DNA from: Candidatus Falkowbacteria bacterium
GTDB lineage: Bacteria > Patescibacteriota > Patescibacteriia > CAIXNZ01
Direction: 5' to 3'
Length of the DNA stretch: 64,000 nt
Assembly: GCA_963774955.1 (NCBI GenBank)
Contig: CAVZGV010000004.1
Coordinates: 383,779 to 447,778 of the forward strand
Position 1 is the stretch's first letter. The number at the start of each line of letters is the position of its first letter. Made by a program: the position numbers and the translations under genes. This document shows positions 1-64,000 of the stretch, one piece after another. The notes beneath the pieces are model-generated. The model saw only the letters and a program-made list of their open reading frames with translations. It made no database searches and was not told the origin of the DNA.

Positions 1-66
1 ATCCAGATGAAGTCTTTATGTTTGAAATGCCCAAAGATCTGGCCAAGGAATTAAGCGTAGAGTAAA
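1..66 (+). CDS. 3' end of an upstream ORF (partial; last ~21 codons, ...PDEVFMFEMPKDLAKELSVE*)
   Basis: Open frame running in from the window edge to TAA at 64-66. Too short to assign a function. Confidence 0.25.
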
Positions 67-68
67 TT

Positions 69-923
69 ATGGAGAAAAAACTTTTAAAAATTTTAGGCTC
101 GCTTTTAGCCATAGTCTTTTTACTGATCGGTTTTGCGGTCAATTCTCAACAGGATCGTACCAAACTGGAAGTTGATTTTTTAGATGTAGGGCAGGGAGAT
201 GCCATTTTAATTAAAACTCCATATGAACAAAATATTCTAATTGACGGCGGTCCTAATGCCAAAGTTTTATCAGAGCTGGGTAAGAATCTGGCTTTTTTTG
301 ATAAAAAAATTGATCTGGTTGTTTTAACCCATCCGCATTCAGACCATGTGGCCGGTTTAGTCGAGGTATTAAGACGTTATAATGTCCAAAAAATATTAAT
401 GACCGGTGTTTTACATACTGCTCCGGATTATTTGGCATTTTTAAAGGAAATTGATGATCAGCAAATATCTGTTGACTATGCCAATGGTTTGCGCGATATT
501 AATTTGGGTCAAGACTTAACTTTAAAAATACTTTACCCGTTGAAGGATTTAAACGGGCAGAAAATTGAGGAACTTAATAATTCTTCGATTATTTTAAAGC
601 TGATTTATAAAAATAACACTTTTTTATTTACCGGTGATGCTGAAGAACTTGTGGAAACCGATTTATTAAGCGCTAAGCTTGATTTATCAGCCCAGGTTTT
701 AAAGGTCGCTCATCACGGCAGCAAATATAGCTCCAGCGATCCTTTTCTAACTGCAGTTAACCCTCAATATGCCGTGATTCAGGTGGGAGAAAATAATGCC
801 TTTGGCCATCCTCATCTGCGAACACTTGATAAATTGGCAAAGAGAAACATTGAAGTTCTAAGGACAGATCATTTGGGCACTATTCGCGCTGTTGCTGATG
901 GCAATATTGTATTATTTAAATAG
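69..923 (+). CDS. Exported MBL-fold metallo-hydrolase, ComEC/Rec2 C-terminal lactamase-like domain
   Basis: N-terminal signal/TM segment. Motifs DVGQGDAILIK, LVLTHPHSDHVAGL and KVAHHGSKYSS are typical of the ComEC beta-lactamase domain. Confidence 0.7.
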   Translation: MEKKLLKILGSLLAIVFLLIGFAVNSQQDRTKLEVDFLDVGQGDAILIKTPYEQNILIDGGPNAKVLSELGKNLAFFDKKIDLVVLTHPHSDHVAGLVEVLRRYNVQKILMTGVLHTAPDYLAFLKEIDDQQISVDYANGLRDINLGQDLTLKILYPLKDLNGQKIEELNNSSIILKLIYKNNTFLFTGDAEELVETDLLSAKLDLSAQVLKVAHHGSKYSSSDPFLTAVNPQYAVIQVGENNAFGHPHLRTLDKLAKRNIEVLRTDHLGTIRAVADGNIVLFK

Positions 924-989
924 CTTTAAAATTTGTTTAATCTTAGGCATTTAATTTTCAACAGTAAGTGATATTCTGATTAGGAAAAA

Positions 990-1000
990 TGTGGTATAAT
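990..1000 (+). promoter_or_regulatory. Extended -10 promoter element (TGgTATAAT) upstream of the giant repeat-protein gene
   Basis: tgtggtataat at 990-1000 in an AT-rich intergenic region about 115 nt before the ATG at 1116. Confidence 0.35.
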
Positions 1001-1115
1001 TAATATAAGTTAAGATCGAAGAATTTAATTAAACAATAAACGCTCTCAAAAGCTATTTTTTGAGATTATTTATCATTTAATTATCTCAAAATATTAAATT
1101 ATTTTTTAAAAAAAT

Positions 1116-4100
1116 ATGAGAACTTCAAAAAACAAATTTAAAATATATCTGGCTGTAGTCTCTCTGGCTGCTATGCTTATAAGTACGGCAGGCGCGTCTG
1201 CTGCCACCAGGATCGGCAGCAATATAAACTCTGCCGGTGATCTGACTGTTGACGGTGCTTTGAAATTTACTTCAGGCGCTGCTAACAATTATGTTTTAGC
1301 CAGTGATGCCAGCGGTAATGCCGCCTGGATTTCAGTGGCCACTCTTTTAGATTCTTCTCATGCCAATGTGACTACTAATGATCTGGATGAAGGCACTCTT
1401 AATTTATATTATGATTCGGCAGATGTTGAGACCAGAATTGATAATCGTAGTGGTATTGTCGGTGGTTTTGCTCCGCTTGATGCAGGGTTAAAGGTTCCAA
1501 GTTCATATTTGCCAAATTTAGTAATTACCAATGTCTATGCAGTTGCGGATATTGCTGCCAGGGACTTATTGACCGTTGAAGAAGGCGATGTGGCTGTGGT
1601 TGCTGATGCCGGTTTGTTAGAAAGCCGTTCTTATATTTATGACGGCACAGGCTGGCTGGAATTGAAAGCTCCGGTTGATTTATATTTAGCCGCCGCAAAT
1701 GATCTTTCAGATTTAGGCAATTTCGCTACTGCCAGAACTAATTTGGGTATTGGGACTACAGATATCCCCGAGTTTAACGGTTTGACTTTAAATAGTCTGA
1801 CAGCTGATTCATTTATTTATTCCGGCACGGGTGGATTACTTACCTCAACTGCTGCTCCTTTAGACGGGGAGTTGCTCATTGGTGTTGCTGGCTCGTCTCC
1901 GGTAGTGGCAACTTTAACAGGTACCACAAATCAGGTAGATGTAACCAATGGCGCAGGCTCCATAACTTTATCAACTCCACAAGATATAGATACTAGTGCA
2001 AGTCCACAATTCACAGGCTTAACTTTAAGCGGTACAACACTTTCAATTAACGGAATCGCTTATGCTTGGCCAGCTGCTGATGGCGCCTTGGGGGATGTTT
2101 TAACTACTGACGGTGCCGGCGCTTTAACCTGGACAACTGTGGCCGGTGCAGGTGAAACAAACACAGCTTCAAATGTTAATGTTGGCGGTCAGAGTTTATT
2201 TAAACAAAAAACAGGGGTAGACTTGGAATTCAGGGGCATTAATGCCGCTTCCAATAAGATAGGTATTGCGCTAGATGACCCGAATAATGAAGTAACAATT
2301 GATGTTAATGAAGCTAATTTAACTTTAGATAATCTCGGCGGAACTTTGAGTGAAACTCACGGTGGTACCAATCTGACAACTTATACTAGCGGCGATATTT
2401 TATATGCTTCGGCCGCAGATACTTTAAGTGCCTTACCAATAGGTGGTACTGATGGTTGGGTTTTAACAGTTAATACTGGTGCTCCGGTTTGGCAGGCTTT
2501 ACCTGGGGCAGGAGCAGAAACAGATCCGGTCTTTACTGGAAGCTTTACAGCCGCCGGTGATTTGTTAGTCGGTACAGGAGCAGGAACATATACTGCCGTT
2601 ACAGACGGTACTTCCGGCCAATTTTTAACTACTAACGGTTCAGGCGCTTTGAGCTGGGCAGCAGAAACAGATCCGGTGTATACAGCGTGGGATAAATCAA
2701 CCGGCATATCAATAACCGAATCACAAATATCAGATTTGCAGGCGTATCTGACATCAGAAACAGATTCTGTCTTTACTGGAAGTTTTACAGCCGCCGGTGA
2801 TTTGTTAGTCGGTACAGGAGCAGGAACATATACTGCCGTTACAGACGGTACTTCCGGCCAATTTTTAACTACTAACGGTTCAGGCGCTTTGAGCTGGGCA
2901 GCAGAAACAGATCCGGTGTATACAGCGTGGGATAAATCAACCGGCATATCAATAACCGAATCACAAATATCAGATTTGCAGGCGTATCTGACATCAGAAA
3001 CAGATTCTGTCTTTACTGGAAGTTTTACAGCCGCCGGTGATTTGTTAGTCGGTACAGGAGCAGGAACATATACTGCCGTTACAGACGGTACTTCCGGCCA
3101 ATTTTTAACTACTAACGGTTCAGGCGCTTTGAGCTGGGCAGCAGAAACAGATCCGGTGTATACAGCGTGGGATAAATCAACCGGCATATCAATAACCGAA
3201 TCACAAATATCAGATTTGCAGGCGTATCTGACATCAGAAACAGATTCTGTCTTTACTGGAAGTTTTACAGCCGCCGGTGATTTGTTAGTCGGTACAGGAG
3301 CAGGAACATATACTGCCGTTACAGACGGTACTTCCGGCCAATTTTTAACTACTAACGGTTCAGGCGCTTTGAGCTGGGCAGCAGAAACAGATCCGGTGTA
3401 TACAGCGTGGGATAAATCAACCGGCATATCAATAACCGAATCACAAATATCAGATTTGCAGGCGTATCTGACATCAGAAACAGATTCTGTCTTTACTGGA
3501 AGCTTTACAGCCGCCGGTGATTTGTTAGTCGGTACAGGAGCAGGAACATATACTGCCGTTACAGACGGTACTTCCGGCCAATTTTTAACTACTAACGGTT
3601 CAGGCGCTTTGAGCTGGGCAGCAGAAACAGATCCGGTGTATACAGCGTGGGATAAATCAACCGGCATATCAATAACCGAATCACAAATATCAGATTTGCA
3701 GGCGTATCTGACATCAGAAACAGATTCTGTCTTTACTGGAAGTTTTACAGCCGCCGGTGATTTGTTAGTCGGTACAGGAGCAGGAACATATACTGCCGTT
3801 ACAGACGGTACTTCCGGCCAATTTTTAACTACTAACGGTTCAGGCGCTTTGAGCTGGGCAGCAGAAACAGATCCGGTGTATACAGTGTGGGACAAATCAA
3901 CCGGCATATCAATAACCGAATCACAAATATCAGATTTGCAGACATATGCTCTAAGTGGAGCAAATGGAGACATTACCAGTTTAACCGGGTTGACTACTGC
4001 TCTTGGTCCGACTTATGGCGGTACTGGTTTAGCTACTTATGCTTTAGGCGATATTTTATATGCTTCAGCAGCTAATACTTTATCAGCCTTATCTTCAGGC

Positions 4101-7100
4101 GGAGCTGGTACATATTTGAAATCAGATGGTGCTGGCGGCTTAACTTGGGCTACTCCGGCTGGTAGCGGTACTATTACTGCTGTTGGTGATATAACCACAG
4201 GAGCCGCGTTTACACCTACAGCAGGCGCAGATGGCAATAATTTGTATTTTGAAGGCACAACCGGAAACGGTTTTGAAGTTAATCTGACAGCAGCAGATCC
4301 GGGATCAGATGTGATAGTGACAATCCCTGCAACAACCGGCACATTATTATTGAATACAAATAATTTATCTGACGTATCAAATACAGGAACAGCCAGGACA
4401 AATTTAGGTTTAGGCACGGGAGACAGCCCGCAATTTACAGGATTAACACTGACAAGCGATGAAACATTAAATGCACAGTCAGATTTACGGTTGGCAGATG
4501 CTGATTCATCAAATTGGGCGGCATTCCAGGCGCCAACGACAATTTCTACAAATTATACCTTGACTTTGCCGGCAGATGACGGGACAGCAGGACAATGTTT
4601 GACAACAAGCGACGGCACAGGGACATTAGCCTGGGCAGCTTGCGGAGCTGGAAGTGGAGCAGATACAGCATTATCAAATCTGGCATCAGTAGCCATTAAT
4701 ACATCATTATTACCGGGTACAACAGAATCAATAGCTTTAGGATCAGATTCATTTAACTGGTTGAATTTATACTTAGGGAATGGCGGAGTAGTTTTTGAAG
4801 GCGCAACAGGGGGAGTGGATACAAATGAGACTACCTTGGTAGTGACAGACCCGACAGCAGACCGGACAATAACCTTACCTAATGCAACAGGCACAGTATT
4901 ATTAAATACAAATAATTTATCGGATGTATCAAATACAGGAACGGCGAGAACAAGTTTAGGGTTGGGCACGGGAGATAGCCCGCAATTTACCGGATTAACA
5001 TTAACAAGCGATGAGACATTAAATGCACAGTCAGATTTACGGTTTGCAGATGCTGATTCATCAAATTGGGCAGCTTTCCAGGCGCCAACGACAATTGCAT
5101 CAAATTATACCTTGACCATGCCGGCAGATGACGGCACAGCGCTCCAGTTTTTACAGACTGACGGAAGCGGCGTTTTATCCTGGGCAACCCCAACAGTTAC
5201 ATCTGTAGCCTTTAGTGGCATAACTAATGGCATAAATACAACAGCCACTATGACGGTCGGAAGCGGAGCAACTTTAGCACCGTCAGGAACTGGTATAATA
5301 ACTGCTACCAGATATACAGGGTCAGGTTCTTCAACTAATGAAGTTGACTTAGGAACAGCAGAGGTAGCCGGTACTTTAACCGTAGTTAAGGGCGGTACGG
5401 GAATAACTGATTTTACTGGGGCGACTGGTAGTTTACCTTATTTTAATTCTGAAACTACTATGGATTTTACAAACGCCGGTACTAATAATAAATTCCTTAA
5501 AGGCGTCACAGGAGGAGCTCCAGCTTTTGCTTCAGTCGATTTGAGCAGTCCGGATGTGACAAGCACTTTGCCTATTGTTAGAGGTGGTACTGCTGCTACT
5601 ACGATAGGATCTGCTGGCAGAGTTGTATATAGTACAGGTACGGCTTATGGCACTTCCAGTGCCACAACCGAATTGGGACATATACTTATTTCAGGTACAA
5701 GTGGCACTGGTGCTCCGTCCTGGTTGGCTCAGGGTGCATCGGGGCAATTACTAGTATCAGGTGGGACAAATGTAGCACCGACTTGGACTTCCTTAGGTAG
5801 TGTACCAACTACGTCAAATAATGATGCTACTTTGCGTTCCAATGGTTCAGCTTGGGTTGAAAATACCTCCGTATTGATAAGTTCAACTGGAGGGATATCA
5901 TCCGCGAACGGTTCAGCCCTAACCATAAATTCTGGAACTACGGGTGATTTGGGGATTGGAACGGATGCAAGTATTGAAAATATAAATATAGGTACTGGTG
6001 GTGCCACTAAAACTATTATTTTTGGCAACAGTACTGGAGCAACCTCAGTTGCTATAAATACTGGTACCGGAGCATTAAATCTGGGAACGAATGCAATCGC
6101 TCATATCACAACATTGGGTTCTATAACAGGTGCCGCTTCAACCATAGTTCAATCAGGAACCGGTGACCTTAAAATTGAGACCCAGGGTACTGGCGGTTTA
6201 AAAATTGGTACTAATGCAGTAGCACAGAATATTACAATCGGCAACGGAACCGGAGCAACATCGCTTGTCTTAGAGGCTGGTACAGGCAATATCGATATTG
6301 GTAGCAATGATATTGCCAGGAGTATAAATATAGGTCAAACCTCTACAGCAGCTCAGGCTATTACCATAGGTAATGGTAATACAGGCACAGCAGTGGATAT
6401 AAAAGTCGGTACAGGAGCCTTAAATTTAGGGTCAAATGCTACAGTTCATACTACCACTTTAGGTTCAAATACTAGCACCTCAACCACTACAGTTCAATCA
6501 GGAACCGGCGGACTTAATTTAACTTCTGCAAGTACAGGTATAATAACCCTAGATTCGGGAACCACTGGTAGGATTGATATAGGAACTAATACTGGTGGCA
6601 AGACTATTAATATCGGGACAGGAGCAGCAGCTAATACCCTTAATATTGGTAATAATACTAGCGGCACAGGTACGTATATCAAAGCTGGAAACACCGGCAT
6701 TAATATATCAACTGGCGGGGCAGGGAATATAGACATATTGACTGACTCAACTGGTACTATGCACATTGATACAGGTACATCAGGTACGATAAATTTTGGA
6801 ACTGGCGATAGCGGAAAAACTATTAATATTGGTACCGGTAATGTCGCCAATACAATTAATATTGGTAATTCATCCTATGCTACTGCAATTCAGTTATATG
6901 GTACTGGCGGTGTAAAAATCGGCTCATCGAGTAGCACTGCGATTTTAAATCATTATTCTGGTACAGCTTCTCTGGATTTTGGCGCCACTGCTGCTAATAC
7001 CTGTGATGCCGCCACCATAACAGTGACTGGCGCTGCTGACGGAGATACTGTTACTCTTGGTGTACCTGCTGCTTTAGCCGGAAGCGATGCTAGTCAGAAT

Positions 7101-7217
7101 TTTTGGGGTTACGTAAGTGCTACAAATACTGTTACTGTAAAAAGATGTAATGTAACTGGTTCACCTTTAAGTGATCCTGCAGCTGCTACAGTACGCGCAG
7201 ATGTTTGGAAACACTAG
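1116..7217 (+). CDS. Giant secreted fibrous repeat protein (2033 aa), tail-fibre/adhesin-like
   Basis: Single uninterrupted ORF with an N-terminal signal peptide (cleavage likely after ASA). G/T/S/A-rich throughout. Recurrent motif G..GQ.LTT.GSGALSWA, six identical 80-aa tandem repeats, and a second diverged duplication (~aa 1070-1160 vs 1260-1345). The C-terminal region has 14-15-aa beta-helix-like repeats (TINIGTG..ANT.NIGN). Confidence 0.85.
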   Translation: MRTSKNKFKIYLAVVSLAAMLISTAGASAATRIGSNINSAGDLTVDGALKFTSGAANNYVLASDASGNAAWISVATLLDSSHANVTTNDLDEGTLNLYYDSADVETRIDNRSGIVGGFAPLDAGLKVPSSYLPNLVITNVYAVADIAARDLLTVEEGDVAVVADAGLLESRSYIYDGTGWLELKAPVDLYLAAANDLSDLGNFATARTNLGIGTTDIPEFNGLTLNSLTADSFIYSGTGGLLTSTAAPLDGELLIGVAGSSPVVATLTGTTNQVDVTNGAGSITLSTPQDIDTSASPQFTGLTLSGTTLSINGIAYAWPAADGALGDVLTTDGAGALTWTTVAGAGETNTASNVNVGGQSLFKQKTGVDLEFRGINAASNKIGIALDDPNNEVTIDVNEANLTLDNLGGTLSETHGGTNLTTYTSGDILYASAADTLSALPIGGTDGWVLTVNTGAPVWQALPGAGAETDPVFTGSFTAAGDLLVGTGAGTYTAVTDGTSGQFLTTNGSGALSWAAETDPVYTAWDKSTGISITESQISDLQAYLTSETDSVFTGSFTAAGDLLVGTGAGTYTAVTDGTSGQFLTTNGSGALSWAAETDPVYTAWDKSTGISITESQISDLQAYLTSETDSVFTGSFTAAGDLLVGTGAGTYTAVTDGTSGQFLTTNGSGALSWAAETDPVYTAWDKSTGISITESQISDLQAYLTSETDSVFTGSFTAAGDLLVGTGAGTYTAVTDGTSGQFLTTNGSGALSWAAETDPVYTAWDKSTGISITESQISDLQAYLTSETDSVFTGSFTAAGDLLVGTGAGTYTAVTDGTSGQFLTTNGSGALSWAAETDPVYTAWDKSTGISITESQISDLQAYLTSETDSVFTGSFTAAGDLLVGTGAGTYTAVTDGTSGQFLTTNGSGALSWAAETDPVYTVWDKSTGISITESQISDLQTYALSGANGDITSLTGLTTALGPTYGGTGLATYALGDILYASAANTLSALSSGGAGTYLKSDGAGGLTWATPAGSGTITAVGDITTGAAFTPTAGADGNNLYFEGTTGNGFEVNLTAADPGSDVIVTIPATTGTLLLNTNNLSDVSNTGTARTNLGLGTGDSPQFTGLTLTSDETLNAQSDLRLADADSSNWAAFQAPTTISTNYTLTLPADDGTAGQCLTTSDGTGTLAWAACGAGSGADTALSNLASVAINTSLLPGTTESIALGSDSFNWLNLYLGNGGVVFEGATGGVDTNETTLVVTDPTADRTITLPNATGTVLLNTNNLSDVSNTGTARTSLGLGTGDSPQFTGLTLTSDETLNAQSDLRFADADSSNWAAFQAPTTIASNYTLTMPADDGTALQFLQTDGSGVLSWATPTVTSVAFSGITNGINTTATMTVGSGATLAPSGTGIITATRYTGSGSSTNEVDLGTAEVAGTLTVVKGGTGITDFTGATGSLPYFNSETTMDFTNAGTNNKFLKGVTGGAPAFASVDLSSPDVTSTLPIVRGGTAATTIGSAGRVVYSTGTAYGTSSATTELGHILISGTSGTGAPSWLAQGASGQLLVSGGTNVAPTWTSLGSVPTTSNNDATLRSNGSAWVENTSVLISSTGGISSANGSALTINSGTTGDLGIGTDASIENINIGTGGATKTIIFGNSTGATSVAINTGTGALNLGTNAIAHITTLGSITGAASTIVQSGTGDLKIETQGTGGLKIGTNAVAQNITIGNGTGATSLVLEAGTGNIDIGSNDIARSINIGQTSTAAQAITIGNGNTGTAVDIKVGTGALNLGSNATVHTTTLGSNTSTSTTTVQSGTGGLNLTSASTGIITLDSGTTGRIDIGTNTGGKTINIGTGAAANTLNIGNNTSGTGTYIKAGNTGINISTGGAGNIDILTDSTGTMHIDTGTSGTINFGTGDSGKTINIGTGNVANTINIGNSSYATAIQLYGTGGVKIGSSSSTAILNHYSGTASLDFGATAANTCDAATITVTGAADGDTVTLGVPAALAGSDASQNFWGYVSATNTVTVKRCNVTGSPLSDPAAATVRADVWKH
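2515..3955 (+). repeat. 6 x 240-bp essentially identical tandem repeats inside the giant gene (each encodes 80 aa, ETDPVFTGSF...QAYLTS)
   Basis: Direct reading shows period 240, with 'gaaacagat(c/t)c(g/t)gtctttactgga' recurring at 2517, 2757, 2997, 3237, 3477 and 3717. Only synonymous or near-synonymous differences are seen in the first and last copies. Confidence 0.9.
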
Positions 7218-7244
7218 GTTAGTTAAAAGTCTAAATTATTACAG

Positions 7245-8684
7245 ATGTTAGAATCTAACTCAAATTTTATATCCAGATACTGGGTAATCGCTTTAATTTT
7301 GGTCATACCCTTAGCGGTTTTGGCGGCCAATGATTTTATATTGGATGATGTGGTTGAATTTGAACTGGATACTATTGATACTGTTCCTGTTGCGACGGTG
7401 ATTACGGCTGGTTCGGTTACGCCCGAACAGCAAGTGGTGGACATGAATGTGGAGACTAATTATATAGAAATCAGCGTATACACTGATACGGATATTACTT
7501 TTAATACCACGGTGGCCGGTCAGTATTTAAAATTTACCCCTGTTTCCAGCCCCAGTTTTACCTTGACGCCAGCATGTCCGACCACAACAGCCCGTCTGCA
7601 GGGCACAGGCGCAGCGCCGCTAACTGTTAGATTGGAAGTAACTACAGCCAATGCTTGCCTGGCCGGCATTACAGTCTCTGGTATTTCCGGCAATACTTCT
7701 GAATCCGGCAGCAGTGCAGTGTTTGCGGTTTATTTGAATACTCAGCCAACTGCTAATGTAACCATCAGTATTTCCAGCTCAGATAATTCCGAGGGCATTG
7801 CTTCTCCTGCTTCGCTGACCTTTACAAGTGCCAATTGGAATATTCCAAAGTTTATTACGGTGACCGGGGTGAATGATTTTATAGTTGATGGTAGCATTAC
7901 TTATTATATATTAACTGGTGCAGCCGTTTCTACAGATCTTATTTATAACGGTATAAATCCAACTGATGTGACCGTGGTTAATACTGATAATGACACTGGA
8001 GGCGGCGGCGGTGGTGGAGGAGGCGGCGGTGGTGGCGGCGGTGGTGGTGCTGTTATTCCCATTACACCCCCGGCAACTTTGCCAGCTGGCGTTTTTGTCG
8101 GAGATTTAATCAAACGCTCTGATATTCCGACTGTTTATTTTGTCGACGATGATTTTAAACGCCATTCATTCCCGAATAAAGAAACATATTTAAGCTGGTT
8201 TCCTGATTTTTCCAATCTCAAGATAGTTTCTGCCGAAACTCTGGCCGCAACTACTATGGGTTCAAATGTGACCCTCAGACCAGGCACTTATTTGGTTAAA
8301 GTTCAGTCAGTCCCCAAGGTTTTTGCTGTGGAACCGGCTGGTGTGATTAGATGGGTTCAGACTGAAGAGATAGCCAGAAAACTTTATGGTGATAATTGGA
8401 GTGAGCGAGTAATAGATCTAAATCCAGCCTTTTTTACCAATTACAGTGAAGGTGAGCCTATTGTTGCAGGCCAGCATCCGACCGGCAGTTTGGTTCAATG
8501 GCTAAACGGTCAAAGAGTTTACTATATTGAAAACGGAGTCAGACGTTATGTCACCTCTGAAGTTTTTATTAATAATAAATTCCAAAATATTTTTGTCTAT
8601 CGCCAGTTAACTCCTGATTTTTTCTATACCAATGGTCCTGATTATCCCATGCTGGGAATCCCAATAATGATGGACTTGAAATAA
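7245..8684 (+). CDS. Secreted/membrane-anchored protein with Ig/Calx-beta-like domain, an 18-residue poly-Gly linker and a C-terminal domain of unknown function
   Basis: N-terminal TM/signal segment. The motif ..TVTISISSSDNSEG...LTFTSANWNIPKFITVTGVNDFIVDG..YYIL is typical of adhesin Ig-like modules. The poly-Gly is encoded at ~7993-8048. It lies immediately downstream of the giant gene, so likely shares an operon. Confidence 0.7.
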   Translation: MLESNSNFISRYWVIALILVIPLAVLAANDFILDDVVEFELDTIDTVPVATVITAGSVTPEQQVVDMNVETNYIEISVYTDTDITFNTTVAGQYLKFTPVSSPSFTLTPACPTTTARLQGTGAAPLTVRLEVTTANACLAGITVSGISGNTSESGSSAVFAVYLNTQPTANVTISISSSDNSEGIASPASLTFTSANWNIPKFITVTGVNDFIVDGSITYYILTGAAVSTDLIYNGINPTDVTVVNTDNDTGGGGGGGGGGGGGGGGGAVIPITPPATLPAGVFVGDLIKRSDIPTVYFVDDDFKRHSFPNKETYLSWFPDFSNLKIVSAETLAATTMGSNVTLRPGTYLVKVQSVPKVFAVEPAGVIRWVQTEEIARKLYGDNWSERVIDLNPAFFTNYSEGEPIVAGQHPTGSLVQWLNGQRVYYIENGVRRYVTSEVFINNKFQNIFVYRQLTPDFFYTNGPDYPMLGIPIMMDLK

Positions 8685-8700
8685 TATTATTTATAAATTT

Positions 8701-8731
8701 AAAATCGCCCTGCCTCTTAGGGCGATTTTTA
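8701..8731 (+). terminator. Rho-independent terminator
   Basis: aaaatcgccct-gcctctt-agggcgatttttag: GC stem plus T-tract. Confidence 0.6.
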
Positions 8732-8828
8732 GTTGTTATTAATAAATGTCAAAACAGGGTAAGACTTGAAATAATATTATTTACCTGTTAAAATTCATAT
8801 AATTCTTAATAATAAGTTTATAAATTCT

Positions 8829-9410
8829 ATGGAAAAAACCCTAGTGATTATTAAACCCGATGGCGTGCAGCGCAATTTAATCGGTGAAATAATCAAACGT
8901 TTGGAACAAAGCGGCTTGAAACTAGTAGCTTTAAAGATGATGAGTGCAGATGAAAAGACGATTGAAAAACATTATACTATTGATCCTGAATGGCTAAAAA
9001 AAGTTGGCACAAAATCTATTGAATCTTATAAAAAGAAAGGACTAACACCGCCCAATGATGATCCGGTGGCTTTGGGTAAGGAAGTTTTAAATCGGCTCAA
9101 AGTTTATATTAGTAACGGACCAGTAGTGCCTATGGTCTGGGAGGGTAATCAAGCCGTAGAAATGGTTCGTAAGATTTGTGGTAGCACGGAGCCTTTGTCA
9201 GCTCTTTTAGGTACGATTAGAGGTGATTATACCCCAGAATCTTACCAATTAGCAGATGGAGATGAGCGTGCTATCCGTAATTTGGTTCATGCCTCAGGTA
9301 CTGCTGATGAAGCGGCCGAAGAGATCGACTTGTGGTTCGATAAGCCAGAAATTATGGAATACAAATTAGTGAGAGATTCCATTATTTATGATAAAGTCTG
9401 GGATATATAA
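8829..9410 (+). CDS. ndk: Nucleoside diphosphate kinase (long form with ~50-aa insertion)
   Basis: Motifs IIKPDGVQRNLIGEII and NLVHASGTADEAAEEIDLWF. At 193 aa it is longer than the canonical ~140 aa. Confidence 0.85.
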   Translation: MEKTLVIIKPDGVQRNLIGEIIKRLEQSGLKLVALKMMSADEKTIEKHYTIDPEWLKKVGTKSIESYKKKGLTPPNDDPVALGKEVLNRLKVYISNGPVVPMVWEGNQAVEMVRKICGSTEPLSALLGTIRGDYTPESYQLADGDERAIRNLVHASGTADEAAEEIDLWFDKPEIMEYKLVRDSIIYDKVWDI

Positions 9411-9432
9411 TTTTAAAGAATCAAAGAAGATC

Positions 9433-9460
9433 TTGACTTTTTATGTCAAAGTGCTATAAT
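9433..9460 (+). promoter_or_regulatory. Sigma70-like promoter (TTGACT - 16 nt - TATAAT)
   Basis: ttgact at 9433-9438 and tataat at 9455-9460. The ATG of a 36-codon ORF starts 8 nt downstream, so the transcript is probably leaderless. Confidence 0.45.
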
Positions 9461-9468
9461 ATATTTAT

Positions 9469-9579
9469 ATGATAACCGCAAAAGCAATCCAATTTGAGAA
9501 ATTTGAACTTAACCTACAATTGTTAGGTTTATTGTTGTTAAGCTGCTTGCTCGCGGTTAAGTTTTCCATGTTGCGATAA
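9469..9579 (+). CDS. Small hydrophobic peptide (36 aa, MITAKAIQFEKFELNLQLLGLLLLSCLLAVKFSMLR), leaderless
   Basis: Short ORF between a consensus promoter and a strong terminator. One predicted TM helix. Below the length cut-off of the ORF track. Confidence 0.3.
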   Translation: MITAKAIQFEKFELNLQLLGLLLLSCLLAVKFSMLR

Positions 9580-9595
9580 ATTATATTGACATAAG

Positions 9596-9640
9596 GAAAA
9601 AACTAGCACCGCGAAGCGGCGCTAGTTTTATTTTATTTTT
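9596..9640 (+). terminator. Rho-independent terminator
   Basis: aaaaaactagcaccgcg-aa-gcggcgctagttttattttatttt. Confidence 0.55.
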
Positions 9641-9700
9641 AAGTTTAGCGAAAAAATTGGCCTTGATTAATCTGAAATCAGGGCAAGATAAGGAGGGAAA

Positions 9701-9964
9701 ATGATAAATGTTTGTACTGGTTGTTTAAGGTTAAATTCTTTAGGACAGAAAAAGTGCTTACATTGCCGTGATACCTGTCAGGCAATGGAATCACAAGACT
9801 ATGGCAGGTTTATGCTCAGAAGCCATGGAAAAAAGGGTCAAAAGGAGGAGCAAGCAGAGAATGAAGATTCAGAGGACAATATCAGTGAGTATCCGGACTT
9901 GAAGGTTTTTGAGGATTGTGCTAATCTTAACAATCCTTGGGAACTTTATCTACTCAGGCCATGA
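9701..9964 (+). CDS. Small zinc-ribbon (zinc_ribbon_2-like, C-x2-C-x10-C-x2-C) protein with acidic tail
   Basis: Consensus SD (taaggagggaaaATG). Motif CTGCLRLNSLGQKKCLHC. Paralogous to the next ORF. Confidence 0.5.
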   Translation: MINVCTGCLRLNSLGQKKCLHCRDTCQAMESQDYGRFMLRSHGKKGQKEEQAENEDSEDNISEYPDLKVFEDCANLNNPWELYLLRP

Positions 9965-9997
9965 AGGCTAAGCCATGGAAAGCAAAGGAGGGGAAAA

Positions 9998-10201
9998 ATG
10001 CTGGAAGGATCGCCGATCAAGAGGAATTTGTGTAATGAGTGCAAACGACCCAATCCCGTAGGACAAACGAAATGTACACATTGTGGCGGTGTTTGTGACC
10101 CCAAAATAGTTGGTTACTTTAAGGGGGATGAAGAGGAAACCCCTGATTTCAATGACGTCGTAACCCATTCCGATGGAACTAAAAGAATTATCGGGTTATG
10201 A
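9998..10201 (+). CDS. Small zinc-ribbon protein, paralogue of 9701..9964
   Basis: Consensus SD (aaaggaggggaaaaATG). Motif CNECKRPNPVGQTKCTHCGG with the same Cys spacing. Confidence 0.5.
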   Translation: MLEGSPIKRNLCNECKRPNPVGQTKCTHCGGVCDPKIVGYFKGDEEETPDFNDVVTHSDGTKRIIGL

Positions 10202-10323
10202 GGTTTAAGCCCTGGACCAGTAATGGTTCAGGGTTTTAAAATTTTTGCTAAAATTAGGAAAATAATTACAAATTAGGTAAAATTTACTTGACAAATTCAT
10301 TTTCATGTTTTAAGCTGAATTAT

Positions 10324-10449
10324 ATGAATTTATTAGACAAAAGCATAATTGAAGAAAATTCCGAGCTATGGCTAGCCAATATAATGGTTTTATTAGTCGT
10401 AGTCGTCTTGGGCACTGTCACAGTGGCTAGAGTTTTAAATATGTTCTAA
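10324..10449 (+). CDS. Small peptide (41 aa, MNLLDKSIIEENSELWLANIMVLLVVVVLGTVTVARVLNMF) with C-terminal TM helix
   Basis: Preceded by TTGACA at 10288-10293 and followed by a terminator. No SD, so likely leaderless. Confidence 0.3.
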   Translation: MNLLDKSIIEENSELWLANIMVLLVVVVLGTVTVARVLNMF

Positions 10450-10465
10450 ACTTACTGATATATTT

Positions 10466-10499
10466 AAAAAAGGCCACTGCTAAAACAGTGGTCTTTTTG
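10466..10499 (+). terminator. Rho-independent terminator
   Basis: aaaaaggccactg-ctaaaa-cagtggtcttttt. Confidence 0.55.
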
Positions 10500-10524
10500 A
10501 TTATAGTTTAGAGTTCTTTAAAAT

Positions 10525-10599
10525 GGGGGCGTAGCTCAGTGAAAGAGCAGCGGGCAAACATCCCGCAGGTCGTGGGTTCAATTCCCACCGCCCCTACCA
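10525..10599 (+). tRNA. tRNA gene, isotype undetermined (anticodon loop reads CAAACAT, formally anticodon AAC with A33)
   Basis: By-eye cloverleaf: acceptor GGGGGCG/CGCCCCU, D-arm GCUC-AGUGAAA-GAGC, anticodon stem GCGGG/CCCGC, T-arm GUGGG-UUCAAUU-CCCAC, encoded ACCA. The D-loop lacks G18G19 and position 33 is A, both non-canonical. Confidence 0.55.
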
Positions 10600-10626
10600 T
10601 TTTCCGAAGACAGGTTTTCATATCTT

Positions 10627-10685
10627 GTGGGTGCGAATCCGTCTCCGGCGGGCAATTGCGAGGTTCGAACCCTCGTACGCCCACT
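10627..10685 (+). other. tRNA-like fragment: 7-bp acceptor-like pairing (GUGGGUG/CGCCCAC) plus perfect T-arm (CGAGG-UUCGAAC-CCUCG), but no D or anticodon arms
   Basis: Only ~58 nt with a 25-nt middle segment. Could be a degenerate or pseudo-tRNA or a tRNA-like structural RNA. Confidence 0.25.
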
Positions 10686-10703
10686 TAACATGTTTTTTAG
10701 TGT

Positions 10704-10777
10704 CAGGGGATAGCTTAAGTAAAGCGCCAAAACTACCCTTTTGGAGACTGTTGGTTCAAATCCAGCTCCCCTGACCA
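10704..10777 (+). tRNA. tRNA gene, isotype undetermined (anticodon arm cannot form a 5-bp stem with a 7-nt loop)
   Basis: Acceptor CAGGGGA/UCCCCUG, U8A9, T-arm GUUGG-UUCAAAU-CCAGC, encoded ACCA. The anticodon region CCAAA-ACUACCCU-UUUGG gives an 8-nt loop (or a 6-bp stem with a 6-nt loop). The D-loop lacks GG. Confidence 0.5.
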
Positions 10778-10805
10778 ATTTATAACCTTAAAAGGAGGGT
10801 TACAC

Positions 10806-11078
10806 ATGCCAGCGGAAAAGGGACCAGATCATGTAAGCGTAGCGGAGTTTTTTGCCCTGGAAAGTTTTGGAGACAGGCTGGCTGACCAACTTGACCGGCT
10901 AAATACTCGGCATAGCAATTATTGCCAGGAAACAGTCGCGCTCAAGCAGTCATTGGCTAATGGCGGTCGACGCCAAGAATTGAGGCAAGCACGGTTGCAT
11001 GATTTAGAAACGCGACTTTTACCCCAGTTACAGGCACGCCTGCATTCATTGCAGGATCAAAAAATCGGGCTTTATTAA
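10806..11078 (+). CDS. Hypothetical small protein (90 aa), GC-richer, coiled-coil-like
   Basis: Consensus SD (aaaaggagggttacacATG). Local GC is about 50% against a ~34% background. Followed by a terminator. Confidence 0.5.
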   Translation: MPAEKGPDHVSVAEFFALESFGDRLADQLDRLNTRHSNYCQETVALKQSLANGGRRQELRQARLHDLETRLLPQLQARLHSLQDQKIGLY

Positions 11079-11087
11079 GGCCCAGAG

Positions 11088-11114
11088 AAAGCTCCCTTCA
11101 CCGGGAGCTTTTTA
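11088..11114 (+). terminator. Rho-independent terminator
   Basis: aaagctccc-ttcacc-gggagcttttt. Confidence 0.55.
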
Positions 11115-11411
11115 AATTAATTTGTGCTATAATATAAGTGACCAGGCAATTAGCTTATGTTCTAGGACAATCTTATTTAATGGGAGGCTCATATTTTATA
11201 GCGCCGTGGCGTTATAATGCGGCCACCCACTTGATTCGCAGCTGGAAACATCAAGCTTATTGCCTGTTCATAAAAATCAGCCCTTTGTTTGTAAAGGACT
11301 GATTTTTTATTTGAAGACAAATATCCCCAGATTTGGGCTTAAATTATAGTCTAAAGGCTGAAATTATGCTAAAATAAAGAGAGGATACTTAAGTATTTTT
11401 CTGAAATTTTT

Positions 11412-13085
11412 ATGTTGAGCAGTAAAAAATTAAAAGATATATTAATCAAGCCTGGTTATGTCAAAGAGGCTGATTTTGAAGTGGCTGCTGCTGACGCCAA
11501 AGCCAAAAAAATTAGTCTAGAACAATCATTGGTTGAAAACAATTTACTTAAGGATGAATACTTGGGCCAATTGATTGCGGATAGCCTTAAGTACCGTTTA
11601 GTAAATTTAACAAAAAAAGCAATTGTCCCCGAAGTTTTAAGATTGATTCCAGAGTTAGTAGCTAAAAAACAGCTCATCGTTGCTTTTGCCAAAGATAATG
11701 AAGGGTTACATTTGGCCATGAATGAACCGGATAATTTACAGTTACAACATTTTATTGCCAAAAACACCGGAGAAAAAATTATTACTTATTATGCAACTCC
11801 CAAGGATATACTGAAAGCAATTAGCCTGTATCATAAGGAATTAAAACAAGAATTTTCTGAAATTGTTTTAAAAAATTTAAGTGAGATTAAGGCGGATAAT
11901 AAAGAACAATTGCCGATTATTAAAATAGTAGAGTCATTAATTCAGTATGCTTATGAAAATCGAGCTTCTGATATTCATATTGAGCCTCATGATGAGGATA
12001 CACTGATTCGTTTCCGCATCGACGGCGTCTTACATGATGTTTTGGCCATACCCAAAAATTACCATGATTTGATAGTCTCCCGAGTTAAAATTATGTCTAA
12101 TTTAAGGACTGATGAGCATAAAAGCAGCCAGGACGGTAAAATCCGATTTAATCTGGCTGAAGAAAAATTAGATATACGCGTATCAATTTTACCGATTGTT
12201 GAGGGCGAGAAAATTGTGATGAGACTTTTAGCAAAAAAATTGCGTCAGTTGAATCTGGATAATTCTGGTTTAAATCCCAAGGATGTAAAAAAGGTCAAAA
12301 AAGCCATCAAAAGTCCCTGGGGCATGATATTGGCCACCGGTCCGACGGGCAGCGGCAAGACAACAACCTTATATTCAATATTAAAACTGTTAAATTCTCG
12401 AGATATTAATATTTCCACCATTGAAGATCCGGTAGAATATGATGTTGACGGTATTAATCAAATCCAGGTCGATGTGGAAACTAATTTAACTTTTGCCAAG
12501 GGGTTGCGTGCGATTTTGCGCCAAGATCCGGATGTGATCATGGTTGGTGAAATTCGTGATGAAGAAACCGCTAAAATAGCCATAAATTCAGCGATGACCG
12601 GCCATTTAGTTTTATCTACTTTGCATACCAATGATTCAGCTACCGCCTTGCCACGTCTTTTAGATATGAAGGTCAAACCATATTTGATTGCCTCTACAGT
12701 TTTAATGGTAATTGCCCAGCGTTTGGTCAGAAAAATTTGTCCGAATTGCATTGCAAGTTATAACCTGTCAGCTGAAGAATTTGGTAAGTTATTGCCCAAA
12801 GGCATGGCAGCAAAATTTATTGACGGCAAAAAGAATGTTACCCTTTATAAAGGTGAAGGCTGCAAGTTGTGTCATAAAACCGGGTATACTGAACGTCTGG
12901 GAATCTTTGAGGTTTTAGAAGTAAGCCAAACTATTCGCGATTTAATTGTGGCCAAAGCAACTAGCCAGGACATAAAAAAACAGGCAATTTCCGAGGGTAT
13001 GACAACGATGCTGGAAGACGGGATGGAAAAGGTTTTTATGGGCCAGACTACTTTGGAGGAGATTTTAAGAGCAACTAAGGAATAA
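11412..13085 (+). CDS. pilB: Type IV pilus assembly ATPase PilB (GspE family)
   Basis: Walker A GPTGSGKTTT, Asp box and His box, plus a C-terminal CxxC...CxxC tetracysteine. 557 aa. Confidence 0.9.
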   Translation: MLSSKKLKDILIKPGYVKEADFEVAAADAKAKKISLEQSLVENNLLKDEYLGQLIADSLKYRLVNLTKKAIVPEVLRLIPELVAKKQLIVAFAKDNEGLHLAMNEPDNLQLQHFIAKNTGEKIITYYATPKDILKAISLYHKELKQEFSEIVLKNLSEIKADNKEQLPIIKIVESLIQYAYENRASDIHIEPHDEDTLIRFRIDGVLHDVLAIPKNYHDLIVSRVKIMSNLRTDEHKSSQDGKIRFNLAEEKLDIRVSILPIVEGEKIVMRLLAKKLRQLNLDNSGLNPKDVKKVKKAIKSPWGMILATGPTGSGKTTTLYSILKLLNSRDINISTIEDPVEYDVDGINQIQVDVETNLTFAKGLRAILRQDPDVIMVGEIRDEETAKIAINSAMTGHLVLSTLHTNDSATALPRLLDMKVKPYLIASTVLMVIAQRLVRKICPNCIASYNLSAEEFGKLLPKGMAAKFIDGKKNVTLYKGEGCKLCHKTGYTERLGIFEVLEVSQTIRDLIVAKATSQDIKKQAISEGMTTMLEDGMEKVFMGQTTLEEILRATKE

Positions 13086-13163
13086 AATTGGTAAAATGAC
13101 AAATAACAAAATTTAAAAATCAAAAAAATATCAAATATCAAAATTTAAATAACAAATAGGAAC

Positions 13164-14285
13164 ATGGGTAAAATTTTAAGCGCCTTGAGTGAAAAAAGGC
13201 GCTGGGAATTTAAAAATTGGAATTGGCATATCAATTTTGGCTTCAATGTTGAGAAAATTTTATTTGCCAAAACTTTGGCAACTTTATTACGTTCTAAAAT
13301 CAATATTGCTGACTCCTTGGTTATCTTGGAAGCGCAATTTTCCGGGAGTTTTAAACAAGCAGTCGGTGCTGTAAGGAAAGATGTGGAAAACGGTCAGACG
13401 TTATCCAGCGCTTTGGCCAAACATCCAAAATATTTTAATAAAATTTATGTTGGCCTGGTTAATGTCGGTGAAAAAAGCGGTCGTTTAGTCGAGTGTTTGC
13501 AAAGAGTTGCGAAACAGCAGGAAAAAGATTTGCAATTATCACGCAGTATCCAGGCAGCGTCTTTATACCCGGCCATTATTTTTATCTGTTTAGCTGGTTT
13601 GGCAGCCTTATTAAGTTATTATATCTTGCCTCAGTTGATTATTGTTTTTACCTCTTTTAATATGCCATTGCCATGGACGACTCTGGCCTTGTTATGGTTA
13701 GCTGAATTTATCAGGCAATATGGCCCATTACTTCTGATTTTAATAATTGCGGGTATTTTACTTTTTCGCTTTTTGGTTAACCAAGAAAAAATTAGGCCTC
13801 ATTGGCAGGGTTTTTTAATCAGCCTGCCGTTTTTGGGAGAACTTTTGAAAAAATGGAATCTGGCGCGCTTTTGCCGGATTTTAGGCACATTATTGGAAAG
13901 CGGTGTTTCTATTCACGAAGCATTAGATACTGCAATTGAAAGTTTGAGTAATGAAGTCTACAGAAATTTATTGAAAAAAGTTAAGGCCAAAGTATTGGGT
14001 GGCTTGTCTTTGGGTGAGGCTATTGAAACTTTATATAAAATTGATATTTTCCCGCGGTTTGTTTTTCAGTTAATTAGTGTCGGTGAACGAACCGGTACGC
14101 TGGAAGAAAACTTAATTTATCTGGCTGAATTTTACGAGGATGAAGTGGAAAATATCAGTAAAAACATGGCCAGCATTATTGAACCGGTTTTATTAATTGT
14201 TATCGGTATTATAGTGGCCGTGATTGGTTCCGCGATTATTTCGCCGATTTATGAGTTTATCGCTACCCTGAGCGAAAGCCTCTAA
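13164..14285 (+). CDS. pilC: Type IV pilus inner-membrane platform protein PilC (GspF family)
   Basis: Two GspF-like repeats, three TM segments and conserved ..GE.SG.L. motifs. Confidence 0.85.
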   Translation: MGKILSALSEKRRWEFKNWNWHINFGFNVEKILFAKTLATLLRSKINIADSLVILEAQFSGSFKQAVGAVRKDVENGQTLSSALAKHPKYFNKIYVGLVNVGEKSGRLVECLQRVAKQQEKDLQLSRSIQAASLYPAIIFICLAGLAALLSYYILPQLIIVFTSFNMPLPWTTLALLWLAEFIRQYGPLLLILIIAGILLFRFLVNQEKIRPHWQGFLISLPFLGELLKKWNLARFCRILGTLLESGVSIHEALDTAIESLSNEVYRNLLKKVKAKVLGGLSLGEAIETLYKIDIFPRFVFQLISVGERTGTLEENLIYLAEFYEDEVENISKNMASIIEPVLLIVIGIIVAVIGSAIISPIYEFIATLSESL

Positions 14286-14380
14286 AAAAGTCTAAAGGCT
14301 AATTTATAAAGTCTGAGTTAATAAATAAAAAACTTCCATAATTTAGACTTTAGCCTTTATACTTTAGACCTATTATTTTT

Positions 14381-14809
14381 ATGAACAAAGGTTTTACTTT
14401 AATTGAGTTGATAATTGTTATTTGCATTTTTTTATTGTTAGGCGCAATTTTTTGGCCGATAGGCGCTAATTTTTTCAGCCAAGAATTGGCCAGTAAAGGT
14501 CAGCAACAAATTATCTGGATTTTAAAACAAGCTCGGGCCAATGCCATAAATCAAAAAAATAATTCTGCTTTTGGTGTCTATCTGGAAAAAGGCCAGGCCA
14601 CTTTATTTCAGGGAGATAATTACACCGATAGAATCACAAGCGAGGATATAATTTACACTCTGCCAAAGATTGTAACTATTGTTGATTTAAACGAAATTGT
14701 TTTTGAGCCCAATACCGGTCAAGTTTCTACTCCGGGGACAATTAAACTTAATAGTCCGTCCTTAAGCAGAGAAATTGTGATCAACCAGCTGGGAGTTATT
14801 GATTATTAA
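14381..14809 (+). CDS. Prepilin-type N-terminal cleavage/methylation domain protein (pseudopilin)
   Basis: MNKG|FTLIELIIVICIFLLLG leader plus hydrophobic helix. Confidence 0.75.
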   Translation: MNKGFTLIELIIVICIFLLLGAIFWPIGANFFSQELASKGQQQIIWILKQARANAINQKNNSAFGVYLEKGQATLFQGDNYTDRITSEDIIYTLPKIVTIVDLNEIVFEPNTGQVSTPGTIKLNSPSLSREIVINQLGVIDY

Positions 14810-14816
14810 ATTTAAT

Positions 14817-17657
14817 ATGAATTATCGAAATAAACAAAAGGGTTTTTCTCTGATCGAGATTTTAATCGGGCTTGGTATTTTCGCTGTTATTTTTATTGGA
14901 GTCAGCTACCTGATGATTGATAATTTGCAGGCCAGTTTTGATAATCAGGAAAAAATAAAGGCTGATTTTTTAGTAGCTGAAGGTTTAGAGGCTGTTAAAG
15001 CTATTGCCGGTAATGATTGGGATCAAATCAAGCCAGGAATTTACGGTTTACAATTGAATAATAATCAATGGCAACTGGTAACTGAACCAGAGCAAGTAGT
15101 CCAAATGGCTAAAAAAGGTGAACGGGTTATTACCATCTCCGATGTTTCAGATAATAATATTAAAAAAATTGAAAGCGTTGTTGTTTGGCAGAGTATGACT
15201 GATAAAATAAAATCAAGCAGCGCTGTCACTTTATTAACTAATTGGCGGGGATATGTTTCAATTTGTGCTGACGGTCTTGATAATGATGGTGACGGCTTTG
15301 CTGATTTTCCTGAAGATCCCGGTTGCAGTACTGCTACTGATGAGGACGAATATAATTCTCCGTCAAGTGAGGATTCATTTCAATGTTCTGATGGTGATGA
15401 TAATGATGGTGACGGTAATATAGATTACCCCAATGATCCCGGTTGCAATTCAGCATTTGATAATGACGAGACAGATCCTTTAAATCCGCCTCAATGTTCA
15501 GATAATATAGATAATGACGGTGATGGTACTGTTGATTATCCTGATGATGCGGGTTGCGATTCAGCAGTTGATAATGACGAGACAGATCCTTTAAATCCGC
15601 CTCAATGTTCAGATAATATAGATAATGACGGCGATGGTTTCATTGATTATCCTAAGGATCCTAATTGCGATTCAGCCAGCGATGACGATGAAAGCCAATT
15701 GCCGGATTTGCCGGTTTGTTCCGACGGCCAAGATAATGACGCTGACGGTTTGGTTGATTATCCGGATGATCCAGGTTGCAGTTCTGCAAATGATGATAAT
15801 GAAGTTGACCCCAATAACCCCTCAGATTTACCAGGCTGTTCTGACGGCCAAGATAATGACGCTGATGGCTTCATTGATTATCCTGATGATCCCGGTTGTA
15901 GTTCTGCTGATGATGATAGTGAAGTTGACCCCAATAATCCCTCAGATTTACCAGTCTGTTCCGACGGTTTAGATAATGACGCTGATGGTTTGATTGATTA
16001 CCCGGCTGATCTCGGTTGCGATTCAGCTGATGATAATAATGAAATTAACGCCGAAGTAATGCCTGGCTGTGGTAATGGTATAGTTGAAGAAGATGAAGAA
16101 TGCGATGATGGTAATACCCAAAACAATGATGGCTGTTCCAACCAGTGTGAAACTGAAGCTGCTCCCGGCACAATTTGCGGTAATGGTGTAGTTGAAAATT
16201 CAGAAGAATGTGACAATCAGGCCTTACCTAATGGTTGTAATAAAAAATATGAATCATGTCAGAATAATTGTAAATGCAAAGTGCCAATATGCCACGCGAC
16301 AGCTTCTGAAAAAAATCCTTATGAAATGATTTGGGTAAGCTACAATGCTGTTGATGGTGAGGGTAATAATGATCATTCTCATCACCCCGAAGATATTATC
16401 CCTATTTGGGATATTAATAAAGATGGCAGTCTTGATGATGACGATTGTTTAACCGCCGCCGCCGAAAATTGCATAGGCTTGAATCAGGAGCAAAATTGCC
16501 AAGCAGTTACCCCAGATGTAGTTTTTGACAATGAAGATACCCCGTTATGTCAACTTGAAGAAAGCTCAATTATGGTTACAGGCAAGGTGGTTTTACCGGC
16601 TGGTACAACAGCAAAGTTACAGCTGTCTTATTATATTGTTTGGCCAGAAGATAAAAGGACTGAAATTACTTACGTTAATAAAGGTTTAGTAAATGATGGT
16701 GATACTTTTTCCTTGACAACTCCTTGGCCCGGTGTCAGGCCAGCTGAGATAAAAGTTGAAACTCATATTGGGGCCATGCTTTTAGACCTAATTACAGGCA
16801 ATCCTTTGATGGCCAATGGTTCCAGCTTGGATTATTACTGGTATCCTTGGGTTTGTCCGGCACCGCAAACTGAATGTTCGGATGCGATTGATAATGATGG
16901 TGACGGCAAAATTGATTACCCAGCTGATTCCGGGTGTTATGGAGATGATGATGACGGCGAATTCGGCAGTTGCACTGACAGCGATCATGACGGGTATAAT
17001 ACACCGGGATCAGGCTGCATCCCGACAGTGACCGTGCAAAACAATGGCAATATCAAGGCGCCTAAAGGCACAATGAATTTTAAAGTGATCACTTCTCAAA
17101 TTACTAATGGCGCTGGCGGATCGGAAATTTTTGTCAAAACAGCTTTGAAGATAAACAGCAATTTGACTTGGCTATTTGCGGGACAAGATGTTGATGGCGG
17201 AGAAGAATATAATACTATAATTGCTGATAATACCAATATTGCAGTCAGAGGTCAGGCTTGGTATCAAAATTCTTTTAATAGCCAGTATGATTCTGATACC
17301 AATACCAACTATGTTAAAGTTTTAACTAAAGGCAGTAGTTTGCCCAATGTGCCGCGTTTTGGTTCGCAGCAGCCGTTATCAGAAGTCTTAGCGGCGTTTG
17401 TTGATGCCGACCGTAAAATAGATATTGATGTCAATCAGGTTTTAATAATCTGGGAATTAGGTGTGACAGATTTACGATCTGAAGCCGCTGATTTCCAGGA
17501 TTTAGTGGTATTACTGACTTTTGGTCCGGAAACGTTGCCTTACTGTACCTGCGGACCTTTTGACTGTGATGATACTAACGCTAATATTAATCCAGGTCAG
17601 CCGGAAATTCTAGGCAATAACGTCGATGATAATTGCAACTTTTTTGCCGACGAATAA
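14817..17657 (+). CDS. Pilin-domain fusion protein: prepilin N-terminus + ~9 MopE/TSP3-like metal-binding repeats + Myxococcus-type cysteine-rich repeats; candidate pilus-tip adhesin
   Basis: Leader MNYRNKQKG|FSLIEILIGLGIF. Repeated C(S)DGxDNDGDGxxDYPxDPGC units. CGNGIVEEDEECDDGNTQNNDGCSNQCE motif appears twice. The ATG at 14817 is chosen over the TTG at 14799 used by the ORF track because it gives a canonical prepilin leader. Confidence 0.75.
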   Translation: MNYRNKQKGFSLIEILIGLGIFAVIFIGVSYLMIDNLQASFDNQEKIKADFLVAEGLEAVKAIAGNDWDQIKPGIYGLQLNNNQWQLVTEPEQVVQMAKKGERVITISDVSDNNIKKIESVVVWQSMTDKIKSSSAVTLLTNWRGYVSICADGLDNDGDGFADFPEDPGCSTATDEDEYNSPSSEDSFQCSDGDDNDGDGNIDYPNDPGCNSAFDNDETDPLNPPQCSDNIDNDGDGTVDYPDDAGCDSAVDNDETDPLNPPQCSDNIDNDGDGFIDYPKDPNCDSASDDDESQLPDLPVCSDGQDNDADGLVDYPDDPGCSSANDDNEVDPNNPSDLPGCSDGQDNDADGFIDYPDDPGCSSADDDSEVDPNNPSDLPVCSDGLDNDADGLIDYPADLGCDSADDNNEINAEVMPGCGNGIVEEDEECDDGNTQNNDGCSNQCETEAAPGTICGNGVVENSEECDNQALPNGCNKKYESCQNNCKCKVPICHATASEKNPYEMIWVSYNAVDGEGNNDHSHHPEDIIPIWDINKDGSLDDDDCLTAAAENCIGLNQEQNCQAVTPDVVFDNEDTPLCQLEESSIMVTGKVVLPAGTTAKLQLSYYIVWPEDKRTEITYVNKGLVNDGDTFSLTTPWPGVRPAEIKVETHIGAMLLDLITGNPLMANGSSLDYYWYPWVCPAPQTECSDAIDNDGDGKIDYPADSGCYGDDDDGEFGSCTDSDHDGYNTPGSGCIPTVTVQNNGNIKAPKGTMNFKVITSQITNGAGGSEIFVKTALKINSNLTWLFAGQDVDGGEEYNTIIADNTNIAVRGQAWYQNSFNSQYDSDTNTNYVKVLTKGSSLPNVPRFGSQQPLSEVLAAFVDADRKIDIDVNQVLIIWELGVTDLRSEAADFQDLVVLLTFGPETLPYCTCGPFDCDDTNANINPGQPEILGNNVDDNCNFFADE
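15270..16050 (+). repeat. Tandem ~120-126-bp coding repeats (DNDGDG...DYP.DPGC units) inside the pilin-fusion gene
   Basis: Near-identical stretches recur, e.g. 'ccgcctcaatgttcagataatatagataatgacgg' at ~15486 and ~15597. Confidence 0.7.
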
Positions 17658-17669
17658 AAATAAATCTTT

Positions 17670-18170
17670 ATGAGTAAAATAAACAATCAGGGTTTTACTT
17701 TAATTGAAACCGTAATTTATATTGCTTTACTGGCTATAATTATTATTTTCCTTGTTTCTTTCTTTTCGCAGGCCACATTTATTAAAGGTAAAATTAATGA
17801 ACGACTGGATAATCTGGATAATGCACAATATGCGCTGGATCGCATGACGTGGTATTTGCAAAATAGTCTTGAAATTACCGAGCCTTTGGCAGGCCAAACC
17901 TCAGAAACCCTGGTAATGAATTCGCTGGTTTCTCAAAAAAATCCTGTAAAATTTTATATTGAAGATAAAAAATTAAAAATGCAAATAGGCGATGAGGCCC
18001 CGCTTAATTTGACCAATAATCGGTTGGACATTAAGGAAATATCATTTTCCAGTCAGGGTTTTGTAAATCAACCCGCCTTGATTCAGATTAGACTGACGGT
18101 TCAGGGTAATCACAGTCTGTGGCAAACCCAGCCATTGACTCTGCAAACCTCGGTAAAATTAGAAAAATAA
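17670..18170 (+). CDS. Prepilin-type N-terminal domain protein (pseudopilin)
   Basis: MSKINNQG|FTLIETVIYIALLAIIIIFLV. Confidence 0.75.
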   Translation: MSKINNQGFTLIETVIYIALLAIIIIFLVSFFSQATFIKGKINERLDNLDNAQYALDRMTWYLQNSLEITEPLAGQTSETLVMNSLVSQKNPVKFYIEDKKLKMQIGDEAPLNLTNNRLDIKEISFSSQGFVNQPALIQIRLTVQGNHSLWQTQPLTLQTSVKLEK

Positions 18171-18183
18171 TCAAATTATTAAT

Positions 18184-18585
18184 ATGAAATTAAGAAAGAT
18201 CCCAAACGGTTATATTGCCCTGATGACATTGATAATGATTGGCGCGATCGTTTTGATTGCCGTAATTGCCCTGACATTTATGGCTGTCAGTCAGAGTAAT
18301 TTTATCATTAGTCATAATAAGACGGTAAAAAATTATTATGCCGCCAATGCTTGCGCTAATTATGCAATTTTAAAACTTCAAAAAAGCGAGGAATATTCCG
18401 GTAACGAAACAGTGGATATTGATAATATTAAATGTAAGATCGAGGCAGTCAGTCCGGCAGGTGAGCTTGGAAGAGTGTTTATTGTCAGCAGTCAGGAGGG
18501 TAATCAATTAAAAAAAATAAAAGTGGAACTTGATCAGGTTAAACCCGTAACCATAATTAAATCCTGGGCTGAGATTTTCGAATAA
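18184..18585 (+). CDS. PilX-like minor pilin / pilus assembly protein with N-terminal TM
   Basis: Hydrophobic N-terminus (GYIALMTLIMIGAIVLIAVIALTF) similar to the PilX N-terminal domain. Sits inside the pilus operon. Confidence 0.45.
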   Translation: MKLRKIPNGYIALMTLIMIGAIVLIAVIALTFMAVSQSNFIISHNKTVKNYYAANACANYAILKLQKSEEYSGNETVDIDNIKCKIEAVSPAGELGRVFIVSSQEGNQLKKIKVELDQVKPVTIIKSWAEIFE

Positions 18586-18609
18586 ATTATAAATTTTTAA
18601 CTATTTTGT

Positions 18610-19686
18610 ATGGGTATTCTCAAGAATCTGGGGGAGAAGTTTTTAAATCATAAATTCCCTATGGTTGGTGTTGATATTTCCGACTCTTCCATTGAATTAA
18701 TGCAGCTGCGTGCAGGCCTGCAGCAACCGAAAATTAAAGCAGCGTATCGCGTAGAATTGCCGGAGGGCCTGATAGAGAAAGGCAGGATTTTGGATGTCGA
18801 TAAATTGGCGGAAATATTAAAAAAAGCTTTTAGCGCAGGCGAGTTTGTCAATAATTATTGTCTGTTATCTCTGCCTGATAAAGAAACTTTTTTTATAAAT
18901 TTAAAGCCAAATCAGGAGGCTGTTGATATAGAGGCCGCTATTTACAAGCAGGCTGAAGAAAGTTTGCCGGTGGAATTTAGCAAATGCTTAAGCGATTACC
19001 AGCTTGGTAGTGATAAGGAGGCTTTTTTTGTGGCTGCGCCAAAGGAGATTATTAGCCAGTATGTTGATTTGTTTAAAAAAGCGCAGTTAAATTTAGAAGT
19101 TGTTGACTTTGAGTCGGCTTGTTTAGCCCGGGCATTTTTAGGAAGTGAAAAACTAAACGAAGCAATTTTTATTATCGATTTGGGCGCAAAATCGACCGAT
19201 ATTCTGCTCTTGGATCAAAACGGCTTTGAAGACCAGATTAATATTGCCAGTGGCGGCTTCTTTCTAAATCAGAAAATAGCCGAGAATTTAAAAATTAATT
19301 TGAGACAAGCTGAGGAAATTAAAGTAAAACAGGGCTTAAAAAAATCTGATCTTAACGAACAGCAAATTATGGAGGAAATTTTCGGGCCGGCTATTTCTGA
19401 AATTAAAAATATGTCCGATGATTATGAAGCTAAACATAACCAAAAAGCCAAACATATTCTTTTGGCCGGTGGATCTAGTCAATTAAAGGGACTTGATGAT
19501 TTTTTTAAGTTGCAACTGTCTGATTTTAAGATTGAAAAAGGCTCTCTGGAAGCCGTTGTTGATTTTAAAGACTTTGCTCCTAAAATTGATAAAATCTTGT
19601 ACGCTAATGTGGTTGGTCTGGCTTTAAGGGGACTTTCTGCCGGTAGTTTAAATAATGGAATCAATTTAATTAAAAATTTAGTATAA
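18610..19686 (+). CDS. pilM: Type IV pilus assembly protein PilM (actin-like ATPase fold)
   Basis: VGVDISDSSIELMQL start, size 358 aa, pilus-operon context. Confidence 0.75.
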   Translation: MGILKNLGEKFLNHKFPMVGVDISDSSIELMQLRAGLQQPKIKAAYRVELPEGLIEKGRILDVDKLAEILKKAFSAGEFVNNYCLLSLPDKETFFINLKPNQEAVDIEAAIYKQAEESLPVEFSKCLSDYQLGSDKEAFFVAAPKEIISQYVDLFKKAQLNLEVVDFESACLARAFLGSEKLNEAIFIIDLGAKSTDILLLDQNGFEDQINIASGGFFLNQKIAENLKINLRQAEEIKVKQGLKKSDLNEQQIMEEIFGPAISEIKNMSDDYEAKHNQKAKHILLAGGSSQLKGLDDFFKLQLSDFKIEKGSLEAVVDFKDFAPKIDKILYANVVGLALRGLSAGSLNNGINLIKNLV

Positions 19687-19692
19687 AAAATT

Positions 19693-20130
19693 ATGTTCAA
19701 ACAAAAAGGTTTTACACTTATTGAACTTTTAGTGGTCCTAGGTATTATTGCTATTTTGGCCGCTATTGTCATTATCGCGGTTAATCCCGCCAGACAGTTT
19801 GCTATTTCTAGAAATACTGTTCGGGAGGCCAATGTCAATTCAATTTTGAGCGCATCCTGGCAATATGCCATTGCCAATCAGGGTAATTTACCCGCTGCAA
19901 TTACAGAAACATCTAATGAGATTTGTAAGACGGAAGCCGTAAGTTGTGCCGGTCTGGTTGATTTATCGGTTTTGACGGAAGATGGTATGTATATTGTAAA
20001 AATTCCCGAAGATCCGACTTCTAAGTCTGGAAATGGTACTGGTTATTTCATTCAAAAAATGACTAATGGCCGTTTGAAAGTAACAGCCCCAAGTGCAGAA
20101 TTAGATGATGTTATTGAAGTTCAGAATTAA
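19693..20130 (+). CDS. Type IV pilin (candidate major pilin)
   Basis: MFKQKG|FTLIELLVVLGIIAILAAIVIIAV. 145 aa, last gene of the operon. Confidence 0.75.
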   Translation: MFKQKGFTLIELLVVLGIIAILAAIVIIAVNPARQFAISRNTVREANVNSILSASWQYAIANQGNLPAAITETSNEICKTEAVSCAGLVDLSVLTEDGMYIVKIPEDPTSKSGNGTGYFIQKMTNGRLKVTAPSAELDDVIEVQN

Positions 20131-20170
20131 GCATAAAGAAAAGTCATCCCAGGTGCGAGGGGTTTTCTTT

Positions 20171-20212
20171 TTTAAAAAAAACCTCGGGAAAGTTCCCGAG
20201 GTTTTGTTTTTA
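20171..20212. terminator. Bidirectional rho-independent terminator between the pilin gene (+) and the L,D-transpeptidase gene (-)
   Basis: aaaaaaaacctcggg-aaagtt-cccgaggttttgttttt. Confidence 0.6.
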
Positions 20213-21088
20213 GGGATAGGGTTTGATTGTGACCCTAGTCCTGACTTGAATGAAGTTTTTGCTCAGCCATTCGGCATCCGAGTAGAATAAGCGGACACAG
20301 CCATGGCTGGCATTGGCTCCTGGCAAATTGCCTGCATGAAAGGCATAATTTTCCTGAAAGAACATGGCATACGGCATACTGGCGCAGTTTGAGCCAGTGC
20401 AGCCTTTGGGGTAACGACTAGATCTATACTTCGGACCTTCTTTGCGAATGATCCGAAATTCTCCCACCCTGGTTCGGCAGGAACGACCGACATCAGCGCA
20501 ATAATCTTTACCGCCCACACCAGGCCCCCAGCGTACAAGCTTTCCGGCTTCGTTATAGGCGGCATAGGCAAGCAGGTTTGGATCCCAGATGATTAATTTT
20601 TCACCCAGCGTGTCCGTGAAGTAGGGAAAGGGTGAATAATCCATGAAGGTTTTGTCCTTCATCTTCCTGGGAACTGCCAGTTCATCGCCTTTTTTCAGCT
20701 TGATGTTTCGACGGTTAATTTTCATGACAATTTCGCGTTCAAGGGTATTGCCCCAGAGAATTTCCCATGATTCCAGGACTTCTTTGTCTTGAAGTTTAAC
20801 GCCTACTTCTGTTTCCACCTGGTCGGTGATTACGGTTATGACGACAGTATGACAGAAAAAGTTGACCGTATCCCCGCAAAGTTCAGTCCCATATTTTTTT
20901 GTGAGAATTTCAGGTTTGATCGGGGCGATGCTTTGCATTGTGTTGCCGTCTTGTATTTCATCTGTGGCTGGGGGTAGCGGCAGGGAAGAGCATTGATTCG
21001 CTTCTTCCTCTTCCAGTTGAGCGTAAATAAATAAAGGAACAATCAGGAGCGCGCACATAAAGAGCATTACCAGCCAGACTTTTTTCAT
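20210..21088 (-). CDS. L,D-transpeptidase (YkuD domain), secreted
   Basis: Signal peptide and catalytic motif HAGNLPGANASHGCVRL. Confidence 0.8.
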   Translation of the reverse strand: MKKVWLVMLFMCALLIVPLFIYAQLEEEEANQCSSLPLPPATDEIQDGNTMQSIAPIKPEILTKKYGTELCGDTVNFFCHTVVITVITDQVETEVGVKLQDKEVLESWEILWGNTLEREIVMKINRRNIKLKKGDELAVPRKMKDKTFMDYSPFPYFTDTLGEKLIIWDPNLLAYAAYNEAGKLVRWGPGVGGKDYCADVGRSCRTRVGEFRIIRKEGPKYRSSRYPKGCTGSNCASMPYAMFFQENYAFHAGNLPGANASHGCVRLFYSDAEWLSKNFIQVRTRVTIKPYP

Positions 21089-21170
21089 CGACTTCTCCTT
21101 TTAATTGAAAATCGTAGCCCTGACGATACTTTTCCTATATAATTAGCAAATATTTTTTTAAATGTCAATG

Positions 21171-21231
21171 GTCGGGCTGACGGGACTTGCCCGCCAGCGG
21201 CGGGTCCGCCTTTGGCGGAAACCCACCGATC
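21171..21231 (-). repeat. tRNA-Pro-associated element: twin GC tetraloop hairpins (CCGCC-AAAG-GCGG, CCGCC-GCUG-GCGG) followed by a partial copy of the tRNA-Pro 3' end
   Basis: Read on the minus strand: GTTTCCGCCAAAGGCGGACCCGCCGCTGGCGGGCAAGTCCCGTCAGCCCGACC, where the tRNA 3' end is ..CAAGTCCCGCCAGCCCGACCA. Homologous copies lie at 27283-27335 and 33826-33866. Confidence 0.5.
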
Positions 21232-21235
21232 GTAT

Positions 21236-21311
21236 TGGTCGGGCTGGCGGGACTTGAACCCACGACCTCATCGTCCCGAACGATGCGCGCTACCAACTGC
21301 GCTACAGCCCG
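21236..21311 (-). tRNA. tRNA-Pro (anticodon CGG)
   Basis: Reverse complement folds canonically: CGGGCTG-TA-GCGC-AGTTGGTA-GCGC-G-CATCG-TTCGGGA-CGATG-AGGTC-GTGGG-TTCAAGT-CCCGC-CAGCCCG-ACCA. Confidence 0.85.
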
Positions 21312-21430
21312 TAATGTCTTGTTTGATTGTAATTTTATTTTCCGCAGTTGGTTCGGTTCTTATCACTCGTCTCTTTCCCAACTGCCTGTCCGCCGAAGCT
21401 TTAGCGGAGGCGGGCGCTACAGCCCGTTTA
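21312..21430 (-). repeat. Upstream unit of tRNA-Pro(CGG): ~118-nt structured element ending in a second copy of the tRNA 5'-terminal 13 nt (CGGGCTGTAGCGC at 21418-21430)
   Basis: gcgctacagcccg occurs at 21299-21311 (tRNA 5' end) and again at 21418-21430. It is homologous to the 118-bp units upstream of tRNA-Pro(GGG) (shared gcagttgg..ccaactgc stem and ccgccgaagc hairpin). Confidence 0.4.
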
Positions 21431-21559
21431 GCTATGATGTAAGGTATATTAACAAAGATTCGTATAATTTTCAACCTTGAAATAATAGTTTAAATAATGT
21501 AAAATATAAATAAGCCGCATTTATGATTAATTTCGGCTTTTATATTTAAAATAATCATT

Positions 21560-21910
21560 ATGATTAAAAAAATTGTAGTTTGTGTTTTTTTAGGGACAAT
21601 TTTATTCGGTTTAGTTGGTTGCCAAAATTCAGATTCAGGCAAAATGATTTTTTATTACAGCTTGACCTGTCCGCATTGTAAAAATGTAGAAAAATATATT
21701 GAAGAAAATAATGTTAAGGCTAAAGTTACCTTTGAAGCTAAAGAAGTTTCAGAAAACAAGGATAATGCCGCTGAATTTGCAGATAAAGTAGCAAAGTGCG
21801 GAATCAAGCCTGAAGAAGCAGGAGTCCCTTTGTTTTGGGACGGCTCTACCTGTTTTGTCGGCGATGAACCAATAATTAATTACTTTTTTACCAAAATTAA
21901 TGAAAAATAA
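21560..21910 (+). CDS. Thioredoxin-fold lipoprotein (CPHC active site), DsbA/glutaredoxin-like
   Basis: Lipoprotein signal LVGC followed by YYSLTCPHCKNVEKY. Confidence 0.6.
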   Translation: MIKKIVVCVFLGTILFGLVGCQNSDSGKMIFYYSLTCPHCKNVEKYIEENNVKAKVTFEAKEVSENKDNAAEFADKVAKCGIKPEEAGVPLFWDGSTCFVGDEPIINYFFTKINEK

Positions 21911-22409
21911 ACTTTTATATCTATTGGCAATATATGCCAGCTTTTTAATTGCCAAGCCGTCTTTAGCGGTTTGTCCGGTTTGCGCTGTAGCAGTCGGAGC
22001 AGGCTTGGGATTTTCACGTTGGCTGGGCGTTGATGATTTGATTACTGGTAGCTGGGTCGGCGGTGTTTTAGTAACAATCAGTTGGTGGACAGTTGAATGG
22101 TTGAACAGCAAACAGATTAAATTCAAAGGCCGAAAGATTTTAATAACATTAGCTTATTACTCATTGACCATAGTGCCTTTGTATTATATAGGTATTATGG
22201 GGCACATATATAATCAATTTTGGGGCATTGATAAATTGCTTTTAGGCATAATTGTCGGTACTGTCGGTTTTTTTGGGGGATCAATGCTAAATCTATGGCT
22301 AAAAAAGAAAAATGGGGGTAAAGTATATATAAAGTTTCAAAGAGTCTTAATTCCGGTAGCTATTTTGCTTTTAATTAGTTTAGCCTGGTACTTAATTTTA
22401 ACAATTTAA
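21900..22409 (+). CDS. Integral membrane protein with CPVC motif (possible disulfide-bond partner of the upstream thioredoxin-like protein)
   Basis: 4-5 TM helices. AVCPVCAVAVG motif near the N-terminus. Overlaps the upstream gene stop by 11 nt. Confidence 0.45.
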   Translation: MKNKLLYLLAIYASFLIAKPSLAVCPVCAVAVGAGLGFSRWLGVDDLITGSWVGGVLVTISWWTVEWLNSKQIKFKGRKILITLAYYSLTIVPLYYIGIMGHIYNQFWGIDKLLLGIIVGTVGFFGGSMLNLWLKKKNGGKVYIKFQRVLIPVAILLLISLAWYLILTI

Positions 22410-22479
22410 CATTCGTATATTCTTATTATAATTAGTCCCGCATAGCGGGAAGCTGCTTCGCGGCTTAATTCGTATTATT

Positions 22480-23016
22480 ATGGAAAATAACCAGGATCTA
22501 AATAAAAAGATAGACGATTTCGTAGCCAAGGCCAATGCCAGCAAAACTGACAAATTAGATCTGTCTTCTGATGAGGATTTATCGATTGCGATCATGAATT
22601 TGATTTCAATTGAGGAGCATTTTTTCTTTACCGCGGAAAAAACCGGCAAACCGGAATATTTTGATCTGCTTAAGCAGGTTCGCGAAATGCGCAAAGAATT
22701 GCTTAAAAAGATTATCAAGGAATATGAAGGCGAAGTCTGGTGTATCTCAAAGCATCTTTTAGCAGCCTCTATGCGTTTAATGGAAGTCGGTACCAAACAA
22801 TTGGGTCAGGGCAAAAAAGAAGAAGCGGAAAAGCTCTTTAAAAATGCTTACGAATTATATTCTTTATTTTGGGGTCTTAATCTAAAGCTAATTAATTTGG
22901 GCGAAGTAAAAGGTTTAGCTGACGGTCAATTGAATAAAAAGGATACTGAGAAAAAAGGCGTCTTGGGTGCTTTGGGTAAATTAGTGCAAAAGGTGATTGA
23001 TTGTTGCATGGAATAA
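22480..23016 (+). CDS. Hypothetical protein (178 aa)
   Basis: Clean ORF, K/E-rich, no recognisable motif. Followed by a perfect palindromic terminator. Confidence 0.5.
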   Translation: MENNQDLNKKIDDFVAKANASKTDKLDLSSDEDLSIAIMNLISIEEHFFFTAEKTGKPEYFDLLKQVREMRKELLKKIIKEYEGEVWCISKHLLAASMRLMEVGTKQLGQGKKEEAEKLFKNAYELYSLFWGLNLKLINLGEVKGLADGQLNKKDTEKKGVLGALGKLVQKVIDCCME

Positions 23017-23035
23017 AAAAATCGGCAATTTATAC

Positions 23036-23070
23036 ATAAATTTGTAGGGAACGTTCTAGAACGTTCCCTA
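23036..23070 (+). terminator. Rho-independent terminator (perfect palindrome)
   Basis: tagggaacgttc-ta-gaacgttcccta followed by tattttttt. Confidence 0.6.
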
Positions 23071-23261
23071 TATTTTTTTATTGGCTATGCTTGCCACAAA
23101 CCGTGGATATTGCAAGAAAGTTTTTTGTATGTTAACTTGTTAAAAAAGTAGGGGGAGGTGTACATATTAAAAATATTTAAAATATTATAAATATAGAAAG
23201 CTGGTGTGAAATATTAGGTTATAGTTGCAACAATGATCGAAATCAAACAGGAGGAGGGAAA

Positions 23262-23843
23262 ATGCGCAGACCAAATGAAAAAAAATTTCTCGGCTGGGGG
23301 CTTTTAGGGGTTTTACTTTCAGTCATTGAGTGGGTTAATTATTGTGGGGTTAAGGAAATCAGGGGCGGTTATTATGTCAGCTGTTCTGGTTCTCCGACTG
23401 TCTCACAGCTTACAAAAAAGAGCGGATTAAAGATTGCGCACAGCGGAGTTTATGAAAAGCTGAGAAACAAAAAAATGTCGGACCAGCCAGATATTGAATT
23501 GTTCCTGGTGCATCTGAATAGGATAGTTGGCCTTGATGGAGTTCTTTTTGTTTTGTCCGCACTTGGCTTTGAATCTTCCAACTGGGCACACTTAATTTTA
23601 TTTGGTTCAATGTTTCCAGATGTACAAAAGGAGTTTCCGGTGTTTGCTTTGGGTACATGCCTGTCATATTTTTGGGCTGGCCAGGAGTATCTTTACCTTT
23701 TTGTTGACAAAGATGTTCGCATTTTTGGCGCCACAGATAAAATGGGTAATGAGCATTATACTACGGAATTCAGAAAGTTTACTCGCTTTCTGGTTGTGCG
23801 TACAGCCAAGCGCCCTGCTTCAGAGGTTACTCAATGGGGTTAA
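23262..23843 (+). CDS. Hypothetical protein (193 aa)
   Basis: Consensus SD (caggaggagggaaaATG), unusual for this genome. No recognisable motif. Confidence 0.5.
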   Translation: MRRPNEKKFLGWGLLGVLLSVIEWVNYCGVKEIRGGYYVSCSGSPTVSQLTKKSGLKIAHSGVYEKLRNKKMSDQPDIELFLVHLNRIVGLDGVLFVLSALGFESSNWAHLILFGSMFPDVQKEFPVFALGTCLSYFWAGQEYLYLFVDKDVRIFGATDKMGNEHYTTEFRKFTRFLVVRTAKRPASEVTQWG

Positions 23844-23964
23844 GTTCCTTTCTGGTTCTAATGCTGTTCGGAGTATATCCGAACAGCTTTTTATTTATTT
23901 TAAAAAAAGAGAACCCTGTTGGAGTTCTCTTCTTTGTTTATAAACAAGCCGATTTTTTTAGATT

Positions 23965-24351
23965 TTAATTTTCATTTTCCCACAAGCCATGGATATTACA
24001 GTAAATTCTGGCTGTGATTTTTTCAGCTTTGATGCAGAATTCCGCTTCCGGCGCCATGCCAGGCTTGAGAAATTGCTTATAACTGACTCCATCAACCAAA
24101 ATTTCAATCCATTCAATATAATGAGCGTCTTCCATGGGATGGGGGACAGAACCGACTTTGATTTTATAACCTGAGTCGGTTTTTTCAATTACCGGCACGT
24201 GTTTTTCTTTGCCTTCATTTTCTTTAGCATGAGGTTGTAATAGCTCCATTTCTTTACCACAGCAAACTAGGATACCGCCGCCGACATGATTGACTTCGAC
24301 AATATTGCCGCAGACAGAGCATTTATAAATTTCATTGATTTCTTTGACCAT
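23965..24351 (-). CDS. dfx: Desulfoferrodoxin / superoxide reductase (N-terminal desulforedoxin + neelaredoxin domain)
   Basis: [12 protein letters not shown]...VCCGKEM (centre I) and HVPVIE..H..H.IEWIE (centre II). 128 aa. Confidence 0.8.
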
Positions 24352-24375
24352 ATTTTTATATAGGGGAATAGCGTC

Positions 24376-24411
24376 CGGAGCTAAGCTCCGAAGCTTCGGA
24401 GCTTAGCTCCG
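24376..24411. promoter_or_regulatory. 36-bp perfect palindrome made of two self-palindromic 15-mers around AAGCTT, between rbr and dfx
   Basis: cggagctaagctccg-aagctt-cggagcttagctccg. No T-tract follows on the transcribed (minus) strand, so it is not a classical terminator. It may be an operator or an RNA processing/stability hairpin. Confidence 0.35.
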
Positions 24412-24419
24412 TTTGTTCA

Positions 24420-25001
24420 TTAGTACGTCTCGCATTTAACCTGATAAAAGGCCTTTTCATGATCGCAAGAAGGACATCTTTGTGGCGGTGTTTTGCCTTT
24501 ATGAACATAACCGCATTCACGGCAGACCCATTCGGTTTCTTCTTCTTTTTTAAAGACAGTCTCGGCTTTAACTTCTTTAAGGATTTTCAAATAGCGTTCT
24601 TCATGGTGCATTTCAGCTTTGGCGATTGAACGTAGTCGAGCGGCGATATCCTTCAAGCCTTCTTTTTCAGCTAGATCAGCAAATTCAGGGTACATGGTCG
24701 TATATTCCCAGTTTTCACCGGCAATGGCTGCTTCCAGGTTTTCAGCTGTGGTGCCATACGTAGTCGGCACTTCTGATTCAACAATTATTTTTTCTAAGTC
24801 TTTACGGTCAGCTTTTAGTTGCTTAATTAATTTAAACAGCCAGCTGGCGTGTTCACGTTCATTGTCAGCAGTGATTAAAAAGATTTCCGCAATTTGTTCA
24901 TAACCTTCTTTTTTGGCAACTTTGCTATACAGGGTATAGCGGTTTCTGGCCATTGATTCGCCGATAAAGGCTTTGGCCAGGTTTTTTATGGTTTCTTGCA
25001 T
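24420..25001 (-). CDS. rbr: Rubrerythrin (ferritin-like di-iron domain + C-terminal rubredoxin-like CxxC...CxxC)
   Basis: E..EH di-iron motifs and C-terminal CRECGYVHKG...CPSCDH. Confidence 0.85.
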   Translation of the reverse strand: MQETIKNLAKAFIGESMARNRYTLYSKVAKKEGYEQIAEIFLITADNEREHASWLFKLIKQLKADRKDLEKIIVESEVPTTYGTTAENLEAAIAGENWEYTTMYPEFADLAEKEGLKDIAARLRSIAKAEMHHEERYLKILKEVKAETVFKKEEETEWVCRECGYVHKGKTPPQRCPSCDHEKAFYQVKCETY

Positions 25002-25020
25002 AGAGGGTTGGGTTTAATAA

Positions 25021-26286
25021 TTAGGGTTGCAATATGTCTTCAGTCCTTCCGTTAATGGATATAACCACTTTTTTAATAGTTGAAAATTGCTTTAAGGTCT
25101 CTTGTATTTGGGCGCTGATTGCTGTCACCCGGCAGGAACCTCCGACTTGGGAATCCAGAGTTTCATCAAAGTCAGCATAAGCTGTGTCGTCTTTAATCGT
25201 TATTTTCTGCAGCTTTACGCCGGTATTTATGGAAGTAAAATATTTTTGCTCTAGTTCGGCCTGCGTCGGGCCTTTTAATAGTTCTTCCAGGGCTATCTGG
25301 GCTGTAGTTTGGGTTTTAGCGATCTGTCGTTCAACCGAAAAGACTTTGCTGCAATCTGCAGCCCCTGGATTTTTCTGTTCATTGCCAAAAAAAACTTTGA
25401 TTGTCATTGATTCAGATCCCTGAATGATAACAGGTATGGTAATTTGCACCAAAGGATCAAAATCCGCGGCTCTGGCCTTTTCCAGAATAATATAAGCTTT
25501 GAAAGGGTTTTGTGAAATATACTGCAGCTTGGCTTCAAACGGCGTAAATTTACCTGCCAGGCCATTATCCATCCAGTTAATGTCTGTGGCTTTAGCATAA
25601 GTGCTTAAAAGCTCTTCGTTGGTTTCATTAATAATTTTGACCGGGAAATCACCTTCAAAATACCAGTCTTTAGTTTCACCCTTGAGCGTAAAAGGCAGGT
25701 TAATTATCTCATTTGCTTTAAGGTTAAGGTTCTTTATACCCAGATTTTCCGCGCCTCTTAATTTGACGGGGATTTCTATTTTTTCTTCATTTTCTGGCAA
25801 GCCTGAGGGATTATCATTCATAAGAATTAAAGTACCGGCTTGATCTTGCAGGACATAATATCTGATGGTAGCAGTAAAAGGCACCCAATCTTCAGTCATC
25901 CAGTCGCTTTGCGCTTGGGCAATGCTAGTTGTGATTTCTTGGCCGCTTTCATCAAGTAATTTGATCGGGAAACTACCTTCGAAATACCAGAGCCTGGCCT
26001 CTCCTTTTAAGGTGAAAGGGCTGGTAATTAGATCATTCTCTTTGAGATTAAGTTCGTCTAATTTAACATTAGGCTCTTTTGAAGGTGATTGATTGATGTT
26101 TGCGTTAGCATTGTTGCCGCAACTAGAAGTCGGCATTGCCGCGCTTGGATTGCCGTGCTTTACCCAGACACCGTTTTGACACAGCCAGGTATCTTCAGTC
26201 GAAAATTTAAAATAAGTAATGGTGCCCAAGGCCAGAATAATTACAATGGCCAGAGCTGTTAAAATGATTTGAATTTGTTTGGACAT
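25021..26286 (-). CDS. Membrane-anchored GerMN-domain protein with two Gmad2 (Ig-like) domains
   Basis: N-terminal TM segment. Duplicated ..SPFTLKGEARLWYFEGSFPIKL.. modules. The C-terminus (ALEELLKGPTQAELE..GV.L.KITIKDDTAYADF) matches the GerMN pattern. Confidence 0.6.
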   Translation of the reverse strand: MSKQIQIILTALAIVIILALGTITYFKFSTEDTWLCQNGVWVKHGNPSAAMPTSSCGNNANANINQSPSKEPNVKLDELNLKENDLITSPFTLKGEARLWYFEGSFPIKLLDESGQEITTSIAQAQSDWMTEDWVPFTATIRYYVLQDQAGTLILMNDNPSGLPENEEKIEIPVKLRGAENLGIKNLNLKANEIINLPFTLKGETKDWYFEGDFPVKIINETNEELLSTYAKATDINWMDNGLAGKFTPFEAKLQYISQNPFKAYIILEKARAADFDPLVQITIPVIIQGSESMTIKVFFGNEQKNPGAADCSKVFSVERQIAKTQTTAQIALEELLKGPTQAELEQKYFTSINTGVKLQKITIKDDTAYADFDETLDSQVGGSCRVTAISAQIQETLKQFSTIKKVVISINGRTEDILQP

Positions 26287-26301
26287 AATAATATTTAATA
26301 T

Positions 26302-26889
26302 TTATTTGAATTCAATTTTTACTTGCCAATTAGGCGCGGCTAAGCTGATTAAGCGTTCAATTTCTTTGAGGGTATTGATTTTAGCGTCAGCCACCAAATT
26401 TTCCTGGTTGGCAGTAACTTGTGCCTGTTCTTTCAATTTACCAAAGGCCAAATTATAGCCGTCGTCATTGTTAAAGATTTTTTTTAAAATGCCTTGGGTA
26501 TTTTTTAATTCAATATCGCCAATTAATTCCGTACTCTGAATTTCAATCGCCGGCAATTTTATGCTTATTTGTTTAGCTGCCAGGGTAACATCTTCAGCAT
26601 TCAATTTAGTTAAATTTACTCCGGAACTTACTTTCATCACGGCGCTGGCTTCGATTTCCTGACCCCAGAAAAAATCCTTCCACATGACCCCTGTATTTTT
26701 ATCAATCGTCACTTTTTGATCCAAAATATAGGTTTGGGTAATTAAAAAGCCTTCATTTTTTAGGGTTTGTAAAATAGTCTGGGAATTAATTTGTTCTTTA
26801 ATAATTTGGGGCCTGAAAATTAAATAGCCGAAAGAGATACCCAAAACAAAAATTATTATAATCAGAGCCAGGGTTAAATAATATTTCAT
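26302..26889 (-). CDS. Hypothetical membrane-anchored protein (195 aa; DUF4230-like architecture)
   Basis: Single N-terminal TM helix followed by a soluble domain. No catalytic motif. Confidence 0.5.
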   Translation of the reverse strand: MKYYLTLALIIIIFVLGISFGYLIFRPQIIKEQINSQTILQTLKNEGFLITQTYILDQKVTIDKNTGVMWKDFFWGQEIEASAVMKVSSGVNLTKLNAEDVTLAAKQISIKLPAIEIQSTELIGDIELKNTQGILKKIFNNDDGYNLAFGKLKEQAQVTANQENLVADAKINTLKEIERLISLAAPNWQVKIEFK

Positions 26890-26914
26890 GTTGTTTTATT
26901 TAAATAATTAAGTT

Positions 26915-27307
26915 TTAGATTTTATAAATATCAGCTTCGGGATTTTGCCTTGAGCGATTTACCAGAAAATAGAGGCCAATTTGAGGAATTTTACTGAGCT
27001 CAGGTACTTCCACGTTATTGACTGTAATGACAAGTTTTGATTTGTGGCACTGGGGACAGGACACATTTTTCCAGATGCGGCCGCTAAGATTAAATTTTCG
27101 GGGGGAATCTTCAAAACCGCAATTTTGGCATTTAAATTTTATATAATATTTTTGAGTTTCTTGATTAGGCATAGATGTTATTTTACACTTTAATTTTAGC
27201 GAAAAATCAAGGAAAAGTCCATCAGGGTCGGCTTTTTCAACCAAAATAAAAACCCCTCGATAAAAGGGATTTTTATTATATTCGGGGCGGAGAGATTTGT
27301 CCGCCAA
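26915..27307 (-). CDS. Hypothetical zinc-ribbon protein (CQNCG...CPQCH); start uncertain (27307 or the internal Met at ~27172)
   Basis: The 5' end of the long ORF overlaps the tRNA-associated hairpin element, so the shorter form may be the real one. Confidence 0.4.
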   Translation of the reverse strand: MADKSLRPEYNKNPFYRGVFILVEKADPDGLFLDFSLKLKCKITSMPNQETQKYYIKFKCQNCGFEDSPRKFNLSGRIWKNVSCPQCHKSKLVITVNNVEVPELSKIPQIGLYFLVNRSRQNPEADIYKI

Positions 27308-27335
27308 AGGCGGATCCGCCGCCGGCGGAAACTTA
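27283..27335 (-). repeat. tRNA-Pro-associated element (second copy): twin GC hairpins plus a partial copy of the tRNA-Pro(GGG) 3' end
   Basis: Read on the minus strand: GTTTCCGCCGGCGGCGGATCCGCCTTTGGCGGACAAATCTCTCCGCCCCG, where the tRNA 3' end is ..CAAATCCTCTCGCCCCG. Confidence 0.5.
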
Positions 27336-27348
27336 TTATTTATAATAT

Positions 27349-27422
27349 CGGGGCGAGAGGATTTGAACCTCCGATCTTCGGACCCCCAGCCCGACGCCTT
27401 AGACCAACTGGGCCACGCCCCG
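27349..27422 (-). tRNA. tRNA-Pro (anticodon GGG)
   Basis: Reverse complement: CGGGGCG-TG-GCCC..GGC-G-TCGGG-CTGGGGG-TCCGA-AGATC-GGAGG-TTCAAAT-CCTCT-CGCCCCG. No CCA is encoded. Confidence 0.8.
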
Positions 27423-27658
27423 TGATATATTCTCAGTTTTGTTATTTGGCGTTGCAGTTGGTCTACAGTCCATAAAATTAATACATCCCTAACTGCTTGC
27501 CTGCCGAAGCATCAAGTGCGAAGGCAGGGGCCACGCCCCGTGATATATTCTCAGTTTTGTTATTTGGCGTTGCAGTTGGTCTACAGTCCATAAAATTAAT
27601 ACATCCCTAACTGCTTGCCTGCCGAAGCATCAAGTGCGTAGGCAGGGGCCACGCCCCG
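27423..27658. repeat. 2 x 118-bp tandem direct repeat immediately 5' of tRNA-Pro(GGG), each unit ending in a copy of the tRNA 5'-terminal 13 nt
   Basis: Units 27423-27540 and 27541-27658 are identical apart from one mismatch (gcgaagg vs gcgtagg). The unit contains the hairpins cctgcc..ggcagg and gcagttgg..ccaactgc. Confidence 0.85.
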
Positions 27659-27785
27659 TTAGATTCGTTTATCGCCTGTTTGCAGGCGGTTTTTTCGGTT
27701 TCGATGCTGTATCGTTTAGCGGTTATCGTTAATCGTGATATTTTAATATTACTTTAGAGTAGTTTAAAAATCAACCGTTATGAAC

Positions 27786-27816
27786 CAAAAAACTCCGCGT
27801 CGCGGAGTTTTTTGTA
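27786..27816. terminator. Rho-independent terminator (downstream of the minus-strand small zinc-ribbon gene)
   Basis: aaaaaactccgcg-tcgcggagtttttt. Confidence 0.55.
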
Positions 27817-27827
27817 TGAGAACAGTT

Positions 27828-27972
27828 ATTTAGCTGCGCCGATTTTAAACATTTTGGTGCCGCAGACTGGGCAGATGCCTGTTACAGCCGGTCTGCCATT
27901 TTTCATCTTGATTTCCTGAGCATCTTTCATTTCTCTTTTAGCTTTGCACTTAACACAATAGGCTTCGGTCAT
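27828..27972 (-). CDS. Small zinc-ribbon protein (47 aa, MTEAYCVKCKAKREMKDAQEIKMKNGRPAVTGICPVCGTKMFKIGAAK)
   Basis: C4 zinc-ribbon protein. Below the ORF-track length cut-off. Confidence 0.5.
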
Positions 27973-28038
27973 AAAAATTTTTTGAGTTAATAATTATCCT
28001 TAATTAAATTATACCTAAAATTAGGCAAAAATGCAAAT

Positions 28039-28218
28039 TTAGGCTTTGGCTTGCTTGTTTTGAGTGCGCATGCAGCTGGTGCAGATTTTAGTTTTTTTGC
28101 CGTCAATTTTTTTTGACTGCAGGTTTAAATATTTTTTTGTCAGGGTCTTTACGTTTGAATGGCTTCGGCTGGCGCTGCTTAAAGGCCCGCGGTCGCAGAT
28201 TTCACAAGTTCGTGACAT
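28039..28218 (-). CDS. rpmB: 50S ribosomal protein L28
   Basis: Reverse-strand translation MSRTCEICDRGPLSSASRSHSNVKTLTKKYLNLQSKKIDGKKTKICTSCMRTQNKQAKA matches the L28 pattern (MSR.C.ICGKGP..G..VSH.N.KT.R...PNLQ). Confidence 0.7.
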   Translation of the reverse strand: MSRTCEICDRGPLSSASRSHSNVKTLTKKYLNLQSKKIDGKKTKICTSCMRTQNKQAKA

Positions 28219-28312
28219 AATGGTAATATTAGTATATTAGGCATTGGGCCTTGATTATTATAGCCCATGGCTTATATGATAACCTATGTAATTAAAATAA
28301 TCAAGCTTTGAT

Positions 28313-28945
28313 ATGGATTTAAATCCAATCTTTCTAATTGTTAATTTTGTTGCTTTTTTCTTGGCTTTGACTGTCCATGAGTTTAGCCATGCCCTTTCGG
28401 CTTATTATTTAGGGGATAAAACGGCTCAGGATGCCGGGCGTTTAACTTTAAACCCGTTAGCCCATATTGATCTGTTCGGCACCGTCATTTTACCCTTATT
28501 ATTGATATTAAGTAATGCTGGTCTGGTTTTTGGCTGGGCCAAGCCAGTACCGGTTAATTTTTATAATTTAAAAGATCAAAAATGGGGACCGGCTTTAGTT
28601 TCTTTGGCCGGGCCGACTGCTAATTTAGTTTTTTGTATTATTAGCATAATACTCTTCCGTTTGCTGGAAAGTTATACCAGCTTAGGCTCAGCTAATTTGT
28701 TGGTAAATTTTGTCTTTATGTTGATTTTAGTAAATATGGTGTTAATGGTTTTTAATTTAATCCCTATCCCGCCGCTTGACGGTTCCAAAATATTATTTGC
28801 GATTTTGCCTGATAAATATGATGGCTTGAAGTTTTTCTTAGAAAGAAATGGTTTGATGATTTTGTTATTTTTAATTATTATGGGTGGAGGGCTTTTAGAA
28901 TTAGTTTATTCTTTCTTTTTTAATATCATAAACTTTTTTATATAG
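28313..28945 (+). CDS. Site-2 protease family zinc metalloprotease (M50-like)
   Basis: HEFSHAL (HExxH) within a TM helix, multiple TM segments, 210 aa. Confidence 0.65.
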   Translation: MDLNPIFLIVNFVAFFLALTVHEFSHALSAYYLGDKTAQDAGRLTLNPLAHIDLFGTVILPLLLILSNAGLVFGWAKPVPVNFYNLKDQKWGPALVSLAGPTANLVFCIISIILFRLLESYTSLGSANLLVNFVFMLILVNMVLMVFNLIPIPPLDGSKILFAILPDKYDGLKFFLERNGLMILLFLIIMGGGLLELVYSFFFNIINFFI

Positions 28946-28987
28946 TTTTGCAGAAAAACTCGATTTTTAGCTAAAATATGGGCTCTC

Positions 28988-29016
28988 TTGACAATAAACG
29001 TATTAAAGTATAAAAT
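28988..29016 (+). promoter_or_regulatory. Sigma70-like promoter of the str operon (TTGACA - 17 nt - TAAAAT)
   Basis: ttgaca at 28988-28993 and taaaat at 29011-29016, about 80 nt upstream of rpsL. Confidence 0.5.
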
Positions 29017-29098
29017 AAAATTACAATTTATTCGAGTTGCAAATTAGTTGAGTTATTAACTAATTATAATTTTAGAAAATTATAATTTTTTATTTATT

Positions 29099-29524
29099 AT
29101 GCCAACCATTAATCAATTAGTCAGAAAAAACAGGAAAGTAACCAAAAAGAAAACCAAAACTCCGGCTTTGGAAAGTGTTTATAATACTATTAGAAGGAAA
29201 AGCAAGTCTTTGTCTGGAGGTAACCCATTCAAGCGCGGTGTTTGCCTTAAAGTAACGACTATTACACCTAAAAAGCCGAACTCAGCCTTACGTAAAATCG
29301 CCAGGGTCAGATTATCTAACGGTATGGAAGTTACCGCGTATATTCCAGGCGAAGGTCATAATCTGCAGGAACACTCTATAGTCATGCTTCGGGGTGGTAG
29401 AGTCAAAGATTTGCCAGGTGTCCGCTATCACATTGTTCGCGGCCGTTATGACACCCAAGGTGTGGAAAATCGACGCAAAAGCCGTTCACTTTACGGTCAA
29501 AAACGACCTAAAGATAAAAAATAG
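29099..29524 (+). CDS. rpsL: 30S ribosomal protein S12
   Basis: [25 protein letters not shown]. Confidence 0.9.
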
Positions 29525-29649
29525 AACCACGAATAAATATAAGATTGTATAGGTTGTAATGTTTAAAATATCCTTGTAATCCGTGATTCAGAGCAACCTT
29601 ATATAACCTAATTTAATTTCATAAAAAATTATATAAAACTTATAATCAT

Positions 29650-30120
29650 ATGAGAGGTAAGCAAGCACCTAAAAGACATACACAACCTGATGCCAAGTTT
29701 AATAATGCGCAGATTGGTAAATTCATTAGCTACTTAATGCGCAGAGGTAAAAAATCTACTGCTCAAAATATTGTTTATGATTGTTTTGATAATATTTCGG
29801 AGAAAACCAAGCAGGATCCCTTGGAAGTTTTTGATGCTGCTATAAAAAATGTCGGCCCTTCTCTGGAAGTCAAAGGCCGTAGAATTGGTGGCGCCAACTA
29901 TCAGATTCCTTTCCCGGTAAAAACTGAAAGACGATACCAATTAGCTTGTCGTTGGGTTATTATTGCGGCGCAAAAAAGAAAAGGGCGATCTATGGCTGAT
30001 AAATTAGCCATGGAAATCGTTGATGCGGCCAATAGCCAGGGTGAAGCCTTTAAGAAAAAGGTTGATGCGCATAGAATGGCTGAAGCTAATCGTGCTTTTG
30101 CCCACTTTGCCCGATATTAA
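29650..30120 (+). CDS. rpsG: 30S ribosomal protein S7
   Basis: Canonical S7 sequence, 156 aa. Confidence 0.9.
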   Translation: MRGKQAPKRHTQPDAKFNNAQIGKFISYLMRRGKKSTAQNIVYDCFDNISEKTKQDPLEVFDAAIKNVGPSLEVKGRRIGGANYQIPFPVKTERRYQLACRWVIIAAQKRKGRSMADKLAMEIVDAANSQGEAFKKKVDAHRMAEANRAFAHFARY

Positions 30121-30183
30121 TTTTAAAATTCAATTTAATAAATTTTGGAATTTTTATTTTTACTTTTTAATTTATTTTGATTT

Positions 30184-32269
30184 ATGCCCCGTGAGTATAC
30201 ACTAGAAAAAACAAGAAATATCGGCATTATGGCCCATATTGACGCTGGTAAAACAACGGTTACCGAGCGTGTTTTATTTTATACCGGTAAAAAACATAAA
30301 ATTGGTGAAGTTCATGAAGGGGCTGCTGAAATGGATTGGATGGAACAGGAAAAAGAAAGAGGCATTACCATTACTGCCGCTGCTACTACTTGTTTTTGGA
30401 AAGATCACCGTATTAATATCATTGATACTCCCGGTCACGTTGATTTTACGGTAGAAGTCGAAAGGTCATTGCGCGTTTTAGACGGTGCAGTGGCGGTTTT
30501 TGACGGTTCTCAGGGTGTAGAACCTCAATCAGAAACAGTTTGGCATCAGGCAGCCAAATATGATGTTCCCAGGATTGCTTTTGTAAATAAAATGGATAAA
30601 ATGGGAGCAGATTTTTATATGACGTTTGGATTCAATTGCTGAACGTTTGTCAACTCATGCTGCGGCAGTGCAATTGCCTATCGGTGCTGAAGAAACTTTC
30701 TGTGGTCTGGTTGATTTATTAGATCGTCAAGGCTTATAAATTTGAAGGTGAATATGGCCAAAATGTTATAGAAATATCAATCCCGGAAGATATGAAAGAT
30801 AAGGTAGAAAAATACCGCAAAATTTTACTGGAAAAAGTTGCGGAAAATGATGAGGATATGATGAATAAATATTTAGCCGGACGAAGAATTGGATATTGAT
30901 CAGATTACGTCAGGTAATGCGTAAAGCTACAATATCTAATGATTTTCATCCGGTTTTGTGCGGTTCAGCTTTGAAAAATATCGGTGTACAACGAATGCTT
31001 GATGCGGTGGTATGCTTATTTACCATCACCGCTTGATGTACCTCCGATTATAGGTAAAAATCCTGATACAGGCAATGAGGAAAAAAGAGAAAGCTACTGA
31101 TGAAGCGCCTTTTGCCGCACTTGCCTTTAAATTAGCCACTGATCCTTTTGTCGGTAAATTAGTCTTTTTTCGTGTTTATTCGGGCAGTCTAAAAGCAGGT
31201 TCTTATGTTTTAAATACCAAGACAGGAAATAAAGAAAGAATTGGTCGTATTGTACGCTTGCATGCTAATTCCCGAGAAGATGTTGATGAGGTTTTTTCCG
31301 GAGAAATTGCAGCAGCTATTGGTTTGAAAAATACTGTAACGGGCAATACTTTGTGCGATGAAAAATACCCTGATAATTTTGGAAGAAATTATTTTTCCGG
31401 AACCGGTTATTTCCGTGGCGATTGAACCAAAAACCAAGGCTGACCAGGAAAAAATGGGCATGGCTATGCAGAAATTGGCCGAAGAAGATCCGACTTTTAA
31501 GATTCACACTGATGAGGAAACCTTACAGACTATTATTTCCGGTATGGGCGAATTACATTTGGATATTATTGTTGACCGTATGAAAAGAGAATTTAAAGTT
31601 GAAGCCAATGTCGGTGCGCCTCAGGTTGCTTATAAAGAAACCATCAAAGGTGGCGGCTGAAGGCGAAGGTAAATATATCAAACAGTCAGGTGGTCGTGGT
31701 CAATATGGTCATTGTTGGTTAAAAGTTGAACCGCGTGATCGAGGTGAAGGCTTTGAATTTGTTGATGAAATTAAAGGCGGCGTTATTCCCCGGGAATTTA
31801 TTCCTGCCGATTGAAAAAGGTGTTAAAGAATCTTTAACTAAAGGTATTTTGGCCGGTTATCCGGTTGTTGATATTAAAGGCTACTGTATATGACGGTTCT
31901 TATCATGACGTTGATTCTTCTGAAGTAGCTTTTAAAATTGCCGGTTCTATGGCTTTTTTTGAAGCCGCCAGAAAGGCTAAGCCAATTATCTTGGAACCGA
32001 TTATGAAGATTGAAGTAACTACCCCGGAGCAATTTATGGGTGATGTTATTGGTGATTTGAATTCCAAACGCGCTCAGATTTCTCAAATGACCGAGAAAGT
32101 TAAATTAAAGGTAATTGACGGTTTAGTTCCTCTTTCAGAAATGTTTGGTTATGCCACCTCTTTAAGGTCTTTGACTCAGGGACGTGCAAATTATGCCATG
32201 GAATTTGATCATTATCAGGAAGTTCCATCTAATGTTGCGCAAAAGATTATTGAAGGAAAAAAGAAATAA
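30184..32269 (+). pseudogene. fusA: Elongation factor G with at least 8 frameshifts between ~30620 and ~31870 (N-terminal G domain and C-terminal domains intact)
   Basis: ORF-track pieces 30184-30642, 31075-31425, 31358-31660, 31599-31814 and 31865-32269 are all EF-G in different frames. Manual translation of 30640-31075 gives further EF-G segments ([120 protein letters not shown]), each in a shifted frame. Confidence 0.85.
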
Positions 32270-32293
32270 TATATAATTATCATTTTATAAACA

Positions 32294-32325
32294 AAAACAC
32301 CCCGTATAAGGGGTGTTTTTGTTTA
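32294..32325 (+). terminator. Rho-independent terminator after fusA
   Basis: aaaaacacccc-gtataa-ggggtgtttttgttt. Confidence 0.6.
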
Positions 32326-32477
32326 TTGCCTTGGTTATTCCTAGGTCATAATTTTTGCAAGCGGGTATCAGAGGTGTTTAGTCAATATAATTGTGGTTTA
32401 ACATTCTCTTCTTTAATATTTTAACTAAAGTAATTATATTTGATTGTTAATAATAAGTGTATAACTCTGGGGACTAG

Positions 32478-32536
32478 TATGTAGATAACCATGTGTAAAA
32501 CTATGTGGGTAAATATGTGCAAAATTTGTCTATAAT
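32478..32536 (+). promoter_or_regulatory. Four phased 12-nt direct repeats (ATGTrnnTAAAy; weak DnaA-box-like TGTGGGTAA) abutting a TATAAT -10 element
   Basis: atgtagataacc / atgtgtaaaact / atgtgggtaaat / atgtgcaaaatt, then tgtctataat. Confidence 0.35.
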
Positions 32537-32844
32537 TAGCTAAAAATGGACTTGACGCTATTTGGGGTATAAGTTATTATAAGCATACGAACCCTACTTG
32601 ATTACGAGTTAAGTATCATTTTCTCAAATTTTTTGAGATGGGTACTTAGTTCAGTGTCTAAAGCGGGGTTTTTTTGTTGTCATAAAAAAATTGCAAGATA
32701 TATGGGATTTGAAAAGGAAACGCTACACTGTTTCCTTTTTATGTTGTCACCCGGGCTTAAAGGGAGGTAACTAAAGATGGTTAAAGGTTTTAAAGGATAT
32801 TGGAAGATCAAAGAAGCAACATTTAAAAAAGGAGGTGTTCTAAA

Positions 32845-33723
32845 ATGGAAGCGAAAAAGCTGGTGATGAATAATCAGATTCCTCGAGATTTTGATCTCTT
32901 GGATCCGGAAACTCGGCAACTGGCTTTAGCGATCGGCGGGCGCAAAGTTAATGGCACCAATTTTCATTTGGGTCATTTGGCCAAGAACTTAAAACGTTCT
33001 GAAGTCGCAGTCTGGGCAGCCAGACGAGTGATCCGTAGCGAGGCCATCGGTATCAACTGGGAACATCTTCTTGATGATATCGTTGAAACTTGTCTCAAGG
33101 AGTTCCACTATGAAACCTATCGTCATTTAAAGCGCATGCACGGGATTATGGCAGAAGAATTGAAGTACTTGCAACATCATCAGCCGGCGCAGATGGATGA
33201 TCGCGGCATCAAAGAGTTCCGAGAGATGGAGCATTTTCCTCTGGGTGAGGAAGAACAAGCTCAGATGAAATGGGCTTCTTCATTCCACGATATCTGTCGC
33301 ATGAGTTACAAGGTTTCTTACTGGAAGAAGAAAGGGAAATTTACTCCCTTGCAAAGAAAACAACTTGATTTTCATGCTCGGAACTTCTTTTTCCTGGGAC
33401 AATTGTTTAATGTTTACCAGGAAGTCATTGCCTTGTCAGTCTTGCATCACTATCCCAATAAAGGCTATCCTGACAACGGAATTATCGCTAAGTTAACGCC
33501 TTTTTTGGCGCAGCCTAAATTCCAGTACATGTTGAATTGGCTGGTTACCAACGACGTTTATACTGGTGCAACCGATGATCGAGGCTACCGAGATCAGCCA
33601 TACACCCATGAGCAGGCAATTGGCCAAACAATGCCTACTGAATTGGGTCCTGTTGGCATGGCTTGGGTACCGTTTATCGAAGCGATAAAACAACCAGGTG
33701 ACAAGGTGGTTTGCCCCGCTTAA
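32845..33723 (+). CDS. Hypothetical protein (292 aa), GC-richer, possible HD-type metal-dependent phosphohydrolase
   Basis: Consensus SD (aaaaaggaggtgttctaaaATG). H..H / HD / HH / D residues spaced as in HD-domain proteins (FHLGH, FHDICR, VLHHY, ATDD). GC about 47%. Inserted between fusA and tuf. Confidence 0.5.
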   Translation: MEAKKLVMNNQIPRDFDLLDPETRQLALAIGGRKVNGTNFHLGHLAKNLKRSEVAVWAARRVIRSEAIGINWEHLLDDIVETCLKEFHYETYRHLKRMHGIMAEELKYLQHHQPAQMDDRGIKEFREMEHFPLGEEEQAQMKWASSFHDICRMSYKVSYWKKKGKFTPLQRKQLDFHARNFFFLGQLFNVYQEVIALSVLHHYPNKGYPDNGIIAKLTPFLAQPKFQYMLNWLVTNDVYTGATDDRGYRDQPYTHEQAIGQTMPTELGPVGMAWVPFIEAIKQPGDKVVCPA

Positions 33724-33727
33724 CCAG

Positions 33728-33782
33728 TCAAGGGCCTCTCTTACTCGGACTTTAAGTCTGAGAGGAGAGGGCCCTTGACTTT
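33728..33782. terminator. Long perfect inverted repeat (bidirectional terminator-like)
   Basis: gtcaagggcctctc..ttactcggactttaagtctgagag..gagagggcccttgac. Confidence 0.5.
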
Positions 33783-33825
33783 CTTTTTAATTTAAGGTAA
33801 GTTATATATAGTTTTTTAAAAGATT

Positions 33826-33866
33826 TGCCCCGCAAAGTGGGGTCAGCCTTCGGCGGAAAACTTTTT
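33826..33866 (-). repeat. Third, more degenerate copy of the twin-hairpin element (no adjacent tRNA)
   Basis: Minus strand reads GTTTTCCGCCGAAGGCTGACCCCACTTTGCGGGGCAAATCT, the same architecture as the elements 3' of both tRNA-Pro genes. Confidence 0.4.
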
Positions 33867-33872
33867 TATTTT

Positions 33873-34196
33873 ATGAAGAATTTAAAAAGAATATTGGATC
33901 TGATTCGTAAAACAGGCGATAAATATATCTTCGAAGATGATAATGAGGGTATTTTTGTGGTCTTAGCTTTAGATGACTATGAAAATTATATTTTTAAGAA
34001 TAATCAGCTAAAGAATTTGTCTGAAGAGGAACTTTTAAATAAAATTAATAAGGATATCGCTATCTGGAAATCATCTCAAGAAGATAAAATTGTTGATCAG
34101 TCGTGGCAAGATTTGCCTGTTGAGGAAAATGAAAAAAAGCACTCGGTTGAAGATGAAGATCGTTATTATTTTGAGCCGGAAGAAGATGAAGATTAA
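33873..34196 (+). CDS. Hypothetical acidic protein (107 aa; MKNLKRILDL...EPEEDED)
   Basis: Start placed at the internal Met because the longer ORF from 33825 runs through the repeat element. Highly acidic C-terminus. Confidence 0.45.
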   Translation: MKNLKRILDLIRKTGDKYIFEDDNEGIFVVLALDDYENYIFKNNQLKNLSEEELLNKINKDIAIWKSSQEDKIVDQSWQDLPVEENEKKHSVEDEDRYYFEPEEDED

Positions 34197-34331
34197 AAAG
34201 ACTTGCCAAATGTTTAAATAGTGCTATAATTAGATATACATTTAAATAAATAAATAATTTTAATTAGGGAAGCGGCTGGATAAAACTCTGCCTCAATAAT
34301 GGTTAGAGGCCGACTCCAAGGAACTAAAAAA

Positions 34332-35522
34332 ATGGCAGCAGAAAAATTCGATCGATCAAAGCCCCATGTTAATGTTGGTACAATCGGCCATGTTGATCAT
34401 GGTAAAACCACTTTAACGGCGGCTATTTTAAATTATATCGGCGCTAAAGGCGGTAAAGCCCAGCAAAAAAGCGTTGATCAAATCGATGCAGCTCCTGAAG
34501 AAAAGGAACGCGGTATTACTATTGCTACTGCTCACGTGGAATATGAAACAGAAAAAAGACATTATGCTCACGTTGATTGCCCTGGTCATGCTGATTACAT
34601 CAAAAACATGATTACTGGCGCAGCTCAAATGGATGGCGCAATTTTGGTCGTGGCTGCAACTGACGGCCCTATGCCTCAGACTCGCGAACATATTTTATTA
34701 GCTTATCAGGTTGGCGTGCCTTCAATTGTTGTTTTCTTAAATAAATGTGATCAGGTTTCTGATCCAGAATTAATTAATTTGGTTGAGGAAGAAGTTAGAG
34801 ACCTTTTAAAGAAATATAAATATCCTGGAGACGAAATTCCGATTATCCGCGGTTCAGCCTTAAAGGCCTTGGAAGATCCTAAAGGTGAATCCGGCCAATG
34901 CATTCAACAACTTTTAGATGCCTTAGATAGTTATATTCCTGAACCAGTTAGACAAATTGATAAACCCTTCTTAATGCCAATAGAAGACGTGTTTTCAATT
35001 GAAGGTCGCGGCACAGTTGTGACCGGTAGAATTGAAAGAGGTATAATTAAAGTAACTGATGAAGTTGAAATAGTCGGCATTACGGCTACTCAAAAAACAG
35101 TAGTTACAGGGATTGAAATGTTTAATAAATCGTTAGACGAAGGTCGTGCTGGAGATAATGCCGGTATTTTATTGCGCGGTACTAAAAAAGAAGACGTGGA
35201 AAGAGGTCAGGTTATCGCTAAGCCAGGCTCTATTACTCCTCATACTGAATTTGAAGGTGAAACATATATTTTAACCAAAGAAGAAGGCGGTCGTCACAAA
35301 CCTTTTTTTAAAGGCTATAAACCCCAGTTTTATATTCGTACTACTGATGTAACTGGTGAAGTTGAAATTTTGGGCGGCGCAGAAATGGTTATGCCAGGCG
35401 ATACCATTCAATTAAAAGTTAAATTGATTGCTCCTGTTGCTTTGGAGGAAAAAATGAAATTTGCTATTAGAGAAGGCGGCAAAACCGTTGGTGCTGGCGT
35501 GATTACTAAGATTATTGCGTAA
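34332..35522 (+). CDS. tuf: Elongation factor Tu
   Basis: [44 protein letters not shown]. Confidence 0.95.
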
Positions 35523-35612
35523 TTATAAAGAATAAAACCCCGTTCCGTTTTAGTGGGACGGGATTTTATTCCGAAGTCAAGATTTACCTTAAAAATAATT
35601 AATTAAATTTTC

Positions 35613-35960
35613 ATGTCCAAGATTAAGATGGAAAAGACCAAAGAAACAAAAGAAGAACAACAAAAGATCAGGATAAAGATTAGAGCGTATGATCATAAGA
35701 TTATTGATCAGTCCGTAAAGACTATTTTGGATACAGCTATCAGAACAGGCGCTCAAATTTCCGGTCCTATCCCGTTGCCGGTTGAAAAGAAAAAATATAC
35801 TGTTCTAAGCTCGACTTTTGTTCACAAGAATGCCCGCGATCAGTATGAAATGAGGATTCATAAGCGCTTAATTGATATTATTGAGCCGACAGCCGCAACA
35901 GTTGAAGCTTTGACAAGTTTGAACTTGCCAGCAGGCGTTGATGTGGAAATCAAAATGTAA
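35613..35960 (+). CDS. rpsJ: 30S ribosomal protein S10 (N-terminally extended)
   Basis: [16 protein letters not shown] matches the S10 core. A K/E-rich N-terminal extension is present. Confidence 0.9.
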
Positions 35961-36266
35961 AATTTGACAGAATTCTTTGATTCCGCTAAAATACTAGCAA
36001 CATTATCAATCGCTGATTTTTTAAAATTAGCTTTGAAATTTGTAAAGAAAGCTTCTTGCCCGCTTTGCGGCTAGAAAAACCTTTATATTTTTCCAAAGTT
36101 AGCAAAGGAGAAATAACCATTTTCAACAATTAAATCCAGAGCAAAAGCAATAAATACTAGTTTTTTAGTATTTTAATCTGGATGTTTAGACCAGATTTTT
36201 TATTTCTCAAGAAAATGGTTTATGTCTTTTGATAAGTTTTAAGAATCGATCAAATTCATAATAAAT

Positions 36267-37031
36267 ATGAAATTTATCTTAGGAAAAAAAATAGCAATGA
36301 GCCAGAAGTTTAAGCCTGATGGTCAAGTAGTCCCCGTCACAATAGTGCAGGCTGGACCTTGTTTTATTTCACAGGTAAAAAAAGAGGCTAAAGACGGATA
36401 TTTAGCAGTACAAATAGGTTATGCAACCAAGAAAAAATTAAATAAACCCAATAGCGGTCATTTAAAAGACTTAGCTAAGGCTCGTTATTTGCGTGAATTC
36501 AGATTAGCTGAAGATCAGTCGGTTTTAGCCAGAGGGCAGAAAATTACAGCAACTATTTTTCAGACGGGTGATTTGGTTAATGTTACGGCAAATTCCAAGG
36601 GACGAGGTTTTCAGGGCGTTGTTAAAAGACATGGTTTTGCCGGTGCTCCGAAAACTCACGGCAATAAAGATCAATTACGACATGGTGGTTCTATTGGCGC
36701 ACAAAGGCCGCAACGCGTATTGAAAAACAAGAGAATGGCAGGCCGCATGGGGAATGATCAGATAACCGTGAAAAATTTGGAGATTATTGAAGTTGATGCT
36801 GTTAATAATTTATTATTTTTAAAAGGCGCCGTTCCTGGCTGTCGCAATGCTTTAGTCAGAATTACCGCACCAGGTGAAATGAAATTGGAAACTGAAATTA
36901 AAGCAGAAACTCAAGCAGCGGAAACAGTTCCTGAAATAAGGACGGAGGTAAAAACTGAAGTAAAAGTTGAAGAAATTGTAGTTAATAAAAATGAAAATGA
37001 GCAGGTCGCTCAAGCTGAAATCAAACAATAA
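36267..37031 (+). CDS. rplC: 50S ribosomal protein L3 (with E/K-rich C-terminal extension)
   Basis: L3 core with a ~50-aa charged tail. Confidence 0.9.
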   Translation: MKFILGKKIAMSQKFKPDGQVVPVTIVQAGPCFISQVKKEAKDGYLAVQIGYATKKKLNKPNSGHLKDLAKARYLREFRLAEDQSVLARGQKITATIFQTGDLVNVTANSKGRGFQGVVKRHGFAGAPKTHGNKDQLRHGGSIGAQRPQRVLKNKRMAGRMGNDQITVKNLEIIEVDAVNNLLFLKGAVPGCRNALVRITAPGEMKLETEIKAETQAAETVPEIRTEVKTEVKVEEIVVNKNENEQVAQAEIKQ

Positions 37032-37046
37032 GTTAATAATTTTTAT

Positions 37047-37682
37047 ATGCTGAAAGTCAAAGTTTACAATTTAGAAGGTAAGGAAGTTGACGAATTAAAA
37101 TTAGATTCAGAAGTTTTTGGCGTTGAGATTAATCCTGCCTTAGTTCACCAGGTGGTGGAAGCTCAAAATGCCAATGCCCGCTTGACTTTGGCCCACACCA
37201 AGACTAAAGGTGAAGTTAGAGGCGGTGGCCGTAAACCATGGAGACAAAAAGGTACTGGCAGAGCCAGACACGGTTCTTCTAGATCGCCCATATGGATCGG
37301 CGGCGGTATTACTTTTGGTCCTCGCACAGACAGAAATTACAGTAAAAAGATTAATAAGAAAATGAAAAAACGGGCCTTATATATGGGTTTAAGTGATAAA
37401 GTTAATGAAAATCAGCTGTTAGTTGTCGAAAAACTGGAATTGCCTGAAATTAAAACTCAAAAATTAGTAAAAATATTGACTAAACTACCGGGCAAAGAGG
37501 CAAAGTCAACTTTGATCGTTTTAGCAGCTAATGATAAAAATACGATTAAAGCAGCCCAGAATATACCTAAGGTCAAGACGATTTTAGCTGATAGTTTGAA
37601 TATTTTGGATATTTTGCAGTATAAATATTTATTGATTGATAAAGAAGGTATTAAAAAAATAATTTCTACCTATAAACAATAA
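37047..37682 (+). CDS. rplD: 50S ribosomal protein L4
   Basis: L4 family sequence, 211 aa. Confidence 0.9.
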   Translation: MLKVKVYNLEGKEVDELKLDSEVFGVEINPALVHQVVEAQNANARLTLAHTKTKGEVRGGGRKPWRQKGTGRARHGSSRSPIWIGGGITFGPRTDRNYSKKINKKMKKRALYMGLSDKVNENQLLVVEKLELPEIKTQKLVKILTKLPGKEAKSTLIVLAANDKNTIKAAQNIPKVKTILADSLNILDILQYKYLLIDKEGIKKIISTYKQ

Positions 37683-37688
37683 AAATAT

Positions 37689-38180
37689 ATGGGAATTTTT
37701 GACCGATTTAAAAAAAATCCAAAAGCTGGAATTAAAGATAAAACTGGAAAGAAAATTGAAGCTAAAGAAACTGCCAAGGAAGATAAGGCTGTACCGTCAA
37801 AAGAGACTGGCTCCACTTTAAAGCTAAAGAGCGAGGAAACCAAGCCAGAAGCAGGCAAAGAAATTAAGGCGAAAAGATCAAAAAAAGTTGAGACTGATTT
37901 GGCTTTCCAAATTTTAATTAAGCCATTGATTACAGAAAAAGCTACTGCTTTAGTTAGTCAGAATAAATATGCTTTTAAGGTTGCGCCAAAGGCCAATAAA
38001 ATGAATATTAAAAAAGCCATCACCAATTTATACGGCGTTAAGCCATTGGCAGTTAATATTATTAATGAAAGAGGTAAGAGAGTGACTTATGGAAGCATTC
38101 GGGGTAAAAAGAGTAACTGGAAAAAAGCTATTGTAACCTTAAAACCGGGCGATAAGATTGAAATTTACGAAGGAGTTTAA
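37689..38180 (+). CDS. rplW: 50S ribosomal protein L23 (K-rich N-terminal extension)
   Basis: The C-terminal ~95 aa is the L23 core. About 65 aa of K/E-rich extension at the N-terminus. Confidence 0.85.
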   Translation: MGIFDRFKKNPKAGIKDKTGKKIEAKETAKEDKAVPSKETGSTLKLKSEETKPEAGKEIKAKRSKKVETDLAFQILIKPLITEKATALVSQNKYAFKVAPKANKMNIKKAITNLYGVKPLAVNIINERGKRVTYGSIRGKKSNWKKAIVTLKPGDKIEIYEGV

Positions 38181-38257
38181 AATTAATTATTAATTATAAA
38201 TTTACAATTTCCAATCATTGAAAATTGAACATTGTAAATTGTAAAATATTAATAGAT

Positions 38258-39109
38258 ATGGGAGTAAAACTTTACAAACCACTAACAGCCGGCAGGCGAG
38301 GCGCAAGCGTTGATGATTTTAAGGATTTAACGGTTAAACGCCCCTGGAAAGGCTTGATTGTCATTAAGAAGAAGACAGGCGGCCGCAATGCCCAGGGTAA
38401 GATTACGGTCAGACATATCGGCGGCGGACAGAAACAATATATCCGAATGGTTGATTTCAAAAGAGATAAATTTGATGTGCCTGCAGTGGTGAAGACAATT
38501 GAATATGATCCAAATCGCAATGCTAGAATTGCCCTGGTTTTATATACAGACGGTGAAAAAAGATATATTGTTGCTCCAGGAGAATTAAAAGTTGGAAATC
38601 AGATTGTTTCTTATAAAGAAAAAACGCCGGAAATCAAGGCCGGCAATGCCATGAGCTTAGAAAAAATTCCAGTCGGTTCCATGATTTACAATATTGAAAT
38701 AACACCAGGCAAGGGCGGACAATTAGTTCGCAGTGCTGGCAACAGCGCCCAGCTAATGGCAGTCGAAGGCGATTATGCTACTATTAAATTACCATCAGGA
38801 GAAGTGCGAAAAGTATTAAAAAGTTGTTTGGCTGTTTTAGGCACTGTCAGTAATCCAGAAATTATGAATATTCGCTTGGGTAAAGCAGGTCGGACCAGAA
38901 ACAAGGGGATCAGGCCAACAGTCAGGGGCAAAGCAATGAATCCGGTTGATCATCCTCATGGTGGTGGTGAAGGTAAACATCCGATTGGCTTAAAATATCC
39001 TAAAACAAAATGGGGTAAGCATGCTTTAGGCGTTAGAACCAGGAAACCAAATAAATTTTCAAATAAATTAATTATTAGCAGGAAAAATAAACAAAAATTA
39101 GCCGGTTAA
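38258..39109 (+). CDS. rplB: 50S ribosomal protein L2
   Basis: [14 protein letters not shown]..., GGGEGK. The ATG at 38258 is preferred over the TTG at 38225. Confidence 0.9.
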
Positions 39110-39246
39110 GGATAATTAATAATAATCCATAAAATACAGATATATGTCGCATGGCGGCATCCCGCGACTGCGGGGTTAATCATAGATAATGCCGAGAAGT
39201 ATTTCATCCGCAAAATCAGTGATTAAATAATCTAGTTTATAATATT

Positions 39247-39546
39247 ATGTCTAGAAGTTTAAAAAAAGGGCCATATATTAACGAGAAATTACTGAAAAAG
39301 ATTTCGCAATTGAAGGCGGGAGATAAAACAGTTATTAAAACTTGGGATCGCGCCGCTACGATTACGCCAGAAATGGTTGGTTTTAAAATTGGTGTTCATA
39401 ATGGCAGAGAACATTTAGTCGTTGATATCGTTGAAAATATGGTCGGTCATAAATTGGGAGAATTTGCCTTAACTAGAAAATTCGTGGTTCATGGCGGCAA
39501 GATGTCCAAAGAACAGCAAAAGGGGCCGGACGAAGCAAAAAAGTAA
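39247..39546 (+). CDS. rpsS: 30S ribosomal protein S19
   Basis: [11 protein letters not shown]... Confidence 0.9.
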
Positions 39547-39565
39547 TCATTTAATTATTTGAAAT

Positions 39566-40165
39566 ATGCAAGTAATAGCAAAATTAAATTATTTACGAAT
39601 GTCTCCGAAAAAGGTAAGATTAATTGCTGATGTTATTCGGGGTATGAAAGTTGAGGCAGCATTGACTCAGCTGGCTTTTGTAAATAAACTGGCTACAAGG
39701 CCCGTGATTAAACTTTTGGATTCTGCGATTAGTAATGCGGAAAACAATTTTAGTTTAAAAAGAGATAATTTATTTGTAAAAGAAATTAAAGTTGATATGG
39801 CCGGTACGCTAAAGAGATGGCAGTATAAAGCTCATGGACGGGCAACTCCTTTAAGAAAGAGAAATGCTCATATTGTATTGATTTTAGATGAGTTGGTGCC
39901 AACTAAGGCTAAAGCGAAAAAAGTTAAAGCTGAAAAACCGGTGAAGGTAAAATCTTTGGAAAAAATTAAGGAAAAAGCTGCTTCGGAAAAGATTAAATTG
40001 CCAAAAGAAGAAATAATAACTAAGGAACATGAGAAAGAGACAGCAGAGCAGCCCTTCGATGTAAGATTAGAGGGCAAGCATAGGCATAAACAGAACGAAG
40101 ATAAAAGAAATATGAAGGGTGATAAGGGATTTATTAAAAAAATATTTAATAGAAAGTCAGGTTAA
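39566..40165 (+). CDS. rplV: 50S ribosomal protein L22 (K/E-rich C-terminal extension)
   Basis: L22 core in the first ~115 aa, then a charged tail. Confidence 0.85.
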   Translation: MQVIAKLNYLRMSPKKVRLIADVIRGMKVEAALTQLAFVNKLATRPVIKLLDSAISNAENNFSLKRDNLFVKEIKVDMAGTLKRWQYKAHGRATPLRKRNAHIVLILDELVPTKAKAKKVKAEKPVKVKSLEKIKEKAASEKIKLPKEEIITKEHEKETAEQPFDVRLEGKHRHKQNEDKRNMKGDKGFIKKIFNRKSG

Positions 40166-40177
40166 AAAATTACAAAT

Positions 40178-40837
40178 ATGGGACATAAAGTTAATCCAAG
40201 AGCAATTAGAATAAGTATTAATAAGGGTTGGGACTCCAAGTGGTTTTCCCGCCAGAATTTTGGCGCTTTTTTACGTCAGGACGTAGCTATTAGAAAATTT
40301 TTAAAAGCAAAATTAAAAGATGCTGGTGTCGCTAAAATTGAAATTGAACGCTCAGCTGAAAATTTAAATGTTATAATTTCCGCAGTAAAACCCGGGGTGA
40401 TTATTGGCCGCTCTGGTGTTGGTATTGAAGATTTAAAGGCAGCCTTAAAGAAAACTATTTTGAATAAGGAAGTAACCAAGGTACCTGGTAAGATGAATTT
40501 GAATATTAATATAATGGAAGTAGACAAGCCGAATCTTAATGCCCAAATAGTAGTAGATAATATTATTCTTGATTTGGAAAAAAGAATTCCTTTTAGACGT
40601 TCTATGAAGCAGTCCATAGGCAGAGTAATGCGTGCTGGCGCTAAAGGTGTTAAGGTCATGGTCGCTGGACGTTTGAATGGTGCTGAAATTGCCAGACGAG
40701 AAACTTTAACTGAAGGTGAAGTACCGCTACACACTTTACGAGCCGATATTGATTATACACCTGGTTATGCTCAAACGATTTATGGTAAAATCGGGGTCAA
40801 AGTTTGGATTTACAAAGGGGAAGTTTTTAATAAATAA
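40178..40837 (+). CDS. rpsC: 30S ribosomal protein S3
   Basis: [12 protein letters not shown]..., KH domain. Confidence 0.9.
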
Positions 40838-40854
40838 TTTGTAGGAATTTATAT

Positions 40855-41268
40855 ATGTTGATGCCCAAAAAAGTAAAACATCGCAAATGGCATAAAGGCC
40901 GTAAGCGCAATCAAGGAGTCAGTACCACCAGAACTGAATTGAATTTTGGCAGTTATGGCTTAAAAGCACTGACTCATGCTTGGATTACTGCTAGACAGAT
41001 TGAGGCTACCAGAAGGACATTGACCCATTATTTGAAGCGTGGCGGTAAAATTTGGATTAGAGTATTTCCTGATAAACCGGTTACTAAAAAGGGAGCTGAG
41101 GTGCCTATGGGCGGAGGTAAAGGTGCTCCGGATCATTTTGTGGCAGTAGTTAAGCCGGGAACAATATTATTCGAAATGGAGGGCGTGCCTGAAGATAAGG
41201 CTCGGGAAGCTATGCGTTTGGGCAGCTTTAAATTACCGGTTAAAACTAGATTTTTAAGCAAACAATAA
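40855..41268 (+). CDS. rplP: 50S ribosomal protein L16
   Basis: [16 protein letters not shown]... Confidence 0.9.
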
Positions 41269-41281
41269 TTTTATTAATCAT

Positions 41282-41491
41282 ATGAAAGCTAAAGAAGAGC
41301 TGAAAGAATTAAAGTTAAAATCAGCAGGCGAACTGCAGAAGCTTTTAAATTCTAGCCGGGAAAAATTACGAGAATTGAGATTTAAAGTATCTCAAAATCA
41401 GCTGAAGAATATAAGGGAGGTGAGAAGCTGCAAGAAAAAGATTGCCAAAATTATTACATTGATTAATCAAAAGCCAAAAGAAGTAAAATAA
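41282..41491 (+). CDS. rpmC: 50S ribosomal protein L29
   Basis: Size and position; KELRELRFK pattern. Confidence 0.8.
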   Translation: MKAKEELKELKLKSAGELQKLLNSSREKLRELRFKVSQNQLKNIREVRSCKKKIAKIITLINQKPKEVK

Positions 41492-41540
41492 TTTAAACCG
41501 TCAACCGCGGCTGAATGTCGCCAACGGTAAATATATAATT

Positions 41541-41798
41541 ATGGAAAGTAAGAAACCAAGAAAAAATTTAAGAAAATTCCAGGGGATAGTAGTAAGCGAT
41601 AAAATGGATAAAACTCGCGTGGTTATGATTACTAATTTAAAGTGGCATTCTAAATATAAAAAACAGTATAAAGTCAGTACTAAATATAAAATCCACGACG
41701 AGAAAAATCAGGCTAAAGTTGGTAATGAAGTTATTTTTCAGGAATGCCGGCCTTTAAGTAGGGATAAAAGATGGCGTTTAATTAAAATTGTAAAATAA
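41541..41798 (+). CDS. rpsQ: 30S ribosomal protein S17
   Basis: GIVVSDKMDKTRVV... Confidence 0.85.
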   Translation: MESKKPRKNLRKFQGIVVSDKMDKTRVVMITNLKWHSKYKKQYKVSTKYKIHDEKNQAKVGNEVIFQECRPLSRDKRWRLIKIVK

Positions 41799-41807
41799 GA
41801 TAAATAT

Positions 41808-42179
41808 ATGGTGCAGCATCGCACAATGTTAAAATTAGCCGATAATTCCGGAGCCAAGAAATTACAGGTAATTAGAGTTTTGGGCGGTTATAAAAAAAGA
41901 TATGGCCGTTTAGGCGATATTATTACTGCTACTGTTAAAGAAGCAGTACCTCACGGCATGGTAAAAAAGAGTGAGATAGTCCATGCAGTTTTAGTTCGGA
42001 CTGCAAAGGAAGTCAAAAGAAAAGACGGTTCATATATTCGTTTTGATGATAATGCGGCGGTTATAATTGACATGAAATCTAAAGAACCTGTTGGCAGCCG
42101 TATTTTAGGCCCAGTAGCCAGAGAGTTGAGAGCTGGTGGATTTAATAAAATTATTTCTTTAGCTCCCGAAGTTTTATAA
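41808..42179 (+). CDS. rplN: 50S ribosomal protein L14
   Basis: [17 protein letters not shown]... Confidence 0.9.
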
Positions 42180-42200
42180 ATAATGACCAATTGATTATAT

Positions 42201-42557
42201 ATGAAGAAGAATTATATAACCGCCTATGGCGGAAAAATCAGATCCGGAGACAGAGTCAAGGTCCTAGCCGGTAAGGATAAGGGTAAGAAGGGAAAGGTCT
42301 TACAGGTTTTAGGTGAAAAGAATCGGGCTTCAGTCGAAGGTATCAATTTAATGGTCAAGCATATGCGCCCACGTAAGCAGGGTGAAAAAGGTCAGAAAAT
42401 TGAATTTCCGGCTCCGCTTAATATTTCCAATTTATTATTGATTTGTCCTAAATGCAATAGATCAATTAGAATTAAATATAAGTTTTTAGAAAAAACCGGA
42501 GATAAAAAAGCTAAAAAAGTTAGAATTTGCGGTAAATGTAAGGAATTATTAGATTAA
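42201..42557 (+). CDS. rplX: 50S ribosomal protein L24 with C-terminal C4 zinc-ribbon extension
   Basis: KOW-containing L24 core plus CPKCNRS...CGKCKEL. Confidence 0.85.
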   Translation: MKKNYITAYGGKIRSGDRVKVLAGKDKGKKGKVLQVLGEKNRASVEGINLMVKHMRPRKQGEKGQKIEFPAPLNISNLLLICPKCNRSIRIKYKFLEKTGDKKAKKVRICGKCKELLD

Positions 42558-42579
42558 TTAGAAATTTAAGCTATTATAT

Positions 42580-43125
42580 ATGAATTTAAAGGAATATTAT
42601 GTCAAGAAAGTTGTACCCGAATTGAACAAACAGTTTGGTTACAAAAATGAAATGCAGGTGCCTAAGTTAGAAAAGGCTGTTTTGAATGTGGGTTTAAGTA
42701 AAGGCTTGAAAGACGCTACATTTATTGATACAGTTGAAAGTACCTTGACTAGAATTACCGGACAAAAACCCATTAAAACCAAGGCTAAAAAATCAATTTC
42801 AAATTTTAAAATCAGAGAAGGCATGATTATTGGAATGAAGGTTACTTTGCGTGGTAAAAGACTGTACGATTTTGTGGAGAAATTAATTAAAGTAACATTG
42901 CCTCGCGTCCGAGATTTTCGTGGACTCGACACCAGGGTTTTGGATGAAAATGGCAATTTAACTATTGGTATAACAGAACATATTGCTTTCCCGGAAATCA
43001 GATCCGATGAAATTGAAAAGATTCATGGGTTAGAAGTTACTATTGTTACAACAGCAAAAGAAAAAAACGAAGCTAAGGCTCTATTCTCAGCTTTAGGCTT
43101 CCCATTTAAAGAAGAAAGTAAATAA
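42580..43125 (+). CDS. rplE: 50S ribosomal protein L5
   Basis: L5 family, 181 aa. Confidence 0.9.
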   Translation: MNLKEYYVKKVVPELNKQFGYKNEMQVPKLEKAVLNVGLSKGLKDATFIDTVESTLTRITGQKPIKTKAKKSISNFKIREGMIIGMKVTLRGKRLYDFVEKLIKVTLPRVRDFRGLDTRVLDENGNLTIGITEHIAFPEIRSDEIEKIHGLEVTIVTTAKEKNEAKALFSALGFPFKEESK

Positions 43126-43149
43126 TTTATTTTATAATTTTTTATTAAT

Positions 43150-43335
43150 ATGGCGACATCTGCTCAAATAGCAAAATCGAATAGAAAACCGAAATATTCA
43201 TCTAGGATTGTCAGACGATGCTGGCGCTGTGGTCGGGCCCATGGTTATATGCGTGATTTTCAGTTATGCCGTATCTGTTTTAGGGAATTGGCAGCTAAAG
43301 GTGCTATTCCAGGTGTAAGAAAGAGCAGTTGGTAA
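43150..43335 (+). CDS. rpsN: 30S ribosomal protein S14, zinc-binding type Z
   Basis: [23 protein letters not shown]. 61 aa. Confidence 0.85.
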
Positions 43336-43381
43336 TTTTAATTAAATTATTTTGTCTAAATTTTAAACATAAACTATAAAT

Positions 43382-43777
43382 ATGATTACAGATCCAATTG
43401 CCGACATGTTAACAAGAATTCGCAATGCGCAGATGGTTAAAAAGAGTGAAGTTTTGGTACCATTTTCCAAACTTAAGTTTGAAATTGCAAAAATCTTGAA
43501 ACATGAAAATTATATTGGCGATTTTGAAAAAACTGAAGAAGCCAATTTCCCGCAATTGAAAATTGTTTTGAAATACGACGAGAATAATCAGTCAGCTATT
43601 CAGTCGATTCAAAGAGTGAGTCGACCTGGCCAGCGGGTATATGTTAGTAAAAATAAAATTAGAAATGTTTTGAATAATTTTGGTTTTGCAATAATTTCTA
43701 CCTCAGCTGGCTTGATGACTAGTAAAGAAGCAAAAAGAAAAGGAGTCGGCGGAGAAATAATTTGTGAAATTTGGTAA
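43382..43777 (+). CDS. rpsH: 30S ribosomal protein S8
   Basis: DPIADMLTRIRNA... Confidence 0.9.
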   Translation: MITDPIADMLTRIRNAQMVKKSEVLVPFSKLKFEIAKILKHENYIGDFEKTEEANFPQLKIVLKYDENNQSAIQSIQRVSRPGQRVYVSKNKIRNVLNNFGFAIISTSAGLMTSKEAKRKGVGGEIICEIW

Positions 43778-43858
43778 AAATCCTAACGATTATTAAAAAA
43801 ACACTGATATTTCGTCAAAGAAAGATGTTAAATTAATGGTTAAGTAATCTATAATATT

Positions 43859-44407
43859 ATGTCTAGAATAGGAAAAAAAATAATAGAGCTGCCGAGTGGG
43901 GTTGAAATTAAAATTTCTGATGATTTAATTACGGTTAAAGGGCCAAAAGGTGAATTAACTCAAAAACTTCATTCCTTTGTTAAGGTTGAAAAACAAGAAG
44001 ATGGCTTGGTCGTGACCGTTTCAAATCCCGAACAAAAGGATGGTAAGGCTATCTGGGGATTATTTAATCGTTTGATAAATAATATGGTTATCGGCACCAC
44101 CAAAGAGTTTCAAAAAAAATTGGAAGTAATAGGTGTCGGTTTTAAAGTGAATTTGCAGGGACAGAAATTAGTTTTAAATTTGGGTTTTTCGCATCCAGTA
44201 GAATACACATTACCACGAGGGATTAGCGGAGCAGTGGAAAAAAATATTATAACTATAATAGGCATTGATAAACAATTAGTAGGTGAGGTGGCAGCCCAGA
44301 TTAGAAGGCTCAAAAAACCCGAGCCATATAAAGGTAAGGGGATAAGATATCTTGGTGAGATAGTAAAGAAAAAAGTCGGCAAAGCAGCAGCTAAAAGCGC
44401 TGGTTAA
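43859..44407 (+). CDS. rplF: 50S ribosomal protein L6
   Basis: MSRIGKK.IELP.GV... Confidence 0.9.
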   Translation: MSRIGKKIIELPSGVEIKISDDLITVKGPKGELTQKLHSFVKVEKQEDGLVVTVSNPEQKDGKAIWGLFNRLINNMVIGTTKEFQKKLEVIGVGFKVNLQGQKLVLNLGFSHPVEYTLPRGISGAVEKNIITIIGIDKQLVGEVAAQIRRLKKPEPYKGKGIRYLGEIVKKKVGKAAAKSAG

Positions 44408-44440
44408 TTTTAGAAAGTAATAATAAATATAATCATTACT

Positions 44441-44800
44441 ATGGCAGATAAATTAAAAATTAAGATGAATTTAAGAGCCGCTAGAAAGGCAAGAATCAGA
44501 AAGCGGATTAAGGGTGACGATAAATGTCCTCGGTTTAGTGTTTATCGTAGCTTGCAGCATATTTATGCTCAGTTGATTGATGACCAGTCTGGCAAAACTT
44601 TAGTTAGCGCCAGTGATTTAGAATTGAAGACTCAAAAAGGAAAAAAACTTGATAAAGCTAAAGAGGTTGGTAAATTAATCGCTAAAAAAGCAGTTGATAA
44701 GAAAATAAGTCAGGTTGTTTTTGACCGTGGTGGGTTTAAGTTTCATGGCAGAGTTAAGGCAGTAGCAGAAGGCGCTCGCGAAGGCGGCTTAAAATTTTAA
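44441..44800 (+). CDS. rplR: 50S ribosomal protein L18
   Basis: L18 family; RLSVYRSLQHIYAQLIDD. Confidence 0.85.
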   Translation: MADKLKIKMNLRAARKARIRKRIKGDDKCPRFSVYRSLQHIYAQLIDDQSGKTLVSASDLELKTQKGKKLDKAKEVGKLIAKKAVDKKISQVVFDRGGFKFHGRVKAVAEGAREGGLKF

Positions 44801-44816
44801 TAATAAATTTTTTAAT

Positions 44817-45419
44817 ATGCCTAGAAGAGAAAAAAATCATAGAGAAGAAAAAGAATTTGAACAGCAAATTGTTGATTTGGCTAGGGTTACGCGTGTTACT
44901 TCTGGTGGTAAAAGAATGAGATTTCGAGCCACCTTAGCAATTGGTGATAAAAAGGGTAGAATAGGGATGGGGGTAGCTAAAGGAGCTGATGTAACTATTG
45001 CTGTAAATAAAGCCTATAATCAGGCTAAAAAGAAATTAATCAGAGTACCGATTGTTAATGAAACAATTCCACATAAAATTTTAATTAAGTATAAATCAGC
45101 TCAACTTTTATTAAAGCCGGCGCCAAAAGGCACTGGCATTAAAGTCGGAGGTGCAGTTCGTATCATCTGCGAATTGGCAGGTCTGGCTAATATCCGTGGT
45201 AAAATTCTAGGTTCAAATAATAAAATAAGCAATTTAAGGGCGACTTTAATTGCGATGCAAAGTTTTAAAAAATCCACTAAATCAGAAAAAGAGCTTACCT
45301 ATAAGGAAGAAAAAACAGCAGCTGAATTTAAATCAGTAGAGGATAAAAATGTAAAAATTGATGATAAAAAAAGTTTTAAGGAAAAAATAAAGAGTTTTAT
45401 TAAAAAAGGAGATAAATAA
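44817..45419 (+). CDS. rpsE: 30S ribosomal protein S5 (C-terminal K/E-rich extension)
   Basis: S5 dsRBD and core; tail after ~aa 150. Confidence 0.85.
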   Translation: MPRREKNHREEKEFEQQIVDLARVTRVTSGGKRMRFRATLAIGDKKGRIGMGVAKGADVTIAVNKAYNQAKKKLIRVPIVNETIPHKILIKYKSAQLLLKPAPKGTGIKVGGAVRIICELAGLANIRGKILGSNNKISNLRATLIAMQSFKKSTKSEKELTYKEEKTAAEFKSVEDKNVKIDDKKSFKEKIKSFIKKGDK

Positions 45420-45424
45420 AATAT

Positions 45425-45907
45425 ATGGCTTTGAATTTATACAATTTAAAACCTGCTAAAGGCGCAAAAAAACGAAAGATTAGAGTGGGTCGTGGTTTGT
45501 CTTCAGGCCATGGTACTTATTCCGGTCGTGGCGCCAAAGGACAGCGAGCCAGAAGCGGTGGTAAGGGCGGTCTTAAGGCCTTTGGATTAAAAGGCATTAT
45601 TCAAAGTACTCCTAAATTGGGAGGGTTTAGAAGTTTAAAGTCCAAATTGGAGATTGTTAATTTGTCTGATTTAGAAAAAAATTTTAAAGATGGTGATATA
45701 ATTACCCCCGGGTTATTAAAAGACAAGGGATTAATCAATGATACTAAAAAGGGAGTTAAAATATTAGGCGACGGTAAATTAACTAAAAAGTTGGTAGTTA
45801 AAGTTAATAAAATTTCCGAATCAGGCAAGGCTATGATAGAAAAAAATGGCGGCCAAGTGATTTTATTAGGCGCTGAAAGTTCTGATGAGCCTAAAGACAA
45901 TAAGTAA
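45425..45907 (+). CDS. rplO: 50S ribosomal protein L15 (directly follows rpsE; no L30 gene)
   Basis: MALNLYNLKPAKGAKKRKIRVGRG... Confidence 0.85.
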   Translation: MALNLYNLKPAKGAKKRKIRVGRGLSSGHGTYSGRGAKGQRARSGGKGGLKAFGLKGIIQSTPKLGGFRSLKSKLEIVNLSDLEKNFKDGDIITPGLLKDKGLINDTKKGVKILGDGKLTKKLVVKVNKISESGKAMIEKNGGQVILLGAESSDEPKDNK

Positions 45908-45916
45908 ATTTTAATT

Positions 45917-47191
45917 ATGTTGGAAAGGATAACTCAAATTTTTAAAGTCAGAGATTTACGCAAAAACATCTTTTATGTTTTGGCTTTGATTGTAATTTTT
46001 CGTATTGCAGCACATATTCCGGTACCTGGCATTAACCTTCAAAATTTGAAAGAATTTTTTAATTCTAATCAGATTTTAGGTCTGATTAATATTTTCTCAG
46101 GGGGTAGTATGGAAAACTTTTCTATTGTTGCCATGGGCGTTTCTCCTTATATTACCGCCTCAATTATTTTTCAGCTCTTGGTAATGATTATTCCGAAATT
46201 AGAACAGATCTCTAAAGACCCGGGCGGGCATCAAAAAATCAATAGTTGGACCAGGTGGTTGACTGTGCCCCTGGCTGTTTTACAGGGTTACGGGATGATT
46301 ACCATGTTGCGTTACCAGTCTTCTTTTAAGATTATTGAAAACTTAGAGATATTTGATTTAATTGTAACTTTGGTTACAATAACTGGCGGAACTATTTTCT
46401 TGATGTGGATTGGAGAATTAATTTCTGAGCAGAAGATTGGTAATGGTATATCACTTTTAATTTTTGCAGGTATCGTTTCTAGCTTACCCGGTATTGTTCA
46501 AAAAACATTAGCGGTCTTTGATCCTGCTCAGCTTATAAATATGTTAATTTTTGTGGCCATAGCCGTTGTTACTATTGTTGGCGTGGTTATTATAAATGAA
46601 GGTACACGCAATGTGCCAGTGTCTTATGCCCGCCACGTCAGAGGTAATCGCATGTATGGCGGAGTCAATACTTATTTGCCCTTGAAGGTTAATATGGCCG
46701 GAGTTATTCCTATCATTTTTGCTATTTCCTTGATTTTATTCCCCCCCATGATTGCTAATTTCTTTTTGCATGCCAAAACCAGATTTCTAGCTCAAGCTTC
46801 GGAATTTGTGATCAGTGTTTTTCAAAATCATTTGGTTTACGGCATATTATATTTTGTTTTTGTCTTCGCCTTTACCTATTTTTATACAGCAGTCATTTTC
46901 CATCCTCAACAAATTGCTGAAAATCTGCAAAAGAATGGCGGGTTTGTCCCAGGAATTAGGCCTGGTAAAAATACTGAAGATTATTTAGCACATGTTACCA
47001 ATCGTGTTATCTTTGCCGGTGCTTTGTTTTTGGGGTTAATCGCAGTTATGCCGTTGGTTATTCAGGAATTTACAGGTGGTTTGAATTTGGTAATTGGTGG
47101 TACTAGTTTGTTGATTGTAGTTAGTGTAGTTATCGAGACAGTAAAACAGGTTGAATCACAATTAACTGTCAGAGAATACGAGGGCTTATAA
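45917..47191 (+). CDS. secY: Preprotein translocase subunit SecY
   Basis: 10 TM segments and SecY signature regions, 424 aa. Confidence 0.9.
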   Translation: MLERITQIFKVRDLRKNIFYVLALIVIFRIAAHIPVPGINLQNLKEFFNSNQILGLINIFSGGSMENFSIVAMGVSPYITASIIFQLLVMIIPKLEQISKDPGGHQKINSWTRWLTVPLAVLQGYGMITMLRYQSSFKIIENLEIFDLIVTLVTITGGTIFLMWIGELISEQKIGNGISLLIFAGIVSSLPGIVQKTLAVFDPAQLINMLIFVAIAVVTIVGVVIINEGTRNVPVSYARHVRGNRMYGGVNTYLPLKVNMAGVIPIIFAISLILFPPMIANFFLHAKTRFLAQASEFVISVFQNHLVYGILYFVFVFAFTYFYTAVIFHPQQIAENLQKNGGFVPGIRPGKNTEDYLAHVTNRVIFAGALFLGLIAVMPLVIQEFTGGLNLVIGGTSLLIVVSVVIETVKQVESQLTVREYEGL

Positions 47192-47266
47192 GAATGTTTA
47201 TAAAAATTAAATATATGCTATAATAAAAAGGGACATTCCCTTTTTATTTTTTTTAGCTAATATTAG

Positions 47267-47917
47267 ATGACAATTATTTTATTTGGGCCGCAGGGAAGCG
47301 GTAAAGGCACACAGGCTGAATTGCTAAGTAAAAAATTTTCTCTGCCGACGCTTTCAGTTGGGCAGCTTTATCGTCAGCAAATTCGCCGGAGGACCAAGAT
47401 TGGTAAAAAGGCAGCAACTTATGTTTTGGCTGGCAAATTAGTGCCTAATAAATTAACTGATAATTTGTTGAAGCAGGAACTAAGAAAGAAAAAATACAAG
47501 AAGGGCGTTATTTTTGACGGTTTTCCCCGCAATTATGAACAGAATAAATTTTTGGAAAATATTTTAGGTGTTGATCTTATAATTTTAATTCACATTAGTC
47601 ATAAAGAAATTTTGAGGAGATTAAGCGGGCGGTATGTTTGTGACTGCGGACAAACTTATAATATTAATTCTGAAAAATCCGCAAGACCCAAACATAAGAT
47701 GCTTTGTGATAAATGCGGTCATAAATTGAGGCAAAGGTCCGATGATACCCCGAAAGCAATCAAGCAACGTTTAAAAATATACGAACATGATACGACCCCC
47801 TTATTTAAGTACTATAAAAATCAAAAGAAATTAATTACTATTTCTGGCGAACAAAATGTAAAGCAGGTTTTTCAGGCTATTTTGTTGGCATTAAAGCATA
47901 AAGGAATCAAACCATGA
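47267..47917 (+). CDS. adk: Adenylate kinase (zinc-binding LID)
   Basis: GPQGSGKGTQA P-loop; CDCG...CDKCG lid cysteines. Confidence 0.9.
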   Translation: MTIILFGPQGSGKGTQAELLSKKFSLPTLSVGQLYRQQIRRRTKIGKKAATYVLAGKLVPNKLTDNLLKQELRKKKYKKGVIFDGFPRNYEQNKFLENILGVDLIILIHISHKEILRRLSGRYVCDCGQTYNINSEKSARPKHKMLCDKCGHKLRQRSDDTPKAIKQRLKIYEHDTTPLFKYYKNQKKLITISGEQNVKQVFQAILLALKHKGIKP

Positions 47918-48690
47918 TTTATTATAAAACCCAAAAAGAAATAGACGCTTTGGCCATGGGCGGCAAGATATTGGCACAAATTCTGAAACAAGTAGCTCAA
48001 ACAGTCGGGCCTGGTGTCGGCACTAAAGAATTGGATGATTTGGCTGAGCGTTTGATTTTACAAAGCGGCGGGCATCCGTCTTTCAAGAATTATCGACCGT
48101 CAAGTTCTGACCGGCCTTTTCCGACTACGCTCTGCACTTCAATTAATGATGAAGTCGTACATGCGCCCGCCATACCCAATCGCATTTTAAAGGAAGGCGA
48201 TATTATTGGTTTGGATATTGGCATGCAATACAAGGGTTTTTATACGGACATGGCAGTAACGGTGAGTGTTGGGCAAATTAGTAAGCAAGCACAACGGCTT
48301 TTAAATGTTACTCAAGAAGCTTTAAATTTAGCAATTGAGCAAGTTAAAGAAGGTAATTATTTAAGCGACATTGCCGCCGCAATTCAGAATTACGCTGAAA
48401 AAAACGGATTTGGTGTGGTGCGGGAATTAGTCGGGCATGGCGTCGGCAAAAAAGTTCATGAAGAGCCGAATGTCCCTAATTTTGTTACCGAAGAAAGTAA
48501 GTTGATAAAAATTAAAAGAGGTATGGTTTTAGCCTTAGAACCCATGATTAACATTGGTGGTTGGCAAATTAAAGTAGCTGATGATGATTTAACTTTTAAA
48601 ACAGCTGATGGCTCTTTATCTGCGCAGTTTGAACACACGGTGGCAGTTGATCATAATGGGGAAGCCAGAGTCATAACTGCGTTTGAATAA
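47914..48690 (+). CDS. map: Methionine aminopeptidase type I
   Basis: M24A motifs D..D, H, E, E. Overlaps the adk stop by 4 nt. Confidence 0.9.
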   Translation: MIYYKTQKEIDALAMGGKILAQILKQVAQTVGPGVGTKELDDLAERLILQSGGHPSFKNYRPSSSDRPFPTTLCTSINDEVVHAPAIPNRILKEGDIIGLDIGMQYKGFYTDMAVTVSVGQISKQAQRLLNVTQEALNLAIEQVKEGNYLSDIAAAIQNYAEKNGFGVVRELVGHGVGKKVHEEPNVPNFVTEESKLIKIKRGMVLALEPMINIGGWQIKVADDDLTFKTADGSLSAQFEHTVAVDHNGEARVITAFE

Positions 48691-48808
48691 TAAACTAAGA
48701 ATTAAAAACTAAGATGTAAAAACTAGAACTTGAAATTTGTAACTTTAAGTTTATAGTTTTAAGTTCCAGTTATTAGTTATGAGTTGTTAGTTTTTGAGTT
48801 ATTAGCGT

Positions 48809-49534
48809 ATGTGTTATCATTTGTCAGTTAATCGTAAACAAAAAGATTTGGAAGCAAGGTTTGGGGCAAAGTTTTCCAAACCTGATTTATTTCAGCCTAT
48901 ATTTTATGCTAATGGCTTTGAAGCGCCGCGAATTCCGGTGATAACCAATAATGAACCTGATAAAATTAAAATGTTGACTTGGGGATTGATTCCAGCTTGG
49001 ATTGCTAACGAGGAAAAAGCTAAATCAATCAGGTTTAAGACTTTAAATTCACGTGCTGATACTTTGTTAACTAAAGCTTCTTTCCGTGAACCAGCCAGGA
49101 AACAGCGATGTCTGATTTTGGCGGACGGTTTTTTTGACTGGAGGGAATATAAAGGTAAAAAATATCCTTATTACATCTATTTAAAGTCAAAGGAACCGTT
49201 TGCTTTTTCCGGCATCTGGGATCAGTGGCAAAATCCAGATACGAAAAAGATAATTAAGACTGTTTCTATTATTACTACTGCTGCCAATGAATTAGTGGCT
49301 AAAATTCATAATATCAAGCAGCGTATGCCGGTAATTTTAGGAAAAGCTGAAGAAAGACGGTGGCTGGGTAGTTTGGATGATGAGGAAATTGAAAGCATGC
49401 TCTATCCTTATCCGGCCCAGGAAATGGCTGCGTATACGATATCCAAATTAATTACTGCTCAGGGGGCTGAGCTCAATGTGCCGGAAGTGATGGCAGCGTT
49501 TGAATATAATAATTTAGAATCAATTAAAGTTTAA
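48809..49534 (+). CDS. SOS response-associated peptidase (SRAP/YedK family; abasic-site DNA-protein crosslink)
   Basis: N-terminal MC (Cys2), RCLILADGFFDWRE, PFAFSGIWDQW, SIITTAANE, QRMPVIL. Confidence 0.7.
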   Translation: MCYHLSVNRKQKDLEARFGAKFSKPDLFQPIFYANGFEAPRIPVITNNEPDKIKMLTWGLIPAWIANEEKAKSIRFKTLNSRADTLLTKASFREPARKQRCLILADGFFDWREYKGKKYPYYIYLKSKEPFAFSGIWDQWQNPDTKKIIKTVSIITTAANELVAKIHNIKQRMPVILGKAEERRWLGSLDDEEIESMLYPYPAQEMAAYTISKLITAQGAELNVPEVMAAFEYNNLESIKV

Positions 49535-49539
49535 ATAAT

Positions 49540-49935
49540 ATGGAAAAATTTTTGGCCATAGACTATGGTGAGAAAAAAATCGGCTTAGCCATCGGGGATA
49601 CAGAGACAAAAATTGCCTCACCTTTTAAGATACTTGAAAATACTGGCGATCTATTTGATAAGCTTCAAGCTATTTGTGAGCTTGAGAAGATAGATAAGAT
49701 TGTGATGGGCGTGCCTACAGGTTTAAAGGGGGTGAAGTCACAGCAATATGGAGAAGCTATTGCTTTTGGCGATAAATTGATCCAAGCTCTTGGTCTTGAA
49801 GTTATTCAGCAGGATGAAAATTTATCCAGTAGTTATGCTCAGAAGCTGTTACAGGGGACTAAGGCGAAAGGCAAGGACGATGCAGTGGCAGCCATGATTA
49901 TACTCCAAAGCTACTTGGATGGAATTAATAATTAG
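49540..49935 (+). CDS. ruvX: Holliday-junction resolvase-like / pre-16S rRNA nuclease RuvX (YqgF)
   Basis: LAIDYGEKKIGLAIGD; 131 aa. Confidence 0.8.
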   Translation: MEKFLAIDYGEKKIGLAIGDTETKIASPFKILENTGDLFDKLQAICELEKIDKIVMGVPTGLKGVKSQQYGEAIAFGDKLIQALGLEVIQQDENLSSSYAQKLLQGTKAKGKDDAVAAMIILQSYLDGINN

Positions 49936-49985
49936 CTTTGAGTTTTGAGCTCTTAGCCCATAGCCATAAAGCTCAGCGCATTAAT

Positions 49986-50768
49986 ATGTCCAGAACCTAT
50001 ACGACAACAGGAATAATATTAAAACGCCGAGACTATCAAGAAAATGATCGTCTCTTTTGTCTGTACACCAAGGATTTTGGTAAGATTGACGTGGTTGCCA
50101 GAGGAACAAAAAAAATCTCCAGTAAGCTCAAAGGTTATTTGGAACCTTTTTATTTGGTTAAACTAATGATTGCCAAGGGTAAAGTAATTGATAAACTGGC
50201 AAACTGTAATACCATTAGAACTTATGCTAATTTACATACAGAGCAGACACTTTTGGGGTTTGCTTTAATTAATTATTTGGCTGAAGGCACAGATGCTTTG
50301 ATTTCCGGACATGTTGCGCAGAGCGATAAATTCAATTTGCTTGTAGAAACTTTGGATTTATTAGAACGGGAAATTGCCAATGATTTGTCAGAGAAAAAGG
50401 AGCGCTTGCTATTTATGGTGAATATTTATTTTTTGAAACTCCTGGGGCTTTTAGGTTATCAGCCGGAAATTCAGCGTTGTGTTTTATGTCATAAAGGGAT
50501 TCTATTGACCAAAAACATTTTTGATTTTGTTAAAGGCGGTTTGGTTTGCGAAGAGTGCAAGAAAATTTGTTTGATTGAGGATTATCTGCGGGTCTCCGAC
50601 GGTGTCATTAAGCTTTTGCAATTAGTCAAAGAAAAATCTCTGGAATATTTTGTAAATTTACCGGTTGAGCTTAGTGAGCATAAAGAATTTAGTAAAGTTA
50701 CAGAAAAATTAGTAACCGTAAATATAGAAAAACCACTTAAATCCCTGGATTTTTTCGTGAGTATTTAA
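49986..50768 (+). CDS. recO: DNA repair protein RecO
   Basis: N-terminal OB-fold sequence GIILKRRDYQENDRL; C-terminal zinc finger C..C...CEEC. Confidence 0.75.
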   Translation: MSRTYTTTGIILKRRDYQENDRLFCLYTKDFGKIDVVARGTKKISSKLKGYLEPFYLVKLMIAKGKVIDKLANCNTIRTYANLHTEQTLLGFALINYLAEGTDALISGHVAQSDKFNLLVETLDLLEREIANDLSEKKERLLFMVNIYFLKLLGLLGYQPEIQRCVLCHKGILLTKNIFDFVKGGLVCEECKKICLIEDYLRVSDGVIKLLQLVKEKSLEYFVNLPVELSEHKEFSKVTEKLVTVNIEKPLKSLDFFVSI

Positions 50769-50883
50769 AGCTAAATTTCGCTATAATTTTAGCAAAAATT
50801 TCGTCTTGACAGGGCGGTTTTTTTTTGTTAAGGTTGGTTCAGTAATTTTGGTCTTTACAAAAATAACCAGAGGAGGGGATGAC

Positions 50884-51873
50884 ATGAAAAAATGGTGGGG
50901 TGATCATGATGGGATTGATTTCCCACATGTGGTTTTGTCTCAGCAATTTGATCGGCAACATCTGGAGCAGTTGTTCAAGCTTACTGCGATTCTTAAAGAA
51001 CAGGTGCCCAAAGGAACGATAAAAGATTGGCTGCAAGGTACAATTTTAGCCGCTATTTTTTACGAAGCATCAACCAGAACTCGTTTAAGTTTCGAAACCG
51101 CGGCTTTAAGGCTGGGTGCTCAGGTGGTATCCAGTGAAAACGCCAAGGAGTTTTCTTCGGCCATCAAGGGTGAGACGCTTGAGGACACCGCAAGGATTAT
51201 GTCTTCATACGCCGATGTCATGGTTTTGCGTCATTCTGATGATGATGCGGCAATCCGGATAGCCAAAGTCCCGGGTTGTATCCCTATTCTCAACGGTGGT
51301 TCTGGCATGGGACAGCATCCGACGCAATCATTGCTGGATGTTTTTACCATTTACGAGCATTTCGGTTACGTTGATGGTTTGAAAGTCGCTATTGTAGGAG
51401 ATTTATTGCACGGACGCACCGTCCGTTCTCTGGCCTATCTGCTTTCAAAGTTCAATGACGTGGAAATCTTTTTTATCGCACCGCCTATTTGTCAAATCAG
51501 TTTTGATATCAAAGAGCATCTTGATGAAAAGGGAATTAAGTGGCACGAGACAGAAGATTTCCGACAGGTAGCCAGAGAAGTGGATGTGATTTACATGACT
51601 CGTTATCAGCTGGAGCGGACATCTTCACCTGAAGAAAAAGATCAGCTCATGGAGGCGAGTCACAGTCACCGCATGAATACAGAAGTTGCAAACTCCATGA
51701 AGTCTAAGGCGATTATTCTGCATCCTTTGCCTCGAATCGAGGAAATCCGCTGGAACGTAGATAATAATCCGCGGGCCAAATATTTCCTCCAGGCCGCAAA
51801 TGGCGTTCACGTGCGTATGGCTTTGCTTTTGGCCATATTTAATTCTAACATGGCCGAGAAGCTTTTGGTTTAG
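50884..51873 (+). CDS. pyrB: Aspartate carbamoyltransferase catalytic subunit
   Basis: STRTRLSFE, HPTQ and HPLP motifs. SD gaggagggg upstream. The ATG at 50884 is preferred over the SD-less extension to 50806. Confidence 0.9.
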   Translation: MKKWWGDHDGIDFPHVVLSQQFDRQHLEQLFKLTAILKEQVPKGTIKDWLQGTILAAIFYEASTRTRLSFETAALRLGAQVVSSENAKEFSSAIKGETLEDTARIMSSYADVMVLRHSDDDAAIRIAKVPGCIPILNGGSGMGQHPTQSLLDVFTIYEHFGYVDGLKVAIVGDLLHGRTVRSLAYLLSKFNDVEIFFIAPPICQISFDIKEHLDEKGIKWHETEDFRQVAREVDVIYMTRYQLERTSSPEEKDQLMEASHSHRMNTEVANSMKSKAIILHPLPRIEEIRWNVDNNPRAKYFLQAANGVHVRMALLLAIFNSNMAEKLLV

Positions 51874-51929
51874 AAATCAAGGAGGGCCCGCGCCCTCCTT
51901 AACTTTTGTAAAAAAACAAGGAGGCACTG

Positions 51930-52055
51930 ATGGCACCATCTTGTAATCAAGAGGACAGGAAGAAATCAAAAAAGAAAAGAAAGAAAAATGACGAGCGCGG
52001 TAAACGCAGGCGCAAAGGCTGGAAAGCCAAGTGCGCCGGCAGGCGGGGGAGGTGA
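51930..52055 (+). CDS. Small highly basic ORF (41 aa, MAPSCNQEDRKKSKKKRKKNDERGKRRRKGWKAKCAGRRGR) between pyrB and pyrC
   Basis: SD acaaggaggcactgATG. Its stop overlaps the pyrC SD. Could be a leader/coupling peptide or a genuine small basic protein. Confidence 0.25.
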   Translation: MAPSCNQEDRKKSKKKRKKNDERGKRRRKGWKAKCAGRRGR

Positions 52056-52058
52056 GAC

Positions 52059-53312
52059 ATGGCCAGCATATTGTTGAATGGTGGAAGTGTGGTTGATCCA
52101 CAAAATAGCACCATACGTAAAAGAGACATCTGGATTGAAAACGGCAAAGTCACCAAGATAGACATTAGCAGATCAATTAGTCCGATTGGAGACAATTGGG
52201 AGGTTATTAATTGCAACGGTCTTCTGGTTGTTCCGGGTCTGATTGATATGCATGTGCATTTTCGTACACCTGGCCAGGAACATAAGGAAACTTTGACCAC
52301 CGGCAGTATGGCTGCTTTAGCCGGAGGTTTTACCACAGTTGTTGGCATGGCCAATACTTCACCGGCCATTGATAATCCCGAAGCTTTACATCAGCTTCTG
52401 ATCATGGCGGAAAGGGAATCACTGGTGAATTATTTTCAGGTGGCAGCAGCAACGGCTGGCAGAAAAGGACAGGAACTTTCGGATCTGACTGCCTTAGTAG
52501 CTGCAGGTGCCATTGCTTTTTCTGATGATGGTGACGGCATTCAGGATCCGGAGATTTTACTGAAGGCAATTTTCCAAGCCCGGAGTCATTTTAAACCCAT
52601 TCTGCTTCACTGTCAGGATAAACGCTTTGATCCTTATGACAAAAGAGCAGAGATCGAGGACGTCTCATTGGCCTTGAGAATTGCTGAAGTTTTCAAGCGG
52701 CCGATCCATATACAGCACGTTTCGCTGACTGAATCGGTTCAGCTGATCCGTGAAGCTAAGGTCAGAGGAGTCCAAGTTACCTGTGAAACAGCACCGCATT
52801 ATTTGGCCTTGACCCAGGCGGATTTCAAACGCATTGGACCAAACGCCAAGATGAATCCGCCGCTTCGAGGTGAAGCTGACCGACTGGCAGTGATACAGGG
52901 ATTGGTTGACGGGACGATTGACGTGATTGCCACTGATCACGCCCCTCACTCTGATGAAGAAAAACAGAGTGATAAGCCGCCCTTTGGGATTATTGGCCTT
53001 GAAACGGCTGTGCCAGTTGTTTTTTCTCATCTGGGTAAGTGGTTAACAGTTCCGCAAATTATTGCCAAGCTGACCATCAATCCTGCCAGAATTTTGAAAC
53101 TGGAGAATCAAGGCATAATTAAGGAAAGCTGGCAGGGTGCTTCAGCTGACATTACAGTCATTGACCCCAAAATGCGTAAGGTGCTTAAAGCCGAAGATTT
53201 AAAGTCCAGGTCACATAATAGTCCCTGGCTCGGCAAGCGCATGCAGACCTGGCCGGTGATGACCATTCATAATGGCAAAATAATGATGAGATTTGGAGAA
53301 ATCATCATTTGA
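52059..53312 (+). CDS. pyrC: Dihydroorotase
   Basis: VPGLIDMHVHFRTPG, DHAPH. Uses a TGA stop. Confidence 0.9.
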   Translation: MASILLNGGSVVDPQNSTIRKRDIWIENGKVTKIDISRSISPIGDNWEVINCNGLLVVPGLIDMHVHFRTPGQEHKETLTTGSMAALAGGFTTVVGMANTSPAIDNPEALHQLLIMAERESLVNYFQVAAATAGRKGQELSDLTALVAAGAIAFSDDGDGIQDPEILLKAIFQARSHFKPILLHCQDKRFDPYDKRAEIEDVSLALRIAEVFKRPIHIQHVSLTESVQLIREAKVRGVQVTCETAPHYLALTQADFKRIGPNAKMNPPLRGEADRLAVIQGLVDGTIDVIATDHAPHSDEEKQSDKPPFGIIGLETAVPVVFSHLGKWLTVPQIIAKLTINPARILKLENQGIIKESWQGASADITVIDPKMRKVLKAEDLKSRSHNSPWLGKRMQTWPVMTIHNGKIMMRFGEIII

Positions 53313-53593
53313 TCTCATTTAAGGACGTTCGTAAGGGCGTCCTTTTATAATTAATGACTAATAACCAATAATCAATAACCAAATAAATTTTAATTTAAAA
53401 TAATTAAACAATTTTAGTATTTGGTATTTATTATTTGTTATTGTTTGGTCATTGGAATTTGGTTATTGGTTATTCAAAATGAAGTGATTTTCTAAGATGG
53501 CAATACCTTGACTTAAGGTATTCATTTTGCTAAGGTTTGGTTACAAAAAGTTATTTGAAAAGTCAAGAAAAAATAGGATAAAAGGAGGCTTTC

Positions 53594-54400
53594 ATGGATC
53601 CAAAAATTCAGGTCTGTCAGGCAGAGGTGCTTTCCAATGAGCGAAAGGCCAAAAATATCTGGGAACTAAAATTAGATCCTAGGCTTGATTTGCATGAAGA
53701 TGATATTTTTATGCCCGGCCAGTTTGTTTGTCTGGAGCCTTTAGATCCAGCATCAACCATGGCCAGGCCATTCAGTATTTCTTACGTCAGCATGAGCAGC
53801 GGTACTTTTAAGCTGCTTTATAAGGTCGTAGGCAAAAATACGGAATTAATGACCGGCTTAAATCCAGGTCAACAAATCAAATTCTGGGGGCCTTTGGGCC
53901 AGGAATTTTTGCCTGATTCTCTGGAGTACGGTGAAGTTTGGCTGGTCGGTGGTGGCATTGGTATTGCCCCGTTGATCTACTACGAAAAAGCGATTACAGA
54001 ATTACAGGGCGGTACGGCCCGGGTTTTTTATGGCAGCAAAACCAAGGAAGAAGTAATTCCTCTGGATTTGTACACTCGCGAGCCTTTAGTAATTGCCACT
54101 GATGACGGCTCGGCCGGCTTTCCGGGTTTTGTTCCTGACTTGATTAATGGATTTTTAAAAGGAACAATCAGAGAAAAAGTTCTGGTCATTACCTGCGGGC
54201 CAAACATCATGATGAAAAGGGTGGCGGAAATTTGTGCTGAGCGCCAAATTGAATGCCATGTCATTTTGGAAACCATTATGGCCTGCGGTTTGAACAACTG
54301 CAAGGGCTGCACCATCAAAACTACGTCCGGCATGAAAAGTATCTGTCATGACGGTCCTGTCTTTCCGGCTCAGGAGGTAATTTGGAATGAAGTCATTTGA
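53594..54400 (+). CDS. pyrK: Dihydroorotate dehydrogenase electron-transfer subunit (FAD/NAD-binding, 2Fe-2S)
   Basis: Ferredoxin-reductase-like fold; C-terminal C..C..C....C cluster (CGLNNCKGC...C). Confidence 0.8.
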   Translation: MDPKIQVCQAEVLSNERKAKNIWELKLDPRLDLHEDDIFMPGQFVCLEPLDPASTMARPFSISYVSMSSGTFKLLYKVVGKNTELMTGLNPGQQIKFWGPLGQEFLPDSLEYGEVWLVGGGIGIAPLIYYEKAITELQGGTARVFYGSKTKEEVIPLDLYTREPLVIATDDGSAGFPGFVPDLINGFLKGTIREKVLVITCGPNIMMKRVAEICAERQIECHVILETIMACGLNNCKGCTIKTTSGMKSICHDGPVFPAQEVIWNEVI

Positions 54401-55295
54401 TTTGAGCGTTCAAATTGGCAGCCTGAAACTGAAAAATCCAATCATGAATGCTTCAGGCTGTTTTGATCCTGAACAAATGTGCAGGCTCAATGGTATGGAT
54501 TTAAGTCGCTTCGGGGCTTTGGTTTCTAAGGGTACAACTTTAGAACCCCGGTCGGGTAATCCTCAACCGCGTATCATGGAAACAGCTAGCGGTATGATCA
54601 ACTTCATTGGCCTGGAAAATCCTGGCGTTGACGTTTTGATCGATCTCAAATTGCCGTTTATGGCGCAGTTTGGGGTGCCGATCATAGTCAATCTTTCAGG
54701 GTTTAACATTCAGGATTATGCAGTAATGGCCGAAAGGCTCAATGATATTCCTTATGTTTCAGCCCTGGAAATCAATATCTCCTGTCCCAATGTTAAGGGC
54801 GGGGGCATTGTTTTTGGCAGTGATCCTGTGGTGGCTTCGGATGTGGTCAGGCAAGTCAGAAAGCTGACCAAGCTGCCATTGATTGTAAAGCTGACACCCA
54901 ATGTCACCAATATCGAGGACATTGCCCAGGCAGTGGTTGAAGTCGGAGCTGACGCAATTTCCCTGATCAATACTCTGCGAGGTCTGTTCATTTACAAGGG
55001 TAAACTTGTTCAGGGTGGACTTTCTGGACCAGCCATCAAACCTAATGCCTTATGGCTGATTAATAAGGTTGCCCAGACTGTCAATGTGCCGATCATCGGC
55101 ATGGGCGGCATCAGCACGTTGAACGACATCTTCGAATTTTTCCAGGTCGGTGCTTCAGCTGTGGCCATCGGCACAGCCAATTTCAAAAATCCGCTCATCA
55201 TGATGGAACTGATTGACGGGTTAGAAAAACATTGTCTGGAAAACGGTCTGGCCAACATTGACCAGGTTAAAGAAAAGATAAAAGGAGGAAAGTGA
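54387..55295 (+). CDS. pyrD: Dihydroorotate dehydrogenase catalytic subunit (class 1B)
   Basis: NASGCFDP, GGISTLNDIFEFFQVGASAVAIGTA. Confidence 0.9.
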   Translation: MKSFDLSVQIGSLKLKNPIMNASGCFDPEQMCRLNGMDLSRFGALVSKGTTLEPRSGNPQPRIMETASGMINFIGLENPGVDVLIDLKLPFMAQFGVPIIVNLSGFNIQDYAVMAERLNDIPYVSALEINISCPNVKGGGIVFGSDPVVASDVVRQVRKLTKLPLIVKLTPNVTNIEDIAQAVVEVGADAISLINTLRGLFIYKGKLVQGGLSGPAIKPNALWLINKVAQTVNVPIIGMGGISTLNDIFEFFQVGASAVAIGTANFKNPLIMMELIDGLEKHCLENGLANIDQVKEKIKGGK

Positions 55296-56077
55296 TGGAG
55301 AGACCGAAAGGGGAAAAACGGATTATTGTGGCACTGGATGTGCCGGATCTTGACCGGGCAGGTGACTTAGTCAAACAATTGGCTTCGCATGTGGGTATGT
55401 TCAAGGTCGGCTTGTACCTGATTACATCAGTCGGCTTGCCCCAAATCGTGGACTGGTTCCGAAAGCAGGTCGGTTCGGCGGACCAACTCTTTGCCGACCT
55501 TAAACTGCATGACATCCCCAATACCATTGGCACGGCAGCCAGGGCAGCTTCCGAGCTCAGCGTGGGCATGGTGAATGTTCATGCCAGCAGTGGCTTGAAC
55601 GGTATGATAGCCGCAGTCGAGAATTCCAAATCCGGTCCTGATACTGGCGGACCAGAGCAGTATCGTGACACTTTGGTTTTAGCGGTGACAGTCTTGACTT
55701 CGCACGAAGAAAACGAAGGGCATCTGATTTTTGGAAGTCCGACCAAAGCCAAGGTGCTGGAATTCGCTCTCTGGGCCAAGCTGGCTGGGTGTGACGGCTT
55801 AATCTGTTCGCCTCAAGAGCTGGCGCTTTTGCGGCAGCAGAGTGTTCTCAAGGACATGTTGATGGTTACTCCTGGTGTGCGTCCTGAATGGGCAGCAGCC
55901 GGTGACCAGAAGCGAATCATGACCCCAGGAGAAGCAGTAAAGGCAGGAGCTGATTATTTAGTCATCGGTCGGCCCATCACCAGGCCGCCGGAAAGCATTG
56001 GCGATCCGGTGAAAGCCGCCCAACTGATAGTCGAAGAAATTACGGCGGCTGAAGCAGAAATGGACAAGAAAAAGTAG
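55292..56077 (+). CDS. pyrF: Orotidine 5'-phosphate decarboxylase (long type)
   Basis: IIVALDVPD, DLKLHDIPNT. Confidence 0.85.
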   Translation: MMERPKGEKRIIVALDVPDLDRAGDLVKQLASHVGMFKVGLYLITSVGLPQIVDWFRKQVGSADQLFADLKLHDIPNTIGTAARAASELSVGMVNVHASSGLNGMIAAVENSKSGPDTGGPEQYRDTLVLAVTVLTSHEENEGHLIFGSPTKAKVLEFALWAKLAGCDGLICSPQELALLRQQSVLKDMLMVTPGVRPEWAAAGDQKRIMTPGEAVKAGADYLVIGRPITRPPESIGDPVKAAQLIVEEITAAEAEMDKKK

Positions 56078-56227
56078 TTTAATAAGGAGGAATTTTTATT
56101 AAAGGGATTCTCGCAAGAGGGTCCCTTTTTTCTTTTAGCTATTTGCCAAAATTTAATAGATTTGATAAGGTTGAAAAAATCAGGGGTTTGTTCAATATCA
56201 AAAGATAAAAAAGAAGGAGGAATTGGT

Positions 56228-56995
56228 ATGCAAGAATCCAGAGTTGTGGAAACGGTCAATAATGGAGGCGTCTTTACCTTGACTCCGGCGGATTTTGCCG
56301 GGCGTCGTATGACCACCAGCGAGGCAGTGGCAATTTTTGGATCTTTCGGCGCGTTTTGGGAATATCCGGGTGAGCCGCGAGCTGACAGACCACATGCTCT
56401 TTTGAAATCAGGTCTGCATAGTAATGGCTTTATCAATTGTCGGGCGGTACTGGATTTTCCCAGATTGTGTATGCTTTTTGCCGAGGAGATGCTCAAAACT
56501 GTCGAGGAATCGATTGTTATCACTGATCTTCTGCCGTTGGGCTTTGTTGCCTCCTCAGCCTATTCAGCTTTGGATTTGGGGTTTTGTTTGACCTGGCTTT
56601 TAAGTCAAAAGTACAATACCCAAATCAAACGGGTCATGGCGGAAAAAGATGCGTCCGGTAATCCTACGGTTATCCGCGGCGGCATTGATTCCACTCTGAG
56701 CGGCTTGGTCATTAATGAGTTGATGACCACAGCGGCAGGGTCGACTTGGGAAACGAAGGAAGCGGTCTTGAAGAGTAATGGTGATAAGCCAGCACCGTTA
56801 GTACTGTCTTCTTCTTTCGTGCTGATGCACCGGTCACGCGATTTGAAGCTTCCGGACGATTCACCTGTTGTGCCTGTTTTTCATTTCAATATCGATAATT
56901 TTGCCAAGGACAATTGTCCTTATTGTCAGGCCGGCTCCGAAGCCATTAAGCCCAAAGTGGGGGATAACTGGCAAAGGCTACACGGCCTAATCTAG
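56228..56995 (+). CDS. Phosphoribosyltransferase-family protein, putative orotate phosphoribosyltransferase (pyrE-like, atypical long form)
   Basis: PRPP-binding-like motif GLVINELMTTAAGST. Last gene of the pyr cluster, after pyrF. SD aagaaggaggaattggtATG. Confidence 0.45.
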   Translation: MQESRVVETVNNGGVFTLTPADFAGRRMTTSEAVAIFGSFGAFWEYPGEPRADRPHALLKSGLHSNGFINCRAVLDFPRLCMLFAEEMLKTVEESIVITDLLPLGFVASSAYSALDLGFCLTWLLSQKYNTQIKRVMAEKDASGNPTVIRGGIDSTLSGLVINELMTTAAGSTWETKEAVLKSNGDKPAPLVLSSSFVLMHRSRDLKLPDDSPVVPVFHFNIDNFAKDNCPYCQAGSEAIKPKVGDNWQRLHGLI

Positions 56996-57002
56996 TTCGA
57001 AC

Positions 57003-57037
57003 AAAACCGCTTGTCGCGAGACAAGCGGTTTTTCATT
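57003..57037 (+). terminator. Rho-independent terminator ending the pyr operon
   Basis: aaaaccgcttgtc-gcga-gacaagcggttttt. Confidence 0.6.
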
Positions 57038-57122
57038 TGACATTGAAAGTTAAATTTGGTAATTTAAGGCTAAACAGCGTCGCTGTCGGTTACTATTCTC
57101 AGGCTCCTTTAAGGAGGGAACG

Positions 57123-57557
57123 ATGAAAATAATATACATGTTCGTCGATTACAAGAAATTTGACATGTTTCCCGAGGATGATTTATTTGACACTAGCTCC
57201 CATAAATATCATTATTTACACCTTGAAGGCCGGGAGTGGACCGTAGGTTGGAATGAAGAGAATAAAATTTTTCTAACCAATCGACCGATTGTCAGAAAAG
57301 AACCGATTGCGGAGCAGGCTCTTTCGGGGCCGCCGATCGAAGAAGAAAAGGAAATTGATATGGCAGATGCTCATTTTTTAGTCACAGTTGAGGCAACAAC
57401 GGAGCATCCACTTTATCAACTGATGATAGGGGCCTATGAAATGCTAAAACAAAAGGCTGACCTAGAAACAGCCTTGAAGTCAAAACACGAACAGCTGGAA
57501 ACATTGTTAAAAAGTTTCCCAAAAACTATCAGTATAGACACCAAGGGCTCCTCCTAA
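57123..57557 (+). CDS. Hypothetical protein (144 aa)
   Basis: Consensus SD (ttaaggagggaacgATG). Followed by the terminator gggctcc-tcctaac-ggagcctttttt at 57539-57575. Confidence 0.5.
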   Translation: MKIIYMFVDYKKFDMFPEDDLFDTSSHKYHYLHLEGREWTVGWNEENKIFLTNRPIVRKEPIAEQALSGPPIEEEKEIDMADAHFLVTVEATTEHPLYQLMIGAYEMLKQKADLETALKSKHEQLETLLKSFPKTISIDTKGSS

Positions 57558-57600
57558 CGGAGCCTTTTTTACTTGACTAAATTTGGCAATTTGTTATAAT

Positions 57601-57830
57601 AATGTTACAAAACTGATGATCCTAACTGACATTAGGGGAGGTGCGGGAAGAAGCCTTTTAGGTGGTAGAACCCGCCGTGAATCTGCGTTAATGACATAAG
57701 AGAGTGTCCTCCGAAGCTTTAGCGAAGGAGGAAATCAAGGTGGTACCGCGGAAAAAATTCCGTCCTTGAATCTGTTCAGCTTTTTATTGTATAACAGATT
57801 TGAAGACGGAATTTTTTGTTTAAGTTTAAA
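57601..57830 (+). promoter_or_regulatory. T-box riboswitch leader (Asp-specific, specifier GAC) with promoter TTGACT-16-TATAAT (57573-57600) and terminator/antiterminator
   Basis: T-box consensus AAUCAAGGUGGUACCGCGG at ~57735-57751. Specifier-loop candidate cuGACAuu at ~57622. A ~20-bp terminator stem (aattccgtccttgaatctgtt...aacagatttgaagacggaatt) followed by tttttt. Confidence 0.7.
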
Positions 57831-57935
57831 TATTTAATGATTAATTTTTAAACAATTATTAATATTTTAATTAGTAAATTAGTCATTAGGGCATTCAATA
57901 AAAATTTATAATTAATAATTATTAAACTAAAAAAT

Positions 57936-59715
57936 ATGCTACGTACCAATACATGCGGAGAACTAACTAAAAAACAAGTCGGTAAAGAAGACTACCCTAT
58001 GCGGTTGGGTCAATTCCAGGCGCGATCATGGCGGCATTATTTTTATTGATTTGCGCGATCGTTATGGTTTAACCCAGATTAAATTTGATCCGAAAATTTC
58101 CCAGGAGGCCTGGAATGAGGCCGATAAGGTTCAGGCCAGAATGGGTTTTGAAAGTTAGCGGGGAAGTTTTAGGCCGGCCTAAGGATATGGTTAATAATAA
58201 TTTAGCGACCGGCGAGGTGGAAGTGGCGATATCGGAAATTGAAATTTTGTCTGAGGCTAAAACACCGCCATTTGAAATTGATCAGGATAAAATGGTCAAT
58301 GAGGATTTAAGCGCTTAAAATACCGATTTTTGGATTTGCGCCACCAGCGTTTGCAGAAAATCATGGCTGATCGCGATCAATTGATAACTTATGTGCGTGA
58401 ATATTTTCATAAAAAAGAATTTATTGAAATTCAGACCCCAATTTTGGCAAATTCTTCACCTGAAGGCGCCCGCGATTATTTGGTGCCTTCAAGAATTCAT
58501 CCGGGTAAATTTTATGCCTTACCCCAGGCACCACAGCAATTTAAACAGCTATTAATGGTCGCTGGTTTTGATCGTTACTTTCAGATTGCGCCTTGTTTTC
58601 GTGATGAAGATCCTCGCGCAGACCGTCATCCTGGTGAATTTTATCAGATTGATTTGGAAATGTCTTTTGTAGAGCAGGAAGATATCTGGCAAATGGTTGA
58701 GCCGTTGATGGTTGAGCTGACTGATAAATTTTCCGATAAAAAAATAATTACCAACCCTTTCCCAGAATAACCTACCAAGAAGCTTTGGAAAAATATGGTT
58801 CAGATAAGCCTGATTTGACGTTTTGATTTGGAAATTCAACCAATCACGTGAGTTGGTCAAAGATTGCGGTTTTGCGGTTTTTAGCGAGGCTATAAAAAAT
58901 AAAGGAGTAGTTCATGCTTTGAAAATTGACTAATGGCGGTAAATTTAGTCGTAAAGAAATTGATGAACTTAACTGAATTGGCTAAAAGCAAAGGCGCTAA
59001 AGGTTTAGCCTATATTATTGTCAAAGATAAAGAATTGCAATCACCGTTGATTAAATTTTTAGGTGATGATTTATCCCAGAAAATTGTTAAAGAAGTTAAA
59101 GCCAAAGCCGGTGATATTATATTTTTCGGAGCAGATAACTGGAAAACAGTTTGTTCAGCTTTGGGGGCGGTCAGAAATGAGTGCGGCAGTCGTTTAGGCC
59201 TCAAGGATCCGAAAAAAGCAGCCTGGCTGTGGGTAATTGATTTTCCCATGTATGATTATTCAGAACTGGAACACGGTCGGATTGATTTTTCGCACAATCC
59301 CTTTTCCATGCCACAGGGCGGTTTGAAAGCTTTGGAAGATAAAGATCCATTGGAAATTTTGGCGCATCAATATGATTTGGTCTGCAACGGCTTTGAAATT
59401 TCTTCAGGCGCCATTAGAAACCATCAGCCGGAAATTATGTATAAAGCTTTTGCCATCGCGGGTTATACCAAGGAAGAAGTTGATGCCAAATTTGGTCATA
59501 TGATTAAGGCCTTTGAATTTGGGGCGCCGCCTCATGGCGGTATTGCACCGGGTCTGGATCGTTTATTAATGGTACTCTGGGATTTACCAAGTATCCGGGA
59601 TATTTACGCCTTTCCGAAAAACGGATCAGCTCAGGATGCTATGTTGGGTGCGCCCAGCGAAGTTGAGATCAAGCAATTGAAGGAATTGCATATTAAATTG
59701 GATTTAGAGAAATAG
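57936..59715 (+). pseudogene. aspS: Aspartate--tRNA ligase with at least 4 frameshifts
   Basis: AspRS sequence runs continuously but switches frame near 58050, 58320, 58770 and 58925. The ORF-track pieces 58085-58318, 58330-58770 and 58933-59715 are all AspRS. Class II motifs FRDED and GGIAPGLDRL are present. Confidence 0.8.
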
Positions 59716-59939
59716 GGACTAGGAGCTAGAAGAGTTATAAGGGAAGAAGGGAATTATTATATAAAAACTGCCTGGGAAACTGGGCGGTTTTTTTGTTGTT
59801 ACTAATCTACGAATAGGCTACAAATCTACAAAATATTCGACGGAGTCACCCATTCGACTAAGCTCAGGGTAACAAGAGAGGCTGTTTTCGCTCGAAACTT
59901 GAATAATCGCCATTTTTACGCTAAAATTAAAGGGTACCT

Positions 59940-60251
59940 ATGAGACTTTCAGGATTACAGAAATACATACTTTTACAGGCCTTTGACGCTAAAAATAAGC
60001 TAGATCGCAAGGTTTTGCTGGGATTTTACGGTTCTGGCAAAAAAAGGACTGGTCGTGATACTATGGTAAATTCTATTACTAGTAGTCTTGAGCGATTGAT
60101 TAAGAAAGGGTTGATTGTTGGATTCGGGGAGATTACTAAGGATAAAATTTATATTACTAAGATAAGATTAACGAAGGTGGGACGGTTGTTGGCGAAGAAA
60201 GCGTTAGGCGAGCAGAAAAGATTGCCGTTTAAATTGAAAAGCACGAAGTAA
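59940..60251 (+). CDS. Hypothetical small basic protein (103 aa), possibly DNA-binding
   Basis: Clean ORF; K/R-rich. Confidence 0.4.
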   Translation: MRLSGLQKYILLQAFDAKNKLDRKVLLGFYGSGKKRTGRDTMVNSITSSLERLIKKGLIVGFGEITKDKIYITKIRLTKVGRLLAKKALGEQKRLPFKLKSTK

Positions 60252-60406
60252 CAAATTACAAGATCCAAATAAATTTCAAAATCCAATATTTAAAATTCCA
60301 AAGGTTTTGTAATTTGAGATTTGAGGGTTGTAATTTATTTGTGATTTGTTGATTGGGATTTGATATTTTTGTATAATATAACATCATATAACTTAATTAA
60401 TCTAAT

Positions 60407-60991
60407 TTGAACAATATGTCTATTCCTAAAAAAATCACTAATTACCTAGATAAACGTGGTGCCAAATATGCTATTATCACTCATCGTAAAGTTTACACTG
60501 CCTATGATGCAGCGCAGACATTAAGGAAAAGGCTTGATGAGATCGTGAAAAATTTATTAGTTAAAACTGATAAGGGCTTTGTTTTAGTTCTATTACCGGC
60601 GTCTAAGAATGTAAATCTTAAGGATTTGAAAAAACTAATGAATGCTCAGGGTAAGGGGGTAAAGACAGTTGAAATTCCTAAGGAAGGCGCTATGGTAAGA
60701 TTGTTAAAAGTTAAGCCGGGGGCACTATCAGCTTTTGGCAGATTACATGATTTGGAAGTCTATATGGATAAGAATTTAAGAAAAGCCAAAAAAGCAATTT
60801 TTTCTAGCGGTAGCATCACTGAAAGTTTAGAAATGGCGTTGAAAGAATTTGAAAAATTGGAACAGCCGGTCGTGGGCGCTTTTTCTGAAGCTAAAAAATT
60901 TAAACCTGTTAAGAAAGCTATAAAGAAAGTAAAAAAGACCATTAAAAAAACAGTCAGAAAAGTTAAAAAAGCAATTAAGAAAAGAAAATAG
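60407..60991 (+). CDS. YbaK/ProX-family aminoacyl-tRNA deacylase-like protein with K-rich C-terminal tail
   Basis: Pattern match to YbaK: ..KTL.VK.DKGFVLVLLPA....LKDLKK......V.MA.......V.PG..S.FG......V..D..L.....I..S.G. Confidence 0.5.
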   Translation: MNNMSIPKKITNYLDKRGAKYAIITHRKVYTAYDAAQTLRKRLDEIVKNLLVKTDKGFVLVLLPASKNVNLKDLKKLMNAQGKGVKTVEIPKEGAMVRLLKVKPGALSAFGRLHDLEVYMDKNLRKAKKAIFSSGSITESLEMALKEFEKLEQPVVGAFSEAKKFKPVKKAIKKVKKTIKKTVRKVKKAIKKRK

Positions 60992-61043
60992 TTTGGCTTT
61001 ATGCTTATGGCCTTGAGCTTAGAGCTCTTAGCCCACAGCTTAT

Positions 61044-61742
61044 ATGGAACAATATAAAGTACAATTAGAAGAATGGCAGGGTCCTTTGGATCTGCTTTTA
61101 CAGCTGATTGAACATCAGGAAATGGATATTACTAAAATTTCCTTGTCACAAGTCGCTGATCAATTCATCTCTTATATGAATGCAAAGCCGCTTCAGCTCG
61201 AAGAAACTGCTGATTTTTTGGTAGTGGCTGCCAAATTAATATATATTAAATCTAAGGCTTTATTGCCGACATTAAATTTGGAAGAAGACGATGGTATAGA
61301 CTTGGAAAAACAGTTAAAAATGTACAAAGAATACCTGGAAGCTGCAAAAAAAATTCAGAAGATTATTCTTAAAAAAAATTATTGTTTTAGCAAAGAGAAA
61401 TTCCCCGAAGGCATTACCAGTCAGGTTTTTTATGTGCCTAAAAGTATTACGGCCAGTAAGTTGCAGAATGTTTTTTTTCAAGTGATAAATCGTATTAAGC
61501 CGATTGTTGAACTGCCCAAAAGGGTGATTGAAAAATCAATCAAATTGTCTGAGAGAATTCAGCATATTAAGGATCTTATTTTTAGGGAGGCAAGCACCAC
61601 TTTCTGTAAAATGTTGGGTGAATCGAAATCAAAAACGGAAAAAATAGTTAATTTTTTAGCTGTGCTGGAATTAGTTAAGCAAAAGGTAATTGATGTGGAG
61701 CAGCACGAACTATTTGATGATATAACTATGAATAAAATTTAA
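61044..61742 (+). CDS. scpA: Segregation and condensation protein A
   Basis: QLEEWQGPLDLLLQLIEHQEMDI. Confidence 0.8.
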   Translation: MEQYKVQLEEWQGPLDLLLQLIEHQEMDITKISLSQVADQFISYMNAKPLQLEETADFLVVAAKLIYIKSKALLPTLNLEEDDGIDLEKQLKMYKEYLEAAKKIQKIILKKNYCFSKEKFPEGITSQVFYVPKSITASKLQNVFFQVINRIKPIVELPKRVIEKSIKLSERIQHIKDLIFREASTTFCKMLGESKSKTEKIVNFLAVLELVKQKVIDVEQHELFDDITMNKI

Positions 61743-61773
61743 ATTTATAGCTTAAAACTAATACAATTTAATT

Positions 61774-62349
61774 ATGTCATTAAAATCAAAAATAGAGTCT
61801 TTGTTATTTATAGCTACCAAACCTCTTTCTGTTAATAAAATTGCAGAGTTAGTTGAAGGTGATAAAACCGAAGTTAAGGCTGAATTGGATAAGATGTTTG
61901 AAGAAAATAATCAACCGGAAAAAGGCATGAATTTACAGAAAATTGGTTCTGATTTTCAGATGGTCACTAGCGCGGATAATAGCCTAATGATAAACGAGTT
62001 TTTAAAGGAGGAAATTACTGGCGAATTGACTCCTGCTTCCTTAGAAACTCTGACTGTGGTTGCTTATCGCGGTCCGATTACCAAAGCAGAATTGGAATTA
62101 ATTCGCGGGGTTAATTGTAGTATTATTTTAAGGAATTTAATGATTCGTGGTTTAATCGAAGAAATTGAAGATAAAAAGAATATGGTGGAAACATACCAAA
62201 TAACTTTTGATTTTTTAAAACATTTGGGAATAACTGCTCCTGAGCAATTGCCAGAGTACCAGCATTTAAACAGTTCCGAAGCCTTGGAACAATTATTAAA
62301 ACAGAAACAAACAACGCAGATTAATAATGAACCGAAAGCAGCAGAATAA
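61774..62349 (+). CDS. scpB: Segregation and condensation protein B
   Basis: IESLLFIATKPLSVNKIAEL, two winged-helix repeats. Confidence 0.8.
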   Translation: MSLKSKIESLLFIATKPLSVNKIAELVEGDKTEVKAELDKMFEENNQPEKGMNLQKIGSDFQMVTSADNSLMINEFLKEEITGELTPASLETLTVVAYRGPITKAELELIRGVNCSIILRNLMIRGLIEEIEDKKNMVETYQITFDFLKHLGITAPEQLPEYQHLNSSEALEQLLKQKQTTQINNEPKAAE

Positions 62350-62387
62350 AATTTCATAGTCGTTGTTTAAAACGATTTTCAAGTCTT

Positions 62388-63287
62388 ATGATTTTAGATA
62401 TTATTTTAAGTTTAATAATCATGCCTGCCTTATGGCAAGCCCACTTTAATTTTGATGGGTTTTTAAATTTACATAATCCAGCGACCGTAAATCAGGATTT
62501 GGCCGGACCGCAAAGAGTTTATACGGATTATTTGGATATCGAGATTACTGCCAGGAGTGCTATGGCCGTTGATGTTCAAAGCGGTAAGGTCTTATATAAA
62601 AAAAATCCGGAGGAAATTTTACCCATGGCCAGCATTACCAAATTGATGACGGCATTGGTTTTTTTGGATCACAATCCTGGCTGGCAAAAAGAATGGTCAA
62701 CAATTCCAGCAGATCGTCGTAACGGCGGAATTATCTATCTGAATACCGGGGAAATTTTAACCTTGGATAATTTATTCAAGACAGCACTGATAGTTTCTGA
62801 TAATGATTCTGCCATGGCTTTGTCTCGGGCATCTGGTTTGGGGGCGGAAGAGTTTATAAGCCAGATGAATATCAAAGCAAAACAGATAGGCATGTCCAGC
62901 GCGCAATTTGCTGACCCTACTGGTTTAAAAGTTGCTAATAAGGGAACAGTTGGCGATGTTATAAAATTGTTAAATTTTGCTTTGCATAATGAAACTATTG
63001 CTAAAACAACCAGTACGGCATATTATGAATTTGAAGTTCAGGGTCCTGAGAAAAAACGTACAGTTAAACTAAGAAATACTGATAGTTTGTTAAAGGGTTA
63101 TCTAACTATCATGGGCGGTAAAACAGGATCTTTAGATGAGGCCGGCTATAATTTGACAGTCAAAATAAAGGGGGAAAATGACCAGGAAATATTGGTTGTG
63201 ACCTTAGGTAGTGAAACAAACTTTGAACGCTTTCAGGATGTTAAGGCCATAGCTGACTGGGTTTTTTCAAATTATAAATGGGATTAG
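62388..63287 (+). CDS. D-alanyl-D-alanine carboxypeptidase (S11 peptidase, PBP5-like)
   Basis: SITKLMTA (SxxK), SDN and KTG motifs; signal/TM N-terminus. Confidence 0.75.
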   Translation: MILDIILSLIIMPALWQAHFNFDGFLNLHNPATVNQDLAGPQRVYTDYLDIEITARSAMAVDVQSGKVLYKKNPEEILPMASITKLMTALVFLDHNPGWQKEWSTIPADRRNGGIIYLNTGEILTLDNLFKTALIVSDNDSAMALSRASGLGAEEFISQMNIKAKQIGMSSAQFADPTGLKVANKGTVGDVIKLLNFALHNETIAKTTSTAYYEFEVQGPEKKRTVKLRNTDSLLKGYLTIMGGKTGSLDEAGYNLTVKIKGENDQEILVVTLGSETNFERFQDVKAIADWVFSNYKWD

Positions 63288-63305
63288 ATTTTAAATTTTA
63301 CGATT

Positions 63306-63806
63306 ATGATTTTTGATATTAATTATGTAGAATTGTTTAAAAATATTCCGCCTGAACTTTCAGTGCTAATCATTTCTATGTTGCCGATTGCTGAATTAAG
63401 GGTGGCAATCCCGATCGCTTTGGGTGCTTATAAATTAAATATATTTGCAGCCTATATTTTTTCAGTTTTAGGTAATATTGTGCCGATATTTTTCATTTTA
63501 TATTTTATTGATCCAGTCTCCAAATATTTGATGGGGAAATTTAAAATTTTCAACCGTTTTTTTACCTGGTTATTTGAAAGAACCAGAATTAAATTTACCA
63601 AAAAATCCGTCAAATATGGCGGTATTATCGCTTTAGTTCTTTTTGTCGCAGTTCCGTTGCCGGTTACAGGCGCCTGGACGGGTTCACTGGCGGCATTTCT
63701 ATTTCAAATTCCTAAACGATACGCCATCCCTGCGATTATTGGCGGAGTGATGATCGCGGGCATTATTGTCTCAATTATAACTCTCGGGATTTTAAACTTA
63801 ATTTAA
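63306..63806 (+). CDS. Small integral membrane protein (COG2426-like, putative small multidrug export family)
   Basis: Four predicted TM helices; 166 aa. Confidence 0.4.
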   Translation: MIFDINYVELFKNIPPELSVLIISMLPIAELRVAIPIALGAYKLNIFAAYIFSVLGNIVPIFFILYFIDPVSKYLMGKFKIFNRFFTWLFERTRIKFTKKSVKYGGIIALVLFVAVPLPVTGAWTGSLAAFLFQIPKRYAIPAIIGGVMIAGIIVSIITLGILNLI

Positions 63807-63814
63807 ATATAAAT

Positions 63815-64000
63815 ATGAGGATTGGCATTGATTGCAGAAGAATTTTAGACCCCAAGCATAATGAAGCTGCCGGGGTTGGTTATTATACATATTATTTAAT
63901 CAAAAATTTACTGGAACGGGATAAAACCAACCAGTATTTTTTATTTTTATATGACACTCGAATCAAACTTAATGAATTTAAACAGGATAATGTACAAATT
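63815..64000 (+). CDS. Glycosyltransferase family 1 protein (5' partial, runs off the window)
   Basis: MRIGIDCRRI... is a typical GT4 N-terminus. Confidence 0.45.
   Translation, partial: MRIGIDCRRILDPKHNEAAGVGYYTYYLIKNLLERDKTNQYFLFLYDTRIKLNEFKQDNVQI

Follow-up and report, generated by a model that had tools for sequence, protein, structure and literature searches.

In this study, we asked why fusA and tuf, two genes of the str operon, lie about 2.06 kb apart in this genome (fusA ends at 32269 and tuf starts at 34332), and whether the DNA between them is a foreign island or a native part of the locus. The window, meaning the whole 64-kb stretch of DNA analyzed, belongs to a contig of 455 kb whose nearest sequenced relatives are MAGs from Lac Pavin sediment. 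It was compared with related loci, and the gene-order comparison indicates that the gap is a module conserved across a CPR lineage, not a recent foreign insert. We consider it probable that the gap is made of three separately promoted units, vertically inherited in a Buchananbacteria-like Parcubacteria clade, in which one gene (here called X) is gated in layers and another (here called Y) is an older companion of tuf. A preliminary description of this DNA had taken fusA and tuf to be normally adjacent and the gap to be a recent foreign acquisition. The 2-kb separation is real, as are nearly all of the features listed there; the assumption of adjacency fails for this lineage, in which either Y or both X and Y stand between the two genes. 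The features of the locus are as follows.

30184-32269, + strand: fusA (EF-G), in about ten frame segments, with ten single-base insertions
32287-32326, + strand: intrinsic terminator hairpin of fusA followed by a T-run (17 bp, -25.9 kcal/mol, z -6.7)
32442-32537, + strand: array of eight phased 12-nt units, consensus yATGTGnATAAn
32552-32580, + strand: sigma-70-type promoter TTGACG-17-TATTAT, predicted transcription start near 32587-32589
32587-32676, + strand: ~88-nt rod-like hairpin RNA with covariation and a terminal 7-U run (T1)
32712-32740, + strand: second terminator-like hairpin (T2), AAAAGGAAAC / GUUUCCUUUU and a U-run (5 U), z -3.8
32777-32866, + strand: uORF of 29 codons with SD GGGAGGT, covering the SD of X and overlapping its start
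32845-33723, + strand: X, 292 aa, N-terminal helical region (residues ~1-80) and predicted divergent HD-GYP domain (~80-270)
33726-33780, + strand: 55-nt hairpin ending the X unit (25 pairs, -40.5 kcal/mol, z -7.4)
33775-33803, + strand: Y promoter TTGACT-17-TAAGTT (across loci TTGAC(T/A)-17-TAAG(T/C)T)
33827-33854, + strand: two small GC-rich hairpins ("twin hairpin") in the 5' UTR of Y, a variable insert (z -0.59)
33873-34196, + strand: Y, 107 aa, without an SD, with a Phd/YefM-type N-terminal domain
34203-34230, + strand: tuf promoter TTGCCA-16-TGcTATAAT (11/12 consensus positions, extended -10)
34268-34317, + strand: conserved structured 5' leader of tuf (AGCGGCUGGAUAAAACUCUGCC ... GGUAGAGGCCG)
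34332-35522, + strand: tuf (EF-Tu, 396 aa)

As it stands in the window, fusA is not an intact open reading frame; removal of ten bases gives an intact EF-G of 691 aa that is 93.8% identical to that of L001, with a dN/dS of about 0.04. The strong terminator after it had been correctly recognized in the preliminary description.

The order fusA, leader, X (~292 aa), Y (~105 aa) and tuf was found in at least 11 distinct Parcubacteria/Buchananbacteria loci, among which X identities lie between 25% and 67%. A separate, conserved promoter belongs to each of X, Y and tuf. The loci carrying X-Y-tuf are L001, L003, L004, L005, L006, L009, L012, L013, L016, L019, L022 and the P0002 contig, and fusA stands upstream in every contig that reaches far enough. 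In all five loci with distant Y homologues (L014, L015, L026, L027 and L028), X is lacking and Y is located immediately 5' of tuf, four of them reading fusA-Y-tuf and the fifth Y-orf138-tuf. Since Y adjoins tuf even in X-less genomes, the older order is likely fusA-Y-tuf, and X with its leader would thus be an old insertion in one subclade, having entered between fusA and Y in the subclade ancestor and been retained since. The insertion proposed earlier therefore holds in part: X and the leader are inserted relative to the order seen in the five X-less loci, while a recent foreign origin is contradicted, because the same gene occupies the fusA-tuf gap throughout the lineage. The small acidic protein gene had also been counted as part of the insertion; it does exist (Y, read from a conserved ATG at 33873), as an older and far more widespread partner of tuf. 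Two kinds of candidate loci were set aside. L021 has the promoter and the RNA, with an X-like N-terminus fused to an archaeal-looking ribosomal protein sequence beside groES; this contig is probably chimeric and plays no part in the conclusions. In L007, L011, L017, L020 and L025, the pattern scan gave matches without array, promoter or X, which were treated as chance.

A recent horizontal acquisition would mean that this particular genome had received a foreign 2-kb island in its str operon, and the contrast in composition and SD between X and its neighbors, which had suggested it, is real. The GC content of X is 45.5% (about 47% had been given), rank 6 of 62 ORFs in the window (z 1.55), and its GC3 takes rank 4 of 62 (z 1.97), both higher than in the neighbors; its 9-nt SD, AAGGAGGTG, is much stronger than theirs and the strongest among the 62 window genes examined. 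X is fast-evolving as well, with synonymous sites saturated against L001 (pS 0.75) where its neighbors show pS of 0.43-0.51. Against such an event stand the shared architecture of at least 11 distinct related loci, in which X has diverged to 25% identity, and the restriction of the X family to this locus. The raised GC3 was seen in six of six loci measured, and the strong SD recurs in the orthologous loci inspected; because both recur in orthologues, they appear to be maintained traits and not marks of recent transfer. Moreover, the GC content of X, although high, falls among the values of other window enzyme genes; the remaining window genes that combine an SD with a higher GC content encode ordinary enzymes (those of the pyr cluster and a YkuD transpeptidase), and neither an integrase or other mobility gene, nor att-like or direct-repeat borders, nor a flanking tRNA was found at the region. 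We regard recent acquisition as highly improbable and retain vertical inheritance of the module. More generally, in a genome whose core translation genes are AT-rich and SD-less, a GC or SD contrast against ribosomal-gene neighbors says little about recent transfer.

Profile comparison indicates that, in X, a helical region at the N-terminus is joined to a highly divergent HD-GYP domain. Alignment of X to the HD-GYP profile with hhalign reached a probability of 99.6% (E 9.8e-24), which bears out the earlier guess of an HD-type hydrolase, and E90/H94, H148-D149, H177, H201-H202, G207-Y-P209, D237 and R246/Y248 align to metal-binding or motif positions. The metal-ligand set of HD-GYP proteins (H, HD, H, HH, D) is present as H94, H148-D149, H177, H201-H202 and D237; across the X family, H148, D149, H177 and H201 are invariant and H202 nearly so, and H94 and D237 are each replaced in P0008 only. 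The ExxxH pair presumably occupies the position of the extra acidic ligand that PmGH has as a trinuclear enzyme. The HD-GYP motif is defined as HHExh(D/N)GxGYP (bioRxiv 10.1101/2021.11.05.467447); the corresponding region of X, LHHYPNKGYPDNG, contains HH and GYP, with Glu replaced by Tyr, His or Phe and a different D/N-G spacing. A profile search with X returned 14 family representatives (50%-identity clusters at E<=1e-10) followed by about 70 distant matches aligned to residues ~129-262, and all ten of the distant matches tested were Pfam HD_5/HD. The AF2 model (pLDDT 75.8, pTM 0.75) had HD-GYP structures as its top Foldseek matches in the PDB (9rbz, 4r8z, 4mcw and 3tmb), at weak E values of 0.1-0.5 and TM-scores of 0.36-0.40 query-normalised and up to ~0.5 target-normalised. 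Other searches gave little: Pfam HD/HD_5 had no match to the window X even at E<=1, placing it below the gathering score, and matched only 2-3 of 11 family members (E 0.003-0.014); NCBIfam and PDB sequence searches with the single protein returned nothing; and a PDB profile search gave only a sub-threshold V-cGAP3 match (E 0.42). Another GC-rich ORF of 292 aa (20210-21088, - strand) was considered as an X paralogue; it shows no similarity and is a YkuD L,D-transpeptidase. X is predicted to be a metal-dependent phosphodiesterase with a cyclic dinucleotide, e.g. c-di-GMP or 3'3'-cGAMP, as its substrate. Literature searches found nothing on HD-GYP proteins in Parcubacteria or on c-di-GMP signalling in CPR bacteria.

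Y appears to be an old, widespread companion of tuf in Patescibacteria. A search with Y yielded 1,089 homologues at E<=1e-5 (where named, Buchananbacteria, Falkowbacteria or Patescibacteria), and in every locus examined Y has fusA or X upstream and tuf downstream. Pfam PF02604 (PhdYeFM_antitox) matched 21 of 30 Y members, with a best E of 3.4e-7; the window Y gave E 2e-4 at 21.4 bits, under the cut-off of 29.8 bits. The top Foldseek matches were YefM and Phd (rmsd 1.4-2.0 A over ~40 residues), and beyond the N-terminal domain Y continues with a conserved helix (LSEEELLNKINKDIAIW) and an acidic linker, and its tail is acidic with a conserved YYFEP motif. A fold of this kind with a disordered acidic tail of the toxin-neutralising sort, next to a tightly gated and fast-evolving gene, raises the idea that X is a toxic HD hydrolase and Y its Phd/YefM antitoxin. 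However, Y stands directly upstream of tuf without X in the five distant loci, and its family of more than 1,000 proteins (E<=1e-5) is far larger than that of X (~14 representatives, E<=1e-10); X and Y each have a promoter of their own, and a strong hairpin divides the two genes; genes for Doc, YoeB or any other toxin are absent beside Y in the loci examined; and the PADLOC defence models matched neither X nor Y. A toxin-antitoxin pair is therefore improbable, and we infer that Y is a DNA-binding or an EF-Tu/ribosome-associated factor rather than an antitoxin. Literature searches returned nothing on a YefM-like gene beside tuf.

Upstream of X, the four phased 12-nt repeats noted before (32478-32525; TRF period 24 x 2, score 59) turned out to be the core of an array of eight units. 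Complementing the array core TGTGNATAA gives the DnaA-box consensus TTATNCACA. Seven array sites, all on the + strand and within 91 bp, are each exactly one mismatch from TGTGNATAA, with no exact copy; the rest of the 64-kb window holds 59 sites within one mismatch, both strands counted. Units 2-7 in relatives lie 0-1 mismatch from the DnaA-box consensus, compared with an average of 5.6 for random 9-mers of the same composition. Eleven related loci share the unit count and the phasing, and the last unit, TTTGTnTAnAATTAG, is invariant. Low-affinity DnaA arrays of E. coli have 11-bp spacing; the spacing here is 12 bp. The binder could be DnaA, Y, the N-terminal region of X or another protein.

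An array of this kind might instead be a replication element, either oriC or a datA-like site for DnaA titration, and not a promoter control region, as seven or eight same-strand DnaA-box-like sites adjoin an AT-rich stretch (32400-32460), and DnaA-box clusters outside oriC bind DnaA stably in B. subtilis, where local density and cooperative binding are thought to be important (PMC2533591). However, GC skew is positive in every 2-kb bin across the window and shows no inversion at the array, which speaks against the oriC reading; the end of the array is only 15 bp 5' of the conserved -35 box; and the array always travels with the promoter, the RNA and X, being absent from the X-less L015 and reduced to a single box in the X-less L014. 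A replication role as a whole is thus unlikely in our judgment, and control of the X promoter remains the favored function of the array.

The -35 box, -10 box and spacing of the X promoter are conserved in all related loci. Two promoter-like elements had been reported at this place; one is this promoter and the other a second -10-like TATAAT at 32531-32536. The transcript begins with the ~88-nt hairpin, which the comparison indicates is a new structured RNA motif with covariation support. Its base strands GAACCCUACUUG and GCGGGGUUUUUU are invariant and its inner stem covaries, with compensatory changes in 9 of 26 pairs; 95% of cells are paired, compared with 36-61% in slid controls (0/500 shuffles), and the + strand scores 90 bits vs 18 bits on the - strand. 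Against Rfam 15 at gathering score, only four tRNAs matched in the window, and a permissive scan (E<=10) of 32270-34340 found nothing overlapping 32587-32676 and nothing above 27 bits, its sub-threshold matches all being far below gathering scores; neither search gave a family for the tuf leader or the 55-nt hairpin. Downstream, a hairpin comparable to T2 is found in most, not all, related loci (the uORF of L013 has just 7 codons, and a T2 is not clear there). The uORF, correctly described before as overlapping the start of X, shares 22 nt with it and has counterparts of 24-34 codons with a strong SD at the same position in six of six inspected loci; its peptide sequence is poorly conserved and its position is conserved. 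No structure sequestering the SD of X or of the uORF (z -0.59) and no competing antiterminator fold for the hairpin RNA was found. As the hairpin starts at about +3 of the transcript, no upstream alternative pairing could regulate it, and for these reasons the hairpin may be an independent small RNA.

This possibility, with X a mere neighbor expressed otherwise, agrees with the RNA having its own conserved promoter, a terminator-like end followed by a second terminator, and no upstream sequence for alternative pairing. On the other hand, no conserved promoter was seen between T1/T2 and the uORF or X, the RNA always lies 100-190 nt upstream of X in the same orientation, and it was found neither elsewhere in the window nor in X-less loci. 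We judge an independent RNA gene to be a possible but rather doubtful alternative, and continue with the RNA as part of the X unit.

The remaining signals lie between X and tuf. A hairpin of different sequence follows X at the same position in all orthologous loci. In the window, it had been read as a 55-bp perfect inverted repeat; the 55-nt hairpin exists, with bulges and G-U pairs among its 25 pairs and no perfect palindrome. It is more stable on the + strand than on the - strand (-33.6 kcal/mol), and the -35 box of the Y promoter shares bases with its 3' arm. The twin hairpin, described as a copy of an element, is present in the window, L006 and L003 and absent from L001 and L005; it is not significant alone and has no other copy in the window. 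The tuf promoter is conserved in all X-bearing loci, as is the tuf leader, which has a similar form in the X-less L014. The true start of tuf is MAAEKF, and an in-frame ATG at 34299 falls inside the conserved leader.

From these sequence features, we propose multi-layer gating of X as a cyclic-dinucleotide phosphodiesterase. First, an oligomer of DnaA or another protein on the eight promoter-abutting sites would set promoter activity. Second, since the GC-rich hairpin base runs into a U-tract, usually followed by the second terminator, most transcription should end early and yield a short RNA, and X would come only from read-through or from factor binding to the invariant hairpin base. Third, a strongly SD-led uORF covers the ribosome-binding site of X, so translation of X would depend on translation of the uORF. 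Finally, the strong hairpin 3' of X would insulate the next unit. The third unit would be tuf under its own strong promoter and structured leader.

CPR/Patescibacteria genomes are tiny, and to our knowledge most of their lineage-specific genes have no known function. Given its placement between fusA and tuf, the Y family, with over 1,000 members, is a concrete candidate for a factor in translation or tuf regulation that is specific to CPR bacteria. The X unit offers a new covariation-supported RNA motif, a DnaA-box-like array whose strict phasing is rare away from an origin, and an HD-GYP subfamily that has diverged beyond the reach of present domain models. These features are relevant to the question of whether such reduced organisms employ nucleotide second messengers, and in what way. 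A broader and speculative picture, which we think unlikely to hold in full, is that the hairpin is a new ligand- or protein-responsive attenuator, possibly second-messenger-sensing, with a DnaA-type oligomer tying HD-GYP expression to the replication or growth state in CPR bacteria, and that Y is a partner of EF-Tu or the ribosome, specific to the lineage and so far overlooked, in which the translation machinery has taken over an antitoxin fold.

Compared with known systems, the X leader resembles promoter-proximal intrinsic terminators, attenuators and riboswitch leaders in having a structured 5' leader with a GC-rich stem and U-run upstream of a gene. It differs from attenuator and riboswitch leaders in forming a single long rod of 26 consensus pairs from about +3 with no antiterminator fold found, and from known leaders in the invariance of the hairpin base strands over deep divergence, in the tandem second terminator and uORF that follow, and in having no Rfam match. 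The array is similar to the sda, ywlC and yydA clusters of B. subtilis, which lie outside oriC and control promoters next to them (PMC2533591), and where dense sites within one mismatch of TTATNCACA lie beside a promoter; unlike these, it is strictly head-to-tail with 12-bp phasing and eight sites, none of exact consensus. Like HD-GYP phosphodiesterases (RpfG, PmGH 4mcw, PA4781 4r8z, V-cGAP3 5z7c and DvhD 9rbz), X keeps the H...HD...H...HH...D ligands, the upstream ExxxH pair, the GYP motif and the D(V/I)Y..(R).Y(R/K) motif; in contrast to them, most X family members have HHE changed to HH(Y/H/F) and HDxGK to HDxCR, X carries a 22-aa insert (residues 106-127) and a family-specific N-terminal helical region of ~80 aa that is not REC, GAF or DUF3391, and the family, below Pfam detection, occurs only at a single locus within a single CPR subclade. 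Y shares with Phd/YefM type II antitoxins (PF02604; YefM 6l8e/2a6q, Phd 3hs2/3k33) the N-terminal fold followed by a disordered C-terminal part. Unlike those antitoxins, it has no cognate toxin gene beside it, contains a conserved central helix and a YYFEP-acidic tail, and is fixed beside tuf in the str operon of many Patescibacteria.

The preliminary description took the stretch between fusA and tuf for a recent foreign insertion of about 2 kb. Our analyses showed that the feature is real and richer than first described, and that the insertion is old and fixed, not recent. The contig belongs to a Parcubacteria MAG with a low GC content (39% in the window), and the genes L28 (minus strand), M50 peptidase, rpsL and rpsG precede fusA in that order. 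An identical 292-aa X protein is already recorded, from a contig of 455 kb. The region is laid out as follows.

30184-32269: fusA
32287-32326: fusA terminator, opening a 575-bp non-coding spacer
32442-32537: eight 12-nt units in strict phase, consensus yATGTGnATAAn
32552-32580: promoter TTGACG-17-TATTAT
32712-32740: T2, a second terminator-like hairpin, present at most loci
32777-32866: 29-codon upstream ORF (uORF) with SD, overlapping X by 22 nt
32845-33723: X, 292-aa ORF
33873-34196: Y, 107-aa acidic ORF
34268-34317: structured, conserved tuf 5' leader, AGCGGCUGGAUAAAACUCUGCC-loop-GGUAGAGGCCG
34332-35522: tuf, followed by rpsJ and rplC

The fusA terminator, four clear phased repeats (32478-32525), the promoter, the uORF, the consensus SD of X and the acidic gene had all been described correctly.

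Homologues of X are rare, with 11 clusters among 5.8 billion proteins and, by exhaustive profile search, 14 representatives, and every one with readable context lies at the same place, between the fusA side and tuf. The order fusA, leader, X, Y, tuf was found at the related loci L001, L003, L009, L012 and L013 (Candidatus Buchananbacteria RBG_13_39_9), and X, Y, tuf on the shorter contigs L004, L005, L006, L016, L019, L022 and that of protein P0002. Identity to the window proteins runs from 67% down to 25% for X and is at least 85% for tuf. Recent horizontal transfer of X is contradicted by this conserved synteny; the same gene between fusA and tuf across the lineage was what the preliminary description itself had named as evidence against its reading. 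Relatives of Y are far more numerous (68 clusters by single-sequence search, 1,089 proteins at E<=1e-5 by profile), and their source names, where given, are Buchananbacteria, Falkowbacteria or 'Patescibacteria group'. At all five loci with distant Y homologues (37-46% identity) X is absent and Y lies on the upstream side of tuf, as fusA-Y-tuf (L015, L026, L028/L029), Y-tuf (L027) or Y-orf138-tuf (L014). Since these distant homologues adjoin tuf without X, rpsL-rpsG-fusA-Y-tuf is by this comparison the older gene order, and the insertion of X with its leader took place in one subclade, between fusA and Y, and has been inherited since; what stands of the earlier claim is thus insertion relative to that older order. 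The fusA-to-leader site tolerates insertions, because relatives carry other genes there: a 1007-aa minus-strand ORF in L001 (2537-5560) and a 98-aa Cys-rich ORF with two CxxC...CxxC motifs (ClpX-zinc-finger-like) in L012 (3498-3794). Contig L021 (1-2511) has the promoter and hairpin RNA but no array; the ORF downstream resembles X over its first ~60 aa, its remainder and the next gene resemble archaeal-type ribosomal proteins, and groES lies upstream. L021 is probably a chimeric metagenome contig.

The contrast in composition and SD with the neighbours is real, but it recurs in orthologues and fails as a sign of recent arrival. The GC content of X was measured at 45.5%, not ~47%, which ranks it sixth among 62 window ORFs (z 1.55) and fourth in GC3 (z 1.97), behind ordinary enzymes (pyrD, pyrF, pyr-cluster neighbours, YkuD transpeptidase). 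GC and GC3 of X were raised in 6/6 loci measured (GC3 0.47-0.56 vs 0.25-0.44 in neighbours). SD-like matches were at most 3 nt in 48 of the 62 window genes and at least 6 nt in eight, that of X being the longest (9 nt). The SD-poor class (<=3 nt) includes the ribosomal and translation genes examined (for example those at 29099, 29650, 30184, 35613 and 36267); the SD-led class (6-9 nt) comprises GC-richer enzymes, namely the pyr cluster (50.8-56 kb), YkuD (20210-21088) and X (for example 32845, 53594, 54387 and 57123). Because the remaining SD-led genes are the same ordinary, GC-richer enzyme genes, the contrast is no mark of recent arrival; it sets core translation genes (AT-rich, without SD) apart from the accessory genes of this genome.

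Substitutions relative to L001 mark X as a fast-evolving gene: dN reached 0.235 for X, against 0.014 for tuf and 0.035 for both Y and fusA, and the synonymous sites of X (window 32845-33723 vs L001 6001-6879) were saturated (pS 0.75), pS being 0.43-0.51 in fusA, Y and tuf on either side. The saturation may reflect weaker codon bias, more frequent mutation or exchange of alleles within the clade. In addition, the fusA reading frame is disrupted by single-base insertions, ten in all, located at or near 30624, 30727, 30881, 30907, 31012, 31089, 31371, 31652, 31809 and 31879, all outside homopolymers and with zero deletions. Removal of the ten bases restored an intact 691-aa EF-G (93.8% identity to L001, dN/dS ~0.04), and no further gene of the window showed insertions of this kind. 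Ordinary decay does not account for this pattern, which may stem from assembly or polishing errors or from some unexplained cause.

Searched as a single sequence against Pfam, NCBIfam and the sequences of the PDB, X returned zero matches. The X-family profile against 1.84 billion representatives gave ~70 weak tail matches (E 1e-7 to 1e-3), all aligned at residues ~129-262, and 10/10 of those tested were Pfam HD_5/HD proteins. Profile-profile comparison matched the family to HD-GYP proteins (probability 99.6%, E 9.8e-24, 150 columns), bearing out the earlier guess of an HD-type hydrolase. It placed E90/H94, H148-D149, H177, H201-H202 and D237 on the metal ligands, G207-Y-P209 on the GYP motif and NDVYtGaTddRgYR on D(V/I)(Y/F)DAL..R.Y(R/K), the defining motifs being those given in bioRxiv 10.1101/2021.11.05.467447. 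The top seven PDB matches of the AF2 model (pLDDT 75.8, pTM 0.75) were HD-GYP domains (including DvhD 9rbz, PA4781 4r8z and PmGH 4mcw), with Bd1817 (3tmb) lower; their probabilities were high and their E-values weak. X differs from canonical HD-GYP proteins in having HH(Y/H/F) for HHE, HDxCR for HDxGK in most members (the distant L012 and P0019 retain HDLGK), a 22-aa insert and a family-specific ~80-aa N-terminal helical region. We filed X as a putative divergent HD-GYP-type metal-dependent phosphodiesterase, likely active because its catalytic set is intact, and by analogy we infer a cyclic dinucleotide as substrate. The literature searched yielded no account of HD-GYP proteins in Parcubacteria or of c-di-GMP signalling in CPR bacteria, and the subfamily appears undescribed there.

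The 575-bp spacer is much better conserved than the synonymous sites of X. The core of its phased array, TGTGNATAA, complements the DnaA-box consensus TTATNCACA; at 11 loci, most of units 2-7 show 0-1 mismatch to it, random 9-mers of the same composition averaging 5.6, and the final unit, TTTGTnTAnAATTAG, is invariant. In the window, 91 bp contain seven sites with a single mismatch, each of them on the + strand, and zero exact ones. Such a cluster could be read as an origin of replication, which is contradicted by a GC skew that is positive throughout the window. The conserved sigma-70-type promoter follows 15 bp downstream of the array. The X-less CPR locus L014 (4880-4960) carries a perfect DnaA box, TGTGGATAA, which precedes the Y promoter's -35 box by ~45-55 bp, a single case with ~0.002 expected by chance in 200 bp.

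The transcript would begin with a rod-like hairpin of ~88 nt, starting at about +3 and ending (T1) in seven U. Its inner stem varies in sequence with pairing kept. The strands of its base, GAACCCUACUUG and GCGGGGUUUUUU, show no variation, not even at 39% X identity; this invariance is independent evidence only for the seven protein-homology loci (window, L001, L003, L004, L005, L006, L013), as 6/13 hairpin sequences were fetched with the base-strand pattern. Among the 13 distinct sequences, 9 of 26 predicted pairs had compensatory changes and 95.2% of cells were paired (36-61% with the partner slid), a covariation level reached by 0/500 shuffles. The covariance model scored 90 bits on the + strand against 18 on the opposite one, and matched the window once and loci lacking X not at all; Rfam gave no family match. 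As the stem runs directly into seven U, the hairpin should terminate transcription. No upstream antiterminator was found in the leader, and one is implausible because the hairpin starts too near the 5' end; it may be a stand-alone small RNA, and appears undescribed in the literature searched. A uORF of 24-34 codons with strong SD ended at or over the X start in 6/6 inspected loci; its peptide is conserved among the closest relatives only (MxxxFKGYWxI), and L013 has a 7-codon version only.

A strong hairpin, differing in sequence between loci, always lies 3' of X, and its 3' arm overlaps the -35 box of the conserved Y promoter (TTGACT-17-TAAGTT). In the window this 55-nt hairpin exists, with bulges and G-U pairs and not as the perfect palindrome reported, and its more stable fold is that of the + strand (-40.5 vs -33.6 kcal/mol). 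Two small hairpins do lie where a twin-hairpin element had been proposed, but they are not significant (z -0.59) and have no second copy in the window. Y lacks an SD and has a conserved U-rich leader (33860-33875), AAAACUUUUUU(U)AUUUUAUG, almost invariant in the window, L001, L003, L005 and L006. The Y family matched Pfam PhdYeFM_antitox in 21/30 members (best E 3.4e-7; window Y, E 2e-4, below cut-off). Its AF2 model (helix, two strands, helix, then a long helix and disordered tail) best matched YefM and Phd in the PDB (rmsd 1.4-2.0 A over ~40 residues), and its conserved blocks are TGDK, DYE, LSEEELLxKINxDIAxW and EDRYYFEP. This fold invites a toxin-antitoxin pairing of X and Y, which is contradicted by their separate promoters and by a distribution of Y that is independent of X and far wider. 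No toxin gene adjoined Y at any locus examined. Gene linkage makes a DNA-binding or EF-Tu/ribosome-associated factor more likely than an antitoxin; the literature search found nothing on a YefM-like gene beside tuf, and this tuf-linked Phd-fold protein appears undescribed there.

The conserved promoter TTGCCA-16-TGcTATAAT (11/12 consensus positions) indicates that tuf is probably transcribed from its own promoter, which settles, so far as sequence allows, a point that the preliminary description had listed for checking. The tuf leader, between this promoter and a weak SD, recurs in L001, L003-L006, L009, L012, L013 and L022, with a similar form in X-less L014; its outer stem shows apparent compensatory changes, and no Rfam match was found. 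A further ATG in frame with tuf, 33 nt before the conserved start (34299-34331), would give a 407-aa ORF; this ATG falls within the stem of the conserved leader, and its use is very unlikely.

We propose that X acts as a phosphodiesterase on a cyclic dinucleotide and that four layers would keep its expression low and conditional: an oligomer, with DnaA the best candidate by consensus, bound to the phased array beside the promoter; promoter-proximal termination, which would leave a short RNA except when some factor occupies the invariant base of the hairpin; a uORF that may govern access to the X ribosome-binding site; and a terminator that would insulate Y and tuf. The proposal builds on conserved synteny, HD-GYP catalytic motifs and three conserved promoters and, in the leader, on two terminator-like structures, RNA covariation and uORF positional conservation; it is weakest on what binds the array and on whether the hairpin is under any regulation. 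In B. subtilis, DnaA-box clusters outside oriC regulate neighbouring genes (PMC2533591), and these are the nearest precedent for the phased array; the components of the locus are novel versions of known kinds.

Follow-up and report, generated by a model that had tools for sequence, protein, structure and literature searches.

The pyrimidine cluster at positions 50806-57567 of the window (the whole 64,000-nucleotide stretch of DNA that was analysed) is probably a long-standing resident of a Buchananbacteria-like lineage of the Parcubacteria (CPR/Patescibacteria) and not a recent import, since its appearance and location are shared by relatives. The arrangement recO-[pyrB-sORF-pyrC]-pyrK-pyrD-pyrF-PRT-aspS, in which sORF is a small open reading frame and PRT a phosphoribosyltransferase (PRTase) gene, is common to six related Patescibacteria genomes (L002-L006 and L009), with identities of 52-95% for the flanks and 41-84% for the Pyr proteins. 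The features that make the cluster look foreign (raised GC3, weak codon adaptation, SD sites, stops other than TAA and a promoter type of its own) are conserved in the pyr genes of these otherwise SD-poor genomes. De novo nucleotide synthesis is lacking in 93% of Patescibacteria genomes, and where genes for it are present, their phylogenetic distribution is scattered (bioRxiv 10.64898/2026.06.21.733656).

Gene content and enzyme identities

The cluster comprises pyrB, a small basic ORF, pyrC, pyrK, pyrD, pyrF, a gene resembling orotate phosphoribosyltransferase (OPRT) and an ORFan:

50884-51873, forward strand: pyrB, aspartate carbamoyltransferase catalytic chain, 329 aa, ATG start
51930-52055, forward strand: small ORF, 41 aa, very basic (MAPSCNQEDRKKSKKKRKKNDERGKRRRKGWKAKCAGRRGR), own SD
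52059-53312, forward strand: pyrC, dihydroorotase, 417 aa, long Bacillus-type
53344-53483, no strand assigned: AT-rich imperfect inverted repeat within the pyrC-pyrK spacer of 281 bp
53594-54400, forward strand: pyrK, class 1B dihydroorotate dehydrogenase electron-transfer subunit, 268 aa
54387-55295, forward strand: pyrD, class 1B dihydroorotate dehydrogenase catalytic subunit, 302 aa
55295-56077, forward strand: pyrF, OMP decarboxylase, 260 aa
56228-56995, forward strand: pyrE-like PRTase, predicted orotate phosphoribosyltransferase, CPR-type long form, 255 aa
57123-57557, forward strand: ORFan, 144 aa, consensus SD, between the PRTase gene and the aspS leader

Profile scores agree with the Pyr identities proposed in an earlier note on this DNA. 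PyrB reached 312 bits against TIGR00670 (cut-off 237), PyrC 381 bits against TIGR00857 (cut-off 279), PyrD 356 bits against NF005574 (cut-off 269) and PyrF 220 bits against NF001273 (cut-off 193); PyrK matched PF10418 (Pfam DHODB_Fe-S_bind) with 44.9 bits (cut-off 23.9) and stayed at 172 bits, below the cut-off of 219, against NF000798. The motifs STRTR, HPTQ and HPLP are readable in PyrB, the metal-site motifs HVH and DHAPH in PyrC, the active-site Cys motif ISCPN in PyrD and DLKLHDIPNT in PyrF; PyrK has a C-terminal Cys cluster. A longer TTG-start ORF from 50806 was rejected as pyrB; the true start is the ATG at 50884, which has the SD GGAGG 7 nt upstream. The lengths of PyrB (329 aa, one independent assembly) and PyrF (260 aa, independent assemblies) recur outside this contig. 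No pyrI accompanies pyrB in the cluster.

Judged from sequence, the cluster of this tiny-genome CPR bacterium appears to encode five of the six steps of a working-looking UMP pathway. The earlier description of the operon as complete was mistaken, as carA/carB, the genes for carbamoyl-phosphate synthase, are absent from the cluster and from the entire 64-kb window, within which this check was made. Carbamoyl phosphate would have to be supplied by a gene elsewhere or by another source, and the first two enzymes may be without substrate. The gene order is that of the Bacillus pyr operon, B-C-[carAB]-K-D-F-E, minus carAB, whose position in Bacillus-type operons is taken here by the AT-rich pyrC-pyrK spacer. 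The inverted repeat in this spacer has 43-nt arms that are 72% complementary and 18-nt arms that are 94% complementary, and the spacer shares no sequence with the relatives in the comparison. A class 1B PyrK-PyrD pair, which is NAD-linked and needs no quinone, suits a fermentative CPR cell.

The PRTase has an N-terminal extension of about 45 aa, the PRPP loop VINELMTTAAGST and a C-terminal CPYC...GSEAIKPK. It scored only 45.9 bits against TIGR01367, below the cut-off of 150. Its family profile matches the OPRT structure PDB 4paw (E 7.5e-19), and a Foldseek search with its AF2 model (pLDDT 94.1) returned OPRTs for all of the top 40 matches. On this profile and model evidence the protein is predicted to be a divergent OPRT of the HP1257/Thermus type, and the formerly tentative pyrE assignment holds. 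The family counts 82 database matches and 39 species-representative loci, nearly all labelled Patescibacteria; in most of the 39 CPR loci the gene lies directly 3' of pyrF.

The small ORF, already noticed between pyrB and pyrC as an extremely basic 41-aa frame, is present and has orthologues of 38-51 aa in L002, L004, L006 and L009, which share KKxDNRKKxxRxNW/FKxR as a motif. Its pN/pS of 0.16-0.53, at saturated synonymous sites, shows coding constraint and marks it as a conserved protein under purifying selection. Profile and library searches gave no match. L002 retains the small ORF although both pyrB and pyrC are gone, which suggests that it has a function of its own. The ORFan has no family match, and among 5.8 billion clusters only the protein itself was found; it is missing at the corresponding position in L002, L003 and L006 and occurs in two independent assemblies.

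Promoters, terminators and transcription units

The following candidate signals were found:

50806-50834, forward strand: promoter-like P1, 5' of pyrB, TTGACA-N14-TGTTAAGGT
51879-51900, forward strand: terminator-like hairpin T1, 5 nt 3' of the pyrB stop, -17.6 kcal/mol, z -3.55
53321-53344, forward strand: terminator-like hairpin T2, 3' of pyrC, -14.8 kcal/mol, z -3.85
53508-53536, forward strand: promoter-like P2, 5' of pyrK, TTGACT-N14-TGCTAAGGT
56101-56128, forward strand: terminator-like hairpin T3, 3' of pyrF, -17.5 kcal/mol, z -3.49
56143-56171, forward strand: promoter-like P3, 5' of the PRTase gene, TTGCCA-N14-TGATAAGGT
57003-57032, forward strand: terminator hairpin T4, 3' of the PRTase gene, -22.4 kcal/mol, z -6.18
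57543-57567, forward strand: terminator-like hairpin T5, overlapping the ORFan stop, -13.6 kcal/mol, z -3.02

P1 combines an extended -10 with the unusual -10 hexamer TAAGGT, and its orthologous site is kept in all six relatives. The P2 site is the same in L002, L004 and L006, with TAAGTT variants in L003, L005 and L009. At the place of P3, TGATAAGGT recurs in L002, L004 and L006, and L009 has TGCTAAGGT with a -35 spacing outside the search pattern. Within the window, TTGMC-N15-TGNTAAGGT has three matches against 0.18 expected, each 5' of a pyr unit. Across seven genomes, 14 of the 15 occurrences precede a pyr transcription unit or a remnant site (the latter in L002, where a 99-aa ORF now follows the pyrB-site promoter) and the remaining one lies upstream of an unannotated L006 gene; none precedes a recognisable core gene. 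The consensus points to a cluster-specific promoter, TTGACn-N14-TGnTAAGGT, preceding pyrB, pyrK and the PRTase gene.

The cluster would then consist of at least three transcription units, P1-pyrB-T1-smallORF-pyrC-T2, P2-pyrK-pyrD-pyrF-T3 and P3-pyrE-T4, each presumably opened by the one shared extended -10 promoter type and closed by an intrinsic terminator, with partial read-through at T1. All cistrons carry a consensus SD, and adjacent ones are probably coupled in translation: pyrK and pyrD overlap by 14 nt, pyrD and pyrF by 1 nt (TGATG, the pyrF ATG lying on the pyrD stop), and the small-ORF stop falls inside the pyrC SD. The overlapping starts reported earlier are thereby borne out, as are the terminator-like hairpins, the first two with coordinates slightly corrected from 51883-51908 and 53320-53348 and joined by three more.

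The segment from the pyrB stop through T1 to the small ORF could, rather doubtfully, be a translation-coupled attenuator likened to the E. coli rph-pyrE type, a sub-mechanism compatible with long residence of the cluster. At low UTP, which slows RNA polymerase, a ribosome completing pyrB would cover the 5' arm of T1 and let transcription continue into the small ORF and pyrC. A terminator-like hairpin starts 4-8 nt past the pyrB stop in all six pyrB-bearing genomes, with compensatory stem changes: the window has AAGGAGGGCC-CGCG-CCCTCCTT with a weak U tract, and in the hairpins of L003, L004, L005, L006 and L009 GGAGGG:CCCTCC is replaced by GGGGG:CCCCC. From T1 to the small ORF and on to pyrC no promoter motif was found, and expression of pyrC therefore needs read-through; a search for a PyrR site was likewise negative. 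However, terminators here are often close to stop codons (T2 and T4 also lie 8 nt from stops), a U-rich pause region was not demonstrated, and the small ORF lies past the hairpin and not across it. Its separate retention in L002, where the T2 hairpin stands 3' of the small ORF, also fits an attenuator poorly.

Compositional signature

The contrast with core genes described in the earlier note holds up, with strong statistical support. Measured per kb, GC is 0.46-0.52 in the cluster versus about 0.33-0.40 around it, and the six pyr genes have GC3 values of 0.45-0.57 versus a mean of 0.34 for the other 67 ORFs (Mann-Whitney p=9e-5). GGAGG or AGGAG lies 5-9 nt 5' of the start in 6/6 pyr genes versus 7/67 others (Fisher p=1e-5), candidate starts being scored in the first 35 codons by an identical rule for both gene classes, a scan that may inflate counts in GC-richer genes. 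The suggested codon adaptation comparison gave CAI values, relative to ribosomal-protein genes, of 0.46-0.58 for pyr genes and 0.63 +/- 0.04 for the remaining genes (p=2.5e-6). The cluster uses 4 TGA, 3 TAG and 1 TAA as stop codons, versus 44 TAA, 8 TAG and 1 TGA in core genes. Six other small islets of the window are also SD-bearing and GC-richer; they hold ORFans or accessory genes, and one adjoins a tRNA.

The SD sites might be unusable by the host, because the anti-SD motif is missing from roughly half of the 16S genes of Parcubacteria (PMC9297842); the host 16S 3' end lies outside the window.

Relatives and phylogeny

The signature extends to the relatives. In all six, pyr GC3 exceeds flank GC3 by 0.07-0.2, and SD sites precede 37/39 pyr genes versus 10/127 flank genes (p=2.5e-25); outside this clade the counts are 35/58 versus 43/430 (p=5e-17). 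Over 33 CPR loci, pyr GC3 equals 0.84 x flank GC3 + 0.14 (r=0.77), with a mean offset of +0.077 (Wilcoxon p=3e-5). All relatives thus show the contrast, and it scales with the GC3 of the host, unlike that of a fresh import. Simple neutral amelioration does not explain an offset that outlasts saturated synonymous divergence.

In neighbour-joining (NJ) trees with few taxa and without bootstrap, PyrC, PyrD and PRTase are congruent with RecO/RuvX, contrary to a recent import, and CPR PyrD forms one group separate from its best non-CPR matches (Tumebacillus, Clostridia and Desulfuromonadales, 52-54% identical). The pyrK-pyrD pair and pyrF were swapped individually between CPR lineages: L003 and L005 share 95% identity in RecO versus only 47% in PyrK and 60% in PyrD, and pyrF occurs in three subtypes among the loci. 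Probably pyrB was swapped as well, the window PyrB being closer to L006/L009 (67/65%) than to L004 (56%).

Origin of the cluster

Most likely, the pyr genes belong to a pool of accessory genes that bring their own expression signals, resident since before the clade diverged and repeatedly patched gene for gene from other CPR lineages. For the persistence of the signature, this gene-pool idea and selection are both candidates.

Strict vertical inheritance from a CPR ancestor, with patchy loss and without lateral exchange, is unlikely. The signature would then reflect gene-class-specific selection, for example for a low level of expression under tight control that depends on SD sites and requires GC-richer, structured mRNAs. 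The GC3 offset that parallels host GC3 over 33 loci, the phylum-wide SD enrichment at pyr genes, the conserved promoter type and the single CPR PyrD group all agree with such descent. Given proposed bacterial phylogenies, a wider group with CPR and Firmicutes could have inherited the Bacillus-like gene order from its ancestor, which would suit such descent too. However, the replacements within the cluster are clear for pyrK-pyrD and pyrF and are joined by the PyrB incongruence, the window's other islets with the same traits are ORFans or accessory genes, and nucleotide-synthesis genes are scattered in the phylum (bioRxiv 10.64898/2026.06.21.733656).

That the whole operon arrived recently by horizontal transfer from a non-CPR donor that uses SD sites, with donor traits not yet ameliorated, is very improbable. 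The GC3, CAI, SD and stop-codon contrasts are what it predicts, and both the Firmicutes gene order and the Firmicutes among the best non-CPR PyrD matches fit it. Against it stand the same site and signature in six relatives whose flanks share no more than 52-95% identity, the agreement of three trees with the flanks, the CPR PyrD group with its distant outside matches, a PRTase family almost entirely of CPR and the slope of pyr GC3 on host GC3. Neither an integrase, a tRNA nor a repeat boundary was found at the cluster edges. Of the earlier proposal of acquisition from an SD-using donor, the contrast therefore stands and the recent acquisition does not; the Pyr proteins that proved congruent with CPR relatives keep their compositional contrast in every one of them.

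A chimera joining a GC-richer fragment of another organism into the CPR contig, which the abrupt composition changes at 50.8 kb and 57.6 kb and the frameshifts breaking aspS and fusA in this imperfect assembly might suggest, is refuted by two independent short-read assemblies from other sequencing runs with matching recO-pyrB and PRT-ORFan junctions, and six other genomes from different studies share the arrangement.

For the cluster as a long-term resident, both an ancient acquisition from a Firmicutes-like donor and vertical descent may be compatible with the present data. The pathway itself is ordinary; the maintenance of its expression signals is of moderate interest.

Gene Content of the pyr Cluster

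The genes of the pyrimidine (pyr) cluster, which lies at 50806-57567 between recO and aspS, were called from the ORF list, Pfam and NCBIfam scans, and reading of the raw sequence. The ORF list and the raw sequence place all of them in the same direction.

Genes of the pyr cluster
50884-51873, + strand: pyrB, 329 aa, starting at the ATG behind GAGGAGGGG and not at the TTG at 50806
51930-52055, + strand: small basic ORF (sORF), 41 aa
52059-53312, + strand: pyrC
53594-54400, + strand: pyrK, with a 14-nt overlap with pyrD
54387-55295, + strand: pyrD
55295-56077, + strand: pyrF
56228-56995, + strand: PRTase, 255 aa, the pyrE-like OPRT candidate
57123-57557, + strand: ORFan, 144 aa, without any homologue

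The pyrB, pyrC, pyrK, pyrD, and pyrF identities proposed in the earlier note were borne out, with PyrB, PyrC, PyrD, and PyrF scoring above NCBIfam equivalog or subfamily cut-offs and PyrK above the Pfam Fe-S domain cut-off only. PyrB reaches 312 bits with TIGR00670 (cut-off 237), matches both PF02729 and PF00185, for binding of carbamoyl-P and Asp, and has the STRTR, HPTQ, and HPLP motifs in its translation. PyrC scores 381 bits with TIGR00857 (pyrC_multi, cut-off 279) and carries the metal-ligand motifs DMHVHFR (HxH) and ATDHAPH, while PyrD (NF005574, 356 against 269) contains the ISCPN motif with the catalytic Cys and PyrF (NF001273, 220 bits against 193) the DLKLHDIPNT motif (DxKxxD). For PyrK, the best equivalog model, NF000798, gives 172 bits against a cut-off of 219, and the Fe-S domain PF10418 passes with 44.9 against 23.9. 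The ORFan matches no Pfam or NCBIfam family, and the homologue search returned only the ORFan itself. The surroundings in the window are typical of Patescibacteria (CPR): rpsL-rpsG-fusA-tuf, the S10-spc ribosomal cluster, secY-adk-map, SRAP, ruvX, and recO, together with type IV pilus genes, rubrerythrin, and desulfoferrodoxin.

The shared genes (B, C, K, D, F, E) stand in the identical order in the B. subtilis-type operon (pyrR-pyrP-pyrB-pyrC-pyrAA-pyrAB-pyrK-pyrD-pyrF-pyrE), and the two have in common a class 1B DHODH with PyrK, a long-type dihydroorotase, an ATCase without regulatory chain, and overlapping cistrons. Unlike the Bacillus operon, the cluster has no pyrR, pyrP, or PyrR-binding attenuators, misses carA/carB (pyrAA/pyrAB) exactly between pyrC and pyrK, would comprise at least three promoter-terminator units, holds a conserved basic ORF of 38-51 aa between pyrB and pyrC, and has a divergent long gene, predicted to be OPRT-like, in place of pyrE. 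Its PyrD and PyrK resemble the class 1B enzyme of Lactococcus and Bacillus (PyrDb-PyrK heterotetramer) in a PyrD above the equivalog cut-off, the catalytic Cys motif, the overlapping genes, and the FAD, NAD, and Fe-S domains of PyrK; they differ from it in a PyrK below the NCBIfam equivalog cut-off and a PyrD that shares about 53% identity with its nearest Firmicutes counterparts.

The description of the operon as a complete de novo pathway is unjustified, since neither carA/carB nor genes for carbamate kinase, pyrG, or pyrH were found in the cluster or among the annotated ORFs of the 64-kb window, so that carbamoyl-phosphate synthase is missing from both. The place where carAB would stand in the Bacillus order is taken by a 281-bp, AT-rich pyrC-pyrK spacer (53313-53593). 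Within it, 53344-53483 forms an AT-rich imperfect inverted repeat of AATAACCAATAA-like units that is specific to the window and not shared with its relatives; such units occur seven times in the window against 1.6 expected, four of the seven in this interval. The repeat could represent a short inserted element or an array of binding sites.

Synteny, Phylogeny, and Apparent Erosion

When the PRTase family profile was run against one genome per species, 39 loci came up, nearly all labeled Patescibacteria. In six of them (L002-L006 and L009 in the numbering of the scan) the pyr cluster stands at the same recO-aspS site; these genomes carry the labels 'Parcubacteria' and 'Buchananbacteria', besides two evidently mislabeled MAGs. 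Identities to the window are 63-80% for RecO and 52-76% for RuvX, and 52-67% for PyrB, 52-71% for PyrC, 45-68% for PyrK, 56-74% for PyrD, and 55-66% for the PRTase.

The earlier note had proposed acquisition from an SD-using donor (SD, Shine-Dalgarno site). As a recent import, this does not hold: the cluster occupies the same site in six relatives, the CPR PyrD sequences form one neighbor-joining (NJ) cluster, and the trees are congruent with those of the flanks. The flanking proteins separate the window, L004, and L002 from L003, L005, L009, and L006, and the same split is obtained from PyrC, PyrD, and the PRTase; congruence fails for PyrB, in which the window is nearer to L006 and L009 than to L004. 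The best PyrD matches in the database come from Parcubacteria, Buchananbacteria, and Falkowbacteria (65-77%), and the best non-CPR matches from Tumebacillus, Clostridia, Pelotomaculum, and Desulfuromonadales (52-54%). The single CPR cluster in the NJ tree, built without bootstrap from limited sampling, includes a Nealsonbacteria sequence. Among the marks of a recent island, atypical composition and codon usage are present, whereas an empty site in relatives, nesting within a foreign donor, and mobility genes or a tRNA at the borders are not; no integrase, tRNA, or direct repeats were found at the cluster borders. An assembly chimera was rejected, as the exact PyrD and PRTase sequences occur with the same neighbors on contigs of two other sequencing runs, which agree in gene neighbors from the ribosomal genes via recO-pyrB to the ORFan. 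The cluster is thus neither a chimera nor a recent import.

Within the clade, the cluster has been patched by gene replacement, probably also in the case of PyrB with its deviating placement. L003 and L005 are 95% identical in RecO, 94% in RuvX, and 92% in PyrB, yet only 47% in PyrK and 60% in PyrD (L003 4126-5902; L005 5586-7272); in one of the two, a divergent CPR allele has taken the place of the pyrK-pyrD pair. Likewise, pyrF occurs as three subtypes: that of the window, L004, L003, and L005, an L002 type 41-44% identical to it, and a long type-2 form in L006 and L009.

Both pyrB and pyrC are gone from L002, which retains only pyrK-D-F-E, and in many CPR lineages farther away just pyrF and the PRTase remain; together this suggests that the pyrimidine pathway is eroding from the front. 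Lineages eroded in this way would rely on imported or salvaged dihydroorotate or orotate. Three relatives, L002 (4370-5245), L005 (1027-1878), and L006 (284-1147), have a gene for a pyrimidine 5'-nucleotidase of the UMPH-1 family immediately upstream of ruvX; it is absent from the window and L004.

Composition and Translation Signals

The contrast in base composition, SD sites, and stop codons drawn in the earlier note was confirmed throughout. GC per kb rises from about 0.35-0.40 outside the cluster to 0.46-0.52 inside it, and GC at third codon positions (GC3) is 0.45-0.57 in the six pyr genes against a mean of 0.34 for the other ORFs of the window (p=9e-5). GGAGG or AGGAG stands 5-9 nt before the start in 6/6 pyr genes and 7/67 others (p=1e-5), the codon adaptation index of the pyr genes (ribosomal-protein reference) is 0.46-0.58 against 0.63 +/- 0.04 (p=2.5e-6), and the cluster ends its genes with four TGA, three TAG, and one TAA, the core with 44 TAA, eight TAG, and one TGA. 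The core genes of the window, including all ribosomal-protein genes, have A/T-rich leaders without SD. The other SD-bearing genes are GC-richer too (GC3 0.42 against 0.33, p=0.0014) and are mostly ORFans or accessory genes.

SD-bearing genes other than pyr genes
9701-9964: consensus SD
10806-11078: consensus SD; adjoins a tRNA
20210-21088, - strand: YkuD L,D-transpeptidase
23262-23843: consensus SD
32845-33723: consensus SD
45425-45907: core ribosomal-protein gene, GC3 0.30, with a weak AGGAG match only
57123-57557, + strand: ORFan within the cluster region

The five small genes at 9701-9964, 10806-11078, 20210-21088, 23262-23843, and 32845-33723, all with a consensus SD against a background free of SD, have a GC3 of 0.38-0.51; four match no Pfam family, and one is located between fusA and tuf. 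Their signature is that of the pyr genes, but the TGnTAAGGT promoter is missing from them. The 2033-aa ORF at 1116-7217, whose only Pfam match is a weak one to DUF4025, combines an elevated GC (0.44) with a low GC3 (0.29); the amino acids it encodes, and not foreign-like codons, account for its GC.

The signature extends beyond the window. In all six syntenic relatives the GC3 of the pyr genes exceeds that of the flanks, even in the very AT-rich L003 and L005 (0.26-0.36 against 0.19-0.21), and SD sites precede 37/39 pyr genes and 10/127 flank genes of the syntenic clade (p=2.5e-25). Outside the clade, the corresponding counts are 35/58 and 43/430 (p=5e-17), so that SD retention by pyr genes is seen across many CPR lineages. 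Over 33 CPR loci, pyr GC3 equals 0.84 x flank GC3 + 0.14 (r=0.77), with a mean pyr-minus-flank offset of +0.077 (p=3e-5). The slope of 0.84 rules out a common end point of about 0.45 for pyr GC3 in every host; instead, pyr GC3 tracks the host with an offset. Genes that follow host composition so closely are long resident, and the GC3 offset and SD sites are thus maintained, not left over.

An anti-SD motif is absent from about half of the 16S genes of Parcubacteria (Tsurumaki et al. 2022, PMC9297842). The A/T-rich, SD-less core leaders of the window resemble those of SD-poor lineages such as Bacteroidetes and of the anti-SD-lacking Parcubacteria (PMC9297842). The difference is that a consensus SD at optimal spacing persists in a minority class made up of the pyr genes and a small number of accessory ORFs. 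No description of such an SD-bearing gene class in CPR, and nothing on this pyr cluster, was found in the literature searched.

Putative Promoters and Terminators, and an Attenuator-Like Layout

Where 0.18 copies of the motif TTGACn-N14-TGnTAAGGT would be expected in the window, three are present, exactly before pyrB (P1), pyrK (P2), and the PRTase (P3). In the seven genomes there are 15 copies, always on the coding strand, of which 14 precede pyr units or the remnant pyrB site of L002 and one precedes an unannotated SD-bearing gene of L006. Promoter-like sites of core genes have TATAAT or TAAAAT instead. Since the three -10 positions that matter most are retained in TAAGGT and TGn always stands directly upstream, the simplest reading is an extended -10 promoter of sigma-70 type. 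The single extra copy in L006 (TGCTAAGGT) lies after aspS, in the interval 12782-13595 together with the gene behind it, which encodes 256 aa. In the pyrF-PRTase spacer of the same genome (9158-9611), terminator, TGnTAAGGT promoter, and leader are tandemly duplicated.

The two terminator-like hairpins noticed earlier belong to a set of five stable stem-loops with U tracts, after pyrB, pyrC, pyrF, the PRTase, and the ORFan (T1-T5). Together with the promoter-like sites they would define three putative units: P1-pyrB-T1-sORF-pyrC-T2, P2-pyrK-pyrD-pyrF-T3, and P3-PRTase-T4. T1 begins 4-8 nt past the pyrB stop in all six pyrB-bearing genomes, and its stem, judged by folding each copy separately, varies compensatorily (GGAGGG:CCCTCC to GGGGG:CCCCC). 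No promoter was found between T1 and pyrC; pyrC would therefore need read-through.

An intrinsic terminator a few nt after the stop of a translated upstream ORF, inside a pyrimidine operon, is also the layout of the rph-pyrE and pyrBI attenuators of E. coli, from which the cluster differs in that the sORF follows the hairpin and does not span it; the likeness is one of layout only and does not imply pyrimidine sensing. The PyrR RNA element has no match in the region at the gathering threshold or at E <= 5, there is no pyrR-like ORF in or adjoining the cluster (the upstream neighbor is recO), and no known RNA family was detected at 50.6-58.0 kb except a sub-threshold T-box before aspS. This T-box leader-like element (57607-57770; 62.5 bits, below the Rfam gathering value of 93, E 4e-12) is preceded by a promoter-like site, TTGACT-N16-TATAAT, at 57573-57600.

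A Conserved Small Basic ORF

The 41-aa basic ORF singled out in the earlier note has orthologues of 38-51 aa with their own SD in L004, L002, L006, and L009, which share the motif KKxDNRKKxxRxNW/FKxR. Synonymous divergence is saturated (pS 0.78-1.0) and nonsynonymous divergence lowered (pN 0.14-0.51; pN/pS 0.16-0.53). The sORF is kept in L002 despite the loss of pyrB and pyrC and is absent from L003 and L005. It fits none of the Pfam or NCBIfam families, phmmer found no match in a set of 1.84 billion representative proteins, and a local HMM matched only the five clade loci. Conservation and lowered pN mark the sORF as a real gene. As to its role, binding of nucleic acid or the ribosome, or coupling or regulation of pyrC, can be guessed.

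The PRTase as a Probable OPRT

The PRTase fails TIGR01367 'pyrE_Therm' (45.9 bits against a cut-off of 150.25) and has no Pfam family at E <= 0.001. Its 23-member family profile matches the Helicobacter OPRT HP1257 (PDB 4paw) over nearly the full length with E 7.5e-19, and ten other OPRT entries besides. In a Foldseek search with the AlphaFold (AF2) model (pLDDT 94.1, pTM 0.90), ranks 1-40 are all OPRTs, the best fold match being of HP1257 type (TM 0.73-0.75 on the target). The PRPP loop VINELMTTxxGST, with N-E in place of the usual acidic pair, and the C-terminal CP-x-C...AIKPK are nearly invariant in the family, and the gene lies directly downstream of that for OMP decarboxylase in the window and in most of the 39 CPR loci. 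The tentative pyrE assignment is thus strengthened by fold, profile match, and pyrF context, catalysis being predicted.

With the HP1257/TIGR01367 OPRTs the PRTase shares H-x-LLxSGxHSN, the TTG PRPP loop, and the C-terminal CP-x-C...AIKP; it differs from them in an identity of about 24%, an N-terminal extension of about 45 residues, and a family almost confined to Patescibacteria. From profile and model, it is best described as a putative CPR-type long branch of the HP1257/Thermus OPRT group.

Other Features of the Window

Downstream of the cluster, frameshifts divide aspS (57936-59715) into no fewer than four or five pieces, with break junctions not at long homopolymers; the gene is intact in L002, L003, and L006 (589-591 aa). 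Judging by the genes listed last on them, two independent short-read contigs seem to stop shortly behind the ORFan, near the start of the aspS leader. The breaks may be indels from the assembly of a region that varies among strains, or aspS may be a true pseudogene. An alternative genetic code with TGA as sense codon was rejected, as the aspS breaks are frameshifts and not in-frame TGA, and TGA ends core genes such as adk.

The gene fusA (EF-G; 30184-32269) is also fragmented, with the GTPase domain, domain 2, and domains IV/C in 30184-30642, 31075-31425, and 31865-32269, respectively; as the gene is essential yet broken, this points to local assembly or consensus errors. A tRNA-like gene at 10704-10777, 105 bp after tRNA-Val, scores 50 bits with the Rfam tRNA model, and ARAGORN reports it as 'tRNA-???' with anticodon 'ac', none standard.

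Implications

CPR bacteria are usually described as unable to make nucleotides. In a survey of Patescibacteria, 93% of the genomes were without nucleotide-synthesis pathways, and a minority with a scattered distribution keeps such genes (bioRxiv 10.64898/2026.06.21.733656). The locus described here shows a minority CPR lineage that holds most of the UMP pathway, without carAB, at a fixed chromosomal site. There is nothing unusual in the pathway itself, and what is new is a stable, separately signaled gene state, along with the small protein, the OPRT subfamily, and the motif of the promoters.

A further reading, which we regard as rather improbable, would make the pyr genes and a few accessory genes a class maintained by selection throughout the Patescibacteria, with a private TGnTAAGGT promoter, consensus SD sites, and GC-richer codons of poor adaptation, in which SD-dependent initiation is a regulatory layer and the sORF protein is tied to pyrimidine control. 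If true, otherwise SD-free CPR genomes would possess a second, SD-dependent mode of translation initiation, and the polybasic protein of about 40 aa between pyrB and pyrC would be an undescribed component.

For the detection of genomic islands, the cluster calls for caution, as atypical GC, codons, SD sites, and stops need not mark recent transfer but can belong, stably and across a whole clade, to a class of genes. Testable leads on gene expression in SD-poor bacteria come from the motif of the pyr promoters, the enrichment of SD sites before pyr genes throughout the phylum, the sORF protein, and the OPRT family of CPR type.
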